A DNA stretch of 64,000 nt, taken from positions 7,964 through 71,963 of the forward strand of contig CAIOTC010000003.1 in the NCBI GenBank assembly GCA_903861205.1, in the 5' to 3' direction. This DNA comes from an uncultured bacterium. GTDB lineage: Bacteria; Patescibacteriota; Minisyncoccia; Phycocordibacterales; DATDWN01. The notes beneath the pieces are model-generated. The model saw nothing but the letters and a program-made list of their open reading frames with translations, searched no databases and was not told the DNA's origin. This document shows positions 1-64,000 of the stretch, in pieces (positions within the stretch are counted from its first letter, which is position 1; each line of letters begins with the position of its first letter). The position numbers and the translations under genes are program-made.

Positions 1-112
1 AGTTGAGGGTAAAAATAAAAAGGTGAAAGTTATCAAGGAGAAGATAAAAGAAGAACCGGTCAAAAAGTCCATAAAGTCAAAAGTCCATAAAGAAAAAACC
101 AAAAAAAATTAA
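1..112 (+). CDS. 3' end of upstream CDS (lysine-rich tail ...KKVKVIKEKIKEEPVKK...; position upstream of rpsC suggests rplV/L22), partial
   Basis: Open frame 2 from the window edge to TAA at 110-112; synteny of the S10 operon places L22 before S3. Confidence 0.35.
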   Translation, partial: VEGKNKKVKVIKEKIKEEPVKKSIKSKVHKEKTKKN

Positions 113-156
113 CTTTATAAACTTTAAGGACTTTATAGACTTTAGACTAAAAAAAC
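60..156. repeat. Family-E 'ataaagtc/gacttta' palindromic intergenic element
   Basis: Second copy at 1331-1425. Confidence 0.5.
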
Positions 157-816
157 ATGACCCACACCGTACATCCATATTCCCATAGACTTGGCATCAC
201 GAGAGACTGGAAGTCCCGCTGGTTTGGCGTCAAAGCAAAGTACAAAGATTTTTTGAAAAGCGATGTGTTACTGCGAGAATATCTGGAAAAGCGTTTTCGC
301 GGTTTTTATGTCAGCAATATTGAAATGGAACGCGGAGAAAAAGTTTTGCGCATTGTGATCGAATCGTCTCGCCCGGGTATGATCATTGGCCGAAGCGGGG
401 AAGGCGCGGTTAAACTGCGACAGGACATTTTGGCATTCTTGGCAAAGAACAAATTGTCAGCCGAAGGCGATGTCAAAATCGATATCAAAGAAATTAAATC
501 GCCGGAATCAAACGCGTCGATCGTGGCTCAAATGATCGCCGACGGTTTGGAAAAAAGATTACCTTTCCGACGCGTGACCAAGCAGACAGCCGAAAAAGTG
601 ATGGCCAACAGAGACGTGGAAGGTGTCAAAATCGAATTGTCCGGACGACTTGGCGGTGCATCGATGGCGCGTCAGGAGAAATTGAAACGTGGCCGAATTC
701 CTTTGCAGACTTTCCGAGCGGATGTCGATTTCACAAAATACGAGGCGCGATTGCCGTATGGCGGAATAGGAATAAAGGTTTGGATATATAGAGGAGAGAT
801 ATTTAGTAAAAAATAA
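157..816 (+). CDS. rpsC: 30S ribosomal protein S3
   Basis: 219 aa with the N-terminal KH-like S3 signature (HPYSHRLGITRDWKSRWF); position before L16. Confidence 0.95.
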   Translation: MTHTVHPYSHRLGITRDWKSRWFGVKAKYKDFLKSDVLLREYLEKRFRGFYVSNIEMERGEKVLRIVIESSRPGMIIGRSGEGAVKLRQDILAFLAKNKLSAEGDVKIDIKEIKSPESNASIVAQMIADGLEKRLPFRRVTKQTAEKVMANRDVEGVKIELSGRLGGASMARQEKLKRGRIPLQTFRADVDFTKYEARLPYGGIGIKVWIYRGEIFSKK

Positions 817-913
817 AAAGTTGAATAAGTTTAATAAGTTGAATAAGTCAGGAAATGCAGAAAAACTTATACAACTTATTAAACTAAAGCGAAGCGTAAC
901 TTATTAAACTACA

Positions 914-1330
914 ATGCTTGTCCCCAAAAAAGTAAAATTCAGAAAGTGGCAGACCATGCGAAAAAATCCGGCTAAAGTCGGCACGGCTTCGCGCGGAGCG
1001 ACAATTTCCTTTGGTTCATACGCGCTCAAGGCGTTGCAGGGAATGCGCATCAGATCAAACCAGGTTGAAGCTGCCAGAAAAGTTCTTTCGCGAGCATCAG
1101 GCAAGACTGGCAAGATTTGGATTCGCATTTTTCCCGATATGCCGTATACTCAGAAGCCGGCCGAGGTTAAGCTGGGCAAGGGTAAGGGTGATTTGGCGGG
1201 ATACGTGGCGGCGGTCAAACCCGGCACCATTCTGTTTGAAATCGACGGTGTGACCGAGGCTATCGCGCGCGAAGGTTTGCGAAAGGCCGGCACAAAATTA
1301 CCGCTGAAGACGAAAATCATAAGCAGATGA
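914..1330 (+). CDS. rplP: 50S ribosomal protein L16
   Basis: MLVPKKVKFRKWQ... 138 aa, canonical L16 N-terminus. Confidence 0.95.
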   Translation: MLVPKKVKFRKWQTMRKNPAKVGTASRGATISFGSYALKALQGMRIRSNQVEAARKVLSRASGKTGKIWIRIFPDMPYTQKPAEVKLGKGKGDLAGYVAAVKPGTILFEIDGVTEAIAREGLRKAGTKLPLKTKIISR

Positions 1331-1425
1331 AGTCATAAAGTCCATATAAAGTCAAAAGTCTATAAAGAAATTCAGAATTCACTTTACAGACTTTAAGGAC
1401 TTGATAGACTTTTAACTTAAATTCA

Positions 1426-1617
1426 ATGAAAATCGCAGAATTAAACAAAAAAACAGAAAAAGAGTTGCAGACGCTTCTTACCGAAAAGAGCTTGGCTTTG
1501 CGCGCTTTTCGATTCAGCATTGCCGGCAGCAAGACACGAAACGTCAAAGAGGGAGCTGCGCTGAAAAAAGATATTGCTCGCATCAAGACGATATTTAATT
1601 CAAAAAAACATGAATAA
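1426..1617 (+). CDS. rpmC: 50S ribosomal protein L29
   Basis: 63 aa MKIAELNKKTEKELQ..LL; position L16-L29-S17. Confidence 0.9.
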   Translation: MKIAELNKKTEKELQTLLTEKSLALRAFRFSIAGSKTRNVKEGAALKKDIARIKTIFNSKKHE

Positions 1618-1855
1618 AGAAATTAAAAATGCCGGCAAGATTCTTTCCGGAGTTGTCGTTTCAGACAAAATGAAAGACACCTCTACGGTCAAAGTTTCGC
1701 GATTCGTCAAACATCCGAAGTACGGCAAGTTTTTGAAAGTGGACAAAAAATACAAAGCACACGATCTCGGCAATACCAAAAAAATCGGTGACAAGGTGGA
1801 AATACAGGAATGCGCGCCAATTTCAAAGGATAAACATTTTAAAATAGTTGAATAA
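1610..1855 (+). CDS. rpsQ: 30S ribosomal protein S17
   Basis: Internal ATG of ORF 1574..1855; MNKEIKNAGKILSGVVVSDKM...VKHPKYGKF S17 signature. Confidence 0.9.
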   Translation: MNKEIKNAGKILSGVVVSDKMKDTSTVKVSRFVKHPKYGKFLKVDKKYKAHDLGNTKKIGDKVEIQECAPISKDKHFKIVE

Positions 1856-1935
1856 GTTTGAAAAGTTGAATAAGGAAATACAGAAAACTTATACAACTTA
1901 TTAAACTAAAGCGAAGCGTAACTTATAAAACTAAC

Positions 1936-2307
1936 ATGATACAACCGCGATCCATCGTTAAAATAGCAGACAACTCCGGAGGCCTGATCGGACGTATTTT
2001 CAAAGTGCTCGGAAGTTCAAAGAAAAGATATGCTTCGATAGGCGAGATGGTTGTTTTGTCCGTTCAGAAAGCCCAGCCGCGAAAAACGACCAAGAAAAAA
2101 GACGTTTTGTACGCCGTGGTTGTCCGCCAAAAAGCGCCTTTCCGCCGAAAAGACGGTTCATACATTCGCTTTGACGAAAATGCTGTGGTTATCGTCCTGA
2201 AAGACAAGAAGGAACCGGTAGCCGGACGAGTTTTCGGACCGATTCCGCGCGAGATTGGCGAAGTGGGATATCAGAAAATTATTTCTTTAGCTCCCGAAGT
2301 CGTCTAA
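1936..2307 (+). CDS. rplN: 50S ribosomal protein L14
   Basis: MIQPRSIVKIADNSGG... 123 aa. Confidence 0.95.
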   Translation: MIQPRSIVKIADNSGGLIGRIFKVLGSSKKRYASIGEMVVLSVQKAQPRKTTKKKDVLYAVVVRQKAPFRRKDGSYIRFDENAVVIVLKDKKEPVAGRVFGPIPREIGEVGYQKIISLAPEVV

Positions 2308-2413
2308 GAAACAATTTTATAATTTTTAATTTAGAATTTTTAATGAATGTTTAAATTTAAAAATTCAAAAATTGAAAATTCATTTTAAATTAAAAATTCT
2401 AAATTAAAAATTT
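2308..2413. repeat. Family-A AT-rich palindromic intergenic element (..aatttttaatgaatgtttaaatttaaaaattcaaaaattgaaaattcatt..aaaattctaaattaaaaatt)
   Basis: Copies at ~6808-6922, 7853-7966, 8552-8658, 9096-9205, 12069-12176, 19430-19530, 32095-32177, 33693-33754, 35908-36009, 43465-43500, 44790-44820. Confidence 0.6.
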
Positions 2414-2629
2414 ATGCATGTTAAGAAAGATGACAACGTAATAGTTCTGACCGGCAAAGACAAGGGCAAAAAAGGCGCTGTGGTCAAAGCGTTCCCGAAA
2501 GAAAACAGAGTCGTTGTTTCCGGAGTCAATATTTTGAAAAAACATCAGAGACCGACCAAGTCCGGACAAAAAGGCCAGATTATCGAAAAGACGATGCCGA
2601 TACATGCGAGCAATGTAAGGAAAGTTTAG
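2414..2629 (+). CDS. rplX: 50S ribosomal protein L24 (short form, KOW domain only)
   Basis: [21 protein letters not shown]... matches the L24 N-terminus but lacks ~30 C-terminal residues. Confidence 0.85.
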
Positions 2630-2722
2630 AAAGTTGAATAAGTTTAAAAAGTTGAATAAGGAAAATGCAAGAAACTTATACAACTTATTAAACTAAAGCG
2701 AAGCGTAACTTATTAAACTACA

Positions 2723-3256
2723 ATGCAAACCATCAAAGAAAAAACAAAAGAATCGTACGGCGCGCTCAAGGCTGATTTCGGCTATAAAAACATCATGCAA
2801 TCGCCGAAAATCGAAAAGGTTATTGTTTCGGCCGGTGTCGGATCTTTCAAGGACAAGAAAAAAATCGATCTGGCTTTTGATCGACTTTCCAAAATCACCG
2901 GCCAGCGTCCCGTCAAAAAAGGCGCCAAGCAATCGGTGGCTTCTTTCAAAGTTCGCGAAGGTGACGTTGTAGGTTTGCAGGTTACTTTGCGAGGTCAGCG
3001 AATGTACGATTTTCTTGATCGCTTGATAAACATCTCACTTCCACGAACAAAAGACTTCCGCGGTATTTCTCCAACAGGCATCGACGAAATGGGCAACTAC
3101 ACCCTCGGTATCAAAGAGAACACTATTTTCCCGGAATCGTCCGATGAGGAACTGAAAGACGTTTTTGGTCTGGCTGTCACTGTCGTCACCAGCATTCGCG
3201 ACAAAAAAGAAACAAGAGCGTTTTTGACACACCTCGGATTTCCGTTCAAGAAGTAA
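2723..3256 (+). CDS. rplE: 50S ribosomal protein L5
   Basis: 177 aa, L5 signature; follows L24. Confidence 0.95.
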   Translation: MQTIKEKTKESYGALKADFGYKNIMQSPKIEKVIVSAGVGSFKDKKKIDLAFDRLSKITGQRPVKKGAKQSVASFKVREGDVVGLQVTLRGQRMYDFLDRLINISLPRTKDFRGISPTGIDEMGNYTLGIKENTIFPESSDEELKDVFGLAVTVVTSIRDKKETRAFLTHLGFPFKK

Positions 3257-3297
3257 AAACTTCCAAATTTCACCAATCTCATCGTCTAAAATAATAT

Positions 3298-3348
3298 CCT
3301 GATCCGTCAATGTACCCACTGTACACCTCCGGCTCAGGATTTTATTTT
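3298..3348 (+). terminator. Candidate rho-independent terminator after rplE
   Basis: Inverted repeat cctgatccg...ccggctcagg followed by attttatttt. Confidence 0.4.
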
Positions 3349-3398
3349 ATACGCGACCTTGGCGAAATTATGAAAATTTTTAGTCCGTGGTGACTTAA

Positions 3399-3426
3399 AA
3401 AACCGCTAAACATGGCGGTTTTTGCG
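3399..3426 (+). terminator. Hairpin/terminator T2 (aaaaaccgctaaacatggcggttttt), copy 1
   Basis: Stem aaccgc/gcggtt plus T-run; a near-identical copy lies at 5078-5108. Confidence 0.5.
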
Positions 3427-3455
3427 TATAAGACTTTACTTTTGAACGATAGTTG

Positions 3456-3464
3456 TGGTATAAT
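3456..3464 (+). promoter_or_regulatory. Extended -10 promoter (TGgTATAAT) for gene 3506-4216
   Basis: Read directly: tgtggtataat ~40 nt upstream of the start. Confidence 0.4.
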
Positions 3465-3505
3465 ACATATAGATCCATACCTCGCTACAAACCATTAAAC
3501 CGGTT

Positions 3506-4216
3506 TTGGAAGACGAAGAGTATAGGATGTTGGAGTTTGAAATGCTCACAGATCCGTTGTTCAACGTTTTTGTCGGAGTCGTCGCCCTCGGCGCGTTCCT
3601 GGCTTCTCTCTGGATGATTCGAGAGGCTTACCGGACCTCTGTCCGCTATTACCGCGAATTTTTTGTTTGGCGCCCGGTACGACGCCGTGGAGAGGAGATG
3701 GTCCGTCGAGCCAAGTTTTATGTTCAAATTCATGGTCCGCTCGCGGTCCAAAACAAGGCCAAGAAAGGGGTCACGGCGGTTGCGCGTTACGACAAGTTCA
3801 ACGCGAGACTGCTTGAAGTTCTTCGCAGGGCCGCAGGCGCGCGTAATACGGAGCCGATGTGCCAACGGGTGTTTGTAGATGTGGTCCCCACATTCACATT
3901 CGCTGATAACGAAGCGGTTCATTTTCCAGCACACACAGGTCTGAAAAGAGACATTGACGATCTAATGAGCTGGATTGTCGCTAAAATAACGGATATCGGT
4001 AAGGCAGAGGTTGACAAGAGAAGCTATGAAGAGGCAGTTTTGATTCTCGCAGTTCGTGATCAGCGATTACTGATACCGTTTGAGTACGAAGAACCGTTGC
4101 ACACCGTTGAGGGCGAGTTCAAGAAGTTTGGTGGCACAACACTTCAGCAAGCGGAGGAGCAGTTTGTACCTCCTTTTCCCAACACTAGCACGTTTGACAC
4201 CTCCGCGGACGAATAG
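3506..4216 (+). CDS. Hypothetical protein with an N-terminal TM helix; GC-rich cargo gene inside the ribosomal operon
   Basis: 236 aa ORF; GC clearly above its surroundings; own promoter and terminator. Confidence 0.6.
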   Translation: MEDEEYRMLEFEMLTDPLFNVFVGVVALGAFLASLWMIREAYRTSVRYYREFFVWRPVRRRGEEMVRRAKFYVQIHGPLAVQNKAKKGVTAVARYDKFNARLLEVLRRAAGARNTEPMCQRVFVDVVPTFTFADNEAVHFPAHTGLKRDIDDLMSWIVAKITDIGKAEVDKRSYEEAVLILAVRDQRLLIPFEYEEPLHTVEGEFKKFGGTTLQQAEEQFVPPFPNTSTFDTSADE

Positions 4217-4222
4217 AGAACC

Positions 4223-4259
4223 AGCCGGTGGTCCCTCGCGGGGTCGCCGGCTTTTCATT
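4223..4259 (+). terminator. Rho-independent terminator T1 (agccggtggtccc-tcgc-ggggtcgccggct + T-run), copy 1
   Basis: 13-bp stem including G-U pairs, so strand-specific for +; identical copy at 5688-5726. Confidence 0.6.
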
Positions 4260-4352
4260 TGACTTTAGCTCACTTAAATATTAAGTTTATCCACACTTAC
4301 ACATTTCTAATCATTGAATTTTCATGGGTGTATGGGATAATTAAAACAACAA

Positions 4353-4847
4353 ATGGAGCAAAAACTCAATATAAATAAATATAAAAACGCTCTCGTGTAT
4401 TTGATAGATAAATGTGGAAATGAAAAATTGGGCATCATGAAGCTCAATAAAATTTTCTATTACATGGATTTTATTTCATATCGCGACCGCGGTTTGACTG
4501 TGACTGGCGAAACTTACGTTCATCTTCCAAAAGGACCATTTGCAGATTCTTTGCAAAGTGTGATTTTGCCTCTGGCGGAAAAAGAAAATCTGGTGGAACA
4601 AAAAGAGGATATCAGTGAAAAATTTGGCAAACGAAACAGATTTAAAGCTCTCAAAAAACCAGACATGTCGCTTTTTGATGACTACGAAAAGAAATTGCTG
4701 GAGTACTTGTGCGTGACATTCAAGGATTGGACAACAGATCAAATGGTTGCCCAAACTCACACAGAAGCGCCGTGGGTTTTTTCCAAACCGAGCAAATCTC
4801 TGGATTATAATAATGCTGATGATATAGAATTCTTTGCCAATAATTAA
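4353..4847 (+). CDS. Panacea-domain (DUF4065 / SocA-like antitoxin, phage-associated) protein
   Basis: N-terminal ...GIMKLNKIFYYMDFISYRDRG.TVTGETYVHLPKGPF pattern typical of DUF4065. Confidence 0.55.
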   Translation: MEQKLNINKYKNALVYLIDKCGNEKLGIMKLNKIFYYMDFISYRDRGLTVTGETYVHLPKGPFADSLQSVILPLAEKENLVEQKEDISEKFGKRNRFKALKKPDMSLFDDYEKKLLEYLCVTFKDWTTDQMVAQTHTEAPWVFSKPSKSLDYNNADDIEFFANN

Positions 4848-4859
4848 TTTATTTCCACT

Positions 4860-5081
4860 ATGTCTTGGTCTGTACAGAGAACGGAAAGTTTCGACAAGTG
4901 GTGGAAAAAAGAGGGAATAGAAGATAAAAACTATGAGTATCACGAGCGGGCGCTCACGGAATTTCAAAATATTCCGTTGCCTCATCAGATGCAGAGTTGC
5001 GTATTTAAGAATAGCAGTTTTGAATGCTGGGTTACTCGATTGCCTGACAAAGATCTCGCAAAAGAATTTATGGAAGCTTAA
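4860..5081 (+). CDS. Small hypothetical protein adjacent to the Panacea gene; possible toxin partner
   Basis: 73 aa ORF 12 nt downstream in the same transcription unit; no recognisable family. Confidence 0.35.
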   Translation: MSWSVQRTESFDKWWKKEGIEDKNYEYHERALTEFQNIPLPHQMQSCVFKNSSFECWVTRLPDKDLAKEFMEA

Positions 5082-5108
5082 AAACCGCTCAACATGGCGG
5101 TTTTTACG
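5078..5108 (+). terminator. Hairpin/terminator T2, copy 2 (aaaaaccgctcaacatggcggttttt)
   Basis: Near-identical to 3399-3426. Confidence 0.5.
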
Positions 5109-5116
5109 TGTTTTGA

Positions 5117-5145
5117 TTGACAAATAGATATAAAGGGAGTATAAT
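5117..5145 (+). promoter_or_regulatory. Consensus sigma70-type promoter TTGACA-17-TATAAT
   Basis: ttgaca(5117-5122), 17-nt spacer, tataat(5140-5145), ~80 nt upstream of ORF 5226. Confidence 0.55.
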
Positions 5146-5225
5146 ATAAGCGAAACATGAATTGGGGCATGTATGGACTCCAATCGCCGTCGGGCGTTAA
5201 ATAGATCATTGAAAGAGGTAGAGAA

Positions 5226-5657
5226 ATGATGGATTGTATTTTGGCAGTGATGATGGCGATTGTCGCTTTCATCACAGGTTGGATTCTGGCCGGCATAAAC
5301 ATCAGACGGCAGAAAAAGACAGACCGGGCGGAACATAGAATCGAAAATACCCAACGCAACATCGGCAACCGCGTTTGCAATGCCTTGAATGATGCGGCGG
5401 ACCAAAACCCAGAAGCTCACTTAAGAGCGAAGACCATCTTCTGTAATGGTGGTGAGGTCTACCGCGTCTACCTGTCTTTTGATTTTAGTGGTGCTGATCT
5501 TCTGCTGGTGGACATCGATCCTCGGCAGTCGGTACCCATCACGGTCTTTTTCAACAAAAGCAGGCTGGAAAAGTATTATGATATCACCGAAGGGGATCTT
5601 GTAAGACTCATCCAGATGCTTCAAGAGTTCGTGGTGAATTACTCGCCCGAACGCTAG
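5226..5657 (+). CDS. Hypothetical protein with an N-terminal TM helix; second GC-rich cargo gene
   Basis: 143 aa; hydrophobic N-terminus; perfect promoter upstream and T1 terminator downstream. Confidence 0.55.
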   Translation: MMDCILAVMMAIVAFITGWILAGINIRRQKKTDRAEHRIENTQRNIGNRVCNALNDAADQNPEAHLRAKTIFCNGGEVYRVYLSFDFSGADLLLVDIDPRQSVPITVFFNKSRLEKYYDITEGDLVRLIQMLQEFVVNYSPER

Positions 5658-5687
5658 AGCAACTGACTTACGCCAGCTCAGTTATTC

Positions 5688-5726
5688 AGCCGGTGGTCCC
5701 TCGCGGGGTCGCCGGCTTTTTTGTGG
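5688..5726 (+). terminator. Rho-independent terminator T1, copy 2
   Basis: Identical 30-nt hairpin to 4223-4252, followed by tttttt. Confidence 0.6.
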
Positions 5727-5758
5727 GTGAAAGTGGCACTAAACAAGAATAAATTCCA

Positions 5759-5994
5759 GAGGTTCGACCTTAATGCCCAATTTCCCAAGGTCGAACCTCG
5801 GATGCGGGTGCAAAGTCACCACTAAACAAAATCTCGTACTGACATCTTTTCGGCAACTCCGCAGTGTCGCGAGCCGGTCTTGTCAACGACCCAGCCTTCG
5901 GGGCTGGGCTCATTGACAAGTCGCGACCGAGGACGGTAACAAACTTTTCGCTGGAAAAGTTTGTGGTGACGAAAAGATGTCAGTACGAGATTTT
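5759..5994 (+). other. Highly structured ~240-nt element (nested long hairpins) at the right boundary of the insertion, upstream of the S14 gene
   Basis: 11-bp hairpin 5759-5769/5789-5799; 25-bp perfect stem 5828-5852/5970-5994 enclosing a 62-nt hairpin 5866-5927 (7+8+7 bp stems, ttcg loop). Confidence 0.5.
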
Positions 5995-6060
5995 GTGTTG
6001 ACTTTTCAAGTCACTTTTGGTAGTCTTACCACAGCTTGAAAAAGCTTCGTTTTTGTAAAT

Positions 6061-6246
6061 ATGGCTAAAACATCTGTAAAAGCACGAGCTCGCAAAACAC
6101 CGAAATTCTCAACTCGGGCTGTTAACCGATGTTTCCGATGCGGACGAAAGCACGCTTTCATGCGAGACTTCGGTCTTTGCAGAATCTGCTTCCGCGAGCT
6201 GGCCAATGAGGGGAAGATTCCGGGGGTTAAGAAATCAAGTTGGTAG
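6061..6246 (+). CDS. rpsN: 30S ribosomal protein S14 type Z (zinc-binding, 61 aa)
   Basis: [48 protein letters not shown]; four Cys. Confidence 0.9.
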
Positions 6247-6360
6247 ATACGAAATAACGAATAAATTACGAATGGCTACGAATAAGGAATACAAAGCATT
6301 TCATTCGTTGCAATTCGTAGACCCATTCGTTACTTCGTATATTAAACAAGTTCGTTCTAG
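6246..6360. repeat. Family-D 'tacgaat' palindromic intergenic element
   Basis: Related copies at 15486-15597, 15793-15904, 27480-27520, 44128-44172. Confidence 0.55.
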
Positions 6361-6418
6361 CAAGTCAGCGGTTAAAAACCAAAGATACTGCTAAAATATA
6401 ATACACACAACAAAAGAA

Positions 6419-6805
6419 ATGGATCCAATTTCAGACATGATTATCCGAATAAAAAACGCCTCAGATTCAAAGAAGGAGTCTGTGGTTTTTCCATATTCAA
6501 AAATGAAGCTCGCTATTCTCGACACTTTGATGAAAAGCGGTTTTGTGGTTTCGTTCGGCAAGAAAGGCAAAAAGGTGGTCAAATTCATCGAAGTTGTTTT
6601 GGCTTATGAAAACGGCGAACCGAAAATTCATGGCGTGCAGAGAATTTCCAAAACATCAAAGCGAGTTTATCAGAAAGCCAAGGACATCCGCTCGGTCAGA
6701 AATGGTTTCGGCGCTTTGATATTGTCAACACCGAAAGGAATCATTACGGACAAAATGGCCAGAACGGATAAGGTTGGAGGGGAAGCACTCTTTAAAATTT
6801 GGTAA
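6419..6805 (+). CDS. rpsH: 30S ribosomal protein S8
   Basis: MDPISDMIIRIKNA... 128 aa. Confidence 0.95.
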   Translation: MDPISDMIIRIKNASDSKKESVVFPYSKMKLAILDTLMKSGFVVSFGKKGKKVVKFIEVVLAYENGEPKIHGVQRISKTSKRVYQKAKDIRSVRNGFGALILSTPKGIITDKMARTDKVGGEALFKIW

Positions 6806-6922
6806 TTTTAAAGAAATTTTCAATTTTTAATTTAAAATTTTCAATGAATTTCCAATTTAAAAATTTAGAAATTTAAAATTCAATAAAAATTAAAAATTCT
6901 AAATTAAAAATTATTCAAAATC

Positions 6923-7456
6923 ATGAGCAGAATCGGAAAAAAAGTAATAGCCATACCGGAAAAAACAGAAGTAACTTTTGCTTCGGGTGTTTTGACTGTC
7001 AAAGGTCCGCTCGGAACTCTTTCTCGAAGTTTGAAATCGGACATTTCGGTCAACATCACTCCAAAGGAAATCACCTTGGAACCGGTCAAGAAAACACTGG
7101 ACACGAACGCTTTGTGGGGAACATACGCTTCGCTTATTATAAATATGGTAGAGGGGGTAGGCAAAGCTTTTGTCAAAAAGGTTATTTTGGAAGGCATCGG
7201 CTACAAATCGGAAGTCAAAGGAAGTGATTTGGTTTTGGCTCTCGGTTTTTCACATCCTGTTAAAGTTGCCATTCCTACAACGCTTAAGGTGACAGCGGAA
7301 AAGAATACAATCACCATTAGCGGAATCGACAAGGAAGCGGTGGGAGAATTTGCCGCTAGTCTGCGAGCACTGAAAAAACCGGAACCGTACAAAGGTAAGG
7401 GATTTAGATACGAAGGAGAAATCATAAAGAGAAAGCAGGGTAAGAAAACAGCGTAA
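6923..7456 (+). CDS. rplF: 50S ribosomal protein L6
   Basis: MSRIGKKVIAIPEKTEVTF...VKGPLG. Confidence 0.95.
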   Translation: MSRIGKKVIAIPEKTEVTFASGVLTVKGPLGTLSRSLKSDISVNITPKEITLEPVKKTLDTNALWGTYASLIINMVEGVGKAFVKKVILEGIGYKSEVKGSDLVLALGFSHPVKVAIPTTLKVTAEKNTITISGIDKEAVGEFAASLRALKKPEPYKGKGFRYEGEIIKRKQGKKTA

Positions 7457-7497
7457 AATAGAGGTTGGAGAGAAGAGACTAGAGATTAGAAAATACA

Positions 7498-7848
7498 ATG
7501 CAAAATTCAAAATCCAAAACAGAACAGAGAATACGACGCAAGGCGCGAATACGAGCCAAGATTTCGGGCACCAAGGAAATGCCACGACTTTCCGTTTTCA
7601 AATCAAACAGATACATTTCTGCTCAGATTATCGATGACGGATCTTCTGTTACGCTTGCTTCTTCACATTCCAAAACAGCAAAAGGCAAAACGCTTTTGGA
7701 GAAATCAGTTGGCGTGGGAAGCGACATTGCAGCCCAAGCCAAAGCCAAGAAAATTACCAAGGTAGTTTTCGATCGCGGAGGATTCAGATACACGGGGGCG
7801 GTCAAGGCAGTCGCAGAGGGAGCAAGGGAAGGAGGATTAATTTTTTGA
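7498..7848 (+). CDS. rplR: 50S ribosomal protein L18
   Basis: RIRRKARIRAKISGT...PRLSVFKSNRYISAQIIDD. Confidence 0.9.
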   Translation: MQNSKSKTEQRIRRKARIRAKISGTKEMPRLSVFKSNRYISAQIIDDGSSVTLASSHSKTAKGKTLLEKSVGVGSDIAAQAKAKKITKVVFDRGGFRYTGAVKAVAEGAREGGLIF

Positions 7849-7969
7849 TTACAAAAAATAATTTCTAATTTTTAATTTAAAATTTTTAATGAATGTCTAA
7901 ATTTAAAAATTGAATCAATTAAAATTCATTAAAAATTCAAAAATTAAAAATTAAAAATTTTTACAAACA

Positions 7970-8551
7970 ATGGAACCAGAAATACAAAAAGAAATAACAA
8001 CAGAAGCTCCGAAAGTGGACGCCAGTCGTCCTATGGATTTTCGTGGTGGGGAAAGAGGGGGATTTAGAAAAAATACTCGCAAGGGTCCACCTCGTCGCGA
8101 AGCTCGAGTCAAGCCGGAATTCGACCAGAAAATCATTAGCATTCGCCGAGTGACTCGCGTGGTTACCGGAGGACGACGATTCAGCTTTTCCGTCGGTATT
8201 GTTATCGGTGACAGAAAGGGACGCGTTGGTGTCGGCCAAGGCAAAGCGGGGGATACTCCTATCGCCATCGACAAAGCTGTGCGAAACGCCAGAAAAAATA
8301 TGATTACGGTCAAAATGACCAAGAACGGTTCCATTCCGCATGACGTGGAGGCAAAATACTCGGCATCGAGAGTGCATATCATGCGCGCTCCTGGCAAGGG
8401 AATTTTGGCCGGCTCAAGCGTTCGAACAGTTTTGGAATTTGCAGGACTGAAAGAAGTTAGCGCCAAAATATTTTCACGAAGCAAAAATAAAGTGAACAAC
8501 GCACAAGTGGCGATCAAGGCGCTGGGGATGCTGAAAACAGGAAACAAATAA
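7970..8551 (+). CDS. rpsE: 30S ribosomal protein S5
   Basis: RRVTRVVTGGRRFSFSVGIVIGDRKGRVGVGQGKA S5 signature. Confidence 0.95.
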   Translation: MEPEIQKEITTEAPKVDASRPMDFRGGERGGFRKNTRKGPPRREARVKPEFDQKIISIRRVTRVVTGGRRFSFSVGIVIGDRKGRVGVGQGKAGDTPIAIDKAVRNARKNMITVKMTKNGSIPHDVEAKYSASRVHIMRAPGKGILAGSSVRTVLEFAGLKEVSAKIFSRSKNKVNNAQVAIKALGMLKTGNK

Positions 8552-8659
8552 TTTAAAATTTATAATTTAGAATTTAAAATGAATTTAAAATTTCAAAATT
8601 GAATCAATGAAAATTCATTAAAAATTAAAAATTTTAAATTAAAAATTTCTTAAACTATC

Positions 8660-9094
8660 ATGCAACTGAACAATTTAAAAAGATTACATAAGAACAAAAA
8701 GACTCGGCAAATCGGCCGGGCTGGTCAGCGTGGAAAAACATCTGGACGCGGTACGAAAGGTCAGAACGCTCGCGCCGGACACAAAAAGCGACCGGAAATT
8801 CGCGATTTTATAAAGCGTTTGCCAAAAATGCGCGGACGAGGCAAAAATCTGAACACGAGTATAGAGACAAAACCGACGGTCATAAACTTGCGAGATCTTT
8901 CCGTTTTCAAAGCGGGCGAGGTTGTTTCTCCGGAGACGCTTGCTACAAAAAAAATAATTACAAAACTGGATGCCAGCCGTGGCGTCAAAATCCTTTCTGT
9001 CGGAGCAGTGACCGCCAAACTGACTATTTCAAAATGCTCTCTTTCGGCAGGAGCCAGAAAAGCGGTAGTGGATGCGGGAGGGGAAGTGAAGTAA
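8660..9094 (+). CDS. rplO: 50S ribosomal protein L15 (no L30 gene precedes it)
   Basis: MQLNNLKRLHKNKKTRQIGRAGQRGKTSGRGTKGQ. Confidence 0.9.
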   Translation: MQLNNLKRLHKNKKTRQIGRAGQRGKTSGRGTKGQNARAGHKKRPEIRDFIKRLPKMRGRGKNLNTSIETKPTVINLRDLSVFKAGEVVSPETLATKKIITKLDASRGVKILSVGAVTAKLTISKCSLSAGARKAVVDAGGEVK

Positions 9095-9205
9095 AAACAA
9101 TTTAAAATTTATAATTTAAAATTTTTAATGAATGTCTAAATTTAAAAATTGAATCAATGAAAATTCATTAAAAATTAAAAATTCTAAATTAAAAATTATA
9201 TTGTC

Positions 9206-10477
9206 ATGTCCAATTTTCTTAACAAACTATCTCTCATCTTCCAGGACAAAATTCTACGCAAAAGAATATTTTTCACTCTTTCTGCTTTGATTGTTTTTCG
9301 CGCGCTTGCTGCTATTCCGATTCCGGGTATTGACCACACTAAACTGGCATCATTTTTCTCCGGCAATGAATTCTTTGGATTACTGAACGTCTTTTCCGGA
9401 GGCGGACTTTCGCAATTCTCCATCATCATGCTCGGCGTGGCGCCTTACATTACCGGTTCGATTATCATGCAGCTCTTGACCATCATGTCGCCGAAGCTCA
9501 AGGCGATGTACCAGGAGGAAGGCGAAGCGGGCCGACGAAAATTTGCTCAGTGGGGACGACTTTTGACCGTTCCGCTGGCGCTTATCCAAGGTTTCAGCTT
9601 CATCAAAATTTTGCAAAGCCAAGGAGCTCTTTTGCCTCTTTCCACTTCAGCTTTGATTTCTGATTTGCTTATCATTACCGCCGGCTCGGTTCTGCTCATG
9701 TGGATTGGCGAGCTTATTTCCGAATACGGCATCGGCAACGGCGTTTCACTCATCATCTTTGCCGGTATCGTCTCCAGAATTCCGACAAGCGTCGGCCAAC
9801 TGCTTTACACGTTTGATCCGGCCCAGATTCCGTTTTACCTGGCGCTTTTGGTTGTCGGCGCGATTGTCATCATTGGTGTGGTTATCATTACCGAAGCCGA
9901 GCGCCCAATACCGGTGACGTACGCCCGCCAAGTTCGCGGCAACAAAGTTTACGGCGGCACATCGACCTATCTGCCGCTCCGCATCAACCAAGCCGGAGTT
10001 ATTCCGATTATTTTTGCTTCGTCCATACTTTTGTTTCCTCAAATGATTGTCCGATTTTTGCAAAACTCCAGCCACGCCATAATTCAATCGATTTCAAAAG
10101 TCGTATTGGCAGTTTTGGCGAACACCTGGTTTTACGGCATCGCTTACTTCCTTTTGGTTTTTGTCTTTACATATTTCTACACAGCCGTCACTTTTGATCC
10201 TGATCAGATTTCGACCAACTTGCAGAAAAACGGCGCCTTCATTCCCGGTGTTCGTCCTGGTAAATCCACTTCCGAACACATTGCCACCATTCTGACGCGA
10301 CTGACGCTTGTTGGCGCGCTCTTTCTCGGTGTTATCGCCGTCTTTCCGATCGTGGTCAAAAACATTACCGGCATCACAGCTATCTCCGTCGGAGGTACGG
10401 CGCTCCTGATTGTTGTCTCTGTCGTCATCGATCTTATTAAAAAGATTGACGCGCAAGTTTCTATTAGGGAGTATTAG
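9206..10477 (+). CDS. secY: Preprotein translocase subunit SecY
   Basis: 423 aa polytopic membrane protein after L15; conserved SecY N-terminus. Confidence 0.95.
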   Translation: MSNFLNKLSLIFQDKILRKRIFFTLSALIVFRALAAIPIPGIDHTKLASFFSGNEFFGLLNVFSGGGLSQFSIIMLGVAPYITGSIIMQLLTIMSPKLKAMYQEEGEAGRRKFAQWGRLLTVPLALIQGFSFIKILQSQGALLPLSTSALISDLLIITAGSVLLMWIGELISEYGIGNGVSLIIFAGIVSRIPTSVGQLLYTFDPAQIPFYLALLVVGAIVIIGVVIITEAERPIPVTYARQVRGNKVYGGTSTYLPLRINQAGVIPIIFASSILLFPQMIVRFLQNSSHAIIQSISKVVLAVLANTWFYGIAYFLLVFVFTYFYTAVTFDPDQISTNLQKNGAFIPGVRPGKSTSEHIATILTRLTLVGALFLGVIAVFPIVVKNITGITAISVGGTALLIVVSVVIDLIKKIDAQVSIREY

Positions 10478-10625
10478 AACAATTTCCAAATAACAATTTC
10501 CAATTTCCAATAAATTTTTCAATATTCCAATGAATCAAATACAATTCTTTGGAATTTTTTGGAAATTGATCCATTGATTAATTCATTGAAAATTGTAAAT
10601 TGGAAATTGAAAATTATTAGTGCTA
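10478..10625. repeat. Family-C palindromic intergenic element (ttccaatttccaatgaat...attcattggaaattgaaaatt)
   Basis: Copies at ~13075-13210, 30720-30835, 31948-32040, 37080-37195. Confidence 0.6.
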
Positions 10626-10635
10626 TTATTTTCTC

Positions 10636-11226
10636 ATGTCTCCACACACATTTATTTTCATGGGTCAGTCAGGAAGCGGGAAAGGTGAGCAAACCAGACT
10701 CATTCAAAAAGTTTTGAAAGAAAAAGATCCGAACGGAGAGATTTATTATTTGGAGACCGGAAATAATTTCAGAAAGTTTGTTTCTGGTGAAAGTTATTCA
10801 AGCAAGCTGTCAAAATCAGTTGCGGAAGAAGGTAAGCTTCAGCCGGCATTTCTAGCCGTGTATTTTTGGTCCGAAAATCTGATAAATAATTTGAAAAACA
10901 ATGAGCACTTGATATTTGATGGAATTTGCAGACGCATTGAGGAAACGCAAGTGTTTACCACAGCAATGGGATTTTACGACAGGAAACCCATTGTTATTTA
11001 CGTAAAAGTTTCCAGAAAATGGGCGACAGATAGGCTCCTTAGTCGCGGAAGAGCAGACGATGTGGATATGAAGCAACTCAATGGGCGTTTGGATTGGTTC
11101 GAGGAATTTACATTGCCAGTTATTGAATATTTCAAAACGAACGACAGATACACTGTGCTGGAAATAAATGGCGAACAGACCATAGAGGAGGTGCATGCCG
11201 AAATAATAAATAAATTAGATTGGTAG
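10636..11226 (+). CDS. adk: Adenylate kinase-like P-loop nucleoside monophosphate kinase (divergent)
   Basis: GQSGSGKGEQ P-loop; secY-adk-map synteny; sequence is diverged. Confidence 0.6.
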   Translation: MSPHTFIFMGQSGSGKGEQTRLIQKVLKEKDPNGEIYYLETGNNFRKFVSGESYSSKLSKSVAEEGKLQPAFLAVYFWSENLINNLKNNEHLIFDGICRRIEETQVFTTAMGFYDRKPIVIYVKVSRKWATDRLLSRGRADDVDMKQLNGRLDWFEEFTLPVIEYFKTNDRYTVLEINGEQTIEEVHAEIINKLDW

Positions 11227-11237
11227 TTTTCTGTCAT

Positions 11238-11300
11238 CCCCGCGAAGGCGGGGATCTAGATTACTCAATAATCATGGATTCCCGCCTTCGCGGGAATGAC
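11238..11300. repeat. GC-rich double-hairpin palindromic repeat (gtcatccccgcgaaggcggggat ... attcccgccttcgcgggaatgac)
   Basis: Two ~23-nt arms, each internally palindromic; related copy at 23550-23620. Confidence 0.45.
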
Positions 11301-11308
11301 AAAATAAA

Positions 11309-12076
11309 ATGATTACAACAAAAACTTCTGAGGAAATCGAAATTTTGAAGGAAGGTGGTCATCGCCACGCTTTTATTTTAGGCGAGTTGGCCAAAAAAGC
11401 GGCGGTGGGAGTTTCGACACAGGAGTTGGAAGATTTGGCGCGTGAGCTGATAAAAGAAGGCGGGGGCACACCGGCTTTTTTGAATTACACTCCGCGTGGA
11501 GCCAAGCGGCCGTATCCGGCGGCGCTTAACGTTTCCATTAACGACGAAATTGTTCACGGTATTCCGAACGAAGATCCGAAAATTTTGCAGGACGGCGATG
11601 TTGTTTCGCTTGATCTGGGGCTTGTTCACCAAGGCATGATTACCGATAGCGCTATCACGGTTGGCGTTGGTGACATTTCCGAGGAAGACAGGAAAATGAT
11701 TTTGCATTGCCAGGAAGCGCTCTCGATTGGCATCAAAGCGGCTAGAGGTGGCGGCAAAGTGGGGGACATTAGCAGTGCCATTGAAGTTTTTGTACGACCT
11801 CTCGGTTACGGTATTCCTGACGGCTTGGCAGGCCACGGTGTCGGCTACAAGGTTCACGAGGAGCCATTTGTGCCTAACGAGGGGGCAAAGGGCAAAGGCG
11901 AGCTATTGCGTCCCGGTATGGTTCTGGCGATTGAGCCAATGATCACGCTTGGTTCCTCACGCATTGTCCTGTCCGGCGACGGTTACACCTACAAAACAGC
12001 CGATGGTTCGCGCGCCGCTCATTTCGAGCATACGATAGTGATCACGGATGGAGAAGCGATAATACTTACAAAATAA
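11309..12076 (+). CDS. map: Type I methionine aminopeptidase
   Basis: 255 aa; conserved metal-binding regions (DLGLVHQGM, HGVGY..HE). Confidence 0.95.
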   Translation: MITTKTSEEIEILKEGGHRHAFILGELAKKAAVGVSTQELEDLARELIKEGGGTPAFLNYTPRGAKRPYPAALNVSINDEIVHGIPNEDPKILQDGDVVSLDLGLVHQGMITDSAITVGVGDISEEDRKMILHCQEALSIGIKAARGGGKVGDISSAIEVFVRPLGYGIPDGLAGHGVGYKVHEEPFVPNEGAKGKGELLRPGMVLAIEPMITLGSSRIVLSGDGYTYKTADGSRAAHFEHTIVITDGEAIILTK

Positions 12077-12176
12077 TTTTCAATTTTTAATTTAGAATTT
12101 TTAATGAATATCTAAATTTTAAAATTTAATAATTGAAAATTCATTAAAAATTAAAAATTTTAAATTAAAAATTTAT

Positions 12177-12779
12177 ATGCATCCAAAATTTGAACGTACA
12201 CTTGTTATTATAAAACCCGATGGAGTACAGAGAAGTTTGATCGGCGAAATCATTGGCAGGTTTGAAAAGCTTGGCTTGAAAATGGTGGCAGCCAAAATGT
12301 GCGTGCCAACAGCAGAACATGTTGAAAAACATTACACTCTTGATCCCGAATGGCGCAGAATTACAGGAGAAAAAAGAGTCAAAGCGGCCAAAGAAAAAGG
12401 AGAAAAACTTGCGACGGAAGACCCTTTTGAAATTACAGCAAAAATTTTGGAAGTTTTGATAAAATACATGACATCAGGGCCAGTGGTAGCAATGGTTTGG
12501 CAGGGCGCGCACGCCACTGAATTGGTCAGAAAAATTGTCGGAGGCACGGAACCGCGAAGTTCTGATGTTGGCACAATTCGCGGAGATTATGTTCTTGATT
12601 CGTATGTAATGGCAGACACGGACAGCAGAGCTATCAGAAATCTAGTCCATGCTTCCGGCACAGCCAAAGAATCCGAGGCGGAAATAAAACACTGGTTTAA
12701 AGATGACGAAGTTCTCGACTACAAACTTGTTCAGGAATCTATTCTCTACGATGTAAACCTTGACGGCATATTTGAATAA
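12177..12779 (+). CDS. ndk: Nucleoside diphosphate kinase (with a C-terminal extension)
   Basis: ERTLVIIKPDGVQRSLIGEIIGRFE; 200 aa versus the usual ~140. Confidence 0.9.
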   Translation: MHPKFERTLVIIKPDGVQRSLIGEIIGRFEKLGLKMVAAKMCVPTAEHVEKHYTLDPEWRRITGEKRVKAAKEKGEKLATEDPFEITAKILEVLIKYMTSGPVVAMVWQGAHATELVRKIVGGTEPRSSDVGTIRGDYVLDSYVMADTDSRAIRNLVHASGTAKESEAEIKHWFKDDEVLDYKLVQESILYDVNLDGIFE

Positions 12780-12787
12780 TTAGTAAA

Positions 12788-12867
12788 GGAAGCAGCAGCA
12801 TAATAATTTTCCTCGGCTCCGCAGGAGATGGAGGTCGGTCGAGGAAAATTATTATGCTGCTGCTTCC
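12788..12867 (+). terminator. Long perfect hairpin after ndk (28-bp stem)
   Basis: ggaagcagcagcataataattttcctcg and its exact reverse complement, separated by 24 nt. Confidence 0.4.
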
Positions 12868-13227
12868 TTCCTTGCATCTTCATTTCGGCGGAAGTATAAT
12901 CGAGGTAGGGTTACATGATTTTTCTTTCTAAACATTTTTAAGGGAGTCTCATATTTGTGTATTATGGCGAGCGCTTGTCGTTCCGATTGATACATTTGCG
13001 GACACCCACCTAGTATTTTTCTAGGGGAAACTCATGTAGCTCTACTAAAAAACTCCGCTTTGGCGGAATTTTTTAAATTTCCAATTTCCAATTATCAATT
13101 TCCAATGAATGATTCAATTAACCAATTTCCAAAAAATAAAATAGTCCTGTTTGATTTATTGTGGCATTGAAAAATTTATTGGAAATTGGAAATTGATAAT
13201 TGGAAATTGTTGGGGTATTATTACCCA

Positions 13228-13629
13228 ATGATGTCCCAGAGACTTTTCAAACGAGCTTTTTTGGTACTGCTAGTAACGGCTGTTTTGAATTGGTTTGTAA
13301 GCATGATGTATTTACACTGGACCATTTGGTGGATTGATATTATTTTGCATTTTTTGGGTGGTCTTTCTGTGGCATTATTCTTTTTGTGGTTTTGCGCGAC
13401 AAAGTTTGATTTGAAAAATTGGAGTTCGCGTAAAATTTTGTTTGCAGTTTTGGGTTGTGTGATTTTGGTCGGTGTCTTGTGGGAATTGTATGAATTATAT
13501 TTTGGTCTGACATTTCTCTCCGACGGTTTGAGCTATTTTGCCGACACATTTTCGGATTTGATAATGGATGTTGTAGGCGGGTTGACTGGATTTCTTTACA
13601 TTCAACTTCTTTTGAAAAATAATGAGTAA
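13228..13629 (+). CDS. Hypothetical polytopic membrane protein
   Basis: ~4 predicted TM helices; internal ATG of ORF 13186..13629. Confidence 0.45.
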   Translation: MMSQRLFKRAFLVLLVTAVLNWFVSMMYLHWTIWWIDIILHFLGGLSVALFFLWFCATKFDLKNWSSRKILFAVLGCVILVGVLWELYELYFGLTFLSDGLSYFADTFSDLIMDVVGGLTGFLYIQLLLKNNE

Positions 13630-15031
13630 TTTACAAATCACATTTTTCGGCGGAGTGGGAAGCGTCACTGGCGCTAATTTTATTTTGCAAAATAATTCCA
13701 CAAAAATAGCCGTTGATTGCGGATTATTGCAAGGGACAGCTGATGCCGATGCGGAAAATGCTAAAACTTTTCCGTACGATCCGTCCACTCTCGATTTTCT
13801 TTTCATCACCCACGCTCACATGGACCACATTGGCAAAGTGGCCAAGCTGGTCAAAGACGGTTTCAAAGGTCTCGTTTATTCCACGCCGGAAACGAAAGAA
13901 CTTTCCCAGCTCATGCTCTCGGATGCTTTGCAGGTTATGCAAATAAGGGAGCAAAGCGAACACTTATGCGTGAGTAATCTCACGCCAAATGGTTCGACTT
14001 TTTTGTACGACCAGTTTGATTTGTCGAAAACTTTTTCGCTTTGGCAGACCATTCCATATCATGCCGAGAAAAAACTGACGGATGAAATTTCCGTTTTTGT
14101 GATGGATGCCGGACACATTCTAGGCTCGGCCATGTATAAATTTACGTGCAACAATAAAAAAATTGTTTTCACCGGAGATTCTGGCAACTCGCCGGCGCCG
14201 CTTCTGCGAGATACCGACAAAATCACCGACGCTGATTATTTGATTATGGACAGCGTTTACGGCGACAGAAATCACGAACCAAAGGATGAGCGCGACGAAA
14301 AGTTTCGTCGGATTGTCACCGAAACAATTTCAGCCGGCGGAACCCTTCTTATTCCGGCTTTTTCTCTGGAGAGAACGCAGGTCATTTTGTACGAGCTAAA
14401 TAATTTGATTGAGGATAAAAAAATCCCGTCGGTGCCGGTTTTTCTGGACGCTCCGCTTGGTGAAAAAGTGACCGAAGTTTACAAAAAATATACAAAAGAT
14501 TTCAACGCGGAAGTCCAAAGTGAAATAAAATCCGGCGATGACATTTTCAATTTTCCAAAACTGAACATAACCCACGGACACACTGATTCAATGAAAATCG
14601 CGCATACACCAAATCCGAAAATAATTATCGCCGGTTCGGGCATGTCCTCCGGCGGGCGAGTGTTGGGGCACGAAATAAATGTTTTGCCTGATCCGAAATC
14701 AACGCTCCTGCTCATGGGCTACCAGGCTCTCGGCACACTTGGGCGAACTTTACAGAACAAACCAAAATCGGCAGAAATTCCCGTAGGCCGAAACAGCGAA
14801 ACACAAACAGTCAGAGTGAACGCCAGAATCGAAATGATATCCGGCTATTCGTCGCACAAAGATTTGGATCATTTGGTGGAAATGGTAGGAGACACGACCG
14901 AAACTGTAAAAAAAGTTTTCGTCGTCATGGGCGAACCATCCGCCTCGACATTCCTCGTCCAGCGTCTGCGCGAATTTCTGGACGTCGACGCGGTCTACCC
15001 TGAAAGAGGAAAGGTGTATGAATTAAACTAA
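13622..15031 (+). CDS. MBL-fold beta-CASP RNA-metabolising hydrolase (RNase J/CPSF-like)
   Basis: HAHMDHIG metallo-beta-lactamase motif; 469 aa; beta-CASP-length C-terminal region. Confidence 0.7.
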   Translation: MSNLQITFFGGVGSVTGANFILQNNSTKIAVDCGLLQGTADADAENAKTFPYDPSTLDFLFITHAHMDHIGKVAKLVKDGFKGLVYSTPETKELSQLMLSDALQVMQIREQSEHLCVSNLTPNGSTFLYDQFDLSKTFSLWQTIPYHAEKKLTDEISVFVMDAGHILGSAMYKFTCNNKKIVFTGDSGNSPAPLLRDTDKITDADYLIMDSVYGDRNHEPKDERDEKFRRIVTETISAGGTLLIPAFSLERTQVILYELNNLIEDKKIPSVPVFLDAPLGEKVTEVYKKYTKDFNAEVQSEIKSGDDIFNFPKLNITHGHTDSMKIAHTPNPKIIIAGSGMSSGGRVLGHEINVLPDPKSTLLLMGYQALGTLGRTLQNKPKSAEIPVGRNSETQTVRVNARIEMISGYSSHKDLDHLVEMVGDTTETVKKVFVVMGEPSASTFLVQRLREFLDVDAVYPERGKVYELN

Positions 15032-15057
15032 AAACCACCTCGCGGTGGTCTTTTATT

Positions 15058-15477
15058 TTATGCAGTTGCTGTTTCCAGTTTTGGAGCGGATTTGGCCGGC
15101 TTAGTTGCTTTGATTTCCGGAGCGGTGGAGAATTCAACCACTTTTTTGAAAGTTTCGGGCGATTCCTTGACCAGGGTGGCCAGGATTTTTCGGTCAATCA
15201 GAACATTTTTCTTTTTCATTGCGCCCATCAGTTTGCTGTACGAAAGCTTTTTATCACCTTGCATTTCCTTGACAGCATATGAGATGTTGACGTTCCACAT
15301 TCGTCTGGCCACGCCTTTTTTGTCGCGTCGGTGAGCAAAAGCGTACGCGCCGGCGTGCTCAATGGCTTCGATGGCTTGTCGTTCTTTGGTTGATCGGCCA
15401 AAGCGAAAACCCTTCACTCGTCGCAGGACGTTTCGTCTGGTCTTTAATGCGTTTACTCCTTTTTTTACTCTTGTCAT
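15058..15477 (-). CDS. rplT: 50S ribosomal protein L20
   Basis: MTRVKKGVNALKTRRNVLRRVKGFRFGR... Confidence 0.9.
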   Translation of the reverse strand: MTRVKKGVNALKTRRNVLRRVKGFRFGRSTKERQAIEAIEHAGAYAFAHRRDKKGVARRMWNVNISYAVKEMQGDKKLSYSKLMGAMKKKNVLIDRKILATLVKESPETFKKVVEFSTAPEIKATKPAKSAPKLETATA

Positions 15478-15485
15478 AAAATTAA

Positions 15486-15597
15486 TATACGAATATGCGA
15501 ATAAATACCAATCTACGAATGGCTACGAATGGGAACGTGATGTTTTGAATTATTCGCATTCATTCGCATCATTCGTCCATTCGCATATTCGTATGTT
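15486..15597. repeat. MITE-like 112-bp element with 16-bp terminal inverted repeats (atacgaatatgcgaat...attcgcatattcgtat), copy 1
   Basis: 100% identical to copy 2 at 15793-15904; tacgaat-family motifs. Confidence 0.6.
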
Positions 15598-15785
15598 TAA
15601 CTTTTAATATAAAACGCTCTATCCTTATTGCTAATCGGCCACTCGGCGCTGCGATTTTTGGCCATCTGATTTCTAGAACTTTCTTTCGTATTGAAATGAT
15701 TTTGACCGGTTCTGCGGGCAATGATTTTGCCGTTCTTGGTCACTTTCAATCGTTTGGTAAATGATTTGTTTGTTTTTGTTGACAT
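15597..15785 (-). CDS. rpmI: 50S ribosomal protein L35
   Basis: 62 aa lysine/arginine-rich, L35-like; infC-rpmI-rplT order. Confidence 0.9.
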   Translation of the reverse strand: MSTKTNKSFTKRLKVTKNGKIIARRTGQNHFNTKESSRNQMAKNRSAEWPISNKDRAFYIKS

Positions 15786-15792
15786 GATGATA

Positions 15793-15904
15793 CGAATATG
15801 CGAATAAATACCAATCTACGAATGGCTACGAATGGGAACGTGATGTTTTGAATTATTCGCATTCATTCGCATCATTCGTCCATTCGCATATTCGTATGTT
15901 TAAC
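15793..15904. repeat. MITE-like 112-bp element, copy 2
   Basis: Identical to 15486-15597; lies between infC and rpmI. Confidence 0.6.
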
Positions 15905-16412
15905 TTGCTTTTTCAATTATTATACTTAATCCCTTTGGGCTTTTGACAGCCGGTCCGGTCACTTTGTACTCCTCGGTAATAAGTTTCAAAACTCTCTCCA
16001 TTCTTTCCTTGAGAAAGTTTATGTCCATATATTTTGTCCTGCCGGGAAGAAATAAGTCTACTTTGATGCGATGACCTTCCTTGAGCCACTCGGACGCTTT
16101 CTTGGCCTTGAGAGCCAAATCGTTGTCTCCCGTGCCGACCTTGACCTGGATATTCTTTATCTCTACCGTGTGAACCTTTGTTTTGGCCACCTTTTGCTTC
16201 TTGTTTTCAGCATACTGAAATTTACCATAATCCATGATTTTTGCAACCGGCGGAACGGCTTTGGGCGAAATCTCGATGAGGTCAAGCCCTGCCTCGCGCG
16301 CTTTTTGGATCGCTTCTTTGAGCGGCAAAACGCCGAGATTTTCGCCGTCCTCCATGATGACACGGAGTTCTGACGCCTGGATTTGGTTGTTTATTTTTAT
16401 TCTTTCTATCAA
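15900..16412 (-). CDS. infC: Translation initiation factor IF-3
   Basis: 170 aa, IF3 N- and C-domains (KINNQIQASELRVI..., VKVGTGDNDLALKAKKASEWL). Confidence 0.9.
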   Translation of the reverse strand: MIERIKINNQIQASELRVIMEDGENLGVLPLKEAIQKAREAGLDLIEISPKAVPPVAKIMDYGKFQYAENKKQKVAKTKVHTVEIKNIQVKVGTGDNDLALKAKKASEWLKEGHRIKVDLFLPGRTKYMDINFLKERMERVLKLITEEYKVTGPAVKSPKGLSIIIEKAS

Positions 16413-16506
16413 GTTTTTGATTATTTAATTACCTGGCAAATATAGCACTATTTGATAAGAATTGCAAGATAAAAAAAGGCATGGATTTCTCCACGCCCGT
16501 GCTCTC

Positions 16507-16845
16507 TCAAAGAGTCTCTAGCATACCTTCAGTCCTGTGATTTTTTGGCCTTTCCTCGGGCGCCGGCCCGATGATCTGAAGCCATCCGGCAACGTCCGGG
16601 GTCCCAACCTTGTTTCCGCTTTGAAGTTCCCAGTCGTAATTTACTAAAATTTGGCCGAAAGGTGTGGGCTTAGCAATTTCCATTCTTCCATTTCGGAGGA
16701 TGATAAAACACGATTCCTGTTTATTTTCCGGAAATCCCTCATTGCATGGGTAAGGCGCAACGTGTGTGCAACTTTGTGTTTTTATTTTCGCATCAAGAAC
16801 TTTGTCCCAATTAGGACTTTTTTCTACCTCAATCAGTTGTGGCAT
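16507..16845 (-). CDS. Hypothetical protein
   Basis: 112 aa ORF, no recognisable family. Confidence 0.35.
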   Translation of the reverse strand: MPQLIEVEKSPNWDKVLDAKIKTQSCTHVAPYPCNEGFPENKQESCFIILRNGRMEIAKPTPFGQILVNYDWELQSGNKVGTPDVAGWLQIIGPAPEERPKNHRTEGMLETL

Positions 16846-16966
16846 CAGCGGAACCTCCGATTAAAAGGTTACGCCGATTTGTTGTTTTGTCAACTCGGTA
16901 GTGAATTTTGGCATCGGGCAAAGCCCGTGTCCTGCGGACAAAGCCAAAATCTACTACCGGGTCAAC

Positions 16967-17599
16967 TTAAATTTTCAACGATTTCATCACCGACTCGAAA
17001 ATTTGCTGATTTTTTTCGCGCGAGATTGCTCCGGGAACGATCAAAACCTCAGCCACTTTTTCCGGCAGTCTGGCGCCGGAGAGAGCTTGAATGGAAGCGT
17101 TTGTGACGACTAGCGTCTGGTCGCTCGCGACGGGGAAATAATACGTCGTTTGTCCACAGCCTTCCACGCCTTCGTAAATAGCAAAGCCGGAAAGCGCTCC
17201 GATGGTGTACGGATCGATGAACCCTGGCGAGGCGACAAGCTCGTCGTTTACAAAATTTTCCTGCGGAATGTACGGACTCAAACTTTTGACGGTGCCGGTC
17301 AAATTTTTATTTACGATCTGCACTGTCATTTCAAAATCGGTCAGTCTGTCATACGTTTTATTATCTCCCATCATGTCGCACGCGCCGGTGTTGGCGTAGG
17401 GAATATCGTGATGCAAAGTCACTTTTTCGCTGGTCGTGCTAGCCGTCAAAGTTTTTGAATATGTAAATGAAATCCCCAGACTCGAATTGTTGTATTGTTT
17501 GGTCAGAATTTCTTTTGGTGCTTTGTTCTTATTTTTCAGGAAAAAATACCCTCCGCCAGCGAGCAAAATGATCAAAATAAAAACAAAAACTCTTTTCAT
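16967..17599 (-). CDS. Hypothetical secreted/membrane-anchored protein
   Basis: Internal start MKRVFVFILIILLAGGGYFF (signal/anchor) within ORF 16967..17812. Confidence 0.45.
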   Translation of the reverse strand: MKRVFVFILIILLAGGGYFFLKNKNKAPKEILTKQYNNSSLGISFTYSKTLTASTTSEKVTLHHDIPYANTGACDMMGDNKTYDRLTDFEMTVQIVNKNLTGTVKSLSPYIPQENFVNDELVASPGFIDPYTIGALSGFAIYEGVEGCGQTTYYFPVASDQTLVVTNASIQALSGARLPEKVAEVLIVPGAISREKNQQIFESVMKSLKI

Positions 17600-17615
17600 A
17601 AAAACAGTATAACAT

Positions 17616-18998
17616 ATGTTGTTGTGGTATAATGCATTTATGAACAAAAAACAAAATAAATTTTTAACGTTAAAAACCAGACCAAAGCCGAAAGACAGGC
17701 TTTTTGTCAGCGAAATTTTGGACAGGAAAATCGAAGAAATATCGAAGTTAATAAAAGATAAAGACATAAAAAGGATGTTTGGCCAGTGCTTGCCGAACAC
17801 GCTGGACACCACGGTTCATCCGGATATGTTTATTTACACGGGTGACATACCGGCTATGTGGCTTCGGGACTCGACCAACCAGATTTGGCCTTATCTTGAA
17901 TTTATAAACGAAGATGAAAAAATAAAAAAATTATTTGTCGGACTGATAAAAAAACAATCGAAGTCCCTTTTAATTGATCCTTATGCCAACGCCTTTGTCA
18001 GGGACGGAGATAAAAAACGCAATCCTTGGTGGCCGAAAGGGGATGCTTGGAAAAAGGGAGTTTGGGAGAGAAAGTACGAACTGGACAGTCTGGCTTCTTT
18101 TCTGAGATTATCGTCGGGATATTTTAAAAAGACAAATGATATTTCCGTTTTTGATTCGCAATGGATGAAAGCTGTCAAAAAAATTGTTGAAGTGGTGGAA
18201 AAAGAACAGCATACTCTCTCAAAGGAAAACTCAAAATCAATGTACAAGTTCTACACTCCGGCTGGGAAAAGTTTCCCGTCGGTCAGAATGAGAGGTTACG
18301 GATATCCTGGAAAAGAATGCGGACTAGTGAGGGGTGTTTTCCGTCCTTCCGATGATGAATCTGTTTTTCCTTACCTCATACCGGCCAACGCGATGTTTGC
18401 GGTCGGACTGAAAGAAGTTTCTGAAATATTAAATAAATTAGATAAATCTGATTTAAAAATTAAATTGATTCAAATCGCGCAAAAAGTTGATACAGCGATA
18501 AGAAATTTCGGCATTGTAAAACACAAAGAGTTTGGCGACATTTTTGCCTATGAGATCGATGGTTTCGGTTCCGTGTGCCTGATGGACGATCCAAATATTC
18601 CGAGCTTGCTTTCTCTGCCGTACTTGGGCTATCTGGACAAAAGTGATCCGATTTACAAATCCACCAGAAAATTTATTTTGAGCAAATCAAATCCTTTTTA
18701 CGCCGAAGGTAAAGTTATCTCGGGTCTGACCAGTCCGCACACGGGAGTTTTGACGCATTTCTGGCCGATGGCTACGATAATGCAAGCCATTGTCTCAGAT
18801 GATGAATCGGAAATTATTTCTTGTCTGAATGTTTTGAGGAAAAGTCACGGAGGGACTTTTTTCATTCACGAAAGTGTTAACGTGGACAATCCAAAAGATT
18901 ACACCAGGCCGTGGTTTAGCTGGGCCAACTCTTTGTTTGGAGAACTTATTTTGAAAATTTACAAAGAAAATCCAAAAATTTTGGAGAAGGAATTTTAG
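17616..18998 (+). CDS. DUF1237 / glycoside hydrolase family 125-like protein (putative exo-alpha-1,6-mannosidase)
   Basis: [12 protein letters not shown] motif, recalled as characteristic of GH125; 460 aa. Confidence 0.45.
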
Positions 18999-19002
18999 AT
19001 AA

Positions 19003-19030
19003 ACAAAAACCACCGCTTGGTGGTTCTTGC
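19003..19030. terminator. Bidirectional terminator hairpin (aaaaaccaccgcttggtggtt) between the GH125 gene (+) and tmRNA (-)
   Basis: 7-bp stem; A-run on one side and T-run on the other. Confidence 0.5.
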
Positions 19031-19033
19031 AAA

Positions 19034-19422
19034 TGTGGAAGTGCCGACATTGAAGTCGGATGCAAAGAAAGAATTGAAATGGGTCTACAACGCTTAGTTT
19101 GTTTCAGGTTTTAGATCTTGCAGCTATAAAACAAACAAAACACTGCAAAATCGAGTCTCTATTTTTTAGAAAATTTTATGAGACAATAAAATTTTCGAAT
19201 CCGAATTTATTAGAACTACGTATCCCTATCGGATGTTGGGAAGGTAATCCTTTCTTACGCTCTCGCGTAGGAAAAAGCGAAATTGTTTGCCGTAAAATAC
19301 GGAGAAACAGTTGCTCGTTTAGTTAAGTTGTTTACACTTAGCTTTCCGGACTGTTTTAGAAGGATCCGGTACTTCGCGTCGCGCATGACAATGTGCAATC
19401 TATGTCAAAACCTGTCACCCCC
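19034..19422 (-). ncRNA. ssrA: tmRNA (SsrA), ~387 nt; proposed tag ANNFAFSYARA
   Basis: - strand 5' GGGGGUGACAGGUUUUGACAUAG...; 3' T-arm CCGACUUCAAUGUCGG; acceptor CACUUCC pairs with GGGGGUG including G3:U70; resume GCA at 19290, stop UAA at 19257-19255; immediately downstream of smpB. Confidence 0.7.
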
Positions 19423-19556
19423 ATACTAAAATACAATTTAAAATTTTTAATTTAGAATTTAAAATTAATTTAAAAATTGAATCATTGAAAATTCAATAAA
19501 AATTAAAAATTTTAAATTAAAAATTATTCTTGCATTCTCGCATCAGAGTGCCAAAT

Positions 19557-20000
19557 TTATTTGTCAACGAACTCGCGGCGGGTTTCTCGTTCAGTTTCGC
19601 GCTTTTTGGTCGTTTCGCGCTTGTCGAATTTTTTCTTGCCGCGGGCAATGACCACATCCACCTTGATTTTCTTCCCTTTATTATACACCGACACTGGCAC
19701 AATTGTCAAGCCTTTGGTTTTCTCGGCTTTTTCCAGGTCGTAAATCTCGTTTTTGTGAAGCAAAAGCTTGCGATTGCGGTACGGATCGTATTCTTTTGGC
19801 GTGTTGCCGACTTGGTACGGCGGAACAAACATGCCGACCACGAATGCTTCGGCTCCGCGGACTGTGACATACGCGCCTTCAAGGGAACCATGCGCGCCCC
19901 GCAGGGATTTGACCTCATAACCAAAAAGCTCTACTCCGGCCGAGTATTTTTCCAAAATTTCGTAAAGAAAGGCTGCTTTTCGATTTGATATTAAGGCCAT
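19557..20000 (-). CDS. smpB: SsrA-binding protein SmpB
   Basis: 147 aa with the SmpB signature (GYEVKSLR...L.LHKNEI). Confidence 0.9.
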   Translation of the reverse strand: MALISNRKAAFLYEILEKYSAGVELFGYEVKSLRGAHGSLEGAYVTVRGAEAFVVGMFVPPYQVGNTPKEYDPYRNRKLLLHKNEIYDLEKAEKTKGLTIVPVSVYNKGKKIKVDVVIARGKKKFDKRETTKKRETERETRREFVDK

Positions 20001-20029
20001 AAGGTGATTTTAACATAAATTTAGTCTGC

Positions 20030-20278
20030 TTGACAGATTTTGCGGTGGGTGTAGCGTAAACATTGGAGAACAGTTGGGAGGGGAGGCAATGGGTGTGAGT
20101 CGCAACCGCGCGTCCCTGTAGGACTCCTTTTCTCTAGTCGCAAGACCCTGTTCCCGTAAAATGACCGGTCCATACAGACGCGGTCTGGGTGGGTACTCCG
20201 GAACACCTCTGGAGACCTTGCTCACGAGCCCCTCCCTGCTTACAAAGCATAGGGGCTTTTCATTTACATAACTTCACT
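20030..20278 (+). promoter_or_regulatory. GC-rich structured 5' leader upstream of ftsH with mutually exclusive terminator/antiterminator (candidate riboswitch/attenuator; class unknown)
   Basis: TTGACA at 20029; terminator gcccct(20228-33)...aggggc(20251-56)+tttt; gggagggg (20078-85) is complementary to cccctccc (20229-36), which overlaps the terminator 5' arm. Confidence 0.4.
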
Positions 20279-20315
20279 TTCATTTTGTTAGTTTTAATGT
20301 ATACTATTGTCACTT

Positions 20316-22250
20316 ATGGCCCAGGAAAATCCCAAAAAACCGACCAAGCCAGGTCTCAAAAAAACGCCCAACAAAAAGCCGGAATCGGAGGGCGGTTCTT
20401 TGGTCAGCTATATTTTGACCATTCTCATCATTTTTATCCTGCTTTCGTCGGCTTATTCTTTCTTTTCAAACAGAGCCAAACCGGCACAAAATATTTCTCT
20501 TTCACAAGTTGCCGCCGATATTGGATCCGGTTCGATTACTTCCATTTCGGTTTCCGGCGATGATTTGAGTTTGACGTACAAAAACGGCGATGTGAAGAAT
20601 TCTAAAAAGGAGCCGGGCGAAGCGTTGTCGCAAACACTGGTCAACTACGGCGTCGGCATGGCCCAGATTGCCAAAATAAATATTGATATCAAAAATGAAA
20701 ATGGTCTTGGCTACTGGATTTTGAATTTGTCGCCGATTATTATTCCACTTTTGTTCATTTTGGTTTTCATCTGGTTCATCACGCGCCAAGTCAGGGGAGC
20801 GGGCATGCAGGCGCTGACATTTGGACAATCCAAAGCGCGCATGATCGATCCGAACGACAGCTCGCAACGTGTGACATTTAAAGACGTAGCCGGAGCCAAG
20901 GAGGCCAAGGAAGAACTTTCCGAGATTGTTGATTTTTTGCGCAATCCGAAAAAATTTCTGGACATTGGCGCGAGAATTCCAAAAGGCATCTTGCTCATGG
21001 GCGCTCCTGGCACGGGGAAAACTTTGCTGGCTCGGGCGGTTGCGGGCGAGGCTGGTGTAGCTTTCTTTTCTATTTCCGGATCGGAATTCGTGGAAATGTT
21101 TGTCGGTGTCGGTGCCTCGCGCGTGCGGGATTTGTTCCTGATGGCCAAAAAAACCGCTCCGGCTATTATTTTTGTTGATGAAATCGATGCGGTCGGGCGA
21201 GTGCGCGGTGTCGGTGCTGGCGGGGGAAACGACGAACGCGAGCAAACGCTCAACCAGATTTTGGTGGAGATGGACGGCTTCGAGCCGAATGAAAAAGTGA
21301 TCGTTATGGCGGCCACCAACCGGCCGGACGTGCTCGACCCCGCGCTCTTGCGTCCGGGCAGATTTGACAGGCGAGTGACTTTGGAACTTCCGGACAGGGC
21401 TGATCGCGAAGAAATTTTGAAAGTGCACTCGACCAAAAAACCGTTGGCCGAGGACGTTAATTTGACCGTCATTGCCGAGCGCACGCCTGGATTTTCCGGC
21501 GCCGATTTGTACTCGCTCATGAACGAGGGCGCTATTTTGGCCGCTCGCGAAAACCGCCAAAAAGTTTCGCAATACGACCTCATTCGTTCGATCGAAAAAG
21601 TGATGCTTGGTCCGGAACGCAAGAGTCACATCCTCTCCAAAAAAGAAAAAGAAATCACCGCTTTCCACGAGGCCGGGCATGCCGTGCTGGCCTCCATTTT
21701 GCCATATGCCGATCCGGTTCACAAAATTTCAATAATTTCACGCGGACATGCTGCCGGTTACGTTTTGAAGTTGCCCCTTGAGGATCGCAAGTTGCAATCC
21801 AAAAAAGAATTTCTGGACGATATTGCGGTTTCTCTCGGTGGTTATGTAACAGAGAAAATGCTTTTTGATGATTTGACCACTGGACCGTCGAATGACCTGC
21901 AAGTTTCAACCGCGTTGGCTCGCGATATGGTGACCAAATACGGCATGTCGGACAAACTCGGACCTGTGGCTCTCGAAGGGCAGGGTGGAAAAGTTTTGTT
22001 TGGCCGAGGTGTGGAAGAAAACGAATACTCGGAAAAAGTTGCCATGGATATTGACGGCGAAGTTTCGCGCATCATGAAGGAGGCGGAAACGAAGGCAATA
22101 AACACCATCACTGAAAATCGCAAACTGCTGGATGCCATCGCGCATCGCCTGACCGAAAAAGAAACCATCGAACGCGCCGAATTCGAAACCATTTTGGTGG
22201 CGCATGGCATCACGCCAAAGCAAAAACTCGACATTGAGCACAGCGGCTAG
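20316..22250 (+). CDS. ftsH: ATP-dependent zinc metalloprotease FtsH
   Basis: Two N-terminal TM segments, AAA+ Walker [15 protein letters not shown] zinc motif; ATG 20316 (TTG 20307 also possible). Confidence 0.95.
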
Positions 22251-22295
22251 TTGTTTTTGCGTGGGATTGTGGTATTGTAATTACCGGAGGTTCTT

Positions 22296-22517
22296 ATGAG
22301 GCGATGCAGAGAAGTCATTGGTCATTTTTTCGGTTTTCCTGTCCACTGTAACAGCAGAATATTGACACTCTTTAAGAGAGAAAATGGAAAAATTTATTGC
22401 GAAGATGTTTGTTCGGAAGGACACAAACAATCTCTCGTGCCGGATGAATTAGACTTGTCAAAACTGCCGCCGACCGTTTCGCAAAAAACTTGGGTTTTCG
22501 GCAAATCAATTTTCTAG
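22296..22517 (+). CDS. Hypothetical small protein
   Basis: 73 aa ORF followed by hairpin gaccggcttcggctggtc. Confidence 0.3.
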   Translation: MRRCREVIGHFFGFPVHCNSRILTLFKRENGKIYCEDVCSEGHKQSLVPDELDLSKLPPTVSQKTWVFGKSIF

Positions 22518-22565
22518 ACCGGCTTCGGCTGGTCTTTACTTTTTGTTGTGGTAAAATGCCTTCAT

Positions 22566-22638
22566 ACGCGCATAGCTCAGTTGGTAGAGCGGTCGACTTA
22601 TACTCGATTGGTCGGGGGTTCGAGTCCCTCTGCGCGTA
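22566..22638 (+). tRNA. tRNA with anticodon UAU (Ile, AUA-reading)
   Basis: Cloverleaf: acceptor ACGCGCA/TGCGCGT, D-arm GCTCAGTTGGTAGAGC, anticodon loop CTTATAC, T-arm GGGGGTTCGAGTCCCTC. Confidence 0.65.
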
Positions 22639-22645
22639 CAAAGAG

Positions 22646-22694
22646 AGTTTAAAAACACCAGGTGTTTGAATTCCAACACCTGGTGTTTAAAAAT
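22646..22694. terminator. Bidirectional hairpin (aaaaacaccaggtgtt-tgaattcc-aacacctggtgttt)
   Basis: 14-bp perfect inverted repeat between the tRNA (+) and a convergent - strand gene; contains the CACCNGGTG motif. Confidence 0.4.
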
Positions 22695-23542
22695 TATCTC
22701 GGAAATTCGTCCAACAGTTCGCTCGAATTGTAAAACTGGGCGGCGAGGGCGCCGAAGCTGTATGTTTTGTCGCCGAGCGTGATTGCTGCGCCGCCGGATT
22801 GCGGTGAGGCGTTTGGTTTGGAGCCGGCAAAGCCGATGTTGTAAAGTGTTGACAAAATTTCCGGTCGATTGGAAATGTCAAAACCGGCCGATTTCCACTG
22901 TGTTTCAATTTCTTTCAAATACAGACCAGCGTACAGATAGCTGTAATAGTGATCGTGTTGGTCGGTCATTCTAGTAAACCTTTCTTGCTTCACCAAGGTG
23001 TCACCTTGGTGGGAAAAATTCAGGAGATTTTCAAATTGCGGGCCGAGATAATATTGCGAGGTTACATCTTTCAAATTTTTTTCGATTTGAATTGCCGTGT
23101 CCTCCTTGGTGCCCATCACGCCCCAGGAAAATTGCGTTTGACTGCCGAGAATTTTAAGCGGTTCAAAAAACTTTTTGAACGATTCACGATCGGTGTAAAA
23201 AAATCGAAGTTGTTCTACGACCAGCTGGGCCACGATCAGGCGAGCGGGAACACCAGCCGTGATGGCCGCTCTGTTGATTGTCGGTTGATCTTTCAAAATG
23301 GCGTTTTTGAGCGTTTGCCATTCCGATCCGGAGTTCCAAAAATAATTTTCGTTTGCCCTAGGGGTTGCCTCGGGCGAACTTGTTGTTGATGAGTTTGCGT
23401 TTGCCAGAAAACTTTCTCGTTGCGTGTCGATTATCCCGCTCGTGTTTGTCCAACCGAATTTGATCGCAAAATATCCGGCCACCAGCACAAATCCGATGGC
23501 GGCAAAAATGTAAAGGAAAATGTTAAAAACTTTTTTGTACAT
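22694..23542 (-). CDS. Hypothetical membrane-anchored protein
   Basis: Start MYKKVFNIFLYIFAAIGFV (TM), internal to ORF 22694..23566. Confidence 0.45.
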   Translation of the reverse strand: MYKKVFNIFLYIFAAIGFVLVAGYFAIKFGWTNTSGIIDTQRESFLANANSSTTSSPEATPRANENYFWNSGSEWQTLKNAILKDQPTINRAAITAGVPARLIVAQLVVEQLRFFYTDRESFKKFFEPLKILGSQTQFSWGVMGTKEDTAIQIEKNLKDVTSQYYLGPQFENLLNFSHQGDTLVKQERFTRMTDQHDHYYSYLYAGLYLKEIETQWKSAGFDISNRPEILSTLYNIGFAGSKPNASPQSGGAAITLGDKTYSFGALAAQFYNSSELLDEFPR

Positions 23543-23549
23543 TTGGTTT

Positions 23550-23620
23550 TTGTCATTCCCGCGCATGCGGGAATCTAGGTCTGGATCCCCGCATACGCGA
23601 GGATGACAGAATTACTTTGA
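23550..23620. repeat. GC-rich double-hairpin palindromic repeat (gtcattcccgcgcatgcgggaat ... atccccgcatacgcgaggatgac)
   Basis: Same family as 11238-11300. Confidence 0.45.
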
Positions 23621-23702
23621 ATTTGTATATCATAAAAAAGATTTTAATGCGAATTTACTTGTTTTTTCTTTTGTTTGTGGTAATGTATTTTCGGAGGTCG
23701 TC

Positions 23703-23978
23703 ATGTCGTTTACACACCAAGATTTAAAAGATCACTATGTTTTAGGCGGTCGGTGCCACGATCCGGCCAAAAATGACACCCTTTTTGATAGGCATGTGAA
23801 CGGGTGTTTTACAATAATTTTGAACGATTCGGTAAAAGATGACGAATCCGCCATCAAAGATGCTGATGTTTGTGTTGAAGTGGATATCATGAGGGCAAAG
23901 CCAGGAGAGAGGATTACCGCCACACTCCATTTTAACAATAGGATAGTTAAAAACTATCCGGAAGTTGTAAAAGAATAG
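23703..23978 (+). CDS. Hypothetical protein
   Basis: 91 aa ORF. Confidence 0.3.
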   Translation: MSFTHQDLKDHYVLGGRCHDPAKNDTLFDRHVNGCFTIILNDSVKDDESAIKDADVCVEVDIMRAKPGERITATLHFNNRIVKNYPEVVKE

Positions 23979-23980
23979 TT

Positions 23981-26197
23981 CTATTCAAAATGTATCGCGT
24001 TTGTTTGGTCAGATATCCGCTCCGCAAGGCACGGGTATTTTTTTAGGTTTGGGTCGGACTCGATAATTTGCGTCGCTTCCAGACGCGCAGCCTCCACCAT
24101 TTTAATATTTTTGATGGCTTCCATGGCCAGGTCGGAGATGCCCCATTGTTTTCGTCCGTAAAGTTCGCCAGCGCCACGCTGGGCCAGGTCGAACTCGGCC
24201 AGCTCAAAACCGTTTTTGGCCGTGGTTAGAGCTTTCAGACGTGCGCGAGTTTTTTCACTTTTGCTTTCGGTGAAAACGAAACAATAGGCTTGATGATTCG
24301 AGCGGATGACGCGACCGCGAAGCTGATGCAGTTGCGACAAACCGAAACGCTCGGCGCCCTCGATGATAATCATGGTGGCGTTCGGCACATTGACACCAAC
24401 TTCCACCACCGATGTGGCCACTAGAATATCGATTTTCTTCTCGGCGAAATTTTGCATCGTTTTTTCTTTTTCGGCCGGAGTCATTTTGCTGTGCAGAATG
24501 GCGATGTTCCATTTTTGAAAAACATCTTTTTTGAGATGCTCGGCTTCGAGTTTGACCGATTTGGCGATGACAGCAAGCTCTTTTGTCGGATCCGGTTCGT
24601 CGATTCGCGGGCAGATGATATAAAGTTGTCGGCCGTTTTCGAGCTCTTGCGAAATTTCGTTGTAAGTTTTTTCACGCTCGGTCGGCAAAATAATTTTGGT
24701 GATAATCGGCTTGCGACCGACGGGCATTTGGTCGAGCAAAGTCAAATCCAAATCTCCGTAAATAGTGAGCGACAATGTACGGGGGATTGGCGTGGCAGTC
24801 ATGGTTAGTAAATGTGGAGCGACGCCGGATTTTGTGGTTAGCTTTTGACGTTGAGCTGTGCCGAAACGGTGTTGCTCGTCAATAACAACGAAAGCCAGAT
24901 GTTTGAAAGCGACGGATTTATAAATCAAAGCATGTGTGCCGATCAAAATTGGAACCTCGCCGTTGGCCACCCACTTCAAAAGCTGAGCGCGCGAAATGTG
25001 TGTCGGTTTGGTTTTGTCTGATTTTGACGGGAATATCTGGCAGCCACTGCCCGTAATCAGGCCGATTTTAATTGGCAGGTGTTTGAAATATCCGATGAAA
25101 TTTTCGTAATGTTGTTTGGCCAGAATTTCTGTCGGCGCCATGTAGGCCACTTGTAAATTGCCGAAATCTTGGCCGTTTGGTCGGCTTGTCGCTACAGCGA
25201 AAGCACAGGTCGCCGCCACTGCTGTTTTGCCGCTTCCGACGTCGCCTTCGAGAAGTCGTGACATAGGATGACCTTTTTTGAAATCGGTCAAAATGGTTTC
25301 GATTGATTTTTTCTGGGCTTCTGTCGGGGTGAATGGAAATCGTGAAATGAATTCATCGATAGATTTTTTGTCGGCGGTGACTGTAAAACTTTTTTCACTT
25401 TGCCATATTTTTTTGTCGCGTTGTTTTTGAAGCTGGATGAAAAAAATTTCCTCGAAAGCGAATCTTTTTCGCGCCGACTCGGCGTCTCGCGTATTTTTCG
25501 GCGTATGAATCCAAATAAGCGCTGTTTTCAAACACGGCAAATTGTATTTTTCCAAAATTTCGGCCGGAATTGGATCCTCCAAATTAGCAAGAACTGTTCT
25601 TGCTAAACTATCACCACGGAAGATTTTCTCGATGGCGTGATAAATCCAATTCGACGTGACGCCGGCCGACTCCGGATAGACTGGATACAAACTGTGTTCG
25701 TCGCCGCTCTCTCCAAACAAACTTTTGCCGACGCCGACGGGAATGGAGCGTGCAACCTCAACTTTTGGATTTGAAAAATATAGCTCTGATTTTCTCTCCG
25801 CCACTTTTCCTTGCACGCGCACCGTCGCGCCTTCGTGGAGCATTTTGGCAATATATGGCTGATGGAACCAAACAATTTTTATTTTTCCAGTTTCATCGGA
25901 CAGCGTGGCGTCAGCCATCGGAATTCTACTGCGGAAACCCTTACTTGTTTTCAGTCCCGTGACAGTACCGAAAACCGTCGCTTCCTCGCCGACGGCAAGC
26001 GAGTCAATGTATTTTATTTCCTTGGTATCGCCATATCGCACCGGAAAATGATACAGCAAATCCCGCACGGTTTTCAGCCCCAGCTTATCCAGTGCCTTCT
26101 TATGCGCCGGCAGTATTCGCAGGATGTCCGAAAGTGGCGAGTTCAAATTCATGGCTTCATTATGGGCTGTTTTGGGGAAAATAAAAAGTGCTTGCAA
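23981..26197 (-). CDS. recG: ATP-dependent DNA helicase RecG
   Basis: 738 aa; wedge domain plus SF2 helicase motifs (GDVGSGKT, DEQHRFG, TATPIPRTL); carries an in-frame REP palindrome at 25584-25606. Confidence 0.9.
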   Translation of the reverse strand: MQALFIFPKTAHNEAMNLNSPLSDILRILPAHKKALDKLGLKTVRDLLYHFPVRYGDTKEIKYIDSLAVGEEATVFGTVTGLKTSKGFRSRIPMADATLSDETGKIKIVWFHQPYIAKMLHEGATVRVQGKVAERKSELYFSNPKVEVARSIPVGVGKSLFGESGDEHSLYPVYPESAGVTSNWIYHAIEKIFRGDSLARTVLANLEDPIPAEILEKYNLPCLKTALIWIHTPKNTRDAESARKRFAFEEIFFIQLQKQRDKKIWQSEKSFTVTADKKSIDEFISRFPFTPTEAQKKSIETILTDFKKGHPMSRLLEGDVGSGKTAVAATCAFAVATSRPNGQDFGNLQVAYMAPTEILAKQHYENFIGYFKHLPIKIGLITGSGCQIFPSKSDKTKPTHISRAQLLKWVANGEVPILIGTHALIYKSVAFKHLAFVVIDEQHRFGTAQRQKLTTKSGVAPHLLTMTATPIPRTLSLTIYGDLDLTLLDQMPVGRKPIITKIILPTEREKTYNEISQELENGRQLYIICPRIDEPDPTKELAVIAKSVKLEAEHLKKDVFQKWNIAILHSKMTPAEKEKTMQNFAEKKIDILVATSVVEVGVNVPNATMIIIEGAERFGLSQLHQLRGRVIRSNHQAYCFVFTESKSEKTRARLKALTTAKNGFELAEFDLAQRGAGELYGRKQWGISDLAMEAIKNIKMVEAARLEATQIIESDPNLKKYPCLAERISDQTNAIHFE
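25584..25606. repeat. REP palindrome (ttagcaagaactgttcttgctaa), in-frame inside recG
   Basis: Perfect palindrome; encodes LARTVLA within the RecG reading frame. Confidence 0.6.
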
Positions 26198-26235
26198 AAT
26201 TAAAACAAATGTGATTTAATAAATGTGGAGGTTTT

Positions 26236-26529
26236 ATGAGCGATGTTCGTATTCCATTTCACGAGGCGGTGATAGGTGTACTCCATAACGCATCCGGTTT
26301 CGGTCTAGTGACGGTAGGTGAACTTTTGTGTAAAACGGTAATACCAAAAAATCACGACAAGATTATGTGGGCATGGGAGAGACGTTGTCAGGACACAAAT
26401 TTCAATCCGCTCACGAGACAACTCGTCATTGACTCAATCGTAAGAAACAAAAAGGAAATCGAGGAGAAAGAAGAGAAAAATAAAAATCCTCTCGATCGAT
26501 TTCGACTTGAAGATGAAAAACACGCCTGA
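26236..26529 (+). CDS. Hypothetical protein
   Basis: 97 aa ORF with a charged C-terminus. Confidence 0.3.
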   Translation: MSDVRIPFHEAVIGVLHNASGFGLVTVGELLCKTVIPKNHDKIMWAWERRCQDTNFNPLTRQLVIDSIVRNKKEIEEKEEKNKNPLDRFRLEDEKHA

Positions 26530-26743
26530 CCGAAGAACAGGGGCGGCACTATCCTATGGGACGTGTCGCTTTTTCTTTTGAAAAGCAAAATAAAAAATTA
26601 CCACTAAGCAAATTTTGTCGAGCCGACACTTTTACGGCGCATTGCGGAATGCGTGAAGACATGAGCAGGAAGAAAAATCGCAGCAGCGATTTATTCTGGC
26701 GACGGAAAAGTGTTGGGTCGTAAGAAATTTGTGATATCGGTTC

Positions 26744-26790
26744 GCTCACACCCGGTGATCACGTTGCTGCGCCGTGGACACCAGGTGAGA
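26744..26790 (-). repeat. Copy of the ~46-nt conserved element tcacctggtgtc(a/c)acggcg(a/c)agcaacgt(t/g)atcaccgggtgtg
   Basis: ~90% identical to 38423-38468 (+); two ACCnGGT half-palindromes. Confidence 0.45.
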
Positions 26791-26798
26791 GCTTCATA

Positions 26799-27494
26799 TT
26801 ACCCAATGAGAGCTCCACGCAAACTCGCCGGATTCTTTCCGTCCCAGGAGATTTCGCCGGTCAAAACTTTTTCGGTGATGATCGGCTGCCATTTGTGTTC
26901 TGTCTCGAGGACGCGCGCGGCAAGCGTGTCGGCTGTGTCGTCGGGAAGAATTGGCACAGATTGTGAAAAGAAAAGCGGACCTTCGTCGTATTTTTCGGTG
27001 ACGAAATGCATTGAAACGGCCGAGTGAGTTATTTTTTCGCAAGAACTGTTCTTGCGAAAGTTGTGATATGCTTCCATGACCGCTTCGTGGACGTGGTGGC
27101 CATACATGCCGGCGCCGCCGAAACGGGGGAGCGGTCCAGGGTGAATGTTGATCGTTTTTTGAGGATCCAAACCGGTGACCAGTTTGAGCCAGCCCGAAAG
27201 GCAAACCAAATCCGCGTCGGCGACAATTTTTCTGTAATTTTCCGCCGTGCCGAATTCCGGTCCAGTTTCTCCATCAACGGGTTTGCGCGCGGGGAAGTAA
27301 ATAAATTTCACACCCAATCTGTCGGCGCGCTGTCTCACCCCGCCGTTTTCGTGATTGGAGACCACGGCCAAAATTTCGGCATTCAAAATTCCATTTCGTG
27401 AAGCATTCACCAAATTTTCAAACCCGCTACCTCCGCCGTCTTTTGTGCCGGAAGCGAAAATGATGATTTTCTTTTTTGTATCATTCGTAGTCAT
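26799..27494 (-). CDS. purN: Phosphoribosylglycinamide formyltransferase-like (PurN family)
   Basis: IIIFASGTKDGGGSGFENL and NIHPGPLPRFGGAGMYGHHVHEAV formyltransferase motifs; in-frame REP palindrome at 27035-27059. Confidence 0.65.
   Translation of the reverse strand: MTTNDTKKKIIIFASGTKDGGGSGFENLVNASRNGILNAEILAVVSNHENGGVRQRADRLGVKFIYFPARKPVDGETGPEFGTAENYRKIVADADLVCLSGWLKLVTGLDPQKTINIHPGPLPRFGGAGMYGHHVHEAVMEAYHNFRKNSSCEKITHSAVSMHFVTEKYDEGPLFFSQSVPILPDDTADTLAARVLETEHKWQPIITEKVLTGEISWDGKNPASLRGALIG
27035..27059. repeat. REP palindrome variant (tttcgcaagaactgttcttgcgaaa), in-frame inside the purN-like gene
   Basis: Perfect palindrome; encodes FRKNSSCEK. Confidence 0.55.
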
Positions 27495-27581
27495 TCGTAA
27501 TTAATTCGTTATTTCGTATATGTGGATAAGTATAGCAAACATTTTATTTTTTGTGGCGTATACTCTACTCAGAGGTGTCAT

Positions 27582-27761
27582 ATGGGAACCAGTGCTGGCG
27601 TCTTTGGTCCGGGTCCTGTAAACATCGGATTTGTGATGGGGCAGACAATAGGAGAGTGCAGAACTCATGGCGAAACGAATTTTGTTTTTTTGGAAGATGG
27701 CAGAAAAGTGTGCCGGCTTTGCGAAGAAAGAAAAGTCTTGTTCAAAGAAATCAGCGAGTAA
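27582..27761 (+). CDS. Small Cys-containing hypothetical protein
   Basis: Internal start of ORF 27522..27761; CRTHGE..CRLCEE. Confidence 0.3.
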   Translation: MGTSAGVFGPGPVNIGFVMGQTIGECRTHGETNFVFLEDGRKVCRLCEERKVLFKEISE

Positions 27762-27849
27762 GGAGAGCCAGGCTCTCCTTTGTTTTGCAAAAAAACAGAA
27801 GGCCATGAACCCTCTGTTTTTTTCATACTATTAATAATTCTTCAATTTT

Positions 27850-28671
27850 TTAAAATCCGAAAAGTTTGGAAAAGAAGCTGCCGATTTTGCCGAAAAATCC
27901 GGTATGCGGAGCGAGCGTCGTTCCGGAAGTGCTTCCTGCGGGAGTCGGTCCTTGGTCGAGAATGGTGGAAGCGACGACTGCGTTGCCGGTAACGGTGCCT
28001 TGAACAACCAAATTATCGCCAGTAGCCAAATCCGTCAAAGCTCCAGCGACGCTGCCTTTCTGAATTTTGGCGTTCGTGGCGTCAACGGTGTAGGTCACGT
28101 TGCTTTTGTTCGTGATCGTCACTGCCTCGCCGCTAACGGCGGTGACAGCGCCCGCAACCACCGGAAGTCCATTTCCCGGATTAAGGACGACTGGTGCTGT
28201 CTTTTGGCCAGTTCCAGTAACTGCCGGTCTAGGAGTCACTCCATCGCGGATGGCTGTGGCTGTTACATTCGTGCCGCTAACCGTGCCCTGAACGGAAATA
28301 GTGTCTCCGACGATAATGCTGGCGACTGTTCCGGCCGCGCCGCTTTTGGTTACTGTGGCGTTGGCGGCGTCAACTGTGTAGGTGACTGTCGTCTGAGTTG
28401 GTGTGGCTGTCGTACCAGTTGTGCTGGTCGGTCTTTGCCACTGCTTACTGGTAACAGTGATTGTGTTGCCGCTCACCGCTGAAACTGTTCCGACAACGCC
28501 TTGTCGCATCATTCCCATTTTGTAACCTTGCGCGAAACCTCTGACGGTTTCGGGAGTGACTTGACTGGCACTCGCTGCCTCTGCAAAAGCCGAAGTGGCC
28601 AGGGTCAAACCTGCGATTGTCATGACGACAGCTGGTAAAATTGTAAACTTGTTTTTGATCATTTTGTTCAT
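27850..28671 (-). CDS. Secreted protein with ~3 internal repeats (TVTYTVDA.NA...G...VQGTV.G)
   Basis: N-terminal signal peptide MNKMIKNKFTILPAVVMTIAGLTLATSAFA; repeat units visible in the sequence. Confidence 0.5.
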   Translation of the reverse strand: MNKMIKNKFTILPAVVMTIAGLTLATSAFAEAASASQVTPETVRGFAQGYKMGMMRQGVVGTVSAVSGNTITVTSKQWQRPTSTTGTTATPTQTTVTYTVDAANATVTKSGAAGTVASIIVGDTISVQGTVSGTNVTATAIRDGVTPRPAVTGTGQKTAPVVLNPGNGLPVVAGAVTAVSGEAVTITNKSNVTYTVDATNAKIQKGSVAGALTDLATGDNLVVQGTVTGNAVVASTILDQGPTPAGSTSGTTLAPHTGFFGKIGSFFSKLFGF

Positions 28672-28798
28672 GAAAATTATCTAGTAATTTTGCGGAATTT
28701 CCCCCGCAATATGAGTACGGCGCTTCATGTAAAAATGGTGCAGATTTCAGTGGACTTTTTCCCAAGTTTGTTATATATTTTGTGAGGAGGAATTTGCG

Positions 28799-29050
28799 AT
28801 GAAAATTCTGTACTTTTTTCATAGGAATTTAGAATTGATTTTAGGAAGCATTTTGTTTGTGTCCTTGTGTTGGGCAATACACGAGGACTTGGAATTGTCC
28901 TGGCATTATTCTGTTTTGGTCTGCACAATAGCATTTGGCGCCGCAGTGATTATTATAGTTAAAGTTTTCACCCCGTTTTTTAAATGGGTTGATCGGGGTA
29001 ATGCTAAAATTGAATCCTGGATTAAAAAGAAGCTTGGTGTTTTGCAGTAA
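28799..29050 (+). CDS. Small hypothetical membrane protein
   Basis: 83 aa, two hydrophobic segments. Confidence 0.3.
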   Translation: MKILYFFHRNLELILGSILFVSLCWAIHEDLELSWHYSVLVCTIAFGAAVIIIVKVFTPFFKWVDRGNAKIESWIKKKLGVLQ

Positions 29051-29125
29051 AACATCAAATCCCGTCTCGGCGGGATTTTATTTTGCTATAACACGTCAAT
29101 ATGGTAATCTTAGTGTGAAATAAAC

Positions 29126-29212
29126 GGAGGGTTGCGCCGAATGGTAAGGCAGCGGTTTGCTAAACCGTGGGGACTTTAAAATCCCCTGTGGGTTCGACTC
29201 CCACACCTTCCG
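29126..29212 (+). tRNA. tRNA-Ser (anticodon GCU), class II with long variable arm
   Basis: Acceptor GGAGGGT/ACCTTCC, anticodon loop TTGCTAA, variable stem GGGGA...TCCCC, T-arm GTGGGTTCGACTCCCAC. Confidence 0.8.
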
Positions 29213-29359
29213 CAACGACATTTCAAAATAGCGTTTTAATAGCTATTTTGAAACGGCGTCTGTTTTGAAGTAGGCGTGGGAGTCGAAGCCCGATTGAGAT
29301 ATTTTATGAGCGAAGCGAAATAAAATATCCAATTGGGGTACTGACCATGTAATGGTCGA

Positions 29360-29390
29360 ATCTCCCACACCTTCTGCAATTTAAAAAATG
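29360..29390 (+). other. Degenerate duplicate of the tRNA-Ser 3' end (ggtcgaatctcccacaccttctgca); att-like direct repeat
   Basis: Matches tRNA-Ser 29193-29214 ~175 bp upstream; a third weaker copy lies at ~29268-29285. Confidence 0.4.
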
Positions 29391-30023
29391 AAACTATTTG
29401 TTTGGGATTTTCATGGGACACTTGAAAAAGGATTTGAATCTGCTGTCTTAGAGTTTACAAACAGATCTCTTGAAAAGCATAACTATTCTGAAAGAGTAGA
29501 CAAAAATATTGTTTCGGAATTGTATGGTAAAAAATGGACAGAATTCTTTAAAAGAGTTCTTCCAGACAAATCTGATGAAGTCCACCTCGGATTGCAAAAT
29601 TACGCCATTTTAGATCAAAGAAAAAATCCGCATATTGTTGCTGGTTGCGTAGAGCCGAATGATTACGCTGAAATTATTTTGAAAGAAATTTCCCAAAAAC
29701 ACGACCAGATTTTAATATCTCACACTGATCAAGATGACATCGAGAATTTTGCCAGGTCGGCAAAACTTGACAGTTATTTTCCAAAAGGAAAATGTTTCGG
29801 AATAAATGCTCATCAATTTGATAAAACAAAAAAAGATATTCTTGATGAATATTTAGCTGGGAAAAATTTTGAAAAAATTATCTTTATTGGCGATTCTCAT
29901 CATGACATGATTCCAAATGAAAGAGGCATTTACTATTTGTATACTCACCCCGGAAAACAATTCAGAGAATCGATGTCAGATTACAAAATAAATGATCTCA
30001 GGGAAATTTTAAGAGAGATTTAA
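29388..30023 (+). CDS. HAD-superfamily hydrolase-like protein
   Basis: N-terminal FVWDFHGTL (motif I variant) and IIFIGDSHHDM (motif IV-like). Confidence 0.45.
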   Translation: MKLFVWDFHGTLEKGFESAVLEFTNRSLEKHNYSERVDKNIVSELYGKKWTEFFKRVLPDKSDEVHLGLQNYAILDQRKNPHIVAGCVEPNDYAEIILKEISQKHDQILISHTDQDDIENFARSAKLDSYFPKGKCFGINAHQFDKTKKDILDEYLAGKNFEKIIFIGDSHHDMIPNERGIYYLYTHPGKQFRESMSDYKINDLREILREI

Positions 30024-30676
30024 TGGGCAATCGTAAACGCGAAAATGTCGCGGGCGCCGGCGGAGAGGAGGGTGGTGCGGGCTTCGGTGAGGGTGGAACC
30101 GGTGGTGACGACGTCGTCGATGAGAATGACGTAGTAGCCGTCGACGCGCGGGTCGGCCGAGAAACAGCCGATCAGATTTTTCATGCGTTCCTCGCGCGAC
30201 AGACTACGGCTTTGGCGAGGAGTTTCAACCGGCTTTTGCAAATATTGCGGAGCGTAAATCAAAAAGTGCTCGCCGTCGAAAGGTAAAATCGATTTGGCGA
30301 TGTGTTCACTCTGATTGTAACCGCGTTCGATGCGGCGTTCGGTCGAAATCGGCACGGGAATCAAGAGAAACTTGGCGTTGCCGTCGAAAAGGGCGATGTC
30401 GCAGGCCAAGGCGACGATCTCCTCGTATAAAAGTTCACCGATCACCGGAAGCGCGCAGGTATTTTCTTTGTATTTCAGCTCCCAAATGATGGCGCGGACG
30501 GAATTATTTTTGTAATGAAAAAGCGGGTGAATCCAGCGGCAACCGTAAACGTCCGGACCTTTCGGCAAATCCAAAATATCTTCTTTGCTCAAATTTTTGA
30601 CGACTAAGGCATCCAACCTCTCCGGCGCGATGAGATCGAGAAGTTGGAACATCCAATTTTTTGCGGTTTCTAACAT
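30020..30676 (-). CDS. comFC: ComF-family phosphoribosyltransferase-domain protein
   Basis: YYVILIDDVVTTGSTL PRTase motif; start taken at internal MLETAKN. Confidence 0.6.
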   Translation of the reverse strand: MLETAKNWMFQLLDLIAPERLDALVVKNLSKEDILDLPKGPDVYGCRWIHPLFHYKNNSVRAIIWELKYKENTCALPVIGELLYEEIVALACDIALFDGNAKFLLIPVPISTERRIERGYNQSEHIAKSILPFDGEHFLIYAPQYLQKPVETPRQSRSLSREERMKNLIGCFSADPRVDGYYVILIDDVVTTGSTLTEARTTLLSAGARDIFAFTIAH

Positions 30677-30835
30677 GAAGATATTATACAATGAGTGAAT
30701 ATGGTATACTATATTAATAATTTTCAAGTAACAATTTCCAATTTTCAATAAATGAATCAATTTTTCAATTGGACAATTGGTTCATTGAGAAATTCATTGG
30801 AAATTGAAAATTGCTAATTGGAAATTTTTTCAAAA

Positions 30836-31945
30836 ATGCCCCAATTTCTCTCAGACATCATCGAAAAATTTTTCGGCAAAAATGGCGGCAGCGTTCTCGG
30901 CGTTGACATTGGTTCGTCGTCCATCAAAGTGGTTCAGTTGCGCCGTCAAAAGGGAAGAGCGATCCTCGAAACGTATGGCGAATTGGCGCTCGGACCATAC
31001 GCCGGCAGCAATGTTGGCCAATCCACCAATTTGCCGGTTGAAAAAGTGGTCGAGGCTTTAAGAGACATTCTGGCTGAAAAAGAAGTCAATCTGACCACCA
31101 GAAATTGCGGTGTGGCCATTCCTTTCGCCTCATCTCTCATGTCGGTCATCGAAATGCCGGCGGTTCCATTCAAGGAGCTTTCCCAAATGGTGCCGATTGA
31201 AGCCAGAAAATACGTGCCTGTAGCCATTTCGGAAGTTTCGCTGGACTGGTCGGTCATCCCGCAGGACAGAGACGAAAGAGACGACAAAAACGCTCCGGCC
31301 AAAACGGAAGTCTTGCTGGTGGCCATTCACAACAACACCATCGAAAAATATTCGGAAATTGTCACCAAAAGCGGCCTCAGTAGCACATTTTTCGAGATTG
31401 AAATTTTCAGCACCATGCGATCCATTTTGGATCAGGAAGTTGTGCCGGTCATGATCCTCGACATGGGCGCCACTTCGACCAAACTCTACATCATCGAACG
31501 CGGAATTTTGCGCTCGTCGCACACCATCAATCGCGGAGGTCAGAGCGTGACAATGTCGCTGTCCAAATCTCTCGGCATTTCCATGCAGGAGGCCGAGGTG
31601 ATGAAGCGCGAAAAAGGTTTGCCCGGCGAAGCGAGCGGAATTGGGCTGAAAGATGTCATTGTGGTGACGCTTGATTTCATTTTCTCCGAAGCCAATCAAG
31701 TCGTTTTGGCTTACCAGAAAAAATACAACAAAAATATCAGCAAGGTCTTTCTGGTCGGCGGGGGAAGCGCACTGAAAGGCCTCGAGGAAGTGGCCAAGAA
31801 AAGTTTCCAGACCGAAGTGGTTTGCGGAAATCCGTTTGGCAAGGTGGTGGCGCCGGCTTTTTTGGAGGATGTGCTGAAAACGACCGGACCGGAATTTGCC
31901 GTGGCAGTGGGAGTGGCGCTGCGCAAAATGCAAGAGTCGGAATAA
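30836..31945 (+). CDS. pilM: Type IV pilus assembly protein PilM (actin-like ATPase)
   Basis: LGVDIGSSSIKVVQL N-terminal motif; heads the pilMNO cluster. Confidence 0.8.
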   Translation: MPQFLSDIIEKFFGKNGGSVLGVDIGSSSIKVVQLRRQKGRAILETYGELALGPYAGSNVGQSTNLPVEKVVEALRDILAEKEVNLTTRNCGVAIPFASSLMSVIEMPAVPFKELSQMVPIEARKYVPVAISEVSLDWSVIPQDRDERDDKNAPAKTEVLLVAIHNNTIEKYSEIVTKSGLSSTFFEIEIFSTMRSILDQEVVPVMILDMGATSTKLYIIERGILRSSHTINRGGQSVTMSLSKSLGISMQEAEVMKREKGLPGEASGIGLKDVIVVTLDFIFSEANQVVLAYQKKYNKNISKVFLVGGGSALKGLEEVAKKSFQTEVVCGNPFGKVVAPAFLEDVLKTTGPEFAVAVGVALRKMQESE

Positions 31946-32177
31946 TTTCCAATTTTCAATTTCCAATGAATTTTTCAATTGGACAATTGGCTCATTGAGA
32001 AATTCATTGGAAATTGAAAATTGCTACTTGAAATTTTTTGTGTATAACTTGCATAGTTTTTTGTTTTAACTTGCTGTATAATTTACATGAGTAAAAATAA
32101 TTTAAAATTTAAAAATTTGTCATTCAAAATTCATTTTAAATTTTAAATTCTAAATTTTAAATTAAAAATTTTTTTCC

Positions 32178-32813
32178 ATGGAACCCCAATTTCAATCATC
32201 GTTCATTCCGAAAAAACCGGCCGTCTCCATACCCAGCGCTCCGGCCGCTCCGACACATTCATTCAATATTTTTTCCATTGCCGCCACGGTTATTCTCGTC
32301 GCTACTATTCTGGCGGCGGGCGGACTTTTCGCTTACAAGCAGATTTTAAACGGCCAAATCGACAAAGCCAACGCCGACATCGTGGCCGCGCGCGACGCTT
32401 TTCAGCCTGACACTATCAAAGAGCTGATCGATGTTTCCGGCCGGCTGATGTCCGCCCAAAAACTGCTCAATTCGCACATCGCTCTTTCCTACATGCTCGA
32501 CAACTTGCAGTCCATGACCTTCAAAAAAATTCGCTTCAACAATTTTAATTTTTCCAGCAAAGAAGGCGTTCCGACAATCTCCATGGATGTTGAAGGCCAG
32601 AGTTACAATGTCTTGGTCCAACAGTATGATATTTTTTCACAGGACACTTCGATCCAAAATCCATCCTTTTCTGATTTCACTGTTACGGACAACGGCAATG
32701 TCACCACGAAATTCATCGGAACGATTGATCCAAGTTTGATTTCGTACAAAAAATCGATTGAGCCGATCGAATCGACACAATCGATCGAATCGGCAACCAG
32801 CACAAATCAATAA
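32178..32813 (+). CDS. pilN: PilN-like pilus assembly protein (TM plus coiled coil)
   Basis: Single TM then LNGQIDKANADIVAARDAF; position after pilM. Confidence 0.55.
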   Translation: MEPQFQSSFIPKKPAVSIPSAPAAPTHSFNIFSIAATVILVATILAAGGLFAYKQILNGQIDKANADIVAARDAFQPDTIKELIDVSGRLMSAQKLLNSHIALSYMLDNLQSMTFKKIRFNNFNFSSKEGVPTISMDVEGQSYNVLVQQYDIFSQDTSIQNPSFSDFTVTDNGNVTTKFIGTIDPSLISYKKSIEPIESTQSIESATSTNQ

Positions 32814-32814
32814 A

Positions 32815-33366
32815 ATGAAAGCCTTCACACCAATCATCATCATAGCTCTCTGTGCCGGCGCATATTACGTTTACCTTTCTCCGGCTTACACGGAGATTCA
32901 GGCTTTGACGGCCAAAAGAGACCAGTACACCGGTGTTTTGGAGAAAGCCAAGGAAATTGGCGCAAAACGCGACGCGATTTTGACCTCGTACAATTCCATT
33001 GCTCCGGACGACCTTGATCGCCTGAAAAAAGCTATTCCCGAAAAATTCAATCCGGTTGTTTTTGCCAAATATGTCAGCGGTTCGGCTGCGAAATATGGCA
33101 TGGCGGTCAAAGACGTCAAGATCACATATTTGGACATCGATACCGGCCAGGAAGTGGCCACTTCGGCCGAGTCGAGCTACAAAACAATGTCCGTCGGTTT
33201 TTCGGTCAAAGGCACCTACGACCAGTTCACCAAGATGCTCAAAGACTTGGAGTCCGGATTGTATCTAGTTGATGTCACGTCACTAACGCTCTCCAGCGAC
33301 GCCAAGACTTCCGGAGCGTCAACATACAATTACACCGTTGAGGTTCACACGTATTCATTGTATTAA
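32815..33366 (+). CDS. pilO: PilO-like pilus assembly protein
   Basis: Internal start MKAFTPIIIIALCAGAYYVYL; TM plus coiled coil. Confidence 0.5.
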   Translation: MKAFTPIIIIALCAGAYYVYLSPAYTEIQALTAKRDQYTGVLEKAKEIGAKRDAILTSYNSIAPDDLDRLKKAIPEKFNPVVFAKYVSGSAAKYGMAVKDVKITYLDIDTGQEVATSAESSYKTMSVGFSVKGTYDQFTKMLKDLESGLYLVDVTSLTLSSDAKTSGASTYNYTVEVHTYSLY

Positions 33367-33377
33367 TTTTCATAAAA

Positions 33378-33692
33378 ATGCTTTCAAAACTCACACAAAC
33401 GCAAAAATTGATACTGGCTCTGGTTATTTTTGCCCTGACCGGCTATGTCATTTACAGTTCGTTTTTTTCAACGCCGAGCGCGCCAAGCGTTTCTCCCGAC
33501 GAGACCGGTGCGGCGGTTCAGGCGGAAGGGCAGGATGTTATTGACCTGGCCGCCAAGCTTGATTCAATCTCGATTGATCCGGGGATTTTTACCTCGACGC
33601 TTTTCAAAAGTCTGAAAGACTTTGACGTGCCGATATCGCCGGAATTGCAGGGCCGACCGAATCCGTTCGAGATAATCGGCATCGATAAGTAA
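33378..33692 (+). CDS. Small membrane protein in the PilP position (hypothetical)
   Basis: 104 aa with a single TM. Confidence 0.35.
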   Translation: MLSKLTQTQKLILALVIFALTGYVIYSSFFSTPSAPSVSPDETGAAVQAEGQDVIDLAAKLDSISIDPGIFTSTLFKSLKDFDVPISPELQGRPNPFEIIGIDK

Positions 33693-33754
33693 TTTTTAAT
33701 TTTAAATTTACAAATTCATTAAAAATTTTAAATTAAAAATTTTAAATTTTTTTC

Positions 33755-35488
33755 ATGGACATTCTCGAAGCTGTTGAACAAAAAGGCTTACTTACAAAAG
33801 CCAAAATAGCTGATGTCAAAAAAGAAGCTGATCGCCTCGGTATTACCATCGAGCAAGCGCTTCTCAAAAATGGCGTTTCTCCGCAGCAGATTTTGGAGTT
33901 GCAGGGAGAATATTTCGACGTGCCGACTCGCGCCGTGGTTGTCGAAGATGTTTCCGACAAAATTCTGGAATATATTCCGCAGGAATCGGCCGAGCATTAT
34001 CATTTTGTGCCGATAGGACTTTCTGACAATGTTCTGGAAGTCGGTATGACTGTGCCGGGAGATATTGATGCCCGCGACGCTCTCAATTTTATTTCTTCCA
34101 AACTCGGCATTCCTTTTAAAATTTTTCTTATTTCCGATGAAGATTTTTCCAGAGTCATTACTTTGTACAAAGGTCTGACCGGTGAAGTTTCCAAAGCGTT
34201 AACCGAGCTTGAAACTGAGTTAAAAATCGAAACGCCGGACAAAAAAGGCGAACACGACAGACCAGAGAGTGAAAAAGAAGAAACCGGAACCAATCAGAAC
34301 GAAATTTCCGAAGACGCGCCGGTGACCAAAATCGTGGCCACCATTTTGCGCTATGCCACCGACGGCAATGCTTCCGACATTCACATCGAGCCGTGGCGTG
34401 AAAACGTCAAGGTTCGTTTCCGCGTCGACGGTGTCATGAACACCTCGCTCGTTTTGCCGTTCAAGGTGCACTCGGCCGTGGTTTCGCGCATCAAGATTCT
34501 TTCCAATATGCGCCTGGACGAAAAGCGCAAACCGCAAGACGGTCGTTTTACGGCGCGCATCGAGGGACGCAAAATCGATTTTCGTGTTTCCACATTTCCG
34601 ACATATTTTGGCGAAAAAGTGGTGATGCGACTTCTCGACCAGGAAAAAGGCGTCAAAAAACTGGACGACCTTGGATTTTCGGAGAAAAATCTCGGTCTGA
34701 TCAAAAAAGCGCTGGACAAACCGTACGGCCTGATCCTGATGTCCGGTCCGACCGGTTCTGGAAAAACTTCGACTTTGTATTCGATGCTCAACGAAGTCGA
34801 TCGCGATCATCAGAACGTGCTCTCGCTCGAAGACCCGATCGAATACAATATCGAAGGCATGTCCCAATCGCAAGTTCGGCCGGAAATCGATTACACCTTT
34901 GCTTCCGGTTTGCGCACGACATTGCGCCAGGACCCGGATGTGATCATGGTTGGTGAGATTCGCGACAAGGAAACGGCTCAGCTGGCCATCCAGGCCGCTT
35001 TGACCGGTCACCTCGTTCTTTCGACCATTCACACCAACTCGGCTGTCGGCGTTATTCCGCGCCTGATCGACATGGGCGTTGATCCGTACCTAATTGCTCC
35101 GACCTTGATTTTGGCCATTGCCCAGCGACTTGTCCGCGCCCTTTGCCCGAATTCCGGCAAACCGATGCCACTTAGCGACAGTATCAAACTGATGATCGAT
35201 ACCCAGTTCAAAGACTTGCCGAAAAAATATCTTGACGAGCTTCCTTTGACGAACGAAATCTACGAACTTTCTCCCGGTCCGGATTGTCCAAATGGCACGC
35301 GCGGCCGTCTGGCCGTTTTGGAAGTGATGGAAATGGACAAAGATATCGAGGAAGTTATTTTGAAAAATCCGACGGAACTGGAAATTTCCAAAGTCGTCCG
35401 CGGCAAAGGCATGATGACCATGAAAGAGGACGCCATTTTGAAAGCGATGCACCGAGAAATTCCTTTTGAGGAAATCGCAACATTGTAG
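33755..35488 (+). CDS. pilB: Type IV pilus assembly ATPase PilB (GspE family)
   Basis: Walker A GPTGSGKTST, GspE N-domain, 577 aa. Confidence 0.9.
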   Translation: MDILEAVEQKGLLTKAKIADVKKEADRLGITIEQALLKNGVSPQQILELQGEYFDVPTRAVVVEDVSDKILEYIPQESAEHYHFVPIGLSDNVLEVGMTVPGDIDARDALNFISSKLGIPFKIFLISDEDFSRVITLYKGLTGEVSKALTELETELKIETPDKKGEHDRPESEKEETGTNQNEISEDAPVTKIVATILRYATDGNASDIHIEPWRENVKVRFRVDGVMNTSLVLPFKVHSAVVSRIKILSNMRLDEKRKPQDGRFTARIEGRKIDFRVSTFPTYFGEKVVMRLLDQEKGVKKLDDLGFSEKNLGLIKKALDKPYGLILMSGPTGSGKTSTLYSMLNEVDRDHQNVLSLEDPIEYNIEGMSQSQVRPEIDYTFASGLRTTLRQDPDVIMVGEIRDKETAQLAIQAALTGHLVLSTIHTNSAVGVIPRLIDMGVDPYLIAPTLILAIAQRLVRALCPNSGKPMPLSDSIKLMIDTQFKDLPKKYLDELPLTNEIYELSPGPDCPNGTRGRLAVLEVMEMDKDIEEVILKNPTELEISKVVRGKGMMTMKEDAILKAMHREIPFEEIATL

Positions 35489-35501
35489 TATAATAAAAAC
35501 A

Positions 35502-35906
35502 ATGACCGAAGAAAAAATTTTAGACAAAAAAATAACAATCATGCTTGTTGACGATGATCGTTTCCTTCTAGACATGTATTCGATCAAGTTCAAGTCCAGT
35601 GGTTTTGATATCGAGACTATTTCCGGAAGCGCCGATGCTTTGACCAAACTGCGCGCCGGAGCCAAACCGGATGTTATTCTGCTCGATATTATTATGCCGA
35701 ATATGGACGGTTTGGAACTTCTCAAGACTATCAGGGATGAAAAATTGGCCGAAACTTCGGTTGTTATCATGCTGACCAACCAACCGGACGAAATGGAAAA
35801 AGCTCAGGCTCTCGGTGCCGACGGTTACATCGTCAAGGCGGTTAATATTCCGTCGGAAGTGGTGAATAAGGTGATAGAAATATATAAAAGCAAAAAAGCA
35901 AAATAA
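35502..35906 (+). CDS. CheY-like response-regulator receiver domain protein
   Basis: IMLVDDD...DVILLDIIMPNMDG...GADGYIVKA. Confidence 0.8.
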   Translation: MTEEKILDKKITIMLVDDDRFLLDMYSIKFKSSGFDIETISGSADALTKLRAGAKPDVILLDIIMPNMDGLELLKTIRDEKLAETSVVIMLTNQPDEMEKAQALGADGYIVKAVNIPSEVVNKVIEIYKSKKAK

Positions 35907-36009
35907 ATTTTCAATTTAAAATTTAGAATTTTTAATGAATGTCTAAATTTAAAAATTTAATCATTGAAAATTCAATAAAAATTAAAAATTAAAAATTTTA
36001 AATTATATT

Positions 36010-37077
36010 ATGTCTTCTGATTACAAAAAAACCCTAGATAATTTTATTGCCACCGTTATCAAAGAAGAGGCGTCGGATTTGCACCTGTCCGAAGGCCGCC
36101 AGCCGGTTATTCGTGTGGGCGGTTTTTTAGTGCCGTTGGTCAAAGAGCCGGTTATGTCGCGGGCGGACGTCAAGGGTATTTTGGACGAAATTTTGAATGC
36201 CAAGAAAAAAGAGGATTTTCTGGAAAAAATGGAAGTTGACTTTGCTTACGATCACAACGGCGAAGCGCGTTTCCGCGGCAATGTTTTCTTTCAGCTCGGC
36301 AAAATCAGCGTGGCCCTTCGTCTCATTCCGAAAAAAGTCAAAACGCTGGAGGAACTCAAACTGCCGTCCATTTTGGAATCATTCGTCAACAAACAGCAGG
36401 GATTTTTCCTGGTTGTTGGTCCGACCGGGCAGGGCAAGTCGACCACCTTGGCCGCGCTTATCGATATGATCAACGAACGCCGGCTTGAGCACATCATCAC
36501 CATTGAAGATCCGATCGAATACATTTTCGAATCCAAGAAATCTCTGATCGACCAGCGCGAAGTATACGAAGACACGCCGGATTTCCAGTCGGCTCTCAAG
36601 GGCATGTTCCGCCAGGATGTCGATGTGGTTATGATAGGCGAGATGCGCACGCCGGATACTATCGCCACGGCGGTGACGGCGGCCGAGACGGGACACCTCG
36701 TTTTTTCCACGCTTCACACCAATACCGCTTCTCAAACAATTGCCCGAATTCTCGACTCGTTCAGCGCCGAACAGCAAAGTCAGATCAGAATTCAACTGTC
36801 GGCCAGCCTTCTCGGTATTTTTAGCCAGCGCCTCATTCCGCGAATTGCCGGCGGGCTCATCCCGGCCTGCGAACTTTTGATCAACAACACCGCTGTGGCC
36901 AACCTCATCCGCGAGAATCGCGCCCACGAAATCGACACTGTCATCGAAACCGGCTCGGACCAGGGCATGATCGATCTCAACAGATACCTAGTGGAGCTGG
37001 TGCGGTCAGGAGAAATCACGCCGGAGAACGCCTATCTGAACTCGCACAATTTGAAAGGATTGGAGAGATTGATGTAA
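36010..37077 (+). CDS. pilT: Twitching motility ATPase PilT
   Basis: VVGPTGQGKSTTL Walker A, 355 aa, PilT-type C-terminus. Confidence 0.9.
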   Translation: MSSDYKKTLDNFIATVIKEEASDLHLSEGRQPVIRVGGFLVPLVKEPVMSRADVKGILDEILNAKKKEDFLEKMEVDFAYDHNGEARFRGNVFFQLGKISVALRLIPKKVKTLEELKLPSILESFVNKQQGFFLVVGPTGQGKSTTLAALIDMINERRLEHIITIEDPIEYIFESKKSLIDQREVYEDTPDFQSALKGMFRQDVDVVMIGEMRTPDTIATAVTAAETGHLVFSTLHTNTASQTIARILDSFSAEQQSQIRIQLSASLLGIFSQRLIPRIAGGLIPACELLINNTAVANLIRENRAHEIDTVIETGSDQGMIDLNRYLVELVRSGEITPENAYLNSHNLKGLERLM

Positions 37078-37197
37078 GGACAAATTTTCAAGTAACAATT
37101 TCCAATTTCCAATGAATTTCTCAATGAACCAATTGTCCAATTGAAGAATTGATTCATTTATTGGAAATTGGAAATTGATAATTATTTTTTATTCATG

Positions 37198-38400
37198 TTA
37201 TATTCTTACACTGCCATCACTCAAACGGGACAGAAAACTCAAGGCACCATTGAGGCGGTTTCGACCGATGTCGGCATCAGCGTTTTGCAAAAAAGGGGAT
37301 TGGTTATTCTGCAGATTCAGGCGCCGCAGGCCGAAAAAGATTTTTCGATAAACCTGCCGTTTTTCAATAAAATTTCCAACAAGGAAGTGGTCGTTTTGTC
37401 CCGTCAAATGGCCACGCTTTTCCAGGCCCAAGTTTCGGCCTTGCGTGTTTTTCGTCTCCTCGGCGAGCAAGTGGAAAATAAAACCCTCCAGAAATACATG
37501 TTCGACATTGCCGACGATTTGCAGGGCGGCAGTTCCATTTCCAATGCTCTGTCGCGTCACCCGGACGTTTTTTCCGATTTTTACGTCAACATGGTCAAGG
37601 CCGGCGAGGAATCCGGCAAGCTCGACGAGACTTTCAACTATCTGGCTGATTATCTGGATCGGACTTACGCCATTGTTTCCAAAACCAAAAACGCCTTAGT
37701 CTATCCGGCTTTCGTCGTCGTCACTTTCGTCGGCGTGATGATTCTCATGTTCACGGTTATTATTCCGAAAATCAGCTTGATGTTGACCGATTCCGGCCAG
37801 GAAATTCCGATTTACACCAAAATCGTTTTGGCTATCAGCAGTCTTTTGATCAATCACGGCATACTTTTGGCCATTGCAGTCATTATCATCGGATATTTCT
37901 TGGTCAGATATGGCCGGACAGAGGAAGGCGCGCTATATTATGACGATTTGAAAATAAAAACGCCGTACATCGGCAATTTGTACCGCAAACTGTACCTGTC
38001 GCGCATTGCCGACAACCTCAACACCATGATTACCTCCGGCATTCCCATTTTGCGAGCGCTGGAAATCACCTCGGCCGTCGTCGACAATCGCGTTTACAAA
38101 AATATTTTAAACGACGCCATAAATGGGGTTAAAGGGGGAGATGCGCTGTCAACCGTGCTTTCCAAATATCCGGAAATGCCCGGCATCATGGTCCAAATGA
38201 CCAAAGTCGGCGAGGAAACAGGCGAGCTGGGCAGTATTCTCAAAACCTTGGCCAAGTTCTACGAGCGTGAAGTGATCGATGCTGTTGACACGCTGGTTGG
38301 CCTCATCGAGCCGGTCATGATTGTGGCTCTGGGTTTGGGGGTGGGCATACTTTTGGCATCAGTTCTTATGCCAATCTATAACATCGCCGGCGGAATGTAG
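37198..38400 (+). CDS. pilC: Type IV pilus platform protein PilC (GspF family)
   Basis: ~400 aa with duplicated GspF domains and TM segments. Confidence 0.85.
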   Translation, partial: LYSYTAITQTGQKTQGTIEAVSTDVGISVLQKRGLVILQIQAPQAEKDFSINLPFFNKISNKEVVVLSRQMATLFQAQVSALRVFRLLGEQVENKTLQKYMFDIADDLQGGSSISNALSRHPDVFSDFYVNMVKAGEESGKLDETFNYLADYLDRTYAIVSKTKNALVYPAFVVVTFVGVMILMFTVIIPKISLMLTDSGQEIPIYTKIVLAISSLLINHGILLAIAVIIIGYFLVRYGRTEEGALYYDDLKIKTPYIGNLYRKLYLSRIADNLNTMITSGIPILRALEITSAVVDNRVYKNILNDAINGVKGGDALSTVLSKYPEMPGIMVQMTKVGEETGELGSILKTLAKFYEREVIDAVDTLVGLIEPVMIVALGLGVGILLASVLMPIYNIAGGM

Positions 38401-38409
38401 AAAAATCTT

Positions 38410-38468
38410 TTCAAGAACTCACCTGGTGTCAACGGCGAAGCAACGTTATCACCGGGTGTGTTCTTGAA
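38410..38468 (+). repeat. REP-core-flanked element: ttcaagaac + 41-nt conserved insert + gttcttgaa
   Basis: Outer arms equal the REP half-sites caagaac/gttcttg; the insert matches 26744-26790 (-). Confidence 0.45.
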
Positions 38469-38570
38469 TTTCTAATCGGTCACCGGGTGTGAGTTCGTTT
38501 TTCGAAAAATTAAAAGTTCTGCACCTTTTTCGTTGTAGTCTGATTTTTTTTGTTATAAAATGAAGACAAT

Positions 38571-39059
38571 ATGAAAAAATCTGTCAGCGGTTTTACCCTC
38601 ATCGAGTTACTTGTTGTCATTGCGATCATCTCGCTCATCTCCTCTGTCATTTTGGCAGCTCTTAATTCGGCAAGAACTAAAGGTATAGATTCTTTAATAA
38701 AAGCAAACCTAAATACCATCATCAAACAAACCGAAATAGTTTTTGACGCAAATAATGGTAGTTATCTTAGTCCAAATTCTATTTGTTATAACACAACAAT
38801 TAGAAATGCCATGCAATCCAGTTCTCAGGCGTCTGCCGGGTATGATCTTATAACGAATGATTATAAAAGAGATTTTAATTGTGGAAATTTTGGTAAGTAT
38901 TGGGCAGTGGTAATAAAAATGAAAGGTTTAAACGGTTGCCCCGCTGCTTCATGGATATGCGCTGATAATAGCGTTGATCCTGCCGCTCCCGCCAAAGTCC
39001 CAGGAACTTACGAGATCATATGTAATCAACCCGGAGTGAGTATTTCCGTATGCCCATAG
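38571..39059 (+). CDS. Type IV pilin (class III signal GFTLIELLVVIAII)
   Basis: Prepilin leader plus hydrophobic N-helix; C-terminal Cys pair. Confidence 0.8.
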   Translation: MKKSVSGFTLIELLVVIAIISLISSVILAALNSARTKGIDSLIKANLNTIIKQTEIVFDANNGSYLSPNSICYNTTIRNAMQSSSQASAGYDLITNDYKRDFNCGNFGKYWAVVIKMKGLNGCPAASWICADNSVDPAAPAKVPGTYEIICNQPGVSISVCP

Positions 39060-39203
39060 AATTATCCACAGTGCCCCTTTTCACCGCTTGCATATAACCG
39101 TATAATAGATGTACTAGTTTAATAGATGAATTCTCTGAAAAAGAGGCGGTCGAGCTAGAAAATTTATTTACAAGAATTTATTAATAAAATTATCAATTAA
39201 TAT

Positions 39204-39695
39204 ATGAAATATATGAAAAGAGGTTTTACGCTTATTGAATTGCTCGTGGTTATCGCCATCATCGGTATTCTTTCATCAGTTGTTTTGGCTAGTTTGAACA
39301 CTGCTCGAAACAAGGGTGCTGATGCCGCTATCAAGTCAAACTTGGCAAATGCTCGCGCACAAGCAGAGATTTTCTATGATACTAACGGTCAGACTTACGA
39401 TGCTGGTACAGCTGCCACTGATGTTTGTAACACAGCAGCATCAGTCGGTAACCCGGCTGTAAAAGGTGTATTTGCAAATGTTCAGGCTGCAGCTACAACC
39501 GCAGGGGCGGGTACTGCGCTTACAGACACGGCAGAAACAACAACAAACGCAGTGTGTAATAGTTCTGCTACTGGATGGGCCGCAGCAGTTCCCCTAAAGG
39601 GAGGTGGACAGTGGTGTGTTGACAGCACAGGAAAGTCAGTACCGGAGGTAGCTGCAAACCTGTTGGCACCAGCTGCAACAGTGGCTTGCCCATAG
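39204..39695 (+). CDS. pilA: Type IV major pilin-like (PilA paralog 1)
   Basis: MKYMKRGFTLIELLVVIAIIGILSSVVLASLNTARNKGADAAIKSNLANARAQAEIFYD; C-terminal WCVDSTG...C. Confidence 0.8.
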   Translation: MKYMKRGFTLIELLVVIAIIGILSSVVLASLNTARNKGADAAIKSNLANARAQAEIFYDTNGQTYDAGTAATDVCNTAASVGNPAVKGVFANVQAAATTAGAGTALTDTAETTTNAVCNSSATGWAAAVPLKGGGQWCVDSTGKSVPEVAANLLAPAATVACP

Positions 39696-39725
39696 TACTT
39701 GATTATGTTTTAGTTTTAGATTCAG

Positions 39726-39752
39726 AAAAACCGGCCTTGGCCGGTTTTTCGT
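39726..39752 (+). terminator. Rho-independent terminator (aaaaaccggccttggccggttttt)
   Basis: Perfect 8-bp stem plus T-run. Confidence 0.55.
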
Positions 39753-39850
39753 TTATTTGAGTTATCAACACCTCACGTTTGTATTGTCTTTTTATGTTGT
39801 ATAATATATCCATAACTTTATAAGTTTTAAATTATTAGTTTATTAAACAT

Positions 39851-40339
39851 ATGAATAAGACAAATCGAGGTTTTACGCTTATTGAATTACTCGTGGTTAT
39901 CGCCATCATCGCACTTCTGTCGTCGGTTGTTCTGGCATCACTTAACTCAGCCAGGAATAAGGGTGCTGATGCAGCTATCAAATCAAACTTGGCAAATGCT
40001 CGCGCACAAGCGGAGATTTTCTATGATGCAAATGGAAGTTCTTATATGGGTACTATTAACACAGCTACCGATGTATGTAACACAGCCGCTTCAGTTAATG
40101 GAGTAAAGGGTATTTATCCAAATGTTCTTGCGGCGATACAAGTAAGTCAGGGTTCTGGTGGTGCTCTAGTCGCTGAAAATGCGGTAGAAACTGGCACAAC
40201 TGCCTCGTGCAACCCCGCTTCAGGTACTTGGGTCGCTCAGGCCCCTTTAAAAAGTGCGGGTTTTTGGTGTGTTGACAGTACGGGCGCTTCTGTTCCTGAA
40301 GCAGCTGTATTACCTATCAACGCGACCAAGTGTCAGTAA
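39851..40339 (+). CDS. Type IV pilin (PilA paralog 2)
   Basis: N-terminal ~60 aa near-identical to 39204 gene. Confidence 0.8.
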   Translation: MNKTNRGFTLIELLVVIAIIALLSSVVLASLNSARNKGADAAIKSNLANARAQAEIFYDANGSSYMGTINTATDVCNTAASVNGVKGIYPNVLAAIQVSQGSGGALVAENAVETGTTASCNPASGTWVAQAPLKSAGFWCVDSTGASVPEAAVLPINATKCQ

Positions 40340-40492
40340 AATACTTGGATAGTTTTAAAAACCGCTCTCCTCAAGGGGGTGGTTTTTGTATGTAAAGTTA
40401 TCAACAAGCTCTAATTTTGTTTATTTTTTTAAGTTGTATAATGAAATCACAAGGTCCAAATTGTCACTTAATTCTTATTAGGTTTTAATTTT

Positions 40493-40918
40493 ATGAAAAA
40501 CATTAAAAGAGGTTTTACGCTTATTGAATTACTCGTGGTTATCGCCATTATCGGTATTCTTTCCGCGGTTGTTTTAGCGAGTTTAAATACAGCTCGAGAT
40601 AAAGGTGCTGACGCAGCTATAAAAGGAGATTTGGATGGTATCCGTGCTCAAGCGCAAATAGTTTACGAGGATAATTCAAATGATTATACCAATGTTTGTA
40701 TAGATCAGACTGTTATTGCTGCTGTAACTGGCGCACTTACAGCCGGAACAGATCTAGGGGCATTAGCTGACAGATGCCACTCCGACACCGACCATTGGAA
40801 CGCTTGGGCCACGCTCAAAACCGACACTGCCCAAATGTGGTGCGTGGACAACACCGGCACATCGCGCCAAGGCCCCGTCGCCTCCGCCCCCACCGACCCC
40901 CTCACCCCTTGCCCATAA
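40493..40918 (+). CDS. Type IV pilin (PilA paralog 3)
   Basis: Same leader and N-helix; WCVDNTG motif. Confidence 0.8.
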   Translation: MKNIKRGFTLIELLVVIAIIGILSAVVLASLNTARDKGADAAIKGDLDGIRAQAQIVYEDNSNDYTNVCIDQTVIAAVTGALTAGTDLGALADRCHSDTDHWNAWATLKTDTAQMWCVDNTGTSRQGPVASAPTDPLTPCP

Positions 40919-40938
40919 ATTAAAGTTATCACCTTCAA

Positions 40939-40965
40939 CCCTAGCAAGAACAGTTCTTGCTAGGG
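40939..40965. repeat. REP palindrome (ccctagcaagaacagttcttgctaggg), 27-nt perfect
   Basis: Immediately upstream of the RAYT gene. Confidence 0.65.
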
Positions 40966-40985
40966 TTTGTATATGTTGATATAAT

Positions 40986-41687
40986 TTGCGTATGTTACGA
41001 AAAGACCCATTTGTTACTGGTGAATACTACCATTTATATAATCGTGGTATCGATAAGAGGATTATATTTAAATTAAAAAGAGATTACGAGAGGTTTATGG
41101 TTCTTTTGTACCTTGCAAATTCGGACGAATCTTTCCGCCTCGATAATTTAATAAGCATACAGCATAAAACATTTGATGAAATTTTGGTTTTAGATAAAGG
41201 TGAGCCCCTAGTTTCCATTGGAGTGTGGTGCATAATGGAGAATCACTTTCATTTGGTGGTAAGACAAGAAGTGGATGGGGGAATCACTCAGTTTATGAGA
41301 AAGCTTGGTGTTGGATATTCAATGTTTTTTAATATTAAGTATCAAAGAAAAGGTGCCCTATTCGGGGGACCTTTTAAATCAAAATTTATTGGGGATGATG
41401 ATTACATGCGGCAACTTTTTGGATATATTCATCTGAATCCTTTAGAAATAAAATTTCCAGATTGGAAAAACACCCTAGCAAGAACAGTTCTTGCTAGATC
41501 TGATGATATGAAAAAATTTCTGGAAGAGTATGGGTATTCGAGCTATTTGGATTATCTTGGAAGAGATAGAGCAGAAAAAAACATTCTCAGCACCAAAAAC
41601 TTTCCGGATTATTTTGGCGAGCAACAATCCTTCAGGAATTTTGTGGACGATTATCTAGCCGAGGGTCTATTTGAAGATGATAAATAA
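40986..41687 (+). CDS. REP-associated tyrosine transposase (RAYT; IS200/IS605-like HuH Y1 transposase)
   Basis: HuH motif NHFHLVV and catalytic-Tyr motif YIHLNPLE; flanked by REP palindromes and contains one. Confidence 0.7.
   Translation: MRMLRKDPFVTGEYYHLYNRGIDKRIIFKLKRDYERFMVLLYLANSDESFRLDNLISIQHKTFDEILVLDKGEPLVSIGVWCIMENHFHLVVRQEVDGGITQFMRKLGVGYSMFFNIKYQRKGALFGGPFKSKFIGDDDYMRQLFGYIHLNPLEIKFPDWKNTLARTVLARSDDMKKFLEEYGYSSYLDYLGRDRAEKNILSTKNFPDYFGEQQSFRNFVDDYLAEGLFEDDK
41473..41497. repeat. REP palindrome inside the RAYT gene (encodes LARTVLA)
   Basis: ccctagcaagaacagttcttgctag. Confidence 0.6.
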
Positions 41688-41699
41688 TTTTAGCAAGTT

Positions 41700-41722
41700 T
41701 TAGCAAGAACTGTTCTTGCTAA
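41700..41722. repeat. REP palindrome downstream of RAYT (ttagcaagaactgttcttgctaa), with a partial tandem half-copy
   Basis: Perfect palindrome, preceded by tagcaagtt. Confidence 0.6.
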
Positions 41723-41805
41723 ATTCTTGGTGTTATTACCAGATTTGTTTTAATTCAGATGCCTTCGCAGTATAATTAGCGTATGGACTTTCATAATGCA
41801 CTGAC

Positions 41806-42549
41806 ATGGCAAATTCAAAAGTAATCATCGTTATGCCGGCTTACAACGCCGAAGCCACCTTGCAAAAAACAGTGGCTGACATTCCTTTTGAATATGTTGA
41901 TGAAATCATTCTGGTCGACGATGCTTCGCAGGACAAAACTGTCGAGCGAGCGCAAAATCTGAAAGACACCTATTTGAAATCAAAAAATATTTTTTTTACC
42001 ATTGAAAAAATGTCCCGCAATACCGGCTACGGTGGCAATCAGAAAAAATGCTATCGTTTGGCTCTGGACCACGGAGCGGATATTATTGTCATGCTTCATC
42101 CTGATTACCAATATGATCCAAAACTGGTAAAGTATTTCGTGGAATTTATCCGTGATGGATATTTTGACGTCATGCTTGGCTCGCGCGTCAGGACCAGAAA
42201 GGAGGCTTTGGACGGAGGCATGCCGGCGTACAAATATTATGCTAATAGATTTCTCACTTTTATCCAAAATGTTGTTGCCGGGCAATCATTGTCGGAATGG
42301 CACACCGGTATGAGAGCCTACAAGAGGGAGGTTTTGGAATCTTTACCACTGGAGAAATTCTCTGACGATTTTGTTTTTGACACACAGGTTTTGTTTGCAA
42401 TTGCCGGTCGGGGATACAAAATTGGTGATATTCCTGTTCCTGTCAGATATTTTAAAGAAGCTTCATCGATAAATTTTAGGCGTAGCGTTAAGTATGGTTT
42501 ACAAACTCTTTTTGAAACAGCGAAATTCTTAGTTGGGAAACTTGTTTAA
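41806..42549 (+). CDS. Family 2 glycosyltransferase (DPM1-like)
   Basis: IIVMPAYNAEATL...ILVDDASQDKT GT2 N-terminal motifs. Confidence 0.75.
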   Translation: MANSKVIIVMPAYNAEATLQKTVADIPFEYVDEIILVDDASQDKTVERAQNLKDTYLKSKNIFFTIEKMSRNTGYGGNQKKCYRLALDHGADIIVMLHPDYQYDPKLVKYFVEFIRDGYFDVMLGSRVRTRKEALDGGMPAYKYYANRFLTFIQNVVAGQSLSEWHTGMRAYKREVLESLPLEKFSDDFVFDTQVLFAIAGRGYKIGDIPVPVRYFKEASSINFRRSVKYGLQTLFETAKFLVGKLV

Positions 42550-42602
42550 AGTTATCACCACTCTCGTTTTCAAATATTTTCCATACGCTGTATAATTAGC
42601 GT

Positions 42603-43463
42603 ATGGATTTTATTTTTGTCGCGTTCATGTTTATTCTGCTTGTTTTTATTGTTGGCGCGCTGCTGGGCAGTTTTCTGAATGTTGTTTCCATGCGCTACAA
42701 CACCGGACTCTCGCCGCTAAAGGGGAGATCGATGTGTTTTCATTGCGGAACACAGCTTAAATGGTACGAAAACATCCCGCTGGTCAGTTTTCTTTTTCTT
42801 CTCGGAAAATGCCGGACGTGCGGGGCCAAAATTTCCTGGCAATATCCACTTATCGAACTTTCAACCGGATTAATTTTTGTCGGAGTCGCTCTGCGTCAAT
42901 ATTTCTTGTGGCCTTTGTACGGCGGATTTGCTCACGGACTCACATATTCCATTTTATTTTTCTTATATTACGCTGTCGTTTTTTGCCTTCTGGAAGTTAT
43001 CGTTCTTTATGATATCCGCCACACCATCATTCCAAACAGTTTTGTTTACGCTTTCATCACTTTGGCTTTCGGGAAATTGTTGCTTTTTCTTTTCATCAAA
43101 GGATTTAATCTTGGCACAATCGACATCTTTGACATATCGGCCGCCTTTGCTCTTTTTGTGCCTTTCGCTTTGCTCTGGCTTGTTTCTGCCGGTAGGTGGA
43201 TTGGCTTCGGCGATGCCAAATTGGCTCTGGGAATCGGCGCCATGCTCGGTTTTGTCTCCGGATTTTCCGCCGTTGTCCTGGCTTTTTGGATTGGAGCGCT
43301 TTGGAGTATTTATTTTATTTTGCACAATCGTTTTTTGAAAAATACGCGGGTCGGTTTGAAAACGGAAGTTCCTTTTGCGCCGTTTCTGATTTTGGCCACG
43401 GCGATAGTTTTTTTCACTCACGCGGATGTGCTGGGATTGGGGAAACTTATAAGTTTTCTTTAA
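42603..43463 (+). CDS. pilD: Prepilin peptidase PilD (A24 family)
   Basis: CFHCGTQL...CRTCGAKI zinc-binding tetracysteine plus polytopic membrane domain. Confidence 0.85.
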
Positions 43464-43496
43464 AAACAATTTAAAATTTAGAATTTATAATTTAAA

Positions 43497-44129
43497 ATGA
43501 ATTTAAAATTTAAAATTTCAAATTTAAAATCCAACGCGGGCTTCACACTCGTTGAAATGATGATTACGGTGAGCATTGTGGTCATTATTATGTTGGTCGT
43601 AATGTTTAACTACCGAACATTCAGCGACAACTTGGCTTTGTCATCGGCAGGGCAGGAAATAGCCATTGAACTCCGCCAAGCGCAGATTTACGGTTTGTCT
43701 GTCAAGGAAGGCGCCGTGGGAGGAAATATTTTTAGCTATGGTTATGGAATTTACGTTGAAAAAAGCGATCCGCTGAATTACATATTGTTCGTCGATAAAA
43801 ATAATGACAACAAATATGACACATCCAGCGTTTGTCCCGGTGGCACCGAATGTGTCGAAAAAGTTCCGATTCGCAACGGCGTGAAAATATCAGATATTTG
43901 TTGGGCGCCATTTGGTGGAGGTTTTGTTTGTCCGTCTGCGGCTAATGTTCAGTCAATGGATGTTTTGTTTCTTCGTCCAAATCCGGATGTCGGCATTCGT
44001 TTTCTAGTCAATGTTCCGCCAGTTACTCTTTTGGGTACATACCAAACTGGTCGAATTGTTCTAACATCACCCCTGGGCAAAACAATGACCGTCAGTATCC
44101 AAAACACTGGACAGATAAGTGTACAATAA
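43497..44129 (+). CDS. Minor pilin / pseudopilin (GFTLVEMMITV N-terminus)
   Basis: Class III signal peptide and hydrophobic helix. Confidence 0.7.
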   Translation: MNLKFKISNLKSNAGFTLVEMMITVSIVVIIMLVVMFNYRTFSDNLALSSAGQEIAIELRQAQIYGLSVKEGAVGGNIFSYGYGIYVEKSDPLNYILFVDKNNDNKYDTSSVCPGGTECVEKVPIRNGVKISDICWAPFGGGFVCPSAANVQSMDVLFLRPNPDVGIRFLVNVPPVTLLGTYQTGRIVLTSPLGKTMTVSIQNTGQISVQ

Positions 44130-44177
44130 TGTACGAAATAACGAATGGGTCTACGAATGTCTACGAATAAATACAAA

Positions 44178-44789
44178 ATGCAAATACGAAAATTTAAAAA
44201 TAATAAAGGCTTCACATTAGTCGAACTCATGGTCTCCGTTTCCATTTTTGCCGTGGTCATGATTCTGTGCATGGGAGCTATTTTGACTGTGCTGGATTCC
44301 AATCGCAAGTCCCAGTCTGTCCGTGCTGTCATGGACAACTTGAGTTATAGTTTGGAGGGCATGACGAGAGCCATAAGATTTGGATCGGTTTATCATTGTG
44401 GTGCCGGTTCCGTTATGACCACTCAAAATTGTGCTTATCCAAACGGAAGTAACACCTTATCGGTTTTGGATTCGACCAAGGCACAACATATAAAATTTTG
44501 GTTTGATGCTGGTAATAAGAAAATTGTTAAAACGGTTTCTGATTCGCTCGGTTCAGGCGCAGTCGATTACGACTTGACATCTCCGGACGTTACAATTCAA
44601 TCACTGACTTTTTATACATCCGGTACGGATTCCTATCCTTTTGCTTCGAATAACTGCGCAAGCGGGGGTTTTGATTGTTTTCAACCAAAAGTGATTGTCG
44701 TCATCAAAGGTTTTGCTGGCACGAAACCTTCGACCCAGACGGCATTTAGTTTGGAAACAACGTTGTCGCAGAGAGCGTTTGATTTTTAA
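44178..44789 (+). CDS. Minor pilin / pseudopilin
   Basis: Internal start MQIRKFKNNKGFTLVELMVSVSIFAVV. Confidence 0.65.
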   Translation: MQIRKFKNNKGFTLVELMVSVSIFAVVMILCMGAILTVLDSNRKSQSVRAVMDNLSYSLEGMTRAIRFGSVYHCGAGSVMTTQNCAYPNGSNTLSVLDSTKAQHIKFWFDAGNKKIVKTVSDSLGSGAVDYDLTSPDVTIQSLTFYTSGTDSYPFASNNCASGGFDCFQPKVIVVIKGFAGTKPSTQTAFSLETTLSQRAFDF

Positions 44790-44797
44790 TTAAAAAC

Positions 44798-45367
44798 ATG
44801 ATTTTAAAATTTAAAATTAAAAATTTAAAATTCAATTCAGGCTTTACAATAGTGGAAACACTCGTGGCTATTTCTATCTTAACCTTATCGATTCTCGGTG
44901 CGTTCACGGCCGTGCAGGGAAGTTTGCAGAAGTCATATTACGCCAAGGACCAAGCCACTGCTTTTTATTTGATTCAGGAAGCTGTCGAATACATCCGAAA
45001 CATTCGCGACAACAATGGAATGGCGAACATTGCGGCTATCACTACTGGTGGTTCAGTAAACTGGCTTAAAGGTATTGCAACTGCGGGCGACGCGTGTATA
45101 TTTGGAAATTGGTGTTATATTGATTCTCCTTTGGATTCAAAAACGGCTTGTTCGCCGAATACTTTTGCAAATTGTCCCTTTATTAAACAGGATTCTACAA
45201 CCGGGTTGTTTGGGTATACAAATGGAACTGCCACAAAATTCAAAAGAGCGGTCCAACTGACACCAATAAATGCCAACGAAATTGTCATAACAGTTCAGGT
45301 GGATTGGACAAGCGGAGTTTTTTCAAAGTCGATACAGGTCAAGCAGTCGCTGTTTAATGTTCGATAA
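44798..45367 (+). CDS. Minor pilin / pseudopilin
   Basis: SGFTIVETLVAISILTL. Confidence 0.65.
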   Translation: MILKFKIKNLKFNSGFTIVETLVAISILTLSILGAFTAVQGSLQKSYYAKDQATAFYLIQEAVEYIRNIRDNNGMANIAAITTGGSVNWLKGIATAGDACIFGNWCYIDSPLDSKTACSPNTFANCPFIKQDSTTGLFGYTNGTATKFKRAVQLTPINANEIVITVQVDWTSGVFSKSIQVKQSLFNVR

Positions 45368-45376
45368 ATATACGAA

Positions 45377-45841
45377 ATGCAAATAAAAAAATTAAAAAAT
45401 AACAAAGGATTTACACTTCTCATTGCTATTATTACTACAGGCATACTTCTTCTGGTCAGTTTTGTTGTGGCCAATTTGGCGCTCAAGGAAGTGTTAATTA
45501 CTCAAACCAGCCAGCAGTCGCAGTTTGCTTTTTATAACGCTGATAGCGGAGTGGAATGCGCCATGTTTTGGGATTTAAAAAATGGTGCAAAAAGCGCTTT
45601 CGATCAATCTACTGCCGGGTCAATAACTTGCAACGGACAAACATTTACAACAGGTAATCCCGTGGGGAGTATTATTGGCGGAGCAGCTATCAGTAATTTT
45701 ACTGTCAACTTTTCAAATGCCTGTGCTGTGGTTAAGGTGACAAAATCTGGAGTTAACACAATAATCGATTCAAAAGGCTACAATACTTGCGCTGCCGGAG
45801 CATTGCGCAAGTTCGAAAGAGGTATTACTATTACGTACTAA
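45377..45841 (+). CDS. Minor pilin / pseudopilin (PilX-like position)
   Basis: KGFTLLIAIITTGILLL. Confidence 0.6.
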   Translation: MQIKKLKNNKGFTLLIAIITTGILLLVSFVVANLALKEVLITQTSQQSQFAFYNADSGVECAMFWDLKNGAKSAFDQSTAGSITCNGQTFTTGNPVGSIIGGAAISNFTVNFSNACAVVKVTKSGVNTIIDSKGYNTCAAGALRKFERGITITY

Positions 45842-47865
45842 TGACGGACAAAATCTCAAAGGAAACAATCGACAGATACAGTAAATTGGTTGATATTGTT
45901 AAGCATCACCAGCATCTGTACCACACTCTGGACAAGCCGGAAATAACGGATGAGGCTTATGACTCGCTTGTTCGCGAGCTATTAGATTTGGAAGAAAAAT
46001 ATCCGGAGTTGAAATTGGAGGCGAGTCCTGCTGAGCGCGTAGGTGGAGAACCGCTGAAAGAATTTGTCAAAGTCAGACACGCGGTCAGGCAGTGGTCTTT
46101 CGACGACGTTTTCAGTTTTGAAGGATTGCAAAAGTGGGATGAAAAAGTTCGCAGAATGATCACGAAAGAACCGACTCTGAAAGACGACAGGGTAGAATAT
46201 TGTTGCGAGTTGAAAATCGACGGTCTCAAAATTATTTTGACATATAAAAATGGCAAGCTGATTACCGGAGCGACACGCGGCGACGGGGAAGTGGGCGAGG
46301 AAGTCACTTCTAATTTAAAAACGATAAAAAGTATTCCGCTTGAAATTTCGCAAAAAGAAAATATAACAGTTGTCGGCGAGTGCTGGTTGCCGAAAAAGGA
46401 GTTGGAGAGAATAAACGTCGAGCGGAAAAAAGAAGATTTGCCTGTTTTTGCCAACACTCGCAACGCCGCCGCCGGTTCGATCCGCCAACTTGATCCGAAA
46501 ATTGTGGCCAAAAGAAATTTGAGCTCTTTCATTTATGACATTGATTCATTTTCCAAAATGCCGGAAACGCAATTGGGCGAATTGGAATTGCTCTCCAGTC
46601 TCGGTTTTCAAACAAATTCACACTTTCGAGTTTTTGATTCGCTTGCCGGCGTGGAAAATTTTTATAAAAAATGGTCAAAGGACAAAAATAGTTTGGATTA
46701 CGGTCTCGACGGCATTGTCATCAAAATTAATTCGCGCAAAATCCAGGAGACGCTTGGTTACACGGGCAAGTCTCCGCGTTGGGGTGTGGCCTACAAATTC
46801 CCAGCCGAGCAAGTGACAACCGTGGTGGAAGATGTCGCTTTCCAAGTTGGCAGGACCGGCGTCATCACGCCAGTGGCCCATTTGCGACCGGTGGTGGTGG
46901 CCGGTTCAACTGTTTCGCGGGCGACTCTGCACAACGAGGACGAAATTCGCCGGCTCGACGTGCGCATCGGTGACACGGTCATTTTGCAAAAAGCCGGCGA
47001 CGTCATTCCGGACATCGTTTCGGTGCTGAAAGATTTGCGCACCGGAAAAGAAAAGCCGTTCGTTTGGCCGACAGCTATTCCGGCTTGTGGAGGCGATGGA
47101 TCGATCGAGCGCATTTCCGGACAAGCGGCCTGGCGATGCGTCAACAAAAATTCTTTCGCCCAGCAAAAAAGAAAATTTTATCATTTAGTTTCCAAGGGCG
47201 CGCTGAACATTGTCGATCTCGGTCCGAAAATCATCGACGTACTGCTTTCCGAAAATTTGGTCGCGGAATATGCCGACATCTTCACGCTGAAAAAGGGCGA
47301 TCTAATTTCGCTTCCGCGCTTTGCGGAAAAGTCGGTGGAAAATTTGCTGAAGTCGATCGAGTCGGCCAAAAAAACGACACTTCCTCGGCTTCTCATCGGA
47401 CTTTCCATACCGCAAGTGGGCGAGGAAACGGCCTACGATTTATCCGAGCATTTTGAGACTTTGAAAAATTTGCAGGTGGCGAAATTTGAAGATTTGGAAA
47501 AAATAGAAGGCGTCGGACCGATTGTCGGACAGTCGGTTGTCGACTTTTTCAAATCAAAAGAAAATAAAAAAATAATTTCGAATTTACTGAAACATATAAC
47601 AATTGAAATTAAAGAGGATGCCCCTCTGGGGAAAGAGGGGCATCCTCTTGCTGGTTTAACTTTCGTTTTGACCGGCACGCTTTCCACGATGTCCCGCGAT
47701 GAAGCCAAACAAAAAATCCGTGCTCTTGGCGGAAATGTCTCCTCGTCCGTATCAAAAGAAACCGATTTTGTTGTCGTCGGAGAAAATCCCGGCAGTAAAA
47801 AAGAAAACGCCCAGAAACTGGGCGTGCCGATTTTAAGCGAGGATGAGTTCATCTCTTTCTTCTGA
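45841..47865 (+). CDS. ligA: NAD-dependent DNA ligase LigA
   Basis: Adenylation motif KIDGLKI, OB fold, Zn finger (C..C...C..C), HhH and BRCT regions; ATG at 45841. Confidence 0.95.
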   Translation: MTDKISKETIDRYSKLVDIVKHHQHLYHTLDKPEITDEAYDSLVRELLDLEEKYPELKLEASPAERVGGEPLKEFVKVRHAVRQWSFDDVFSFEGLQKWDEKVRRMITKEPTLKDDRVEYCCELKIDGLKIILTYKNGKLITGATRGDGEVGEEVTSNLKTIKSIPLEISQKENITVVGECWLPKKELERINVERKKEDLPVFANTRNAAAGSIRQLDPKIVAKRNLSSFIYDIDSFSKMPETQLGELELLSSLGFQTNSHFRVFDSLAGVENFYKKWSKDKNSLDYGLDGIVIKINSRKIQETLGYTGKSPRWGVAYKFPAEQVTTVVEDVAFQVGRTGVITPVAHLRPVVVAGSTVSRATLHNEDEIRRLDVRIGDTVILQKAGDVIPDIVSVLKDLRTGKEKPFVWPTAIPACGGDGSIERISGQAAWRCVNKNSFAQQKRKFYHLVSKGALNIVDLGPKIIDVLLSENLVAEYADIFTLKKGDLISLPRFAEKSVENLLKSIESAKKTTLPRLLIGLSIPQVGEETAYDLSEHFETLKNLQVAKFEDLEKIEGVGPIVGQSVVDFFKSKENKKIISNLLKHITIEIKEDAPLGKEGHPLAGLTFVLTGTLSTMSRDEAKQKIRALGGNVSSSVSKETDFVVVGENPGSKKENAQKLGVPILSEDEFISFF

Positions 47866-48145
47866 CACTTCTTATTGCATCTTTAAATTTCTCATTCTGA
47901 TCCCGTGCCAAATTGTATCTGGCGAAGAATTCCTCGAAATTTGTTTGGTATGCATTTACGACTGAACGCGTCCTCTCTTTTGAGGGAAGTGTTGTTCCTG
48001 TTTCCCAGGAACAAATTAATCTCGTATGGATCCCTATTATACTAGCAACATCGGCTTGGCTCAATGATGCCTGCAATCTTGATCGTCTCAGAAAAAAACT
48101 GAAATCGCGCATGTAATCCGGGTTGGTTTCCATATTGTCTCCCAC
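47849..48145 (-). CDS. XRE-family helix-turn-helix transcriptional regulator
   Basis: LRRSRLQASLSQADVASIIGIHTRLICSWETG HTH_3 pattern. Confidence 0.7.
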   Translation of the reverse strand: MGDNMETNPDYMRDFSFFLRRSRLQASLSQADVASIIGIHTRLICSWETGTTLPSKERTRSVVNAYQTNFEEFFARYNLARDQNEKFKDAIRSVRRKR

Positions 48146-48213
48146 CAGATTAAACTACATTTTAATTTATTTTGCAAACTGAAAATTTTTCAAGACTATG
48201 TTATTATGAAAGC

Positions 48214-48516
48214 ATGATCACTACCGAAGACATCAAACACCTAGCCGAACTTTCACGCATGGAAATTCCGGAAGGGGAAATGGAACATTTGGCCAAGGAA
48301 GTTGACTCTATTTTGGGTTATGTCAGCCAGATTACCGGCGCTACGGGCGACATGTCGCGCGAAGTGCCGGCTCTGCACAATGTTATGCGCGAGGATACGC
48401 CGGAAAACACACCGCGCGAATTTACCGAAAAACTGATTGCTAACGCTCCGTCACACCAGGGTGATTATTTGAAAGTGAAAAAAATTTTGGGAGGAAATAG
48501 TGATGATATAATCTAA
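48214..48516 (+). CDS. gatC: Asp/Glu-tRNA amidotransferase subunit C
   Basis: MITTEDIKHLAELSRMEIPEGE...; precedes gatA. Confidence 0.85.
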   Translation: MITTEDIKHLAELSRMEIPEGEMEHLAKEVDSILGYVSQITGATGDMSREVPALHNVMREDTPENTPREFTEKLIANAPSHQGDYLKVKKILGGNSDDII

Positions 48517-48616
48517 AAGTTAAGAAGTTGAAAAAGTTTAATAAGTTGAATAAGGAAATGCAAGAAACTTATACAACTTATTTAACTAAAGCGAAGCGTA
48601 ACTTATTAAACTTGTA
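48516..48616 (+). repeat. Family-B intergenic element (aagttgaataag...ctaaagcgaagcgtaacttattaaac) abutting the gatA start codon
   Basis: Copies also at ~819-913, 1844-1935 and 2630-2722, each ending at the ATG of rplP, rplN and rplE. Confidence 0.6.
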
Positions 48617-50035
48617 ATGATCGATTTAAAAAATCTGACAATTAAAAAAGCCCACGAACACTTTTCAAAGAAGGATTTTTCGGCGCGAGAATTGGCGGAA
48701 AGTTATTTGAAAAATATCGAGAGCAAAAATCCGGAAATAAACGCATATTTGGAAGTGTACGACGACGTTTTGGCGCAAGCCGGCGAAGCAGACAAAAAAA
48801 TTGCTTCCGGAAATTTTGATGTATTGACTGGGATTCCGCTAGGTATCAAAGACAACATTTTGATCGATGGCAAAAAAGCGACATCGGCTTCAAAAATTTT
48901 AGCCGGATACGTTGCGCCGTACGATGCCACTGTTATAAAAAAGTTGAAAGCGCAATCTGCTGTTTTTCTGGGCCGGACGAACATGGACGAATTTGCCATG
49001 GGTGGCTCAACCGAAAACTCGGCCTTTGGCGTGGTCAAAAATCCGCTCGACATCTCGCGTGTGGCCGGTGGTTCTTCCGGCGGTTCGGTGGCGGCGGTGG
49101 CCATGGGAGGCAGCCTCGGCGCGCTTGGCTCGGACACCGGTGGCTCGGTGCGCGAACCGGCGGCTTTTTGCGGTGTGGTTGGGCTCAAGCCGACATACGG
49201 CGGAGTTTCGCGTTACGGACTGATGGCCATGGGTTCGTCGCTTGACGTCATCGGACCGGTGACGAAAACCGTGACCGACTCGGAGATTTTGTTTGATGCC
49301 ATAAAAGGTGCGGACAAAATGGACAGCACAACACATTCTCTAAACTCTAATCTCAAATCTCTAAACTCTAAAACTATCGGAGTGCCGTATCACATTTTGG
49401 AACAAGAGGGAATCGATCCGGAAGTCAAAAAAAATTTTAATGATTCGATAAAAAAATTGCAGGATTTGGGTTACGAAATAAAAGACATAAAATTGCCGAA
49501 CATCGAATATTCTCTGGCTGTTTATTACATTATTATGCCGGCCGAGGTGTCTTCAAATATGGCGCGCTTTGACGGCGTTAAGTACGGCTTGCACGTTGAA
49601 GGTGGAAAAAATTTGCTCGAAGATTATCTCAAAACTCGCGGCGCAGGTTTCGGTCCGGAAGTTCGTCGCCGAATTTTGATCGGCACATACGTTCTCTCGG
49701 CCGGTTATGCTGATGCTTATTACAACAAAGCATTGATGCTCCGCCAAAAAATTTCCGACGATTTCAAAAAAGCTTTTGCCGAAGTTGACGTCATCGCCAC
49801 ACCGACTGCTCCATGCCCAGCTTTCAAAATCGGCGAAAAAAGCGACCCACTTTCCATGTATCTGGCCGATATTTTCACTGTCACAGCCAACATTGTCGGC
49901 ATTCCGGCCATTTCCATTCCATCCGGCACCGTCCCTGCCGGTGACAAAAATTTGCCCGTCGGCTTGCAAATCATGGCGCCCCACGACCACGAGCCATTTC
50001 TCTTTGACCTCGGCAAAAAATTCCTCGGGGAGTGA
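48617..50035 (+). CDS. gatA: Glutamyl-tRNA(Gln) amidotransferase subunit A
   Basis: Amidase signature GGSSGGSVAAVA; 472 aa. Confidence 0.95.
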   Translation: MIDLKNLTIKKAHEHFSKKDFSARELAESYLKNIESKNPEINAYLEVYDDVLAQAGEADKKIASGNFDVLTGIPLGIKDNILIDGKKATSASKILAGYVAPYDATVIKKLKAQSAVFLGRTNMDEFAMGGSTENSAFGVVKNPLDISRVAGGSSGGSVAAVAMGGSLGALGSDTGGSVREPAAFCGVVGLKPTYGGVSRYGLMAMGSSLDVIGPVTKTVTDSEILFDAIKGADKMDSTTHSLNSNLKSLNSKTIGVPYHILEQEGIDPEVKKNFNDSIKKLQDLGYEIKDIKLPNIEYSLAVYYIIMPAEVSSNMARFDGVKYGLHVEGGKNLLEDYLKTRGAGFGPEVRRRILIGTYVLSAGYADAYYNKALMLRQKISDDFKKAFAEVDVIATPTAPCPAFKIGEKSDPLSMYLADIFTVTANIVGIPAISIPSGTVPAGDKNLPVGLQIMAPHDHEPFLFDLGKKFLGE

Positions 50036-50064
50036 TTTTGATTATAAATATGGTATACTAGCGA

Positions 50065-50325
50065 GTGGAAAAGGAGGGAACAATGAGTGAGCTGAATGTT
50101 GAGATAACGAAAGATGCAAGGGCATGTCTAAATTATGACGACCCTGATAGCTTAATTGTGCTCGACTTGTTGCGTGGTGCCGGCTACGGTGTTCGTAGCG
50201 TTTTCGTTGAGGGGTTATCGAAGCCTCGCGTTATCGTCAAGTCCGGAACATACTCTGGTTTGAAGCAGATTAGACAGATGATAGAAGCTGACAGTCAGAG
50301 AAATCAGACAAAAGAAGCTGGTTGA
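50065..50325 (+). CDS. Hypothetical small protein (GC-rich)
   Basis: 86 aa ORF. Confidence 0.3.
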   Translation: MEKEGTMSELNVEITKDARACLNYDDPDSLIVLDLLRGAGYGVRSVFVEGLSKPRVIVKSGTYSGLKQIRQMIEADSQRNQTKEAG

Positions 50326-50423
50326 TTTGAGCGGGGGTGTTGGTGTAGGAACCGACGCCCTTTTCTTTTGGCCGAGAAAGTTTGTGGTATAATAAAACGA
50401 AGAATTAAAACTAATTTCAAAAT

Positions 50424-51491
50424 ATGGAAAATAATATTGTTCCACCAATTGAATCTTCTCAAAATCTACCGATTACTGATCCAAATCCAATAGAACAAAA
50501 ACCTCGCGGAAACGCTTTTCTGCTTACTCTGACATTTCTCCTCATTCTCTCTGGAATTTTCGGCGTTTGGTATTTCTCGCATCCATTGCTGGATGATGAT
50601 TTTGGAACTGCGACAACTGATCAATTCGCTGGTTGGAAAACGTACAGAAGTGACCAGTATGGGTTTGAATTTAAATATCCAGAAAATCTGGTGTCTAAAG
50701 GAAAAAGTATAAATTCTAATAATGTTATACAGGTCGGTTATGCCTCAATGGAACTTGCGAGTAGTTCACCAGAAAATGGTTTAACTGCTGATTTAGTGTT
50801 TAATATTTTTGAAAATCCAAAACACCTTGCAATGAAGGATTATTTTACCAACAAAAATAATTATTTTTGGCCTGATGTTTTTACATCTAGCACTACTATG
50901 CAAACAACTGTTGTGGATGGCAGAAATGCAGTTTATTATAATGTTGAAAGCGAGTATGATTTCAAAGAAATTATATTGAATGATAATTACAGATTTATCA
51001 GAGTTCAGGATTTTGGGGATGGCAAATTTGTCAATCAAATTCTCTCCACATTCAAATTCATTTCAACTTCGACTTCGGCGGTTGACATGAGTGGGTGGGA
51101 GACATATACAAACAGTCAGTATGGGTTTGAATTTAAATATCCACAAAACTTCAGTGTAACGTTAGATTCTTACGGAAATGTTAGTGTTATGGATCTAAGG
51201 GAAAATTATTTTGATTTAAATTTTGGTGTTTTAACAAAATGGGTATCCCCGGCTGATAGCCAGTATATTGAGCAAAAAACTGATGGATATAATTCTAATA
51301 ATATTTTATATCACAAGTATTTTCAGATACTTGGTTCCAGCAACGAATATCATTATTTTCTAATGAAAGACAAAAGTCTTGGTGTTGATGCAAGCTATAC
51401 GCACGAAAGATCAAATGATATTGGGCTGAGTTTAAATCCTAACGAAAAAGAATTTAATCAAATCCTCTCCACTTTCAAATTCACGAAATAG
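50424..51491 (+). CDS. Membrane-anchored hypothetical protein with two repeated domains (GW.TY...QYGFEFKYP...ILSTFKF)
   Basis: TM near the N-terminus; internal duplication visible; TGnTATAAT promoter at ~50384. Confidence 0.45.
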   Translation: MENNIVPPIESSQNLPITDPNPIEQKPRGNAFLLTLTFLLILSGIFGVWYFSHPLLDDDFGTATTDQFAGWKTYRSDQYGFEFKYPENLVSKGKSINSNNVIQVGYASMELASSSPENGLTADLVFNIFENPKHLAMKDYFTNKNNYFWPDVFTSSTTMQTTVVDGRNAVYYNVESEYDFKEIILNDNYRFIRVQDFGDGKFVNQILSTFKFISTSTSAVDMSGWETYTNSQYGFEFKYPQNFSVTLDSYGNVSVMDLRENYFDLNFGVLTKWVSPADSQYIEQKTDGYNSNNILYHKYFQILGSSNEYHYFLMKDKSLGVDASYTHERSNDIGLSLNPNEKEFNQILSTFKFTK

Positions 51492-51517
51492 ATTTTGTAT
51501 AATTTATAACTATTCCC

Positions 51518-52468
51518 ATGGCCGACGCAAAAAAACCAGACAAAAAAGATGCCAAGCCGGCGACGGCGAAAAGCGATCCGTTTGCGGAAATTGTGACGTG
51601 GATTTTTTTGGCTTTTCTGGCCATGTATATGATCAACGGTTTTGCGCAAATGTTTTCAAACGGGACGTTTTCTCACGGTTGGCAGGGACTCACTCCGCAT
51701 GGCATTATCGCGGCGCATACCCAACCGGTTTCTTTTCTAGAAAATCCCATTGGTACGCGGGTTGTTTCGATGAGCGACGACACTTCGGTTTACGATTCTC
51801 CAGGCGGAAAAGAAATCGGCACGCAACCGTTTAACTCTCGCGGCAAAATTTTGCAGGGTTATGTCGAAGTGAACGGCCAGAAATATTGGTACGTCGATTT
51901 CGACAATGGCAGTGACGGCTGGGTCAGGGAAAGCGACATCGCCAACTTGCAAAGTGAGCCGACGATGTTTGAAAAAATTTTGCTGTGGGGTTGGTCCGTC
52001 ATTCCGTCCGTCAAAATATTTTCCGTGCTTTTTTCTCTGGCGCTCATGTTGTTTGCGGCGTACGTCGTCGTGAAATTGACTGAGATCAGAAAAAATCAGC
52101 ACGCCCTTTTGTATCCCGCTTCCGCCGAATCGGCCGGAGAAAACATCGGGATTGTCAATCCGAAATGGGAAAAAATTCTGGCGCAGATCGAATCGCTGAA
52201 CGAAAACGACTGGAAGCTGGCTGTGATCGAAGCGGATACGATGCTCGCCGATATTTTGGACAAACTTCATTTGCCCGGCGAGACGATGGGGGACAAAATG
52301 AAAGCGGTGGAGAAAAGCGATTTTACGACCATCGACATGGCGTGGGAAGCGCACAAAATCCGCAACCAAATCGCCCACGAAGGCAGCGATTTCGTCCTAG
52401 TTCAGCGCGAAGCCCGCCGCGTCATCGCTCTCTACCAAGCCGTTTTCGAGGAGTTTCAGATAATTTGA
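51518..52468 (+). CDS. Two-TM protein with an extracytoplasmic SH3-like segment and a C-terminal HEPN-like (HepT/DUF86-type RNxxAHEx) domain
   Basis: TM1 ~res 25-45, TM2 ~165-190; C-terminal AWEAHKIRNQIAHEG resembles the HepT Rx4HxY motif. Confidence 0.4.
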   Translation: MADAKKPDKKDAKPATAKSDPFAEIVTWIFLAFLAMYMINGFAQMFSNGTFSHGWQGLTPHGIIAAHTQPVSFLENPIGTRVVSMSDDTSVYDSPGGKEIGTQPFNSRGKILQGYVEVNGQKYWYVDFDNGSDGWVRESDIANLQSEPTMFEKILLWGWSVIPSVKIFSVLFSLALMLFAAYVVVKLTEIRKNQHALLYPASAESAGENIGIVNPKWEKILAQIESLNENDWKLAVIEADTMLADILDKLHLPGETMGDKMKAVEKSDFTTIDMAWEAHKIRNQIAHEGSDFVLVQREARRVIALYQAVFEEFQII

Positions 52469-52604
52469 ACACGTAATTTGAACACGAAAAGTGGATAATT
52501 CGAGTTGATTTTGACGTTAAAGTATGATAGCATTCGTCCACAGCGGGATAGAGTAGCAGTAACTCGCGGGGCCCATAACCCTGAAACTCACGTGCAAGTC
52601 GTGA

Positions 52605-52661
52605 TCCCGCAACAAGTATGAAAAAACACCCATAATGGGTGTTTTTTCATACTTGTTGCGG
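52605..52661. other. Perfect 26-bp-stem hairpin (cccgcaacaagtatgaaaaaacaccc-ataat-gggtgttttttcatacttgttgcggg)
   Basis: Read directly; lies between the HEPN-like gene and tRNA-Met. Confidence 0.4.
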
Positions 52662-52707
52662 GATAGCGCTTGTTTTTATTCACTTGTTATATTATATTGT
52701 TTGTGCA

Positions 52708-52778
52708 GCCGGCGTAGTTCAATGGTAGAACGGGGGACTCATAAGCCTCAAAAAATGGTTCAATTCCATTCGCCGGCA
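52708..52778 (+). tRNA. tRNA-Met/Ile2 (anticodon CAU)
   Basis: Acceptor GCCGGCG/CGCCGGC, D-arm GTTCAATGGTAGAAC, anticodon loop CTCATAA, T-arm AATGGTTCAATTCCATT. Confidence 0.7.
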
Positions 52779-52809
52779 CAAATTTATTTTCTAGTTTAGT
52801 GTGTGAATT

Positions 52810-53529
52810 GTGGATAACCAGTTAGTCAAATACCCTGTCACTATGTATAATATTATCGTGTATTCATATAAAAAAGTAAATAAAAATTTTTTCAAAAAAT
52901 GGTCATTTGAAATGGCATACGTTTTGGGATTTTTTGCTGCAGACGGATATATTACTGTAAATAGACGTGGAGGGCAGTTTTGGTGCTTTGATATTGGAGA
53001 CGAAAAATTAATAAAACAAATCAGAAAAACTATTAAATCTACCCACAAAATTAGCACAAGAAAAAGAAGTGATGGAAAGTATACAACTTATCGTTTGCAG
53101 ATTGGTAGCTCGGAAATGTGCGATGATTTACGTAGATTGGGTTTCAGCGAATGTAAAACAAACAACTTAGCTATACCGTACATTCCAAAAAAATATTTTT
53201 CTGATTTTGTAAGAGGGTATTTTGATGGTGATGGGCATGTGTGGGTTGCATATATAAACAAAAATAGAAAAAAACAAACTTTAGTAATTAATACTGGTTT
53301 TACATCGTGTTCCCTTAAGTTTCTTGAAGCACTTAATGATAGACTTGAAGTTTTTAATTCAGGTAAAGGTACAATAAGACAGGGAAATGGAAATTCTTAC
53401 CGTTTGAATTTTAATATAACTGGCTCTTTGAATTTGTACAAATTTATGTATAATGGTATGGACGAGTCTGATTTGTTTTTAAGCAGAAAAAAAGTAGTTT
53501 TCGAAAAGTTTATAAAAATGCGGTTGTAG
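52810..53529 (+). CDS. Free-standing double-motif LAGLIDADG homing endonuclease
   Basis: Two LAGLIDADG motifs, LGFFAADGYI and RGYFDGDGHV; low GC; stop codon lies inside the first nucleotides of tRNA-Asp. Confidence 0.75.
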   Translation: MDNQLVKYPVTMYNIIVYSYKKVNKNFFKKWSFEMAYVLGFFAADGYITVNRRGGQFWCFDIGDEKLIKQIRKTIKSTHKISTRKRSDGKYTTYRLQIGSSEMCDDLRRLGFSECKTNNLAIPYIPKKYFSDFVRGYFDGDGHVWVAYINKNRKKQTLVINTGFTSCSLKFLEALNDRLEVFNSGKGTIRQGNGNSYRLNFNITGSLNLYKFMYNGMDESDLFLSRKKVVFEKFIKMRL

Positions 53530-53593
53530 CTCAACGGTAGAGCACCCGCCTGTCACGCGGGAGGCCGTGGGGTCAGCACCCATCAGCCGCGCA
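53520..53593 (+). tRNA. tRNA-Asp (anticodon GUC); atypical T-loop; 3' end overlapped by the integrase gene
   Basis: Acceptor GCGGTTG/CAGCCGC, D-arm GCTCAACGGTAGAGC, anticodon loop CTGTCAC; T-loop GTCAGCA is non-canonical. Confidence 0.6.
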
Positions 53594-55190
53594 ATATAAG
53601 ATTAATCTTGTCAAGGGACGCTTCAACGGCGTCTCCTTTGGCTTTTTTCAGTTCCCACTCTGATATAGCGGCCTCTACGACTTTTTTCTTTTTTGTAATC
53701 GGAATAAACCATTTCATGGTGTCAATACTGAGTTTTCCGTCGGTTAGCTTGCAGTTCCCACCCATACCTAAAAATACTTCTTTTTTAGTTTGAAGATCAC
53801 CTTTATCAAATTTTTCTTTCGCCTTGCAAGCAAAATTAAATGTCTTTTCTGCCAGTTCCTGCCAGCTATCTGTTCTGTGTTCTGTTTGTTTTACACTTTG
53901 TCGCAGTGAAATAATTTCACTTTTCAGTCTTCTTTTTTCTTTCAAAAATTCTTCGTCGTCAATTAGTCTTCTGTATCGCATTTGAGTCAATTGATCCATG
54001 TCACTTTGTGTGGCATCGAGTGTCTTCTGTTGAGATGTAGCAACTATTTTTCTGTCGTTGATTTCAACATCATTACTTTTTTTGATAATATCAATTGCCC
54101 AATCTTTGAACTGAGGAATAATAGTAATTTCCTCAAGTTTCGCTTTTATTTGTTTTTCAAGCGATCTTCCAGTAGTGTAATGATTTTGTCCGCACTTACT
54201 ACCTTTATTTCTTCGCATACAGTAGTAGTACTCAAAAGTGGCAATTTTACCTGTACTTTTTATTATCTTTTTCTTCTCGATGGCAGTTACACTACCCCCG
54301 CACTCGCCGCATTTAATAATGCCAGTAAAAGCATGTTCGTGTTTTTTAGGACGAGGTTTACCTTTCTTTCCAAGAATTATCTGAGCTTTATCGAATTCTT
54401 CTTTAGTTATCATTGGTTCATGACGACCCTCATACCACTCACCGCCATACTTGAACATTCCAGTGTAAAAAGCGTTTGAAAATAATTCAAATATACTGCT
54501 ACGGCCAATAGGGCCACCACCACTTCTTTTTGTCTTTCGTGTTCTTATTCCCCACGCATTATTCATGATTTCCAATATCTGTGTGGGGTTATACGCATCA
54601 GAAAGAAGCAAGTCCCAAGCTTTTCTCACTAAATCAAATCTCTCAGGATCTTTCTTTATGGAATTCTCTCCACGACTTTCAAATTTTGTGTTGAGGTAAC
54701 CTATGGGGGCAACGATAGGGGCCATGCCTTTTGCAAGTTTGCTATCAATTCCTCTTTTAACATTTCGCTTCATGTCTCTGATAAACTGATTTGAAGAAGC
54801 ATTTTCAACGCTAATAACCACAGCATTATCGTCTGGCAAATATTCTCGGTTCATCGTTTGAATTGATTTGATAACTTCTTTCTGTAGTAGCCACTGAATT
54901 GTGGCACTGTCTATTGGATTTCGTGAAAGGCGATTCATCTCCCAGCACAAAATTCCATTTGCCTCACCTCTATTGATTCTTTTTATCAGTTCGTCAAAAA
55001 CTTTTCGGACATACGGTTCTTTTGCTGATTTTGATTCAAATAAAATATCCACGATTTCTAAATCCTTCGCTTTGGCAAGAATTTTCAAGCGGTCTATTTG
55101 ATCGTCGATTGACTGTATCTGCCTGTCCGACGACTCGGAACTTTTGCGAGCATAAAGCAGATATTTAATTTTCTCAGTTGAATTTAACAT
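53583..55190 (-). CDS. Large serine recombinase (phage-type integrase)
   Basis: N-terminal resolvase catalytic domain YARKSSESSDRQIQSIDDQ, recombinase domain, zinc-ribbon/coiled-coil C-terminus; 535 aa. Confidence 0.9.
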   Translation of the reverse strand: MLNSTEKIKYLLYARKSSESSDRQIQSIDDQIDRLKILAKAKDLEIVDILFESKSAKEPYVRKVFDELIKRINRGEANGILCWEMNRLSRNPIDSATIQWLLQKEVIKSIQTMNREYLPDDNAVVISVENASSNQFIRDMKRNVKRGIDSKLAKGMAPIVAPIGYLNTKFESRGENSIKKDPERFDLVRKAWDLLLSDAYNPTQILEIMNNAWGIRTRKTKRSGGGPIGRSSIFELFSNAFYTGMFKYGGEWYEGRHEPMITKEEFDKAQIILGKKGKPRPKKHEHAFTGIIKCGECGGSVTAIEKKKIIKSTGKIATFEYYYCMRRNKGSKCGQNHYTTGRSLEKQIKAKLEEITIIPQFKDWAIDIIKKSNDVEINDRKIVATSQQKTLDATQSDMDQLTQMRYRRLIDDEEFLKEKRRLKSEIISLRQSVKQTEHRTDSWQELAEKTFNFACKAKEKFDKGDLQTKKEVFLGMGGNCKLTDGKLSIDTMKWFIPITKKKKVVEAAISEWELKKAKGDAVEASLDKINLILRG

Positions 55191-55264
55191 TTTGTTTTGT
55201 GGTTAATTATAGTTCCAATAAATGAATTTTGGTAGCTGTTAGGATGTTAATAAGAAGTTGATAA

Positions 55265-57703
55265 CTACCATGGCAAATCAATCTCTTCATCTCCAGACGA
55301 ATCTTCTACCGATGCGACGATGGTTTCGGCAGGGCTATTTTCTTTAAGTATATTTTCTTGTTCCTCTGATTCTGTCGGTGCATCGGTGCTAGGCATTTCA
55401 GCTTTAACTTCCATAGTTACACTTTCACCAGTCAAAGGGTTGTAAATATTTTCAATATTTTCTTCAGGATTATCTAGGATAAGATCTTCGATAGAAGGCA
55501 AGAAGGTATCGCCAGGTAGTTCCTTTGCTTCAAGCTTGAATTCGGCACCTTTTGGCCCTTTGCTGTCAGTCACAACAGTCGTATAGCCCTTCTTGCTGGC
55601 AGGCTTCATCCACTTTGCCACTGTGTCTCTGTCCCATCCCAACTTTTTTGCCAATTGAGTTATAGTGAAAGTCTCATCACTACTAGGTGGAAATCCATCA
55701 ACATCGTCTTCTGTGACAATTATGTGAGCCATTTCAATCAGCTCTATGGTTTTCTCAGGCAATTCATAAATTGACTTGGACAAAGAATCCTCAACTATTA
55801 TTTTTGCGATATAAGCATCAGCTAAAGTAGCTTTAATATATTTTTTGCCATACAACTCAATTTTCTCTCGTTGTTTCTGGTGCAAAAACGCCACTGATTC
55901 CACTATTGCAAGGAAGTGTCCATAATCTCGTCTCGTGCGAACAATATGGTTAGGAAAATATTTTCTGAAACTTTTAACAAATGGAATATAGACAGGCATT
56001 TCTTCCAAAACTAGCTGGGCATTTTGCCATGGCTTGATTTCCTCATCACTTATCGGCTGTCTGCCTGTGTAACGGGCATCGACAGATTCATAGACACGAC
56101 TAGTCTGTTCAGAGCTTTGATCTGGAAACATAGATATATTTCGTGTGTCATTTTCAGCGTGGATATATGAAGCTGTGGTAGTGGTAACGAAGCCTGTAGG
56201 GCCTTCCTTTTCTATTGTTTGTGCTTCAAACTGTCCAGTATCAGGATTTTTTATTGTAACCTGAATTTTCAGTTTGCCTTCAGATTGAAGTGTTCGAATG
56301 GCATAGTCTGCTCGTTCACCGCCATGTTTTTCAAATATAACAATTATTTTGTGCTTGAAATGATCTTCTTCGCAGTAGAAAAAACTCTGAGGTGTGGCAT
56401 CAGTCAAATCAATGTAAGCGGATTTTGGAAACAACTTTATCGTAGTGAGCAATGTATATGACTTGCCAGAAGAACTATCACCTTTGACTGTTGCCGAAAG
56501 TGGATTTTTCAATTTTCGTGAAGTGAAAATAATATAGTGAAGCAAAACATTTTTTTCTTCACCAACAACACCTAACTTTTTAACCATTTGAAGAATGTCA
56601 AAAAGTAGGGTGGGGGATTTCAGTATTTTTTCTGCAGTTTGTTTTTCTTCCTCTGTCATTTCAGGTTCTGTTTCAAGTTGCTCCGCTTTTTTCTTTGCTT
56701 CTGTAACTTTTAAAATAAAATTGTATTTCATTTTTCTGAAATGTTTGATAATCAAATTCACATCTTTCGGTTTAATATCCAATTCAGTTTTTACTTTGTT
56801 ACGAATATATATTTCCGCTTCTTCTAAACTATCGCCTGAAACTAGTATTTCAAACAGTGGTGTTAGCACATTCAAGATAGATTCTTTAGGTGTATCTTTT
56901 GGTATTCTGCTCAACACAAGATTACATTGTTCCATAACAGATTCACTTTTTACGGCTTCAGTGGGGTATTTTCTGACACTCTCAAAAATACTGCGAAGTT
57001 CTTTTTCTTCCAGAGGTTCAGGTAGTCTATTATTACGAGCCACGACTGAATCCCAACCCGCAGTGTTCCACAACTCAATAGGAAGCTCATGCAGTATCTT
57101 TCCTGTGTAGGAAGTCATAGCGTTGCTTCTTGAACCCTCGACTATTTCATCAGGTTCTTTTTGCCAAAGCTTTACATCTTTTTTATCATCTTGCTGTTTA
57201 TCAAATTCAGCTTTTAGCCATACTGGAATATCAGCAACTTCTGCATCATCTGGGCTAACCGTCCATTCATATCTATTGCCACTCAAATGTAATGATGGGG
57301 CGACTACTACATATCCACCGTCTGCCTTTACATCAATTCCTACACCAAAAAGTTGTCCATTTGTGCTTTTGATAAACTTGCCAGGATATTTGAAAAAGAA
57401 ATGTTCACCACCACCGCCTGTTCTAGAACAAACGGTAGGTGGAATTTGGAATTCTTTTGAACTTCTATTGTGTTTGGCATCAATGTCAAAAACAACTAAG
57501 CTGGAAACTTTGCCTGTTGCTATACCTATGTTGGCATCAGGATTGTTTTTCCATAATAATGCCAGTTCTTCATCAGAAGCAATTTCAGTCTGATATTTTT
57601 TCCAGTCACAGAGAGGGATTTTATTTTTGCCAACTGGAAAAGGACTCCAACCTATACTGCGGTAATAAAGTGCCCACTCAAGATTTGTTTTTGTATTATC
57701 CAT
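55265..57703 (-). CDS. Bifunctional primase-polymerase (AEP PrimPol N-domain) fused to a P-loop NTPase (D5/SF3-like) replication protein
   Basis: N-terminal ...VVFDIDAKH... (DxD) and LHLSGNRYEW; central Walker A GDSSSGKSYTL; 812 aa. Confidence 0.75.
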   Translation of the reverse strand: MDNTKTNLEWALYYRSIGWSPFPVGKNKIPLCDWKKYQTEIASDEELALLWKNNPDANIGIATGKVSSLVVFDIDAKHNRSSKEFQIPPTVCSRTGGGGEHFFFKYPGKFIKSTNGQLFGVGIDVKADGGYVVVAPSLHLSGNRYEWTVSPDDAEVADIPVWLKAEFDKQQDDKKDVKLWQKEPDEIVEGSRSNAMTSYTGKILHELPIELWNTAGWDSVVARNNRLPEPLEEKELRSIFESVRKYPTEAVKSESVMEQCNLVLSRIPKDTPKESILNVLTPLFEILVSGDSLEEAEIYIRNKVKTELDIKPKDVNLIIKHFRKMKYNFILKVTEAKKKAEQLETEPEMTEEEKQTAEKILKSPTLLFDILQMVKKLGVVGEEKNVLLHYIIFTSRKLKNPLSATVKGDSSSGKSYTLLTTIKLFPKSAYIDLTDATPQSFFYCEEDHFKHKIIVIFEKHGGERADYAIRTLQSEGKLKIQVTIKNPDTGQFEAQTIEKEGPTGFVTTTTASYIHAENDTRNISMFPDQSSEQTSRVYESVDARYTGRQPISDEEIKPWQNAQLVLEEMPVYIPFVKSFRKYFPNHIVRTRRDYGHFLAIVESVAFLHQKQREKIELYGKKYIKATLADAYIAKIIVEDSLSKSIYELPEKTIELIEMAHIIVTEDDVDGFPPSSDETFTITQLAKKLGWDRDTVAKWMKPASKKGYTTVVTDSKGPKGAEFKLEAKELPGDTFLPSIEDLILDNPEENIENIYNPLTGESVTMEVKAEMPSTDAPTESEEQENILKENSPAETIVASVEDSSGDEEIDLPW

Positions 57704-57859
57704 TGTTGTTTCGGTTATATTTTTTAATGTTGGTATTGCACATCTTTATTATTTTGTTAGGAATAAAGTTATTTTCTCGTGCAATGCGATTAAATTTTTT
57801 TAGTGACATCCAACTTGGGCCACTGTTTTCTACTCTTCTATAAAACTTCCTTAGGTTTG

Positions 57860-58156
57860 TCATATAATTTTGTTATTATGATTAACTATTAATTTTGGTT
57901 CTAAAACTTTTTCGTCACATGGTTTATCACACAAAAGCAACATAAAGCGGACGAGCTTCATGCCTTCTTGGCGAGCGTCTTCTACGCTTAGATCAATTCC
58001 AAAATGATCCTTGTAAAGGGCTTGGAATTTTGCTATGTCGCTGTCTGTGAGTTGAACCATGTTTTTGTTGATAATGTTTATAATTCGACTTTCATGGTTA
58101 GCTGGCATTTGCCAAATATGGAAGTCAAGTGGAAACAAATAGATTGTGGAAAGCAA
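57860..58156 (-). CDS. Hypothetical protein (element-encoded)
   Basis: 98 aa ORF in the same - strand operon as the primase. Confidence 0.3.
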   Translation of the reverse strand: MLSTIYLFPLDFHIWQMPANHESRIINIINKNMVQLTDSDIAKFQALYKDHFGIDLSVEDARQEGMKLVRFMLLLCDKPCDEKVLEPKLIVNHNNKII

Positions 58157-58305
58157 AAATACCGCTATGTTAAGCGGTATCCCTACTCTTCACTTTTTTG
58201 GTTTATTTTTTTTACTATTTCAATTCTGGAAAAATTTTTGAAATATTGTTGTATTAAGCCACAGAAAAAATCCAGAATTCAAAAACACTGGATTTTTTGA
58301 CTTTA

Positions 58306-58986
58306 TTAAATAATCATTTTGTAACCTATTCCTCTAACACTCTCAATTATTTCTGGAAATTCTGTGTAGCCAGTTGCCATTTTCAATTTTTCCTTCACTT
58401 CGTTCACAGCAGATTGCACAGCAGTTATCTGCCTTTTTGTTACTCCCTCTCTTTGATTTGGTCGTCCTTGTCCAAAGTCTCTCACATTTCTTATAGCTTC
58501 GTATAGTTCTTCGAAAGAAGTATCCTTTCCAAATTTCCTTTTCAAACACCGAAACACTGCGAGTTCATTTCCCCTGAAAGAAATTTCAGTAGGCAATCCT
58601 AAGTAAGTCAAAACTGTACTACCTTCATGATTTTGTTCTTCACCAAACAAGCATGACGATTCGTCAAAAGTTTTTTCAAAATACATTTTAAGTAGTTCCG
58701 TAGTGTATCCAGATATTTCAACATGTCCATTTTCAGATAGTGTCCATGAGGGTTCTGGGTTTGTTTCCGGTCTTATTTTTAGTACAACACCTTTTATTTC
58801 TGTCAGCATATGTATAACAAGCCATTGTGGTGTTTTTCTTGCAGTGTCAAAGTCAGTAGGGGAATTTGTTATAAGTGCAGGATCAAAATCAATAGATGTG
58901 TGAAATCCGTCGACTTCATGTACTCTCATTTCGATTAATTGTCGTGTGAACCATTTTAGCTGCTCACTAAAAATTTCAGTTACCAT
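58306..58986 (-). CDS. Putative regulator with a C-terminal OmpR/PhoB-type winged-helix (..ESVRGIGYKMI)
   Basis: C-terminal motif resembles the trans_reg_C terminus; N-domain unknown. Confidence 0.4.
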   Translation of the reverse strand: MVTEIFSEQLKWFTRQLIEMRVHEVDGFHTSIDFDPALITNSPTDFDTARKTPQWLVIHMLTEIKGVVLKIRPETNPEPSWTLSENGHVEISGYTTELLKMYFEKTFDESSCLFGEEQNHEGSTVLTYLGLPTEISFRGNELAVFRCLKRKFGKDTSFEELYEAIRNVRDFGQGRPNQREGVTKRQITAVQSAVNEVKEKLKMATGYTEFPEIIESVRGIGYKMII

Positions 58987-59013
58987 ATGAGGTTATTATA
59001 AAACAAACTTAAC

Positions 59014-59292
59014 TCAAATCATCATTGTGGCCATTAATAATAATATAGAAAGTAGAGGTGATACTAATAATATCAAAAAAATGGACGGGGTTTGTTTGCC
59101 ATTTTTTATAAAAATAGTTACTGAGTGAACGAAACTTGAAACTAGCACAACAACATAAACAAAAATAGTAAATGTCAAAATATTTCCAGAATCTCCAAAC
59201 ATAGTTAAAAATGTATGTATTAATGCAAAAGGTAGAATAAATTCTAAAACCAACAATACAATAGCAAGATTGTTGTCACTTCGTTTGATCAT
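59014..59292 (-). CDS. Small membrane protein (3 TM), holin-like by size only
   Basis: 92 aa, strongly hydrophobic. Confidence 0.35.
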   Translation of the reverse strand: MIKRSDNNLAIVLLVLEFILPFALIHTFLTMFGDSGNILTFTIFVYVVVLVSSFVHSVTIFIKNGKQTPSIFLILLVSPLLSILLLMATMMI

Positions 59293-59446
59293 AATTTGTT
59301 ATTTTTTTAAAGTTAAAGTTCGGATTTTTAATAACTCAATTATACAGCAGTTAACATCTTTTTTGTAATCCACAGTCGTATAACAGGTTTACACCCAAAT
59401 GAACTCATTGTGATATAATATATTTATTAAAAATTTCTAAAATAAT

Positions 59447-60607
59447 ATGGAACAAAACTATCAAAATGGTGAATCTCCTTTGCAACCCTTACAAACCACT
59501 CAACAAAACGATTTTTCAAATCAAACTTCACCACAATCTGATATTAAAATTCCAACGCACCCTACTGGTAAAAAGTACAGTAAATTTTTTGTAGTTATTC
59601 TAGCAGTTTTGTTGGTTGTAACCATAATAACTGCGGGAATTTTTGCTATGCAAAATAAAACTGTAAGTGAAAAATCTGTGACAAACATTTCTGACTGTCA
59701 AAAAACATCAGATGCAGGATCTTGTATTTTATCGTTTGCATTAAAACAAGCTGATCCATCAATATGCGGTGAATATTTTGTTGGTGAGAAAAAGGATATG
59801 TGTTTATCACAGGTTTCTGTTTTAAAAAAGGATTTGGCTACATGTCAGTTAGTTGACACATTACAATATAGACAGATTTGCTATCAACAAATTACTGGAA
59901 AAAATTTGACTGCCACTACATCTGTAACTCAAAATCCAAGTGATTGCACAAGCCTTACCAATCCAGCTGAACAATATTATTGTGTTGCAAAACAAGCTGA
60001 ATCAAAAAATAATCCAGCTCTATGCGACACAGTAACAACACAAAACTTTAAAGACAGATGTTACATGCAGGTTGCGGAAGATACAAAAAATTCACAATTA
60101 TGTGCCAAAGTTAGAACACCTGATAATAAAGATATTTGCTATAACGCCTTAGCCCAATTAACTAACGATTCTAAGTTATGTAATCAAATAAAAAATAATA
60201 CTGGAATGAAAGAAGGCTGTTTACAAATTTTTGAATTGAAGAAACCACAAGTTCCTTCGCTTGCTGTAACTATGGATTTGTCTATGGCAACTTTAACGGG
60301 TAAGGCGGGACAAACTGTTGATGTAACAGGAACTATAGAAAATTATTCTGGACAAACCGTATACCTTAATACCATGGGTGGATCATTAGGTTCGCCTGAT
60401 ATGGAATTGGACACTGCATACTTCTTTCAAGTTGTTCCTCGTATTTTCAAACAAGGGGATATATATAAAGGTACATTATTTTCAGTAAGTATTGGCAGTA
60501 ATGTTCAGCCTGGTAACTATCGGGTTAGTTTCTATTTCATGGGGGGAAAGGATATTTCTGGTTTTGATCAGTTAACAAAACAAAATCTCTCAATAACAGT
60601 ACAATAA
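59447..60607 (+). CDS. Membrane-anchored Cys-rich repeat surface protein with a C-terminal beta-rich domain
   Basis: N-terminus MEQNYQNGESPLQPLQTTQQNDF..., TM, ~8 Cys-pair repeats (C...D..CY). Confidence 0.5.
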   Translation: MEQNYQNGESPLQPLQTTQQNDFSNQTSPQSDIKIPTHPTGKKYSKFFVVILAVLLVVTIITAGIFAMQNKTVSEKSVTNISDCQKTSDAGSCILSFALKQADPSICGEYFVGEKKDMCLSQVSVLKKDLATCQLVDTLQYRQICYQQITGKNLTATTSVTQNPSDCTSLTNPAEQYYCVAKQAESKNNPALCDTVTTQNFKDRCYMQVAEDTKNSQLCAKVRTPDNKDICYNALAQLTNDSKLCNQIKNNTGMKEGCLQIFELKKPQVPSLAVTMDLSMATLTGKAGQTVDVTGTIENYSGQTVYLNTMGGSLGSPDMELDTAYFFQVVPRIFKQGDIYKGTLFSVSIGSNVQPGNYRVSFYFMGGKDISGFDQLTKQNLSITVQ

Positions 60608-60658
60608 ACAACTGTGATAAATAATACAATATTATCTTTAATTTAAAGTAAAAATACC

Positions 60659-62125
60659 ATGGAACCAAATAATACAAATAGCGAGTTTCCTTCACAACCT
60701 TTACAAACTACACCTCAGCCAGATTTTTTAAACCAAACTCAACCTTCTAAAAAATTATCAACAATATTTTTGTTGTTTATTATCATAATGGTTGTTGTGC
60801 TTGGTGGTGCTAGTGTTTTTGCATATCAAATATATCAAAAAAATAAAATTATTCCTGCTGTTCCTGTTAAAAATACAGTTGTTAATAATGTAGCGATTGC
60901 TTCAACAACTGGCATAACAATAAAATACATTGATGTTAAAGGTAAAATTTTAGAAGCTAAAAATGGACATTACTTATCTGGTGAAAATATTTACTCTTCA
61001 AATATAAATTTATTTTATGATGGAAATCCTATTTTGAATAAAACAATACTTGGTAAAGATAGTTATTTTGACAGTCAATCATTAAGTAGTAACGGTATGC
61101 ATTATGCTTTTGTTATGGCACATTATCCACATTATCCTATGATGCCACTGACAAATACCCACGATTTGTATATTGATGGCAAGAAAATAAAAGCTTTGCA
61201 TAGTCCTATAATTCCACTTGTTTCTGATACTGGTGAATTTGTAGAGGCAAACCTCAAGACTGCAAAGCAGTCTACTTTCCCATATTCTATGTCTAGTCCA
61301 AATGGACAACATAATGCGGATATAAAAAATGGGAATCTATTTATAGATGGTAAACCAATGTTATCGAGTACAACCACTATTATTAATATTAATCAATTGC
61401 AGATCACCGATTCTGGACATTATTTGCTATTTTTCTCTTACATTTACACATCAGACAAATACGGTAAAACATCTAAAACATCAGTTTATATTGATGGAAA
61501 AGAATATTCCTCAACAGGTTTCGTCTATGGCTACATAAATAATGATGCAACCCATCATCTTTTCTATAGTTCTAATAATGTGTGGGCATTGGATGACAAA
61601 CCTATAGATTTCCAAGGTGTTGCAATTCCTTATAATAAAATTAGTGACGCTCCTTTTGGAACAAGTCTAGTGGAAATGATAGACAATACAATTTATGTTT
61701 ACAAAGCAGATAAGACATACAATGTAGTTGATAAAATTCCTGAAATGCCTGCCAATACCGTTAATAGCTTAGATCAAAACATCAGTGTTATTCTGGATAA
61801 GGTTGATGGCATTGGAAGCAGAAATACAGCAATTCAGTTCAAAGGAAAAGTTGTAAATAATTCTGACTGGAAAGAAATTTATCTCAATGGTGCTGGTGGA
61901 AACACATCTAGTGGGGAACTAACCATGGACAACTCTCAGTTTTTTGTGTTGCCCCCAAAACTTGATCCTGGTCAAGTTATAACAGGGGAACTTTTTTCAA
62001 TTGCAGTTTCTCAAGTTGCTTTACCTGGTGACTATTCTGCAACTATGACTATTCAAGGTGGTACAAATCAAACGACCTATGACACGATGACTACTTCAGA
62101 TGTAACAATTAATATAAAACCATAG
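60659..62125 (+). CDS. Paralogous membrane-anchored surface protein (same cytoplasmic N-terminus and C-terminal domain, different ectodomain)
   Basis: MEPNNTNSEFPSQPLQTTPQPDF... parallels the 59447 gene; C-terminal ...GELFSIAVSQVALPGDYSATMTIQGG resembles ...GTLFSVSIGSNVQPGNYRVSFYFMGG. Confidence 0.5.
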   Translation: MEPNNTNSEFPSQPLQTTPQPDFLNQTQPSKKLSTIFLLFIIIMVVVLGGASVFAYQIYQKNKIIPAVPVKNTVVNNVAIASTTGITIKYIDVKGKILEAKNGHYLSGENIYSSNINLFYDGNPILNKTILGKDSYFDSQSLSSNGMHYAFVMAHYPHYPMMPLTNTHDLYIDGKKIKALHSPIIPLVSDTGEFVEANLKTAKQSTFPYSMSSPNGQHNADIKNGNLFIDGKPMLSSTTTIININQLQITDSGHYLLFFSYIYTSDKYGKTSKTSVYIDGKEYSSTGFVYGYINNDATHHLFYSSNNVWALDDKPIDFQGVAIPYNKISDAPFGTSLVEMIDNTIYVYKADKTYNVVDKIPEMPANTVNSLDQNISVILDKVDGIGSRNTAIQFKGKVVNNSDWKEIYLNGAGGNTSSGELTMDNSQFFVLPPKLDPGQVITGELFSIAVSQVALPGDYSATMTIQGGTNQTTYDTMTTSDVTINIKP

Positions 62126-62140
62126 TCATAAAATAAAAAT

Positions 62141-62398
62141 ATGTACAATTTTTTTGTTAATTTAGTAAAAGAGTTTTTTGCTCACCCATTCATTCTGATT
62201 TTATTTGTTCTTTTGATAGTAGGTATGTTTCTGTACACAAAGAATAAAAAACAAAAAACTAGTACCACCGTACGAGAATCATTAACAATGGTTGCCATAG
62301 GAGTATTGGTGTTTGTAGTCATTATTATATTGTTTATAAATTTTATTGGCGGAAGTTTTGAATGTAATGGTGGTAGTGGTTTTATATTTGCGTGTTAA
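62141..62398 (+). CDS. Small membrane protein
   Basis: 85 aa, 2 TM. Confidence 0.3.
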   Translation: MYNFFVNLVKEFFAHPFILILFVLLIVGMFLYTKNKKQKTSTTVRESLTMVAIGVLVFVVIIILFINFIGGSFECNGGSGFIFAC

Positions 62399-62409
62399 AC
62401 TTAAAAATA

Positions 62410-62717
62410 TGAAAAAAATTATCTTTTTCTTGGTGGGTTTGTTTTTACCAGTTGCTATTGAGGTGTATTTTTATTTTAATTTTCTTTCACCGAGTGTTTC
62501 TTCTATAGCATCACCACTAGTATTTACTTTTCTCGGAGTTCCACTAGCCGTTTTGTTTGTAGTACCCATTATTGTCGGTGCAATCATTATGAATTTATAC
62601 GGTTTTGCAAATAAACCAGTCGTTTATAGTTATTGGATTGGTGTAATTTTAGGAATATTATCCGTATATTTTGTATCTATACCAAATTTTATTTCTTTTC
62701 TGAAAATATACTTTTAA
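62410..62717 (+). CDS. Small membrane protein
   Basis: Start MKKIIFFLVGLFLPVAI; 3 TM. Confidence 0.35.
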
Positions 62718-62723
62718 TTATCC

Positions 62724-63269
62724 ATGACTAGTATTCAACAAAAAATAGTAGATGAAATTCTGGACGAATACAAAAACAAGGAACACATAATCGGTGTCCG
62801 TGTTTTTGGAAGTGTTGCTGTGGGTAAAGAAAGAAGTAATTCAGATGTTGATATCACCATCATTTTTGATGACGATAGAGAATGGGAATTATTCAAAGAA
62901 AATAAATATGGAATCGCTGTTGATTTTGAGATTGTTACAAAAAATATTTGGGAGATGATGTTGAAAGAGTATCCATATCTTTTTTACATAGAAAATAGCA
63001 AGATTGTTTTGGATAAGACAGGATTTGTAAAAGATGCGTTAAACAAAAGTAAAAAATATTTTGACGACAATCCTGAGGTTTATGATTTTTGGAAAAAGAA
63101 CTATGATCTGATGAGGGAATTAAAAGCGTCTGGAGAAAAACCTAAAAATTATATTGTAATTTGTGATGAAGCGGAAACCAGATTTTCAGATTATCACTCT
63201 GTTAAAAGGGACATCTTGACACCAGAATTTTTTCATAAACATACAAAAAAAATCAACCTAATGAATTGA
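62724..63269 (+). CDS. Minimal nucleotidyltransferase (Pol-beta superfamily; MNT/KNTase-like)
   Basis: GSVAVGKERSNSDVDITII = GS-x9-13-DxD NTase motif; 181 aa with a helical C-terminus. Confidence 0.6.
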   Translation: MTSIQQKIVDEILDEYKNKEHIIGVRVFGSVAVGKERSNSDVDITIIFDDDREWELFKENKYGIAVDFEIVTKNIWEMMLKEYPYLFYIENSKIVLDKTGFVKDALNKSKKYFDDNPEVYDFWKKNYDLMRELKASGEKPKNYIVICDEAETRFSDYHSVKRDILTPEFFHKHTKKINLMN

Positions 63270-63353
63270 TAGGGAGTTTGGAAGAGCTTCCATTTGTAAA
63301 TAAAGAAAAAAGGGCTGGCGGAATAATCACGCACAGCCCATTGAAATTCTTTT

Positions 63354-63554
63354 TTACTCCCAAACCAAACCATATTTCTTTCTGGCCTCGTCCACTTTCG
63401 CTAACTGGATTCGGATAGTGGCTCGCTTAATACACTCCATTAGCTCCTCCCAGTCCTGCCACGGAAATGTTTTGACTTTCACCATAGCAGACAGCACTTG
63501 CTCGTCGGTAGTGAGTGTCTGAATTTCAGATATGAATTTTTCTTTCACTCTCAT
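63354..63554 (-). CDS. Hypothetical small protein
   Basis: 66 aa ORF. Confidence 0.25.
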   Translation of the reverse strand: MRVKEKFISEIQTLTTDEQVLSAMVKVKTFPWQDWEELMECIKRATIRIQLAKVDEARKKYGLVWE

Positions 63555-63706
63555 TCCTTTCTACAGTCTATATTATCATACAAGATATAATAAAGTCAAT
63601 AGTGGGGTGTAGGGTGTTGTATTAGATTTGGTATATGAAGTTTATATCGAATGGAAGTGTATTGTTTGACATACCATTTCACATTTGATATGATATCGTC
63701 ATAAAT

Positions 63707-64000
63707 ATGAAATACAGAGAAATATTGTTAGAACAGCTCAAATCACAGCCATATTTCACTAAAAAGGTGGTATATCAGCTCAGTGAGCAGTATAAGCTTA
63801 AAAATACCACAGTTGACTCATATATCAGCCAGTCTTTGAAGCACAAGGATATTATTTCGCTCAGAAATGGACTATATATTTCTAACGATTTTTATAACAA
63901 AAACAAAGGCGATATTTCCTATTCTTTTTACCTTGCAAACATACTTCGTAAACCTTCGTACATAAGTTCGTGGACGGCTTTGCAGTATTACAACCTGGCG
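63707..64000 (+). CDS. AbiEi-like (type IV TA antitoxin / transcriptional regulator N-domain) protein, 5' partial
   Basis: Open frame from ATG 63707 to the window end (98 codons); ...SLRNGLYIS..., ...PSYISSWTALQYYNL resembles the AbiEi pattern. Confidence 0.4.
   Translation, partial: MKYREILLEQLKSQPYFTKKVVYQLSEQYKLKNTTVDSYISQSLKHKDIISLRNGLYISNDFYNKNKGDISYSFYLANILRKPSYISSWTALQYYNLA

Follow-up and report, generated by a model that had tools for sequence, protein, structure and literature searches.

The window analysed here (the whole 64,000-nucleotide stretch of DNA from an uncultured member of the Patescibacteriota) raises the question of how one short palindrome comes to lie both around a transposase gene and, in frame, within protein-coding genes. 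The initial annotation had reported that the palindrome flanking this gene, which is RAYT-like, recurs within recG and a purN-like gene with both reading frames kept. A search for the five sites and translation of the host genes bear this out. The palindromes probably (at roughly two chances in three) form one REP family of the GTAG-tagged type (NTAG-CAAGAAC-N-GTTCTTG-CTAN), that of a Paceibacteria-wide RAYT-like HUH/Y1 transposase, with the encoded peptides as passengers.

A palindrome family in the window

The family core is GCAAGAAC[A/T]GTTCTTGC, with five copies in 64 kb against a chance expectation of 0.25. The window was searched for the 17-nt sequence GCAAGAACTGTTCTTGC, exact or with one mismatch, and matches were found at 25587-25603, 27039-27055, 40944-40960, 41478-41494 and 41703-41719; none of 100 shuffled controls reached this count. 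The full perfect palindromes span 25584-25606, 27035-27059, 40937-40967, 41475-41497 and 41699-41723. Two of them bracket the RAYT-like gene and three of the five are intragenic (one each in the RAYT-like gene, recG and the PurN-like gene); the translations show an intact reading frame in all three host ORFs. One further match in the window, with three mismatches, is unrelated to the family.

The element is about 21-31 nt in size. The window copies (23-31 nt) are perfect and odd-length with a 1-nt centre, and the tetranucleotide preceding CAAGAAC is CTAG, TTAG or TTCG, never GTAG. The recG copy is identical over 24 nt to the copy downstream of the RAYT-like gene, and the RAYT-internal copy over 26 nt to the upstream copy. 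These identities include flanks that vary among other copies and support the assignment of the palindromes to a single family. Identical host proteins are found on 4-7 contigs (NCBI and ENA assemblies), so an assembly artefact is unlikely. No Rfam RNA families overlap the palindromes.

The RAYT-like gene and its repeats

The gene at 40992-41687 (plus strand) encodes a 231-aa Y1 (HUH) tyrosine transposase (Pfam Y1_Tnp, 23.2 bits; cut-off 23). Its sole and best NCBIfam match is NF047646 (REP_Tyr_transpos), at 29.9 bits against an equivalog cut-off of 80, and so the protein is named RAYT-like, a distant branch rather than an equivalog. The HUH motif and catalytic-type tyrosine are both present: N84-H85-F86-H87 and Y145..N149 (YIHLNP) are invariant in 28 homologues. 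YIxxNP is a motif typical of RAYTs. Neither single-sequence nor profile searches of the PDB gave a match, and the AF2 model (pLDDT 40.7) is too poor for fold comparison.

Upstream of the gene is a 31-nt perfect palindrome, AACCCTAGCAAGAAC-A-GTTCTTGCTAGGGTT (40937-40967), the core of which ends 31 nt before the ATG. The downstream copy, TTTAGCAAGAAC-T-GTTCTTGCTAAA (41699-41723), begins 12 nt past the stop codon. The internal copy, CTAGCAAGAAC-A-GTTCTTGCTAG (41475-41497), is read as T-LARTVLA-R (...KNTLARTVLARSDD...) and adds four residues to the variable loop following W158; these are missing from 118 of 120 homologues.

This arrangement recurs in related genomes. In eight gene copies at seven loci (the window, L204, L203, L051, L004, L054 and L066, the last with two tandem RAYT copies), a REP is positioned 31-33 nt ahead of the RAYT start, and at six loci one follows 2-62 nt past the stop, such that the cognate RAYT is flanked by repeats. 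The orientation of a REP cannot be read from its arms, since these are perfectly symmetric and only the centre base could mark it. Between the upstream and downstream copies, the centre base is complementary at three of six loci (window A/T, L204 G/C, L051 A/T) and non-complementary at L004, L054 and L066; the centre base was dropped as an orientation mark because of this inconsistency. A DNA-uptake sequence was also considered, as four pilin genes adjoin the RAYT-like gene, and was set aside because the repeat is tied to RAYT at a fixed spacing in many genomes.

A REP is found within the same RAYT loop in three genes (those of the window, L203 and L109), at slightly different codons. The three are not each other's closest relatives, and each has closer relatives that lack the loop REP. 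In L109 the copy is read in a third frame (KQELFLL) and its TAG is changed to AAG.

Many Paceibacteria and Saccharibacteria MAGs contain the 17-nt core in multiple copies, among them several from Nomurabacteria/Paceibacteria (for example, nine copies over three loci of one MAG). Together with the five window copies, this gives the short, many times repeated palindrome expected of a REP. Copies in related MAGs often occur as close pairs and are often GTAG-tagged (in L016, L070, L005, L066 and downstream in L204); the consensus for the family is NTAG, GTAG being frequent. Of about 40 copies in related genomes, most are in a short-ORF (intergenic) context, and only a few lie within Pfam-supported genes: AA_kinase (L060), G6PD tail (L072) and RAYT (L109). 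Both variants of the core, GCAAGAAC and GCAAGGAC, are present together in L004, L054 and L066, which weakens genome-specific REP variants as proof of concerted evolution.

A Y1 gene with a hairpin near each end, present as a tandem pair in L066, could also be an ordinary IS200/IS605-type insertion sequence, the other palindromes being solo ends left behind by its movement. This is very improbable. RAYT is the best family match, the gene has a single copy in the 64-kb window, and the repeats far outnumber it and occur as close pairs like REPINs. Its homologues exceed 1,500, the top ones being 70-78% identical across many candidate genera (Nomura-, Zambryski- and Staskawiczbacteria), a distribution more in keeping with vertical retention of the gene than with a patchy insertion sequence.

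Copies within recG and the PurN-like gene

The recG gene (23981-26152, minus strand) is intact and encodes 723 aa with the Pfam domains RecG_wedge, DEAD, Helicase_C and RecG_dom3_C. Its REP, TTAGCAAGAAC-T-GTTCTTGCTAA (25584-25606), is read from the minus strand as S-LARTVLA-N (...GDSLARTVLANLED...). Alignment to T. maritima RecG (1GM5) places the encoded stretch in the segment separating the wedge domain from the helicase domain. The loop is 15 aa long here versus 10 aa in most orthologues (..KIF-SSGILDxIxD-PIP..), a gain of 5 aa.

The PurN-like formyltransferase gene (26799-27494, minus strand) is likewise intact and encodes 231 aa (Pfam Formyl_trans_N; TIGR00639 PurN, 92.7 bits, under the cut-off of 150; PDB match 4ds3). 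Its REP, TTTCGCAAGAAC-T-GTTCTTGCGAAA (27035-27059), is read from the minus strand as FRKNSSCEK (...HNFRKNSSCEKITH...). The ancestral ..EAYKKGEVTHS.. has become ..EAYHNFRKNSSCEKITHS.., a gain of 7 aa located where helix 133-148 ends and in the loop preceding strand 157-164 (AF2 model, pLDDT 86). This copy has TCG/CGA in place of the TAG/CTA tags, which removes the stop codons from its frame. Other inserts in the PurN loop (PSNSSGQ.., IDPKTGQK and PNPADGQR) are not clean palindromes, and so the loop is a general indel hotspot rather than a site for REPs only.

The ortholog alignments agree with the suggestion of the initial annotation that these are tolerated loop insertions: the additional residues (+5, +7 and +4 aa in RecG, the PurN-like protein and RAYT) are lineage-specific and lie in variable surface loops. 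LARTVLA and RKNSSCE were found in no other RecG or PurN homologue, so the refuting condition set by the initial annotation (the same residues in distant orthologues without a palindromic nucleotide sequence) did not come true. The net length gains (+15, +21 and +12 nt, respectively) differ from any one fixed element length and thus do not demonstrate insertion of one simple unit. No shared target motif was seen across the three insertion sites, the uninserted sequences being just A-rich.

Reading frame and encoded peptide

Translation of 40992-41687 confirms that the copy within the RAYT-like gene reads LARTVLA, as does that of recG. The same peptide is obtained from either strand, as had been proposed, and this holds for the LARTVLA frame because ACT and ACA both encode Thr. 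The occurrence of LARTVLA in RecG and two RAYTs might suggest that selection keeps the peptide and that the palindrome is a by-product. This second proposal of the initial annotation is hardly credible. On both strands, two of the three frames of the TAG-tagged element contain stops, and the LARTVLA frame is simply the only one free of them. The two frames in use in the window give unrelated peptides (LARTVLA and, in PurN, RKNSSCE), and the L109 RAYT copy uses the third. Orthologous cassettes stay palindromic while encoding the unrelated VSRMTFDT, MSKCLFDT, PKETPLG and PKGSPWE.

The same loops in sister genomes

The recG cassettes of the window, L118 and L200 are each exactly 24 nt. The window cassette is 42-46% identical to the other two, versus 82-87% for the flanks. 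The PurN cassettes of the window and L201 are identical at 23 of 25 nt (92%; whole genes 76%), and their two differences form one complementary pair that changes RKNSSCE to RKDSPCE. These comparisons indicate that conservation is at the level of the DNA and not of the peptide. Among ten orthologous recG palindromes, changes on both sides are seen in 7 of 12 stem pairs; pairing is 84%, as opposed to 35-51% with slid partners, for input sequences that had been pre-chosen as palindromic. The claim of an insertion at recG is only partly upheld. The loop addition is lineage-specific, but it seems to have come about by exchange of an older palindromic cassette of 24 nt rather than by simple insertion into naive sequence. 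No palindrome of any kind is present at this site in L116 and L121 or at the PurN site in L118, close relatives all.

Not every palindrome of the window belongs to the family. A related 21-nt perfect palindrome, CAC-CAAGG-TGTCA-CCTTG-GTG (22991-23011), lies inside ORF 22694-23566 (minus strand), where it is read as HQGDTLV and adds 3 aa relative to orthologues; it has the same design as the REPs, yet a different core. A perfect 38-nt palindrome, unrelated to the REP core, encodes the LigA linker (47612-47649). Perfect hairpins with a stem of at least 10 number eight in the window versus 0.28 expected (an excess of about 30-fold), mostly with a single-nucleotide centre.

This excess, and the unrelated perfect palindromes in the LigA linker and the loop of ORF 22694-23566, favour an alternative in which the palindromes arise in place. 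Hairpin-templated replication errors (template-switching and quasi-palindrome-correcting) in unconstrained coding loops would produce them, and their resemblance to REPs would come from conversion by nearby REPs or chance convergence. Quasi-palindrome template-switch mutagenesis, known from E. coli genetics, would make and maintain perfect palindromes and introduce paired complementary changes in one step. Similar paired changes separate the cassette variants described here, which nevertheless remain perfect. The additional recG codons of L120 include GCGGAAAA, which is the reverse complement of the adjoining conserved TTTTCCGC. In one clade of RecG orthologues this site is palindromic and its length is unchanged, which fits in-situ formation as well as it does insertion. 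Origin in place is nonetheless unlikely as the whole explanation. By itself it does not account for the 24-26-nt identity between intragenic and RAYT-flanking copies, the dispersed family of identical 17-26-nt sequences with its link to RAYT, or the multi-copy core across so many Paceibacteria and Saccharibacteria MAGs. Hairpin templating may instead keep cassettes perfect after their arrival, and in this role it partly complements the REP/RAYT explanation.

The intragenic hairpins could, alternatively, be selected functional sites, acting as RNA hairpins (in mRNA stability or translation pausing) or as DNA sites for RAYT or another dimeric protein that regulate repair genes such as recG. Palindromy is kept in the same loop across diverged orthologues at a cost in amino acids, and the PurN cassette is more conserved than its gene. 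For the REP ahead of RAYT, its fixed distance from the start codon suggests that this copy acts in regulation, and an excess of intragenic REPs in repair genes has been described (Di Nocera et al., PMC3733652). Against this stand the close relatives without a palindrome at the recG and purN sites, the lack of any functional relation among the host genes, a 1-nt centre that cannot form an RNA loop and the empty Rfam search. Selection for function is therefore quite unlikely.

Comparison with known systems

Di Nocera, De Gregorio and Rocco (2013; BMC Genomics 14:522, PMC3733652) described GTAG/CGTC-tagged REPs that are mostly intergenic, with a minority in-frame in genes, often those for DNA replication and repair (uvrA, recBCD, dnaE, ligase). 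The present palindromes resemble these in being short, in their tie to RAYT, in having a repair gene (recG) as host and in the GTAG tags of the window's relatives. The initial annotation's description of intragenic, frame-preserving REPs as unusual was thus overstated; the phenomenon is known, and the present case is a well-documented further example. It differs from the published ones in belonging to the Patescibacteria, which are outside that survey, and in consisting of singlets of 7-8 codons, where the published inserts encode 20-30 aa and are for the most part dimers or repeats in groups. The perfect odd-length palindromes with a 1-nt centre, the CTAG, TTAG and TTCG tags of the window, the REP inside the RAYT ORF and the different palindromes in the same loops of sister genomes are further differences.

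In the REPIN/RAYT systems known from Pseudomonas and E. coli (Bertels and Rainey 2011, PMC3116915; Nunvar et al. 2010, PMC2817692), a Y1 HUH gene is likewise bracketed by its presumed target repeats. The locally single-copy gene and the close repeat pairs of related genomes are further points of likeness. The protein described here is only distantly related (29.9 bits, as above), its palindromes are perfect with unreadable orientation, and most window copies are intragenic. Enterobacterial REPs, in contrast to the perfect window palindromes with their 1-nt centre, are imperfect.

Rickettsia palindromic elements (RPE; Ogata et al. 2000, as summarized in PMC3733652) are palindromic repeats found in-frame in ORFs, at tolerated positions in proteins that still function. 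This in-frame behaviour is all that the two have in common: the element described here is 21-31 nt long and has a cognate RAYT-like gene, and it is not an RPE. Elements of the classic RPE-1 type measure roughly 100-150 bp and lack a transposase gene of their own.

No earlier report of in-frame intragenic REPs in Patescibacteria was found. Several features are new. In sister genomes, the RecG and PurN loops are occupied by palindromes that are equally perfect but not the same, differing mostly by complementary base-pair swaps. Three RAYT genes that are not mutually closest have a REP in the same loop, and a REP keeps a constant position upstream of eight RAYT copies. We know of no earlier description of cassette replacement at orthologous coding sites or of recurrent self-insertion into a RAYT ORF.

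Proposed model

REPs stand on both sides of the RAYT gene, and further copies of this element are found in-frame in the recG, PurN-like and RAYT loops. The proposed model for its spread, in which mobility is deduced from sequence comparison, is as follows. RAYT, or recombination between REPs, would spread or rewrite the hairpins as DNA. With genes so densely packed, surviving copies would be limited to intergenic spots or to permissive loops in a stop-free frame. This stop filter would yield LARTVLA for the TAG-tagged form, and other frames would need the tags to be mutated first, as in the PurN copy; the encoded peptide would be a passenger. A loop that once held a cassette would stay palindromic. 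The simplest explanation for different perfect palindromes at the same place in sister genomes would be cassette replacement or conversion, or hairpin-templated repair.

A tentative and rather unlikely extension of this model is that specific permissive loops in housekeeping proteins of Paceibacteria (RecG, PurN-like, RAYT and perhaps the LigA linker) are long-lived docking sites for cassettes. These would be repeatedly overwritten with the current REP variant, by RAYT-dependent or REP-to-REP conversion, or kept perfect by hairpin-templated repair. If this is true, REP populations evolve in concert inside coding DNA, and the loops of proteins are rewritten as a by-product.

There is as yet no settled account of how REPs move and persist, and intragenic copies offer natural experiments of a rare kind. 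Several sister genomes here show, base by base, both the ancestral state (no insert) and derived states (other perfect palindromes at the same codons), and insertion, conversion and in-situ hairpin-templated change become models that can be tested directly with metagenomic population data. The REP/RAYT partnership is extended to the Patescibacteria. In their tiny, gene-dense genomes space between genes is scarce, and this may account for the use of coding loops. A point for annotation is that short, lineage-specific inserts in the loops of CPR proteins may derive from repeats rather than being adaptive.

REP palindromes and the RAYT-like gene

A 17-nt core, GCAAGAAC[A/T]GTTCTTGC, is found at five sites in the 64-kb window (starting at 25587, 27039, 40944, 41478 and 41703). 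The mean expectation from dinucleotide shuffles is 0.25 matches, and none of 100 shuffles reached five. Each copy, when extended as far as the symmetry holds, is a perfect palindrome of 23-31 nt around one central base, and the five form a single repeat family (REP). Two of them bracket ORF 40992-41687 (40937-40967 upstream and 41699-41723 downstream). The other three lie within long, uninterrupted ORFs: recG (REP at 25584-25606; gene at 23981-26152, minus strand, with a complete RecG domain set by Pfam), a PurN-like formyltransferase gene (REP at 27035-27059; gene at 26799-27494, minus strand, Pfam Formyl_trans_N) and ORF 40992-41687 itself (REP at 41475-41497). The in-frame palindromes reported for these genes in the initial annotation are therefore confirmed. 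As the three host proteins were recovered unchanged on 4-7 contigs (NCBI and ENA assemblies), an assembly artefact is unlikely. By the source names of the homologues, the organism belongs to Patescibacteria, class Paceibacteria, close to Zambryski- and Nomurabacteria.

The product of ORF 40992-41687 barely exceeds the Pfam Y1_Tnp cut-off, and its NHFH and YIHxNP motifs are invariant. Because its sole NCBIfam match is sub-threshold (REP_Tyr_transpos; E-value: 4.5e-7, 29.9 bits where the curated cut-off is 80), PDB searches by sequence and profile found no relative and its predicted model is too poor for fold comparison, the protein is best described as RAYT-like; it does not qualify as an equivalog. 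Its genomic surroundings strongly resemble those of a RAYT gene. A REP lies 31-33 nt before the start codon of eight gene copies at seven loci, and 2-62 nt past the stop codon at six loci, so that a RAYT gene with REPs on its flanks is a conserved arrangement. In the window, four tandem paralogous pilin-like genes (38571-40918; 141-163 aa, with an N-terminal methylation motif) are located directly upstream of the RAYT gene and its upstream REP.

When one genome per species was scanned, the core was multi-copy in Nomurabacteria, Paceibacteria and Saccharibacteria MAGs, mostly in a short-ORF (intergenic) context, frequently in close pairs and frequently GTAG-tagged (GTGTAGCAAGAAC...). Lone matches in unrelated phyla are about as frequent as chance would give, with 596 Gb scanned and 16 bases specified. 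The identical 17-nt core is present in the Saccharibacteria MAGs L028, L032, L046, L052, L093 and L110. L093 encodes a RAYT homologue (68% identity) with a REP 11 nt past the stop codon, as a downstream copy only. The REP/RAYT pair therefore covers at least two Patescibacteria classes. Pfam-supported hosts of intragenic REPs in relatives are few (an amino-acid kinase, a G6PD tail and another RAYT).

In-frame copies, loops and reading frames

The peptides at the three intragenic REPs are GDS-LARTVLA-NLED (RecG), KNT-LARTVLA-RSDD (RAYT) and HN-FRKNSSCEK-ITH (PurN-like); translation bears out the earlier observation that the recG and RAYT copies both read LARTVLA. Alignment of each protein with its orthologs identifies the additional residues as lineage-specific insertions. 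The RecG segment KIF-SSGILDxIxD-PIP measures 10 aa in the majority of the roughly 50 distinct orthologous loci compared, and 15 aa in the window. The five additional codons are common to a small clade (the window and related loci L200, L118 and L120) and are missing from the nearest outgroups, L116 and L121. In an alignment with T. maritima RecG (1GM5), the REP-encoded stretch falls after the wedge domain and before the first helicase domain. In the PurN-like protein, the usual EAYKKGEVTHS is replaced by EAYHNFRKNSSCEKITHS; residues 146-154 form the end of helix 133-148 and the loop preceding strand 157-164 (AlphaFold model, pLDDT 86), and the alignment to PDB 4ds3 has a gap at the REP-encoded residues. 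The Y1 loop reads W-KDKINKSSVD-M in 118/120 homologues and W-KNTLARTVLARSDD-M in the window. The in-frame copies are sited in loops, and the proposal of tolerated loop insertions is supported.

The PurN loop is a general indel hotspot. Non-palindromic insert types (PNPADGQR, PSNSSGQA, IDPKTGQK and STSSPQASSGQA) occur at the same helix-strand turn in other lineages (proteins P0131, P0135, P0137, P0138 and P0172; loci L116, L205 and L206), and the longest, from L205, contains several GCAAG motifs.

With all variants translated in all frames, a TAG-tagged REP is open solely in the LARTVLA frame, on either strand; the remaining two frames have a TAG or TAA stop within the tags. In the LARTVLA frame the palindrome does yield the same peptide in both orientations, ACT and ACA both being Thr codons. 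The PurN copy in the window uses a different frame, in which TCG...CGA replaces TAG...CTA and the stops are gone, and the L109 RAYT copy uses the third (KQELFLL, with TAG changed to AAG). Frames are set by stop avoidance, the bias among them resulting from the loss of stop-containing copies. Orthologous cassettes encode unrelated peptides with palindromy kept; conservation is at the DNA and not the peptide level. Selection for the encoded peptide, raised in the initial annotation, is contradicted by these unrelated peptides and by the dependence of frame on stops, and the peptide is a passenger. The refuting case named in the initial annotation, distant orthologs with the same residues, does not arise, as LARTVLA and RKNSSCE are absent from every other RecG or PurN homologue.

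Different palindromes and probable cassette turnover at orthologous codons

Differing palindromes occupy orthologous codons. The PurN-site cassette is TTTCGCAAGAAC-A-GTTCTTGCGAAA in the window, TTTCGCAAGGAC-A-GTCCTTGCGAAA in L201, TTTCCCAAAGGA-AAC-TCCTTTGGGAAA in L200 and CCCCCAAGGGC-A-GCCCTTGGGAG in L202; L118 has no cassette at this site. Exactly one complementary pair differs between the window and L201 (23/25 identical; whole genes 76%). The recG cassette is exactly 24 nt between GGT-GAT-[A/G]GT and TTG-GAG in the window, L118 and L200. The window cassette is 42-46% identical to the other two, compared with 82-87% for the surrounding flanks, and those of L118 and L200 share 71% identity. 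The window recG REP matches the REP downstream of the local RAYT at 24/24 positions, variable flank bases included, and from this we infer that an older recG cassette was probably overwritten recently.

In a separate RecG clade these codons hold the palindrome TGTCAAGG-N5-CCTTGACA, and the length of the segment is unchanged. Across ten such sequences both sides have changed in 7/12 stem pairs, and stem pairing is 84%, versus 35-51% with partners slid; the ten were chosen for being palindromic, so weight rests on the paired changes only. Palindromes could also be created or kept by mutational bias or template-switch maintenance. The recG insert of L120 is the reverse complement of its own upstream flank, and perfect palindromes are in overall excess in the window (8 perfect hairpins with stem >=10 bp and GC >=0.35, against 0.28 in dinucleotide shuffles, about 30-fold). 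Such a bias is therefore still a viable rival explanation, at the least as one process among those that contribute. In most of these hairpins the centre is a single nucleotide, and this points to symmetry that arose in DNA and not in RNA.

REPs are found in the same RAYT loop in the window, L203 and L109, and each of the three has closer relatives without it. The L203 internal REP and its own upstream REP share a core variant (GCAAGGAC). As the codon positions differ slightly among loci, these insertions look more like local hops into a loop that tolerates them than like use of a precise target. Two RAYT genes are in tandem at L066 5809-7106 (Nomurabacteria MAG CALRET010000001.1). A REP (..YQEGLARTVLATGF..*) truncates the first near residue 202; this REP also lies 30 nt ahead of the start of the second, full-length gene, which has a 21-aa acidic insert in the post-W loop.

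Other palindromes and repeats

ORF 22694-23566 (minus strand) contains a perfect palindrome of 21 nt at 22991-23011, CACCAAGGTG-T-CACCTTGGTG (CAC-CAAGG-TGTCA-CCTTG-GTG). This palindrome encodes HQGDTLV and lengthens a conserved membrane-associated protein by 3 aa relative to the L200, L116 and L118 orthologues. Its NNN-CAAGR-N5-YCTTG-NNN design is that of the REP, with a different sequence; CAAGAAC (TCGCAAGAAC in L120) beside this site in orthologues resembles half of a REP, perhaps by chance. In ligA (45787-47865, plus strand; NAD-dependent DNA ligase), the linker KEDAPLGKEGHPL, which joins the HhH and BRCT domains, is encoded by a 38-nt perfect palindrome (47612-47649) whose 16-bp arms enclose a 6-nt loop. 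This linker is no longer than that of E. coli LigA, so a further DNA-repair gene contains a palindrome, here with no net gain in length. A 61-nt perfect palindrome (52604-52664; 30-bp arms, single-base centre) contains AAAAAACACCCAT/ATGGGTGTTTTTT, and a tRNA gene (52708-52778) follows 44 nt downstream. The palindrome resembles a bidirectional terminator, though an unusually long and perfect one.

Near-pure A+T intergenic repeats of about 100 nt, internally palindromic (AATTTAAAATTT-type periodicity) and unrelated to the REP, are present in at least nine copies (2304-2417, 6804-6917, 7850-7963, 8539-8652, 9089-9202, 12065-12178, 19417-19530, 35896-36009 and others). An 87-nt intergenic element (824-910, 1846-1932, 2633-2719 and 48526-48612; 69-91% identical), each copy immediately upstream of an ORF, consists of tandem 9-nt AGTTGAATA/AGTTTAATA units followed by ...CTTATACAACTTATTAAACTAAAGCGAAGCGTAACTTATTAAACT. 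Repeats of 100-122 nt rich in AATTTCCAATTTCCAATGAAT are intergenic and in both orientations (10481-10581, 30706-30827, 31929-32029 and 37082-37203; up to 92% complementary), and an exact 117-nt direct repeat is located at 15487-15603 and 15790-15906, 303 nt apart. The FtsH gene product of the close relative L118 (8111-9839) has intein and LAGLIDADG domains (precomputed Pfam); the window FtsH (20307-22250) shows none of the intein type.

Proposed model and comparison with known REPs

The proposed model is as follows. Hairpins would be spread or overwritten by the RAYT-like enzyme or by REP-REP recombination. Purifying selection would retain harmless placements only. Perfect palindromy at occupied sites would be maintained by a DNA-level process, whether cassette replacement, conversion or hairpin-templated repair. 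A regulatory role for the intragenic REPs is possible but unsupported, as close relatives manage without them and the palindromes match no Rfam family.

GTAG and CGTC REPs are known inside genes of several species, many of them in replication and repair genes, and functional constraint on the residues they encode has been argued against (Di Nocera et al. 2013, PMC3733652); that article also cites Rickettsia RPEs as palindromic inserts kept in frame. The basic phenomenon of in-frame intragenic REPs is thus already published, and the initial view of it as unusual is overstated. The REPs described here share with those of Di Nocera et al. the in-frame intragenic behaviour and the RAYT link. However, they occur in a different phylum, Patescibacteria (none of the papers in the collection searched names RAYTs together with Patescibacteria), are perfectly symmetric and of odd length, are inserted singly as 7-8 codons, include a copy within the RAYT ORF and show evidence of cassette turnover at orthologous codons. 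This single-base view of palindrome turnover within conserved genes, and the recurrent self-insertion of the REP into the RAYT gene, merit focused follow-up.

Follow-up and report, generated by a model that had tools for sequence, protein, structure and literature searches.

RAYT-type Y1/HUH transposases and their palindromes have been described from Escherichia coli as REPtrons, in which TnpAREP (RayT) is associated with REP/BIME elements (Nunvar 2010; Ton-Hoang 2012; Messing 2012). The E. coli enzyme (PDB 4er8) has a Y1/HUH fold with a HuH motif and a single catalytic tyrosine in Y-x3-NP, and its gene, which is conserved and apparently single-copy, lies between short palindromes of its own that are also dispersed, chiefly between genes. 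The fold, the motifs and the flanking and dispersed palindromes recur at the locus described here, whose gene is likewise conserved and may be single-copy, and which was found in a 64-kb stretch of patescibacterial DNA, hereafter the window. In the TnpAY1 classification of Quentin et al. 2018 (PMC6006769), subclass 2.1 (Bertels group 1), equated by these authors with the TIRYTs of Di Nocera 2013, contains proteins of about 238 aa with NH[YF]H, an 'FQ'-type W motif, Y[IV]HLNP, an SS tail and a C-terminal HTH/DnaA_C-like domain. REP-like sequences were not found by them beside 2.1 genes; the TIRs of TIRYTs carry GGGGWSAS, and among their flanking repeats are some self-complementary ones that make up small repeat families. 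Subclass 2.4, known from Cyanobacteria and Bacteroidetes, has WQ and YIxNNP motifs and no tail domain, and is accompanied by 'double-foot' REPs that are symmetric at both ends, retain GT[AG]G...C[TC]AC feet and are inserted in frame in genes, including that of the transposase. The IS200/IS605 TnpA proteins (subclass 1.1) have about 150 aa with DH[VI]H and Y-x3-Q, and belong to multicopy elements with distinct, imperfect end hairpins and often tnpB. Finally, in-frame palindromic repeats tolerated in housekeeping proteins, many of them acting in replication or repair, were described in Rickettsia (Ogata 2000) and for GTAG/CGTC REPs (Di Nocera 2013).

The window contains one copy of a Y1/HUH tyrosine transposase-like gene, assigned as RAYT-like and TnpAY1 class 2 using Pfam, NCBIfam and AF2/Foldseek, at positions 40992..41687 of the forward strand. 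The preliminary description had reported an ORF with HuH and YIxxNP motifs at this site, and both motifs are present, as ENHFHLVV and GYIHLNP; the start was revised from the TTG at 40986 of the mechanical call to the ATG at 40992 (MLRKDPF...), which is found in all homologues and gives a protein of 231 aa, identical to the database protein P0001. In 146 homologues of this protein, N84, H85, H87, Y145 and N149 are invariant, and so is the pair S183-S184 of the SS tail motif. The Pfam family Y1_Tnp (PF01797) was matched at threshold (23.2 bits, cut-off 23), and the same search found no other family at E<=1 and no HTH/DnaA_C-like C-terminal domain. The NCBIfam model REP_Tyr_transpos (NF047646) gave 29.9 bits, far under its 80-bit equivalog cut-off; it was matched, likewise under the cut-off, by all 146 family members tested (best E 3.2e-14), none of which matched the NCBIfam IS200 TnpA model at E<=0.01. 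A profile-to-PDB sequence search was insignificant (4er8, E 0.1). The AF2 model reached a pLDDT of 88.4 using an alignment of diverse sequences that were collected with a relative of 42% identity as query (pLDDT 35.7 with 16 close homologues), and its top Foldseek match in the PDB, the sole one at E<=1e-3, was 4er8, in which TnpAREP is bound to a REP hairpin (TM 0.66 on the target, E 7.9e-5). The TnpA proteins of IS608, ISDra2 and IS200 came next, with the same fold (probability about 1.0, TM 0.5-0.6 on the target), and hairpin recognition on single-stranded DNA is likely to be a mechanism common to IS200-type TnpA and the window protein. The nearest curated family and the nearest solved structure are those of RAYTs, within the Y1/HUH transposase superfamily, so that the RAYT reading given in the preliminary description held in HMM and fold searches that could have pointed to an unrelated family.

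The likeness to the E. coli enzyme is nevertheless distant, with 11% identity in the structural alignment and a score below the family cut-off, and the window protein has an extra helical C-terminal domain of 80 aa, which is conserved. The class-2 signature Y-x3-NP is present as YIHLNP, in place of the Y-x3-Q of IS200. A comparison of motifs with Table 1 of Quentin et al. 2018, rather than a search with the authors' subclass HMMs, identified NHFH, LFGG (LFQG or LFEG in a distant clade) and YIHLNP; on these motifs, subclass 2.1, also similar in length and in its SS tail, would match the protein more closely than the classical RAYT groups of E. coli or Pseudomonas, whereas the HTH/DnaA_C-like domain of 2.1 was not detected by Pfam and the motifs of subclass 2.4 differ. 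Of the 8000 candidates scored in a protein search, 7963 were significant; the family is very large and, as far as names go, confined to Patescibacteria, and its members are annotated only as 'transposase' or 'hypothetical'.

Five perfect copies of the palindrome TAGCAAGAAC-N-GTTCTTGCTA are present in the window, and a search for the 21-nt pattern that allowed up to 3 mismatches gave 5 matches against 0.00 expected (100 shuffles). Those upstream of, inside and downstream of the gene were already noticed in the preliminary description; they are real and perfect, and slightly longer (31, 23 and 25 nt) than stated there. The upstream palindrome, AACCCTAGCAAGAAC A GTTCTTGCTAGGGTT (40937..40967), has 15-nt arms and a predicted single-stranded DNA hairpin of -14.4 kcal/mol (z = -7.7), and in most homologous loci a palindrome lies at the equivalent position, with the core about 49 nt before the ATG. 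The palindrome inside the gene (41475..41497, 11-nt arms) is in frame and encodes LARTVLA; it is missing from all 37 aligned homologues, adds a net 4 aa and forms, in the AF2 model, a loop of low confidence (pLDDT about 62) that lies between the helix of the catalytic tyrosine and the C-terminal domain. Directly after the ORF, the left arm is present once more in truncated form, TTTTAGCAAG (41688..41697, forward strand), which we call a 'stutter', and the downstream palindrome, TTTAGCAAGAAC T GTTCTTGCTAAA (41699..41723, 12-nt arms), begins 12 nt past the stop codon; in homologous loci a palindrome is located 0-40 nt past the stop codon or overlaps it. The remaining two copies lie in housekeeping genes on the reverse strand. 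The copy at 25584..25606, in the recG ORF (23981-26152), is in frame and also encodes LARTVLA, and RecG of the window has 5 aa more at this point than the short form, to which 114 of 120 Parcubacteria homologues belong. The copy at 27035..27059, in the purN ORF (26799-27494), is a variant with TCGC..GCGA that encodes FRKNSSC in frame, a clean addition of 7 aa (21 nt) relative to nearly all of roughly 58 aligned homologues; as read from the sequence, both of its arms are altered, so that symmetry is retained and a TGC-TAA stop is avoided.

The half-site GCAAGAAC is found 13 times in the window, 10 of them within the five palindromes, and the 3 solitary half-sites are at chance level (2.2 expected). 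Since the palindromes are in excess and the half-site alone is not, the unit is the palindrome and not a single-site motif, and the idea of a DNA-uptake sequence was rejected on the same grounds. The predicted single-stranded hairpins of the palindromes range from -8.5 to -14.4 kcal/mol, three of the window copies score as weak terminator-like hairpins, and an Rfam scan at gathering thresholds returned nothing at the palindromes. Unlike E. coli REPs, the window palindromes have a 1-nt centre and lack both the GTAG foot and the bulge; REPs are recognized as imperfect palindromes tagged with 5' GT[AG]G or CGTC, and the palindromes of the window are perfect and untagged. The feet retained by the REPs of subclass 2.4 also set these apart, in spite of the shared symmetry and in-frame insertions, and the hairpin palindromes that flank the gene are without the GGGGWSAS motif of the TIRYT repeats.

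The preliminary description regarded the palindromes as cognate to the gene, which agrees with the comparison of protein-selected metagenome contigs of Patescibacteria. The same perfect palindrome is present on both sides of the Y1 gene in 44 of 72 informative loci, whereas 24 have a palindrome on one side only or two different ones under a strict criterion, and 4 have none; bracketing on both sides was likewise found in L017, L018, L080, L088, L103 and L111. The core of the palindrome varies with the protein clade, and the changes are always compensatory (GCAAGAAC, GCAAGGAC, GCTAGGAC, GTAAGAAC; in the clade of 42-48% identity AAGGTTnAACCTT, CATAGGCGAGGCCTATG and others). The core type agrees between nearest protein neighbours in 26 of 53 comparisons, where shuffling gives 14.4. 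Outside the core, bases differ among palindromes, always symmetrically (TAGC, TCGC, AAGC, GCGC, CAGC), and the arms are perfect, with an outer length that is variable and locus-specific. A tandem arm copy like the stutter of the window is seen next to 48 of the 193 palindromes of related loci and breaks at the symmetry centre. As judged from these sequence comparisons, both the association of the gene with the palindrome and the sequence of the palindrome are shown to track the Y1 protein across Patescibacteria.

Uniqueness of the palindrome to this locus, which would have refuted the preliminary reading, is ruled out by the RecG and PurN copies of the window and by dispersed copies in other Patescibacteria. 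Solo cognate palindromes number 10 in 344 kb of flanks of the protein-selected loci (0.29 per 10 kb), and at least 98 copies were found in loci of Patescibacteria genomes, the majority of which are remote from any Y1 gene, so that palindromes are far more numerous than Y1 genes. The copies are mostly extragenic (long open frames contain 31% of them, but 77% of random positions), and 17 of the 98, about one in six, lie within housekeeping genes among the matches listed. The genes that host them encode RecG, a UvrD-like helicase-nuclease, SMC, PurN, PurH, GatB, RsmA, ArgRS, MurF and SecA, and the encoded heptapeptides are LARTVLA, xKNxSC or xQExFLx. While E. coli REPs are species-specific, the patescibacterial core is conserved over many genera and has this intragenic share. 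With the Rickettsia elements and the intragenic GTAG/CGTC REPs the system shares in-frame copies in housekeeping proteins, but its units are much shorter (7 aa), and the copies in ArgRS, MurF and RsmA replace native sequence with no change of protein length. Simple insertion is therefore not an explanation for these three, nor does it explain the stutter. A link to phages was rejected, as the 35 single matches in IMG/VR are near chance, 11 of them represent one unrelated 21-mer, and the Y1 gene was in none.

The gene is embedded in a type IV pilus locus, as had been proposed from the sequence, and this context is supported by Pfam. Upstream of the Y1 gene there are four N_methyl pilins, the cluster also includes T2SSF PilC and a GT2 gene, and an A24 prepilin peptidase (PilD) with three minor pilins follows downstream. 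A promoter-like site at 40957..40985 of the forward strand consists of a -35 box, TTGCTA, formed by the right arm of the upstream palindrome, a 17-nt spacer and TGaTATAAT, with 6 nt to the ATG in a leaderless-type arrangement; 10 of 12 consensus positions are matched, plus the TG extension, and the layout of promoter and palindrome is kept across the clade of 56-74% identity. We infer that this site acts as the promoter of the gene. The promoter layout is found only at the palindrome upstream of the Y1 gene, and a role of the palindromes as portable promoters was rejected, given that -10 boxes at a spacing of 16-18 nt are not in excess at solo copies. The neighbours of the identical Y1 protein in other samples are always the same set, and in related pilus loci the gene keeps its place between the pilin genes and PilD. 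In syntenic pilus loci, identities are 65-71% for the Y1 protein, 58-60% for PilC and 39-44% for PilD, and judged by these values constraint on the Y1 protein is stronger than on its syntenic pilus-gene neighbours. With a single window copy, constant neighbours, a kept position at the pilus genes and high conservation, the gene behaves like that of a domesticated RAYT with a repeat family of its own. Across Patescibacteria the unit occurs in many unrelated genomic contexts and in both orientations at one pilin/PilD site, so that it has moved or was inverted.

We consider it probable that the locus is a REPtron-like unit, composed of a strongly conserved RAYT-type (TnpAY1 class 2) Y1/HUH nuclease-transposase and the short perfect palindrome that it recognizes. 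The palindrome would extrude on single-stranded DNA, for instance at the replication fork, as a hairpin of 10-15 bp with a 3-nt loop, and the Y1 protein would presumably bind the conserved apical part, CAAG[A/G]AC-N-GT[C/T]CTTG. The HuH metal site and Tyr145 may then cleave the strand, at a putative site in it, and rejoin it, by which palindromes would be copied or moved to new sites. Since the upstream palindrome overlaps the -35 box, binding at that palindrome probably autoregulates Y1 expression, and the downstream palindrome may end or stabilize the Y1 transcript. Copies inside genes would survive only where the encoded heptapeptide is tolerated.

The unit of 790 bp could instead be an autonomous IS200-like insertion sequence (palindrome-tnpA-palindrome), with solo palindromes as its footprints or MITE-like derivatives, and this we regard as unlikely. 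Size and layout, with hairpin ends and one small Y1 gene, are indeed alike, and mobility is suggested by the many contexts, by the opposite orientations at the same pilin/PilD site, by the other positions in pilus clusters and by L103, in which a partial tandem duplicate of the Y1 gene lies between the palindromes. However, the motifs are of class 2 (NHFH, Y-x3-NP) and not of class 1, the IS200 TnpA model is matched by none of the 146 family members, and the 231 aa with a conserved C-terminal domain exceed the about 150 aa of IS200 proteins. Both ends are formed by the same perfect palindrome, in contrast to the distinct imperfect left-end and right-end hairpins of IS200/IS605, tnpB is not seen, the gene is present once in the 64 kb of the window, the identical protein has constant neighbours, the Y1 protein is better conserved than its syntenic housekeeping neighbours, and the excess of palindromes over Y1 genes also argues against such an element. 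It is very improbable that the palindromes are host operators of an unrelated dimeric protein, or terminators, on which the Y1 protein does not act. Perfect palindromes are of the type bound by dimeric regulators, one of them overlaps a promoter, and three window copies resemble weak terminators; but in the majority of loci the Y1 gene has the same palindrome on both sides, at a fixed spacing, and this palindrome co-varies with the protein clade, copies in coding regions and tandem arms are not expected of such sites, and solo copies are not enriched in -10 boxes at promoter spacing.

The pilus neighbourhood raises another alternative, in which the protein is a domesticated enzyme that processes single-stranded DNA, tied to the type IV pilus or DNA uptake, and the palindromes are signals on incoming or replicating single-stranded DNA and not selfish repeats. 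HUH Y1 enzymes work on single-stranded DNA, the Y1 protein is very strongly conserved, and 14 of 89 Y1 loci lie in or beside pilus clusters, where at least 4 distinct positions and either orientation are seen; this share greatly exceeds the approximately 2% that such clusters fill in a genome of 1 Mb. This count is, however, inflated by shared ancestry, about 75 of the 89 loci are away from pilus genes, and the half-site alone is not over-represented, unlike an uptake sequence, so that we hold this alternative to be quite improbable. Replication template-switching at quasi-palindromes could be the main process by which the palindromes arise and stay perfect, with the Y1 protein having at most a secondary role. 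The perfect arms of variable and locus-specific outer length, the joint alteration of both arms in PurN, the intragenic copies without length change and the tandem arms broken at the symmetry centre are all of the kind expected, whereas the recurrence of the same 17-nt core at about 30 sites per Mb in many genera, and its co-variation with the adjacent protein, are left unexplained, and we give this process very little credence as the main cause. A more speculative and rather improbable extension of the REPtron-like reading is hairpin-templated 'rewriting', in which the Y1 protein would nick at or near the apex and the break would be resolved by copying, giving rise to tandem arms, to arms extended into locus-specific flanks and to the overwriting of half-site-like coding sequence; the whole system would in this case be linked to single-stranded DNA taken up via the type IV pilus/competence machinery, which the Y1 gene so often adjoins.

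The genomes of Patescibacteria (CPR) are tiny and gene-dense, and they are usually portrayed as containing little mobile DNA. The RAYT-like/palindrome system is common in this bacterial group; an incomplete search of the literature on RAYT, REP and IS200 in Patescibacteria, Parcubacteria or CPR yielded no relevant description, which is not proof of absence. With this locus, RAYT/REP biology comes to include a major uncultivated lineage, and the locus links clear hairpin repeats to a 2.1-like protein type that had been reported without REPs. With its perfect 17-nt core, its presence in many genera and its natural compensatory variants, it offers a clean system for the study of hairpin recognition and spread, and the frequent in-frame decoration of essential proteins (RecG, PurN, PurH, SecA, ArgRS, MurF and others) bears on annotation and on protein evolution in reduced genomes. 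Short palindromic repeats of this kind could also act as strain markers in metagenomes. Locus L199, recovered in a different sample, matches the window at 99.9% identity, and its palindromes show no differences.

The open reading frame of the Y1 gene, the RAYT-like transposase gene under study (RAYT, REP-associated tyrosine transposase), was read on the forward strand within 40700-42000, where it starts mechanically at a TTG at 40986 and ends at 41687. The frame proposed in the preliminary description (40986-41687) is real, but its start has to be moved, since all the homologues begin at the codon corresponding to ATG 40992 (MLRKDPF...), giving a protein of 231 aa identical to database protein P0001. 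The HuH and YIxxNP motifs recognized earlier are both present, as ENHFHLVV and GYIHLNP, and N84, H85, H87, Y145, N149 and S183-S184 are among the residues unchanged across A3, a 146-member alignment of the Y1 protein family. The suggested HMM searches matched both Pfam Y1_Tnp, barely at threshold (23.2 bits, cut-off 23), and, as the sole NCBIfam match, the RAYT model REP_Tyr_transpos, well short of its cut-off (29.9 versus 80 bits). The latter model was matched by 146/146 members of A3 (best E 3.2e-14), and IS200 transposase models by 0/146 at E<=0.01.

An AlphaFold model built with 16 close homologues was unusable (pLDDT 35.7), and one built with 146 diverse homologues reached a pLDDT of 88.4 and a pTM of 0.87. 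When the latter was compared with the PDB using Foldseek, only one entry reached E<=1e-3: 4er8, a REP-hairpin complex of E. coli TnpAREP (E 7.9e-5, with a probability of 1.0 and a TM of 0.66 on the target), ahead of the IS608, ISDra2 and IS200 transposases in the ranking; sequence profiles of the family gave no significant match in the PDB. Because of these HMM, motif and fold results, we regard the protein as a Y1/HUH enzyme whose nearer relatives are RAYTs rather than IS200 transposases. It belongs to a family of its own, which has an additional helical domain at the C-terminus that gave no match in Pfam. This family is very large: one protein search returned 1578 significant matches, and a query with a 42%-identical relative returned at least 7963 among 8000 candidates scored. 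Named sources are Parcubacteria, Nomura-, Zambryski-, Taylor-, Staskawicz- and Yonath-bacteria and Paceibacterota, and the proteins are labelled, where named, "transposase" or "hypothetical". The Y-x3-NP motif is the class 2 signature, on the RAYT side, and subclass 2.1 (Bertels group 1; probably the TIRYTs, as suggested by the same authors) is characterized by NH[YF]H, "FQ", Y[IV]HLNP, an SS tail motif and a length of ~238 aa (Quentin et al. 2018, PMC6006769). The motifs of the window protein point to a 2.1-like branch, as far as sequence can indicate; whereas REPs have been unreported in that branch until now, the 2.1-like gene described here has hairpin palindromes.

Three perfect palindromes sharing the core TAGCAAGAAC-N-GTTCTTGCTA lie upstream of the gene (40937-40967, 15-nt arms), within its ORF (41475-41497, 11-nt arms) and 12 nt past its stop codon (41699-41723, 12-nt arms). 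The positions and perfect symmetry described earlier therefore stand, but the lengths are not 21-27 nt throughout. The palindrome is not unique to this locus: a pattern search of the whole window located further copies at 25584-25606 and 27035-27059, and other Patescibacteria loci carry it as well. With up to 3 mismatches allowed, five copies were found in the window against 0.00 expected, and the half-site alone, outside the palindromes, occurs there at chance level. Each window copy is predicted to fold as ssDNA into a hairpin of 10-14 bp capped by a 3-nt loop (-8.5 to -14.4 kcal/mol; z-scores -4.7 to -7.7).

The association of palindrome and gene was analyzed from both sides. A pattern scan for GCAAGAACNGTTCTTGC, using one genome per species, selected at least 118 loci, of which, among the matches listed, ~70 belong to Patescibacteria; arms of at least 10 nt were present in 88/98 Patescibacteria copies listed. 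The listed matches elsewhere are single, scattered and mostly bare 8-9-nt arms, as expected at chance level. Among the matches listed, a palindrome-bracketed Y1 homologue is present in L017, L018, L080, L088, L103 and L111; in L022 there is a homologue, yet the scan detected only one copy, ~320 nt downstream. Conversely, metagenome contigs were scanned by protein (80 loci, 42-74% identity); 72 of these loci had sequence on either side of the gene and were informative. An identical perfect palindrome is found on both sides of the gene in 44 of the 72, on one side only or as unlike palindromes in 24 (strict criterion), and nowhere in 4. The core varies by protein clade, with compensatory changes in both arms every time: GCAAGAAC, GCAAGGAC, GCTAGGAC or GTAAGAAC in the 54-74% clade, and AAGGTTnAACCTT, CATAGGCGAGGCCTATG, CATAGGGGTACCCTATG and others in the 42-48% clade. 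The core type is common to the nearest protein neighbour in 26/53 cases versus 14.4 in shuffles, 26 being the highest value across 2000 shuffles. Solo cognate copies, away from the gene, number 10 per 344 kb of flank in the protein-selected loci (~0.3 per 10 kb), in agreement with two in 63 kb in the window. Among the matches listed, 31% of palindromes versus 77% of random positions lie inside long open frames, and the palindromes are therefore mainly extragenic. Gene bracketing, clade-matched cores and dispersed extragenic copies are the pattern of a REPtron (a RAYT with its REP palindromes), and the bracketing and the matched cores support the earlier assignment of cognate palindromes to a RAYT-like gene. 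The protein nevertheless falls outside the curated RAYT family in the strict sense, because its score is below the cut-off and because canonical REPs are imperfect palindromes with a GTAG foot, whereas those of the window are perfect and lack it. A literature search, of incomplete coverage, found no paper linking RAYT/REP-type systems with Patescibacteria.

Some loci carry additional Y1 sequences. In L103, the full gene is immediately preceded by a partial duplicate of the Y1 N-terminus (5040-6031; residues 1-83, 66% identity) with a palindrome on each side of it, and distant paralogues occur in L099 (1531-2016, 39% identity) and L045 (1182-1667, 26%), Patescibacteria loci that also have the GCAAGAAC palindrome; two or more Y1 lineages may occur together in one genome. 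Eleven IMG/VR viral contigs (L200, L203, L205, L210, L213, L214, L220, L224-L226 and L231) share CTGCAAGAAC(A/T)GTTCTTGCAG; no Y1 gene was found nearby, and the match probably reflects one conserved phage locus with a coincidental core.

In the window, a -35-like TTGCTA is provided by the right arm of the palindrome that precedes the gene; a spacer of 17 nt separates it from TGaTATAAT, and the ATG comes 6 nt after that. This promoter-like layout, including the ~49 nt from core to ATG, is repeated across the 56-74% clade, and members of the distant clade have the palindrome directly next to the -10 box. It is specific to the Y1 gene, since the solo palindromes have no -10 box of that layout, and autoregulation could operate through binding at the upstream copy. 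In homologous loci, downstream palindromes lie 0-40 nt past the stop codon or overlap it, which accounts for C-terminal tails such as ...FARTVLAKRKV.

Three of the window's five palindromes are intragenic and in frame. The copy in the Y1 gene encodes LARTVLA (net +4 aa), which is lacking in 37/37 aligned homologues and sits in a low-confidence loop of the predicted model, after the catalytic helix. The RecG copy (25584-25606) encodes the same peptide, a net +5 aa relative to the short form in 114/120 Parcubacteria homologues, and the PurN copy (27035-27059) encodes FRKNSSC, a clean +7 aa versus nearly all of ~58 homologues. The PurN copy alone in the window is a TCGC..GCGA variant, in the reading frame where GCTA+A would make a TAA stop, and its symmetry is kept because both arms changed. 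TLARTVLAS also occurs in RecG homologue P0139, in the loop aligned with 25584-25606, and P0205 and P0231 carry another insert, GGSASGGKE, in this surface loop, which may be a preferred site of short insertions. Among the matches listed, 17/98 Patescibacteria copies clearly fall within long ORFs; Pfam host genes comprise GatB, RsmA (two genes), GT4 glycosyltransferase (two copies), Mur ligase, SMC, a UvrD/PD-(D/E)XK helicase-nuclease, ArgRS, SecA and PurH (two copies). The GT4 gene of L043 encodes NLARTVLAKN twice, 20 residues apart, from two palindromes, and the two in PurH of L106 are in different frames. In other RAYT groups, in-frame REPs are known both in host genes, many of them for replication and repair, and within the transposase gene itself (Di Nocera 2013; Quentin et al. 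2018, PMC6006769).

The net length change at intragenic copies is variable (+7, +7, +5, +4 and +3 aa). It is zero in ArgRS (L092) and MurF (the L048 Mur ligase), where the residues encoded by the palindrome (ARTVLAK or LARTVLA) can be aligned without gaps to native motifs that are conserved (YAHAR..SILRK; GKTTTKEM..AIL), and RsmA of L010 and L036 is of equal length at the palindrome site; judged from these alignments, such copies look like in-place overwriting rather than insertion. Furthermore, in 48/193 cases the palindrome is adjoined on the outside by tandem repeats of its neighbouring arm, either complete or cut short, and the break points lie after CAAG or at the symmetry centre; the window has one such repeat, TTTTAGCAAG (41688-41697), beside its downstream palindrome. 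This arm stutter, together with the variable length change, suggests apex breakage and copying, or in-place conversion, over plain insertion. Stutter was also seen in L149, L063, L064, L103, L154, L168 and others.

The type IV pilus setting recognized earlier was borne out: with four tandem pilin genes on one side and GT2-PilD on the other, the gene is part of a cluster that also contains PilC and minor pilins. It fills the same pilin/PilD position in L160, L103, L154 and L018, and is turned the other way there in L124, L141 and L148, which is consistent with inversion between two identical flanking palindromes. Some loci have the gene at other points of pilus clusters; overall, 14/89 Y1 loci are in or beside such clusters and the majority are outside. 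In syntenic loci, identity to the window is 65-71% for Y1, 58-60% for PilC, 39-44% for PilD and 28-47% for the pilins; identical Y1 proteins from other samples have the same neighbours every time, and the 64-kb window holds one Y1 copy. Such conservation and constant neighbours would fit a domesticated, slowly evolving gene, behaviour that has been reported in some groups of RAYTs (Bertels 2017).

A 61-nt perfect palindrome at 52604-52664 (30-nt arms, 1-nt centre, T/A runs), ~45 nt before the tRNA (52708-52778) and unlike the Y1 palindromes in sequence, may be a bidirectional terminator. The window also encodes a tmRNA (19033-19422, minus strand) and four tRNAs (at 22566, 29126, 52708 and 53520). 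Its AT-rich features include 21-mers repeated at positions 7885 and 9124 and a palindromic stretch spanning 12074-12181.

Follow-up and report, generated by a model that had tools for sequence, protein, structure and literature searches.

A LAGLIDADG gene between tRNA genes

The window, i.e., the whole stretch of 64,000 nucleotides that was analyzed, contains a tRNA cluster in which an ORF with two LAGLIDADG motifs lies between tRNA-Met and tRNA-Asp. We call the segment between these two tRNA genes the cassette. The features of the region are listed below by position in the window.

52542-52613, forward strand: initiator-like tRNA(CAT), the first of the cluster and outside the cassette (ARAGORN; Rfam tRNA, 44.7 bits)
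52708-52779, forward strand: tRNA-Met(CAT), the left cassette boundary (ARAGORN; Rfam, 64.8 bits)
52820-52841, forward strand: conserved 22-mer AGTTAG-N9-CTGTCAC, which resembles GGTTAG-N9-CTGTCAC of tRNA-Asp and overlaps the putative endonuclease promoter
52823-52851, forward strand: promoter-like site of the endonuclease, TAGTCA-17 nt-TATAAT (promoter scan, 10 of 12 consensus matches)
52858-53529, forward strand: LAGLIDADG homing-endonuclease ORF, likely start GTG at 52858, stop TAG at 53527-53529
52924-52950, forward strand: LAGLIDADG motif 1, LGFFAADGY (Asp34 invariant in the alignment)
53212-53238, forward strand: LAGLIDADG motif 2, RGYFDGDGH (Asp128 and Asp130 invariant in the alignment)
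53425-53454, forward strand: promoter-like 30-mer inside the ORF, TCTTTGAATTTGTACAAATTTATGTATAAT, ending 65 nt upstream of tRNA-Asp
53520-53592, forward strand: tRNA-Asp(GTC), the right cassette boundary, without an intron here (ARAGORN; Rfam, 58.8 bits)
53583-55190, reverse strand: large serine recombinase, outside the cassette (Pfam Resolvase, Recombinase and Zn_ribbon_recom)
55265-57703, reverse strand: Prim-Pol/PriCT protein of the recombinase island (Pfam PF09250, E=7.8e-29)

A sequence-only reading had described positions 52708-53593, an interval that holds the ORF and the tRNA on either side of it, as a free-standing, double-motif LAGLIDADG endonuclease of low GC content whose stop codon falls within the first nucleotides of tRNA-Asp. 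Each part of this description agrees with our results. The tRNA calls place the ORF between tRNA-Met(CAU) and tRNA-Asp(GUC), and an Rfam scan of 52400-53700 found no group I intron and no family beyond the tRNAs; the endonuclease is therefore free-standing in the window, encoded in neither an intron nor an intein. The possibility that the ORF lies inside a large intron was rejected, as the same scan gave no match to an intron model and the tRNA on either side is complete. The stop codon coincides with nucleotides 8-10 of tRNA-Asp. Among related loci, the ORF meets the 5' end of tRNA-Asp in essentially all cases. Of 72 resolved loci, 61 have the stop within the tRNA, and in 45 of these it is U8-A9-G10. 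GC content is roughly 31% over the ORF; the host genes immediately before it have 43-50%. As read from the sequence, the tRNA that opens the cluster is mismatched at A1/A72, and its anticodon stem is GGG/CCC.

The longest ORF spans 52810-53529 on the forward strand and encodes 239 amino acids, counted from the first GTG. An exact-sequence look-up of this 239-aa product in public proteins gave no match, because public gene calls begin at the ATG at 52843; the resulting 228-aa protein (P0001) is 100% identical. Alignment with homologues makes the GTG at 52858, 6 nt past a TATAAT box, the most likely true start, with the ATG at 52843 and the GTG at 52810 as alternatives.

LAGLIDADG endonucleases cut site-specifically at sites of 18-22 bp and leave 4-nt 3' overhangs. 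In the profile search that the sequence-only reading had proposed as a check, the protein matched LAGLIDADG_3 (PF14528) in two stretches with an E-value of 1.9e-13 and 50.9 bits, compared with a cutoff of 22.5, and scored slightly under the cutoff for LAGLIDADG_1. The motif aspartates D34, D128 and D130 do not vary among 36 aligned sequences and reach at least 90% conservation among 77 homologues; at all 52 of the positions that are at least 90% conserved in these 77, the window protein has the consensus residue. An AlphaFold2 model (pLDDT 87.7, pTM 0.86) consists of two alpha-beta-beta-alpha-beta-beta-alpha domains. Its best Foldseek matches are I-AniI, I-HjeMI, I-Tsp061I and the bI3 maturase (E around 1e-10, TM around 0.6-0.68), with a probability of 1.00 for the first three. 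A profile search of the PDB gave E-values around 1e-4, and identity to the closest solved folds is 14-19%. The profile match, the two motif helices and the tandem fold place the protein in the monomeric double-motif LAGLIDADG superfamily. We think it probable that the tRNA-Met/tRNA-Asp spacer is occupied by a homing-endonuclease cassette of Paceibacteria (CPR), whose free-standing LAGLIDADG enzyme is a two-domain monomer. Literature searches, with most subscription journals outside their scope, found no prior description of this Met-endonuclease-Asp arrangement.

Filled, empty and truncated sites in related genomes

The endonuclease family is large. At E<=0.001, 2622 protein clusters match it, and a relative is encoded in 500 of 599 scanned stretches of species-representative genomes; at least 500 species genomes have the family at the same tRNA position. 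All named hosts are Parcubacteria/Paceibacteria-type MAGs, save two probable mis-binned contigs. We assembled a comparison set of 200 related loci. The order tRNA-Met, endonuclease, tRNA-Asp is kept in nearly all of 80 fetched loci, and the endonuclease ORF is intact in 79 of these 80 and frameshifted in one.

A second sample was anchored on the 5' exon of tRNA-Asp and comprises 92 informative loci. Here, the endonuclease or a remnant of it is present in 18 loci, and in the remaining loci 21-100 nt separate tRNA-Met from tRNA-Asp. The cassette of about 740 nt is an exact replacement of the normal 20-100 nt Met-Asp spacer; it starts at the 3' end of tRNA-Met and reaches position -1 of tRNA-Asp. 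For example, the flanks of one filled locus (L017) and one empty locus (L157) are 84% identical, and the homology ends exactly at both tRNA borders. Filled, empty and 5'-truncated alleles all occur at the Met-Asp site in related genomes. The truncated remnants always keep only the C-terminal end of the endonuclease; only L108/L187, L116, L122, L159, L177 and L189 are counted as such. Homology to the family could not be detected in ten spacers of 325-765 nt that were first read as decayed endonuclease genes.

Filled and empty loci are interleaved on a GatA tree, which, like the endonuclease tree, is a simple neighbor-joining tree without support values, and GatA identity is almost uncorrelated with endonuclease identity (Spearman 0.10). 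The locus thus has the presence/absence polymorphism with precise borders, and the distribution and phylogeny incongruent with the host, that are typical of homing genes. On comparison of sequences, the insertion is widespread and sporadically distributed in Paceibacteria. The sequence-only reading had suggested a selfish homing element tied to the tRNA cluster and a search of related tRNA loci with and without it; the same Met-Asp site is indeed found in both states, and sites that are filled, empty or hold a remnant, sporadically spread on the gatA tree, fit the suggestion.

A recent phage origin of the endonuclease is not indicated, as phage LAGLIDADG genes are only about 30% identical; a scan of viral contigs for the tRNA-Asp exon returned zero matches. 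Five loci (L009, L034, L041, L100 and L129) have duplications and inserts of about 70 nt between repeated TTGCGGnCGTA sequences at the 5' end of tRNA-Asp.

Promoter-like elements and the tRNA-Asp intron

Two conserved elements of the cassette are, as far as we know from our searches, new here: codons that form the putative spacer promoter of tRNA-Asp in endonuclease-free genomes, and the 22-mer mimic at the endonuclease promoter. The 22-mer copies the stretch of tRNA-Asp from the D-loop to the anticodon loop. The distance between it and the start codon is constant in the 45 of 81 endonuclease-bearing loci that have it; all 80 endonuclease-free spacers lack it. We considered whether it is a decayed but once complete 5' half of tRNA-Asp, and rejected this, as only the GGTTAG and CTGTCAC blocks are conserved; nothing upstream of it resembles an acceptor or D stem. 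It does not covary with the local tRNA-Asp allele. It may be an operator or a pseudo-target. The adjoining arrangement TATAAT-N6-[AG]TG is conserved across loci. Within the family, the start codon lies 6-7 nt past the -10 box, which suggests that the endonuclease mRNA is leaderless.

The second element is the 30-mer inside the ORF. It encodes S-L-N-L-Y-K-F-M-Y-N in the window, and the conserved form in the family is S-L-K-L-Y-D-F-M-Y-N. All 73 homologues use TAT for its Tyr and AAT for its Asn, compared with background frequencies of 75% and 80%. In two endonuclease-free loci (L095, L166), the same 28-mer precedes tRNA-Asp by 8-10 nt; the distance is 58-71 nt in several loci, including truncated remnants. 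The spacing between its -35 and -10 boxes is 15 nt, and a generic promoter scan gave no call for it. By codon usage and conservation, the C-terminal codons of the endonuclease are fixed at the nucleotide level as a promoter-like element of tRNA-Asp, and it looks as though the promoter of tRNA-Asp is carried inside the endonuclease coding sequence.

In relatives, tRNA-Asp is often interrupted. A group I intron lies between nucleotides 35 and 36 in 36 of 72 resolved endonuclease-anchored loci; the other 36, the window among them, have the endonuclease without the intron. The inserts are 194-260 nt long and contain no ORF, and the endonuclease ORF of intron-bearing relatives is upstream of exon 1. 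They show the hallmarks of group I introns: a 5' exon ending in U, a GCAG guide sequence, G as the last base and a core, GAUAUAGUCC. The Rfam model RF00028 scores above its gathering cutoff in four of them (L002, L018, L033 and L043). The exons of the window and of L001 are identical or nearly identical to those of intron-bearing relatives such as L002 and L029. ARAGORN misses intron-containing tRNA-Asp genes, and for this reason tRNA-Asp is often missed in Paceibacteria annotations.

The intron is present in 13 of 18 endonuclease-bearing metagenome loci. Endonuclease and intron are associated (13/4 against 5/70), with an odds ratio of 45 and p=7e-9 on raw counts that ignore kinship. Three loci (L113, L152 and L193) have the intron without the endonuclease. 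The divergences of the two are only weakly correlated (Spearman 0.28; 26 of 2000 permutations in a Mantel test), and on this ground we rejected tight co-inheritance of the pair as one unit.

The state of the GGTTAG and CTGTCAC blocks in tRNA-Asp itself is related to the intron. Across 90 endonuclease-bearing loci, alleles with perfect blocks are interrupted by the intron in 29 of 34 cases and those with imperfect blocks in 20 of 56 (odds ratio 10, p=4e-6; raw counts, kinship ignored). Perfect blocks occur in five loci that have the endonuclease and no intron (L044, L048, L056, L058 and L074). An uninterrupted perfect site is present in 58 of 70 loci without endonuclease or intron, a count drawn with a search pattern that favors this allele. 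In the window, tRNA-Asp has CGGTAG in place of GGTTAG, and no intron. Co-conversion of the exons along with the intron could be a partial source of this allele pattern. Given the pattern and the cassette-specific 22-mer mimic, the enzyme probably cuts intron-less tRNA-Asp, much as in the collaborative homing of phages. The 29/34 versus 20/56 contrast and the mimic also hint that its target and the intron insertion site coincide, although there are counter-examples.

A proposed homing module and its alternatives

We tentatively propose a three-part selfish module in CPR chromosomes, in which a free-standing LAGLIDADG endonuclease is aimed at tRNA-Asp, the codons of its ORF contain the tRNA promoter, and an operator may give autoregulation; we hold this proposal to be a real possibility rather than a probability. 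In the homing-cassette reading that we consider probable, the enzyme would cut endonuclease-free alleles inside the tRNA-Asp gene, most likely within the 22-bp stretch that runs from D-loop into anticodon loop (GGTTAG-N9-CTGT|CAC). Repair from a filled allele would use the tRNA-Met and tRNA-Asp genes as homology arms, and would copy in the endonuclease gene and usually the intron too. A filled chromosome could escape cleavage in two ways: the intron may split the site, as in collaborative homing, or the D-loop of tRNA-Asp may differ from the target, and the window would be of this second kind. The cassette would displace tRNA-Asp's own promoter and supply a substitute within the ORF, which would make the 3' end of the cassette undeletable. 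With the tRNA promoter in its codons and the end of the ORF inside the tRNA, the endonuclease would be hard to delete. RNase P processing of tRNA-Asp would strip the stop codon from any read-through endonuclease mRNA, and the target-like operator at the endonuclease promoter may give autoregulation.

Collaborative homing has so far been described for two phage systems (PMC3984707): the free-standing F-CphI beside an ORF-less psbA group I intron in cyanophage S-PM2, and T4 mobE with the defunct I-TevIII intron (PMC3984707, PMC6083498, PMC2790892). Like these, our loci have an endonuclease statistically linked to a group I intron, and the proposed logic is the same, in that the enzyme would cut the intron-less allele and the intron would shield the donor. 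However, the enzyme belongs to the LAGLIDADG family, whereas F-CphI and mobE are Endo VII-like or HNH, and the setting is a bacterial chromosome and a tRNA target rather than a phage and a protein-coding gene. Moreover, the ORF here overlaps its target gene and bears its apparent promoter, the window copy has no intron, and the cleavage site is a predicted one.

T4 SegB, as reportedly described by Brok-Volchanskaya et al. in 2008, is a GIY-YIG endonuclease whose gene stands free among the T4 tRNA genes, and is said to drive preferential inheritance of the T4 tRNA region. The likeness lies in a free-standing homing endonuclease between tRNA genes, with flanking conserved genes as homology arms. 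SegB differs in its enzyme family, in being a phage gene, and in having neither an intron partner nor an overlap between ORF and tRNA. T4 mobile elements are reviewed in PMC2988022. I-TevI reportedly represses itself via an operator resembling its homing site (Edgell et al., 2004), a possible analogy for the target-like 22-mer, although the enzyme family differs. I-AniI, I-HjeMI, I-Tsp061I and the bI3 maturase share the two-domain monomer with one LAGLIDADG helix per domain; unlike the window protein, to which they are 14-19% identical, all are intron-encoded. I-Ssp6803I is encoded in a tRNA-fMet group I intron of Synechocystis, as cited in PMC3984707. That enzyme is intron-encoded and of the PD-(D/E)XK type, whereas our ORF is upstream of exon 1 and the intron is without an ORF. 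CPR bacteria have LAGLIDADG endonucleases in rRNA insertion sequences and introns, e.g., I-ShaI, in a report that makes no mention of tRNA or free-standing copies (PMC11270868). Those enzymes resemble ours in their CPR hosts, LAGLIDADG superfamily, sporadic host-independent spread and use of conserved structural-RNA genes; however, they reside inside rRNA introns or insertion sequences, and ours is free-standing at a tRNA spacer.

If the proposed module is real, it would, as far as our searches show, be the first case of collaborative homing in a tRNA gene and in the chromosome of a bacterium, one in which a selfish gene holds the expression of an essential tRNA hostage. Collaborative homing would be extended, with a hypothetical mechanism, to bacterial chromosomes, tRNA genes and the LAGLIDADG family. 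A protein-coding sequence would double as the likely promoter of an essential tRNA, and the 3' end of the selfish gene would resist deletion. Hundreds of uncultivated genomes, with alleles that are filled, empty, truncated or contain the intron only, form a natural series from which the life cycle of endonuclease and intron can be read. The family also offers a great many monomeric meganucleases of compact size, about 205-230 aa, for which there is a candidate target of 22 bp, and may interest enzyme engineers.

Other readings need to be considered. In classical free-standing homing, the enzyme would cut at the junction of the spacer and the 5' end of tRNA-Asp, a site destroyed by the insertion, and the intron, 34 nt off, would be a co-converted hitch-hiker. 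This would fit the abutment of the ORF on tRNA-Asp in essentially all loci and the weak coupling of the divergences of endonuclease and intron. The window, L001 and L003, which have the endonuclease and standard exons without an intron, would then need no other protection, and the duplications and inserts of about 70 nt with TTGCGGnCGTA at the tRNA 5' end could be repair scars. However, such a target would have its upstream half in the spacer, which lacks conservation from one genome to the next. Classical homing also leaves unexplained why the intron interrupts perfect-block alleles so much more often (29/34 versus 20/56), and why a conserved tRNA-Asp mimic is found at the endonuclease promoter. 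We consider it unlikely.

The window ORF might instead be an inactive relic, open only because its 3' end holds the tRNA-Asp promoter and 5' junction. The embedded promoter is under nucleotide-level constraint, the remnants keep exactly the promoter-bearing part, and the exons in the window are near-standard and uninterrupted by an intron, which would endanger this genome if an active enzyme could cut them. However, the promoter constraint spans the last 35 or so codons, yet the whole 223-228 aa ORF is open, and the consensus residues at all 52 highly conserved positions include the catalytic aspartates. We find a relic improbable.

A domesticated protein, acting as a maturase for the tRNA-Asp intron or as a DNA-binding regulator of the tRNA operon, strikes us as very doubtful. 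Such a role would suit the strong statistical link to the intron, the presence of the bI3 maturase and the bifunctional I-AniI among the structural neighbors, the strong conservation of the protein with 79 of 80 ORFs intact, and the operator-like 22-mer at its own promoter. On the other hand, only about 20% of the tRNA-Asp loci in our sample have the endonuclease, and on the host tree these are mixed with empty ones. The obligatory co-occurrence expected of a maturase is not seen, as each partner is found alone: the intron persists without the endonuclease in three loci, and the endonuclease without the intron in half of the resolved ones, including the window. Both motif aspartates are invariant, and truncated remnants exist. 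A bifunctional enzyme, both endonuclease and maturase, is possible.

Finally, the sequence-only reading had placed the endonuclease beside an integrated element and suggested that it may help to mobilize this island. The neighbor does have the look of such an element: a serine recombinase and a Prim-Pol gene follow tRNA-Asp, and homologues of the recombinase abut the 3' end of tRNA-Asp in 5 of the 200 loci (L104, L055, L137, L136 and L013). The suggested role is not supported, as about 95% of endonuclease-bearing loci are without that recombinase and the island has a recombinase of its own. That the endonuclease belongs to or serves the island, e.g., through breaks that help it move, is extremely improbable: the two are adjacent and both low in GC, and L104, L055 and L013 combine the endonuclease with the same recombinase beside tRNA-Asp, but the rarity of the recombinase, and its position on the opposite side of tRNA-Asp from the endonuclease, argue against it, and to our knowledge serine recombinases need no accessory endonuclease. 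The serine-recombinase/Prim-Pol island looks like an element independent of the endonuclease. No repeat of the tRNA-Asp 3' end that could mark its other attachment end was found within 53593-64000. The recombinase has an XisF/CcrB-like NCBIfam match below the cutoff, and its gene and the 3' end of tRNA-Asp share about 10 nt.

A LAGLIDADG gene between two tRNA genes

The tRNA cluster and its surroundings in the window contain the following features.

52542-52613: initiator-like CAT tRNA, the third tRNA (Rfam 44.7 bits)
52708-52779: tRNA-Met(CAT), left of the ORF (ARAGORN; Rfam 64.8 bits)
52810-53529, plus strand: the sole long ORF between the two tRNAs in the six-frame ORF list
53520-53592: tRNA-Asp(GTC), right of the ORF (ARAGORN; Rfam 58.8 bits)
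53583-55190, minus strand: large serine recombinase, whose 3' end shares about 10 nt with the 3' end of tRNA-Asp
55265-57703, minus strand: Prim-Pol/PriCT protein of 812 aa, next after the recombinase in the same low-GC integrated element, which runs on to 64000

The ORF is almost certainly a LAGLIDADG gene. Pfam LAGLIDADG_3 matches it in two stretches (E=1.9e-13), LAGLIDADG_1 matches it weakly, and the protein carries the motifs LGFFAADGY and RGYFDGDGH. An AlphaFold2 model built with 36 homologues is confident (pLDDT 87.7, pTM 0.86) and has two alpha-beta-beta-alpha-beta-beta-alpha domains. Its best structural matches are monomeric I-AniI, I-HjeMI and I-Tsp061I and the bI3 maturase, solved structures that are merely distant by sequence (E ~1e-4). 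At every one of the 52 positions with at least 90% conservation in 77 homologues, motif aspartates included, the protein keeps the consensus residue; the endonuclease does not look decayed. GC content is ~31% over the ORF versus 43-50% in the host genes directly upstream, and the ORF's TAG stop (53527-53529) forms nucleotides 8-10 of tRNA-Asp. The sequence-only reading had described a low-GC LAGLIDADG ORF lying between tRNA-Met and tRNA-Asp and ending inside the latter, and had named a profile search as the check; the description is borne out on each point.

Homologues start with M-P-x-Y-K-K-V-N-K, which aligns with a GTG at 52858 in the window; public gene calls (P0001, an identical protein record) use ATG 52843. 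A TATAAT box is conserved 6-7 nt before the start codon across loci, and a promoter scan of the window found TAGTCA-17 nt-TATAAT at 52823-52851, with 10/12 consensus matches. The simplest reading would be a leaderless mRNA.

Comparative analysis adds that the family is very widespread and specific to one site. A protein search gave 2622 clusters at E<=0.001, the top 120 of which show 56-74% identity and lengths of 198-277 aa, mostly 203-250 aa. Relatives are encoded in at least 500 of at least 599 scanned stretches from species-representative genomes, and the named hosts among the matches listed are nearly all Parcubacteria/Paceibacteria-type MAGs. The order tRNA-Met(CAT), endonuclease, tRNA-Asp(GTC) recurs throughout 80 fetched loci, often with two tRNA-Thr genes next. 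In 61 of 72 resolved loci the ORF terminates within tRNA-Asp, in 45 of these at U8-A9-G10, which explains the conserved C-terminus ...K-M/L-R-x. Frameshifted pseudogenes in relatives had been raised as an objection; 79 of the 80 copies are uninterrupted, and L075 alone is frameshifted.

The T-loop of the window's tRNA-Asp (53568-53574) reads GTCAGCA and is missing the canonical T54 and A58. This odd T-arm, GTGGGGTCAGCACCCAT, is common to a clade with and without the intron described below (e.g., L001, L002, L003, L011, L017, L026, L028, L029), and because the whole clade shares it, the tRNA is probably functional.

Filled, empty and truncated alleles

Metagenome contigs were searched with a pattern placed on the 5' exon of tRNA-Asp, so that upstream content played no part in the selection; 120 loci were obtained. 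Most are empty, consisting of tRNA-Met, a spacer of 21-100 nt and an intron-less tRNA-Asp; only 18 of the 92 informative loci hold an endonuclease or a remnant. Profile search identified 5'-truncated remnants, always retaining the C-terminal end, in L108/L187, L116, L159, L177 and L189, and L122 is a further remnant from an earlier protein search. The borders of the cassette are seen in a filled, intron-bearing locus (L017) and an empty one (L157) with 84% identical flanks. Their homology ends exactly at the tRNA-Met 3' end and restarts at tRNA-Asp position -1, with a 751-nt cassette in place of a 54-nt spacer. In a simple neighbour-joining tree of gatA, a neighbouring host gene (Pfam Amidase), filled and empty loci are interleaved, and identities of GatA and the endonuclease show almost no correlation (Spearman 0.10 over 465 pairs, ignoring kinship).

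Taken together, these observations are what one expects of a homing element that goes through invasion, decay and loss. We consider it highly probable that the endonuclease is mobile at this site now or was so recently. The two conserved tRNA genes would be natural candidates for its homology arms. The comparison of related tRNA loci suggested by the sequence-only reading thus upholds its main proposal, a selfish homing element bound to the tRNA cluster.

Several rearrangements were seen at these loci. Between L017 (3650-4969) and L157 (3282-3702), the tRNA-Met/tRNA-Met/tRNA-Asp block is wholly inverted relative to the flanks. The 58-nt spacer upstream of tRNA-Asp in L173 reads ...GGTTAGGATAAGCAAGAATTGCCAATGCAGACGTAGCT; it resembles the endonuclease promoter and first codons joined to the last codons, and is possibly the scar of a near-complete deletion. 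Inserts of ~70-80 nt, flanked by repeated TTGCGGnnGTA(GCT), occur in or just past the first 10 nt of tRNA-Asp in L100, L129, L034, L041 and L009 (also L050, L051, L154); they may be scars left by repair, or small mobile inserts that share this hot spot. In four endonuclease-free loci (L096, L164, L167, L176) and in L007, a tRNA-Asp-like fragment of ~55 nt (GCGnnCGTAGCTCAAC + TCAnnTnAGAnTATAGC + GAGCACCCGCC-CAG-GCGG) precedes the real tRNA-Asp, often within a tandem duplication that includes the promoter.

A group I intron and a candidate target in tRNA-Asp

ARAGORN failed on tRNA-Asp in about half of the loci. In the missed genes, the 5' half ends in ...CCUGU and is followed by an insert of 194-260 nt and then CAC.... 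The inserts are without an ORF, follow a 5' exon ending in U, have G as their last base, and contain a GAUAUAGUCC core and a GCAG guide sequence able to pair with CUGU. L018, L033, L043 and L002 exceed the gathering cutoff of the Rfam group I intron model. The insert is therefore a group I intron between nucleotides 35 and 36 of tRNA-Asp(GUC).

The endonuclease is strongly linked to this intron, a second addition to the sequence-only reading. In the endonuclease-anchored set (80 fetched loci plus the window), the intron is present in 36 of 72 resolved loci, the window belonging to the 36 intron-less ones. In the exon-anchored sample, intron-bearing alleles occur with an endonuclease or remnant in 13 loci and without in 4, and intron-less alleles with an endonuclease in 5 and without in 70 (odds ratio 45, p=7e-9, ignoring kinship). 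Profile search reassigned two loci between classes, leaving this picture unchanged.

A target-like element also appears to lie at the endonuclease's own promoter, another point beyond the sequence-only reading. Of 81 endonuclease-bearing loci, 45 have a conserved 22-mer, GGTTAG-N9-CTGTCAC, that overlaps this promoter and keeps a constant distance to the start codon; 80 of 80 endonuclease-free spacers lack it. Its two blocks match the D-loop (GGTTAG) and anticodon loop (CTGT|CAC) of tRNA-Asp with identical spacing, and the intron insertion point falls in the second of them. In a set of 90 endonuclease-bearing loci, the intron splits the local tRNA-Asp in 29 of the 34 with both blocks perfect, versus 20 of the 56 with imperfect blocks (odds ratio 10, p=4e-6, ignoring kinship). 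A perfect uninterrupted site is found in 58 of 70 endonuclease-free, intron-less loci, in a search whose pattern favours that allele. The window's D-loop is two nucleotides shorter (CAACGGTAGAGC versus CAACTGGTTAGAGC), which turns the left block into CGGTAG; the intron is absent. An extra nucleotide follows GGTTAG (GGTTAGTAGC...) in tRNA-Asp of L015, L032, L037, L060, L062, L067, L069, L073 and L080; the intron is absent from 9 of 9 endonuclease-bearing loci with this nucleotide.

The enzyme may cut the 22-bp D-loop-to-anticodon-loop region of tRNA-Asp, with carriers shielded by the intron or by a variant tRNA-Asp allele. The window, with its short D-loop and no intron, would fit this hypothesis. 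We propose targeting of this region and immunity through the intron tentatively, giving it slightly less than an even chance. Five loci are counter-examples to protection (L044, L048, L056, L058, L074), the divergences of endonuclease and intron show only a weak correlation (Spearman 0.28), and exon co-conversion could be part of the source of the allele pattern. In the main rival explanation, the cut would fall at the spacer/5' junction and the intron would merely hitch-hike. An obligate maturase relationship is disfavoured, as the intron exists without the endonuclease (L113, L152, L193) and the endonuclease without the intron.

A free-standing endonuclease within a tRNA cluster has a precedent in T4 SegB, and an endonuclease directed at the anticodon region of a tRNA has one in I-Ssp6803I. 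The mechanism closest to cutting of tRNA-Asp with protection by its intron is collaborative homing, described for two phage systems, in which a free-standing endonuclease acts with an ORF-less intron (PMC3984707, PMC6083498, PMC2790892). In CPR bacteria, LAGLIDADG genes have been described inside rRNA insertions, in a paper with no mention of tRNA or free-standing copies (PMC11270868), and group I introns in CPR tRNAs have received a passing mention (PMC8172020). We found no prior description of the endonuclease/tRNA-Asp arrangement in full-text literature, the coverage of which is incomplete, so novelty is unproven.

Further group I introns (Rfam 68-81 bits) occur in L002 (3551-3769, minus strand), L026 (2836-3050, minus strand) and L042 (3510-3746, plus strand), at the usual site of the cluster's first CAT tRNA. 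A second tRNA of the cluster is therefore intron-invaded in some Paceibacteria.

Putative tRNA-Asp signals within the ORF, and the neighbouring island

The ORF appears to be interwoven with the tRNA through its stop codon and putative promoter signals, again a point beyond the sequence-only reading. A conserved S-L-K-L-Y-D-F-M-Y-N is encoded by TCTTTGAAATTATAyGATTTTATGTATAAT. In 73 of 73 homologues its Tyr is encoded by TAT and its Asn by AAT, whereas in the rest of these ORFs the two codons account for 75% and 80% of use; the motif is thus under nucleotide-level constraint. In L095 and L166, both endonuclease-free, the same 28-mer is the spacer element that precedes tRNA-Asp by 8-10 nt. In the remnants L108, L187, L122 and L189 the distance to the tRNA is 58-71 nt, as it also is in L086 and L175, where endonuclease homology was not detected. 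In the window, the promoter-like element is at 53425-53454, 65 nt before tRNA-Asp. We infer that the cassette displaces the native spacer and promoter of tRNA-Asp and supplies a substitute within its own coding sequence. That remnants always keep residues ~190 to the end would follow from this replacement promoter, and if tRNA-Asp is single-copy, the 3' end of the selfish gene would be indispensable.

RNase P cleavage at 53520 would strip the stop codon from read-through endonuclease mRNA; that this limits endonuclease expression is speculation. A tmRNA gene (19033-19422, minus strand; Rfam 74 bits) bears only on this idea of a stop-less mRNA.

It had also been suggested that the endonuclease is involved in mobilising the neighbouring island. 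This link fails, because the great majority of endonuclease loci are without the island's recombinase, and we treat the two as independent elements sharing one tRNA. In L104 (73% aa identity), L055, L137, L136 and L013, homologues of the recombinase lie convergent to tRNA-Asp and abut its 3' end. Integration thus recurs at this end of the tRNA gene. Between tRNA-Asp and position 64000, this 3' end was not found a second time; low-GC DNA continues to that point, and the island's far end lies outside the window. Several downstream island ORFs are without a Pfam match.

Just past tRNA-Asp, a terminator-like hairpin and T run (53615-53635, plus strand) lie within the opposite-strand recombinase coding region. 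Farther upstream, the stretch 52604-52664 forms a perfect inverted repeat, with 30-bp arms around a 1-nt loop; the left arm takes in the final 10 nt of the initiator-like tRNA. This segment is 90% conserved in L121, a related locus, and may serve as either a terminator or a recombination site.
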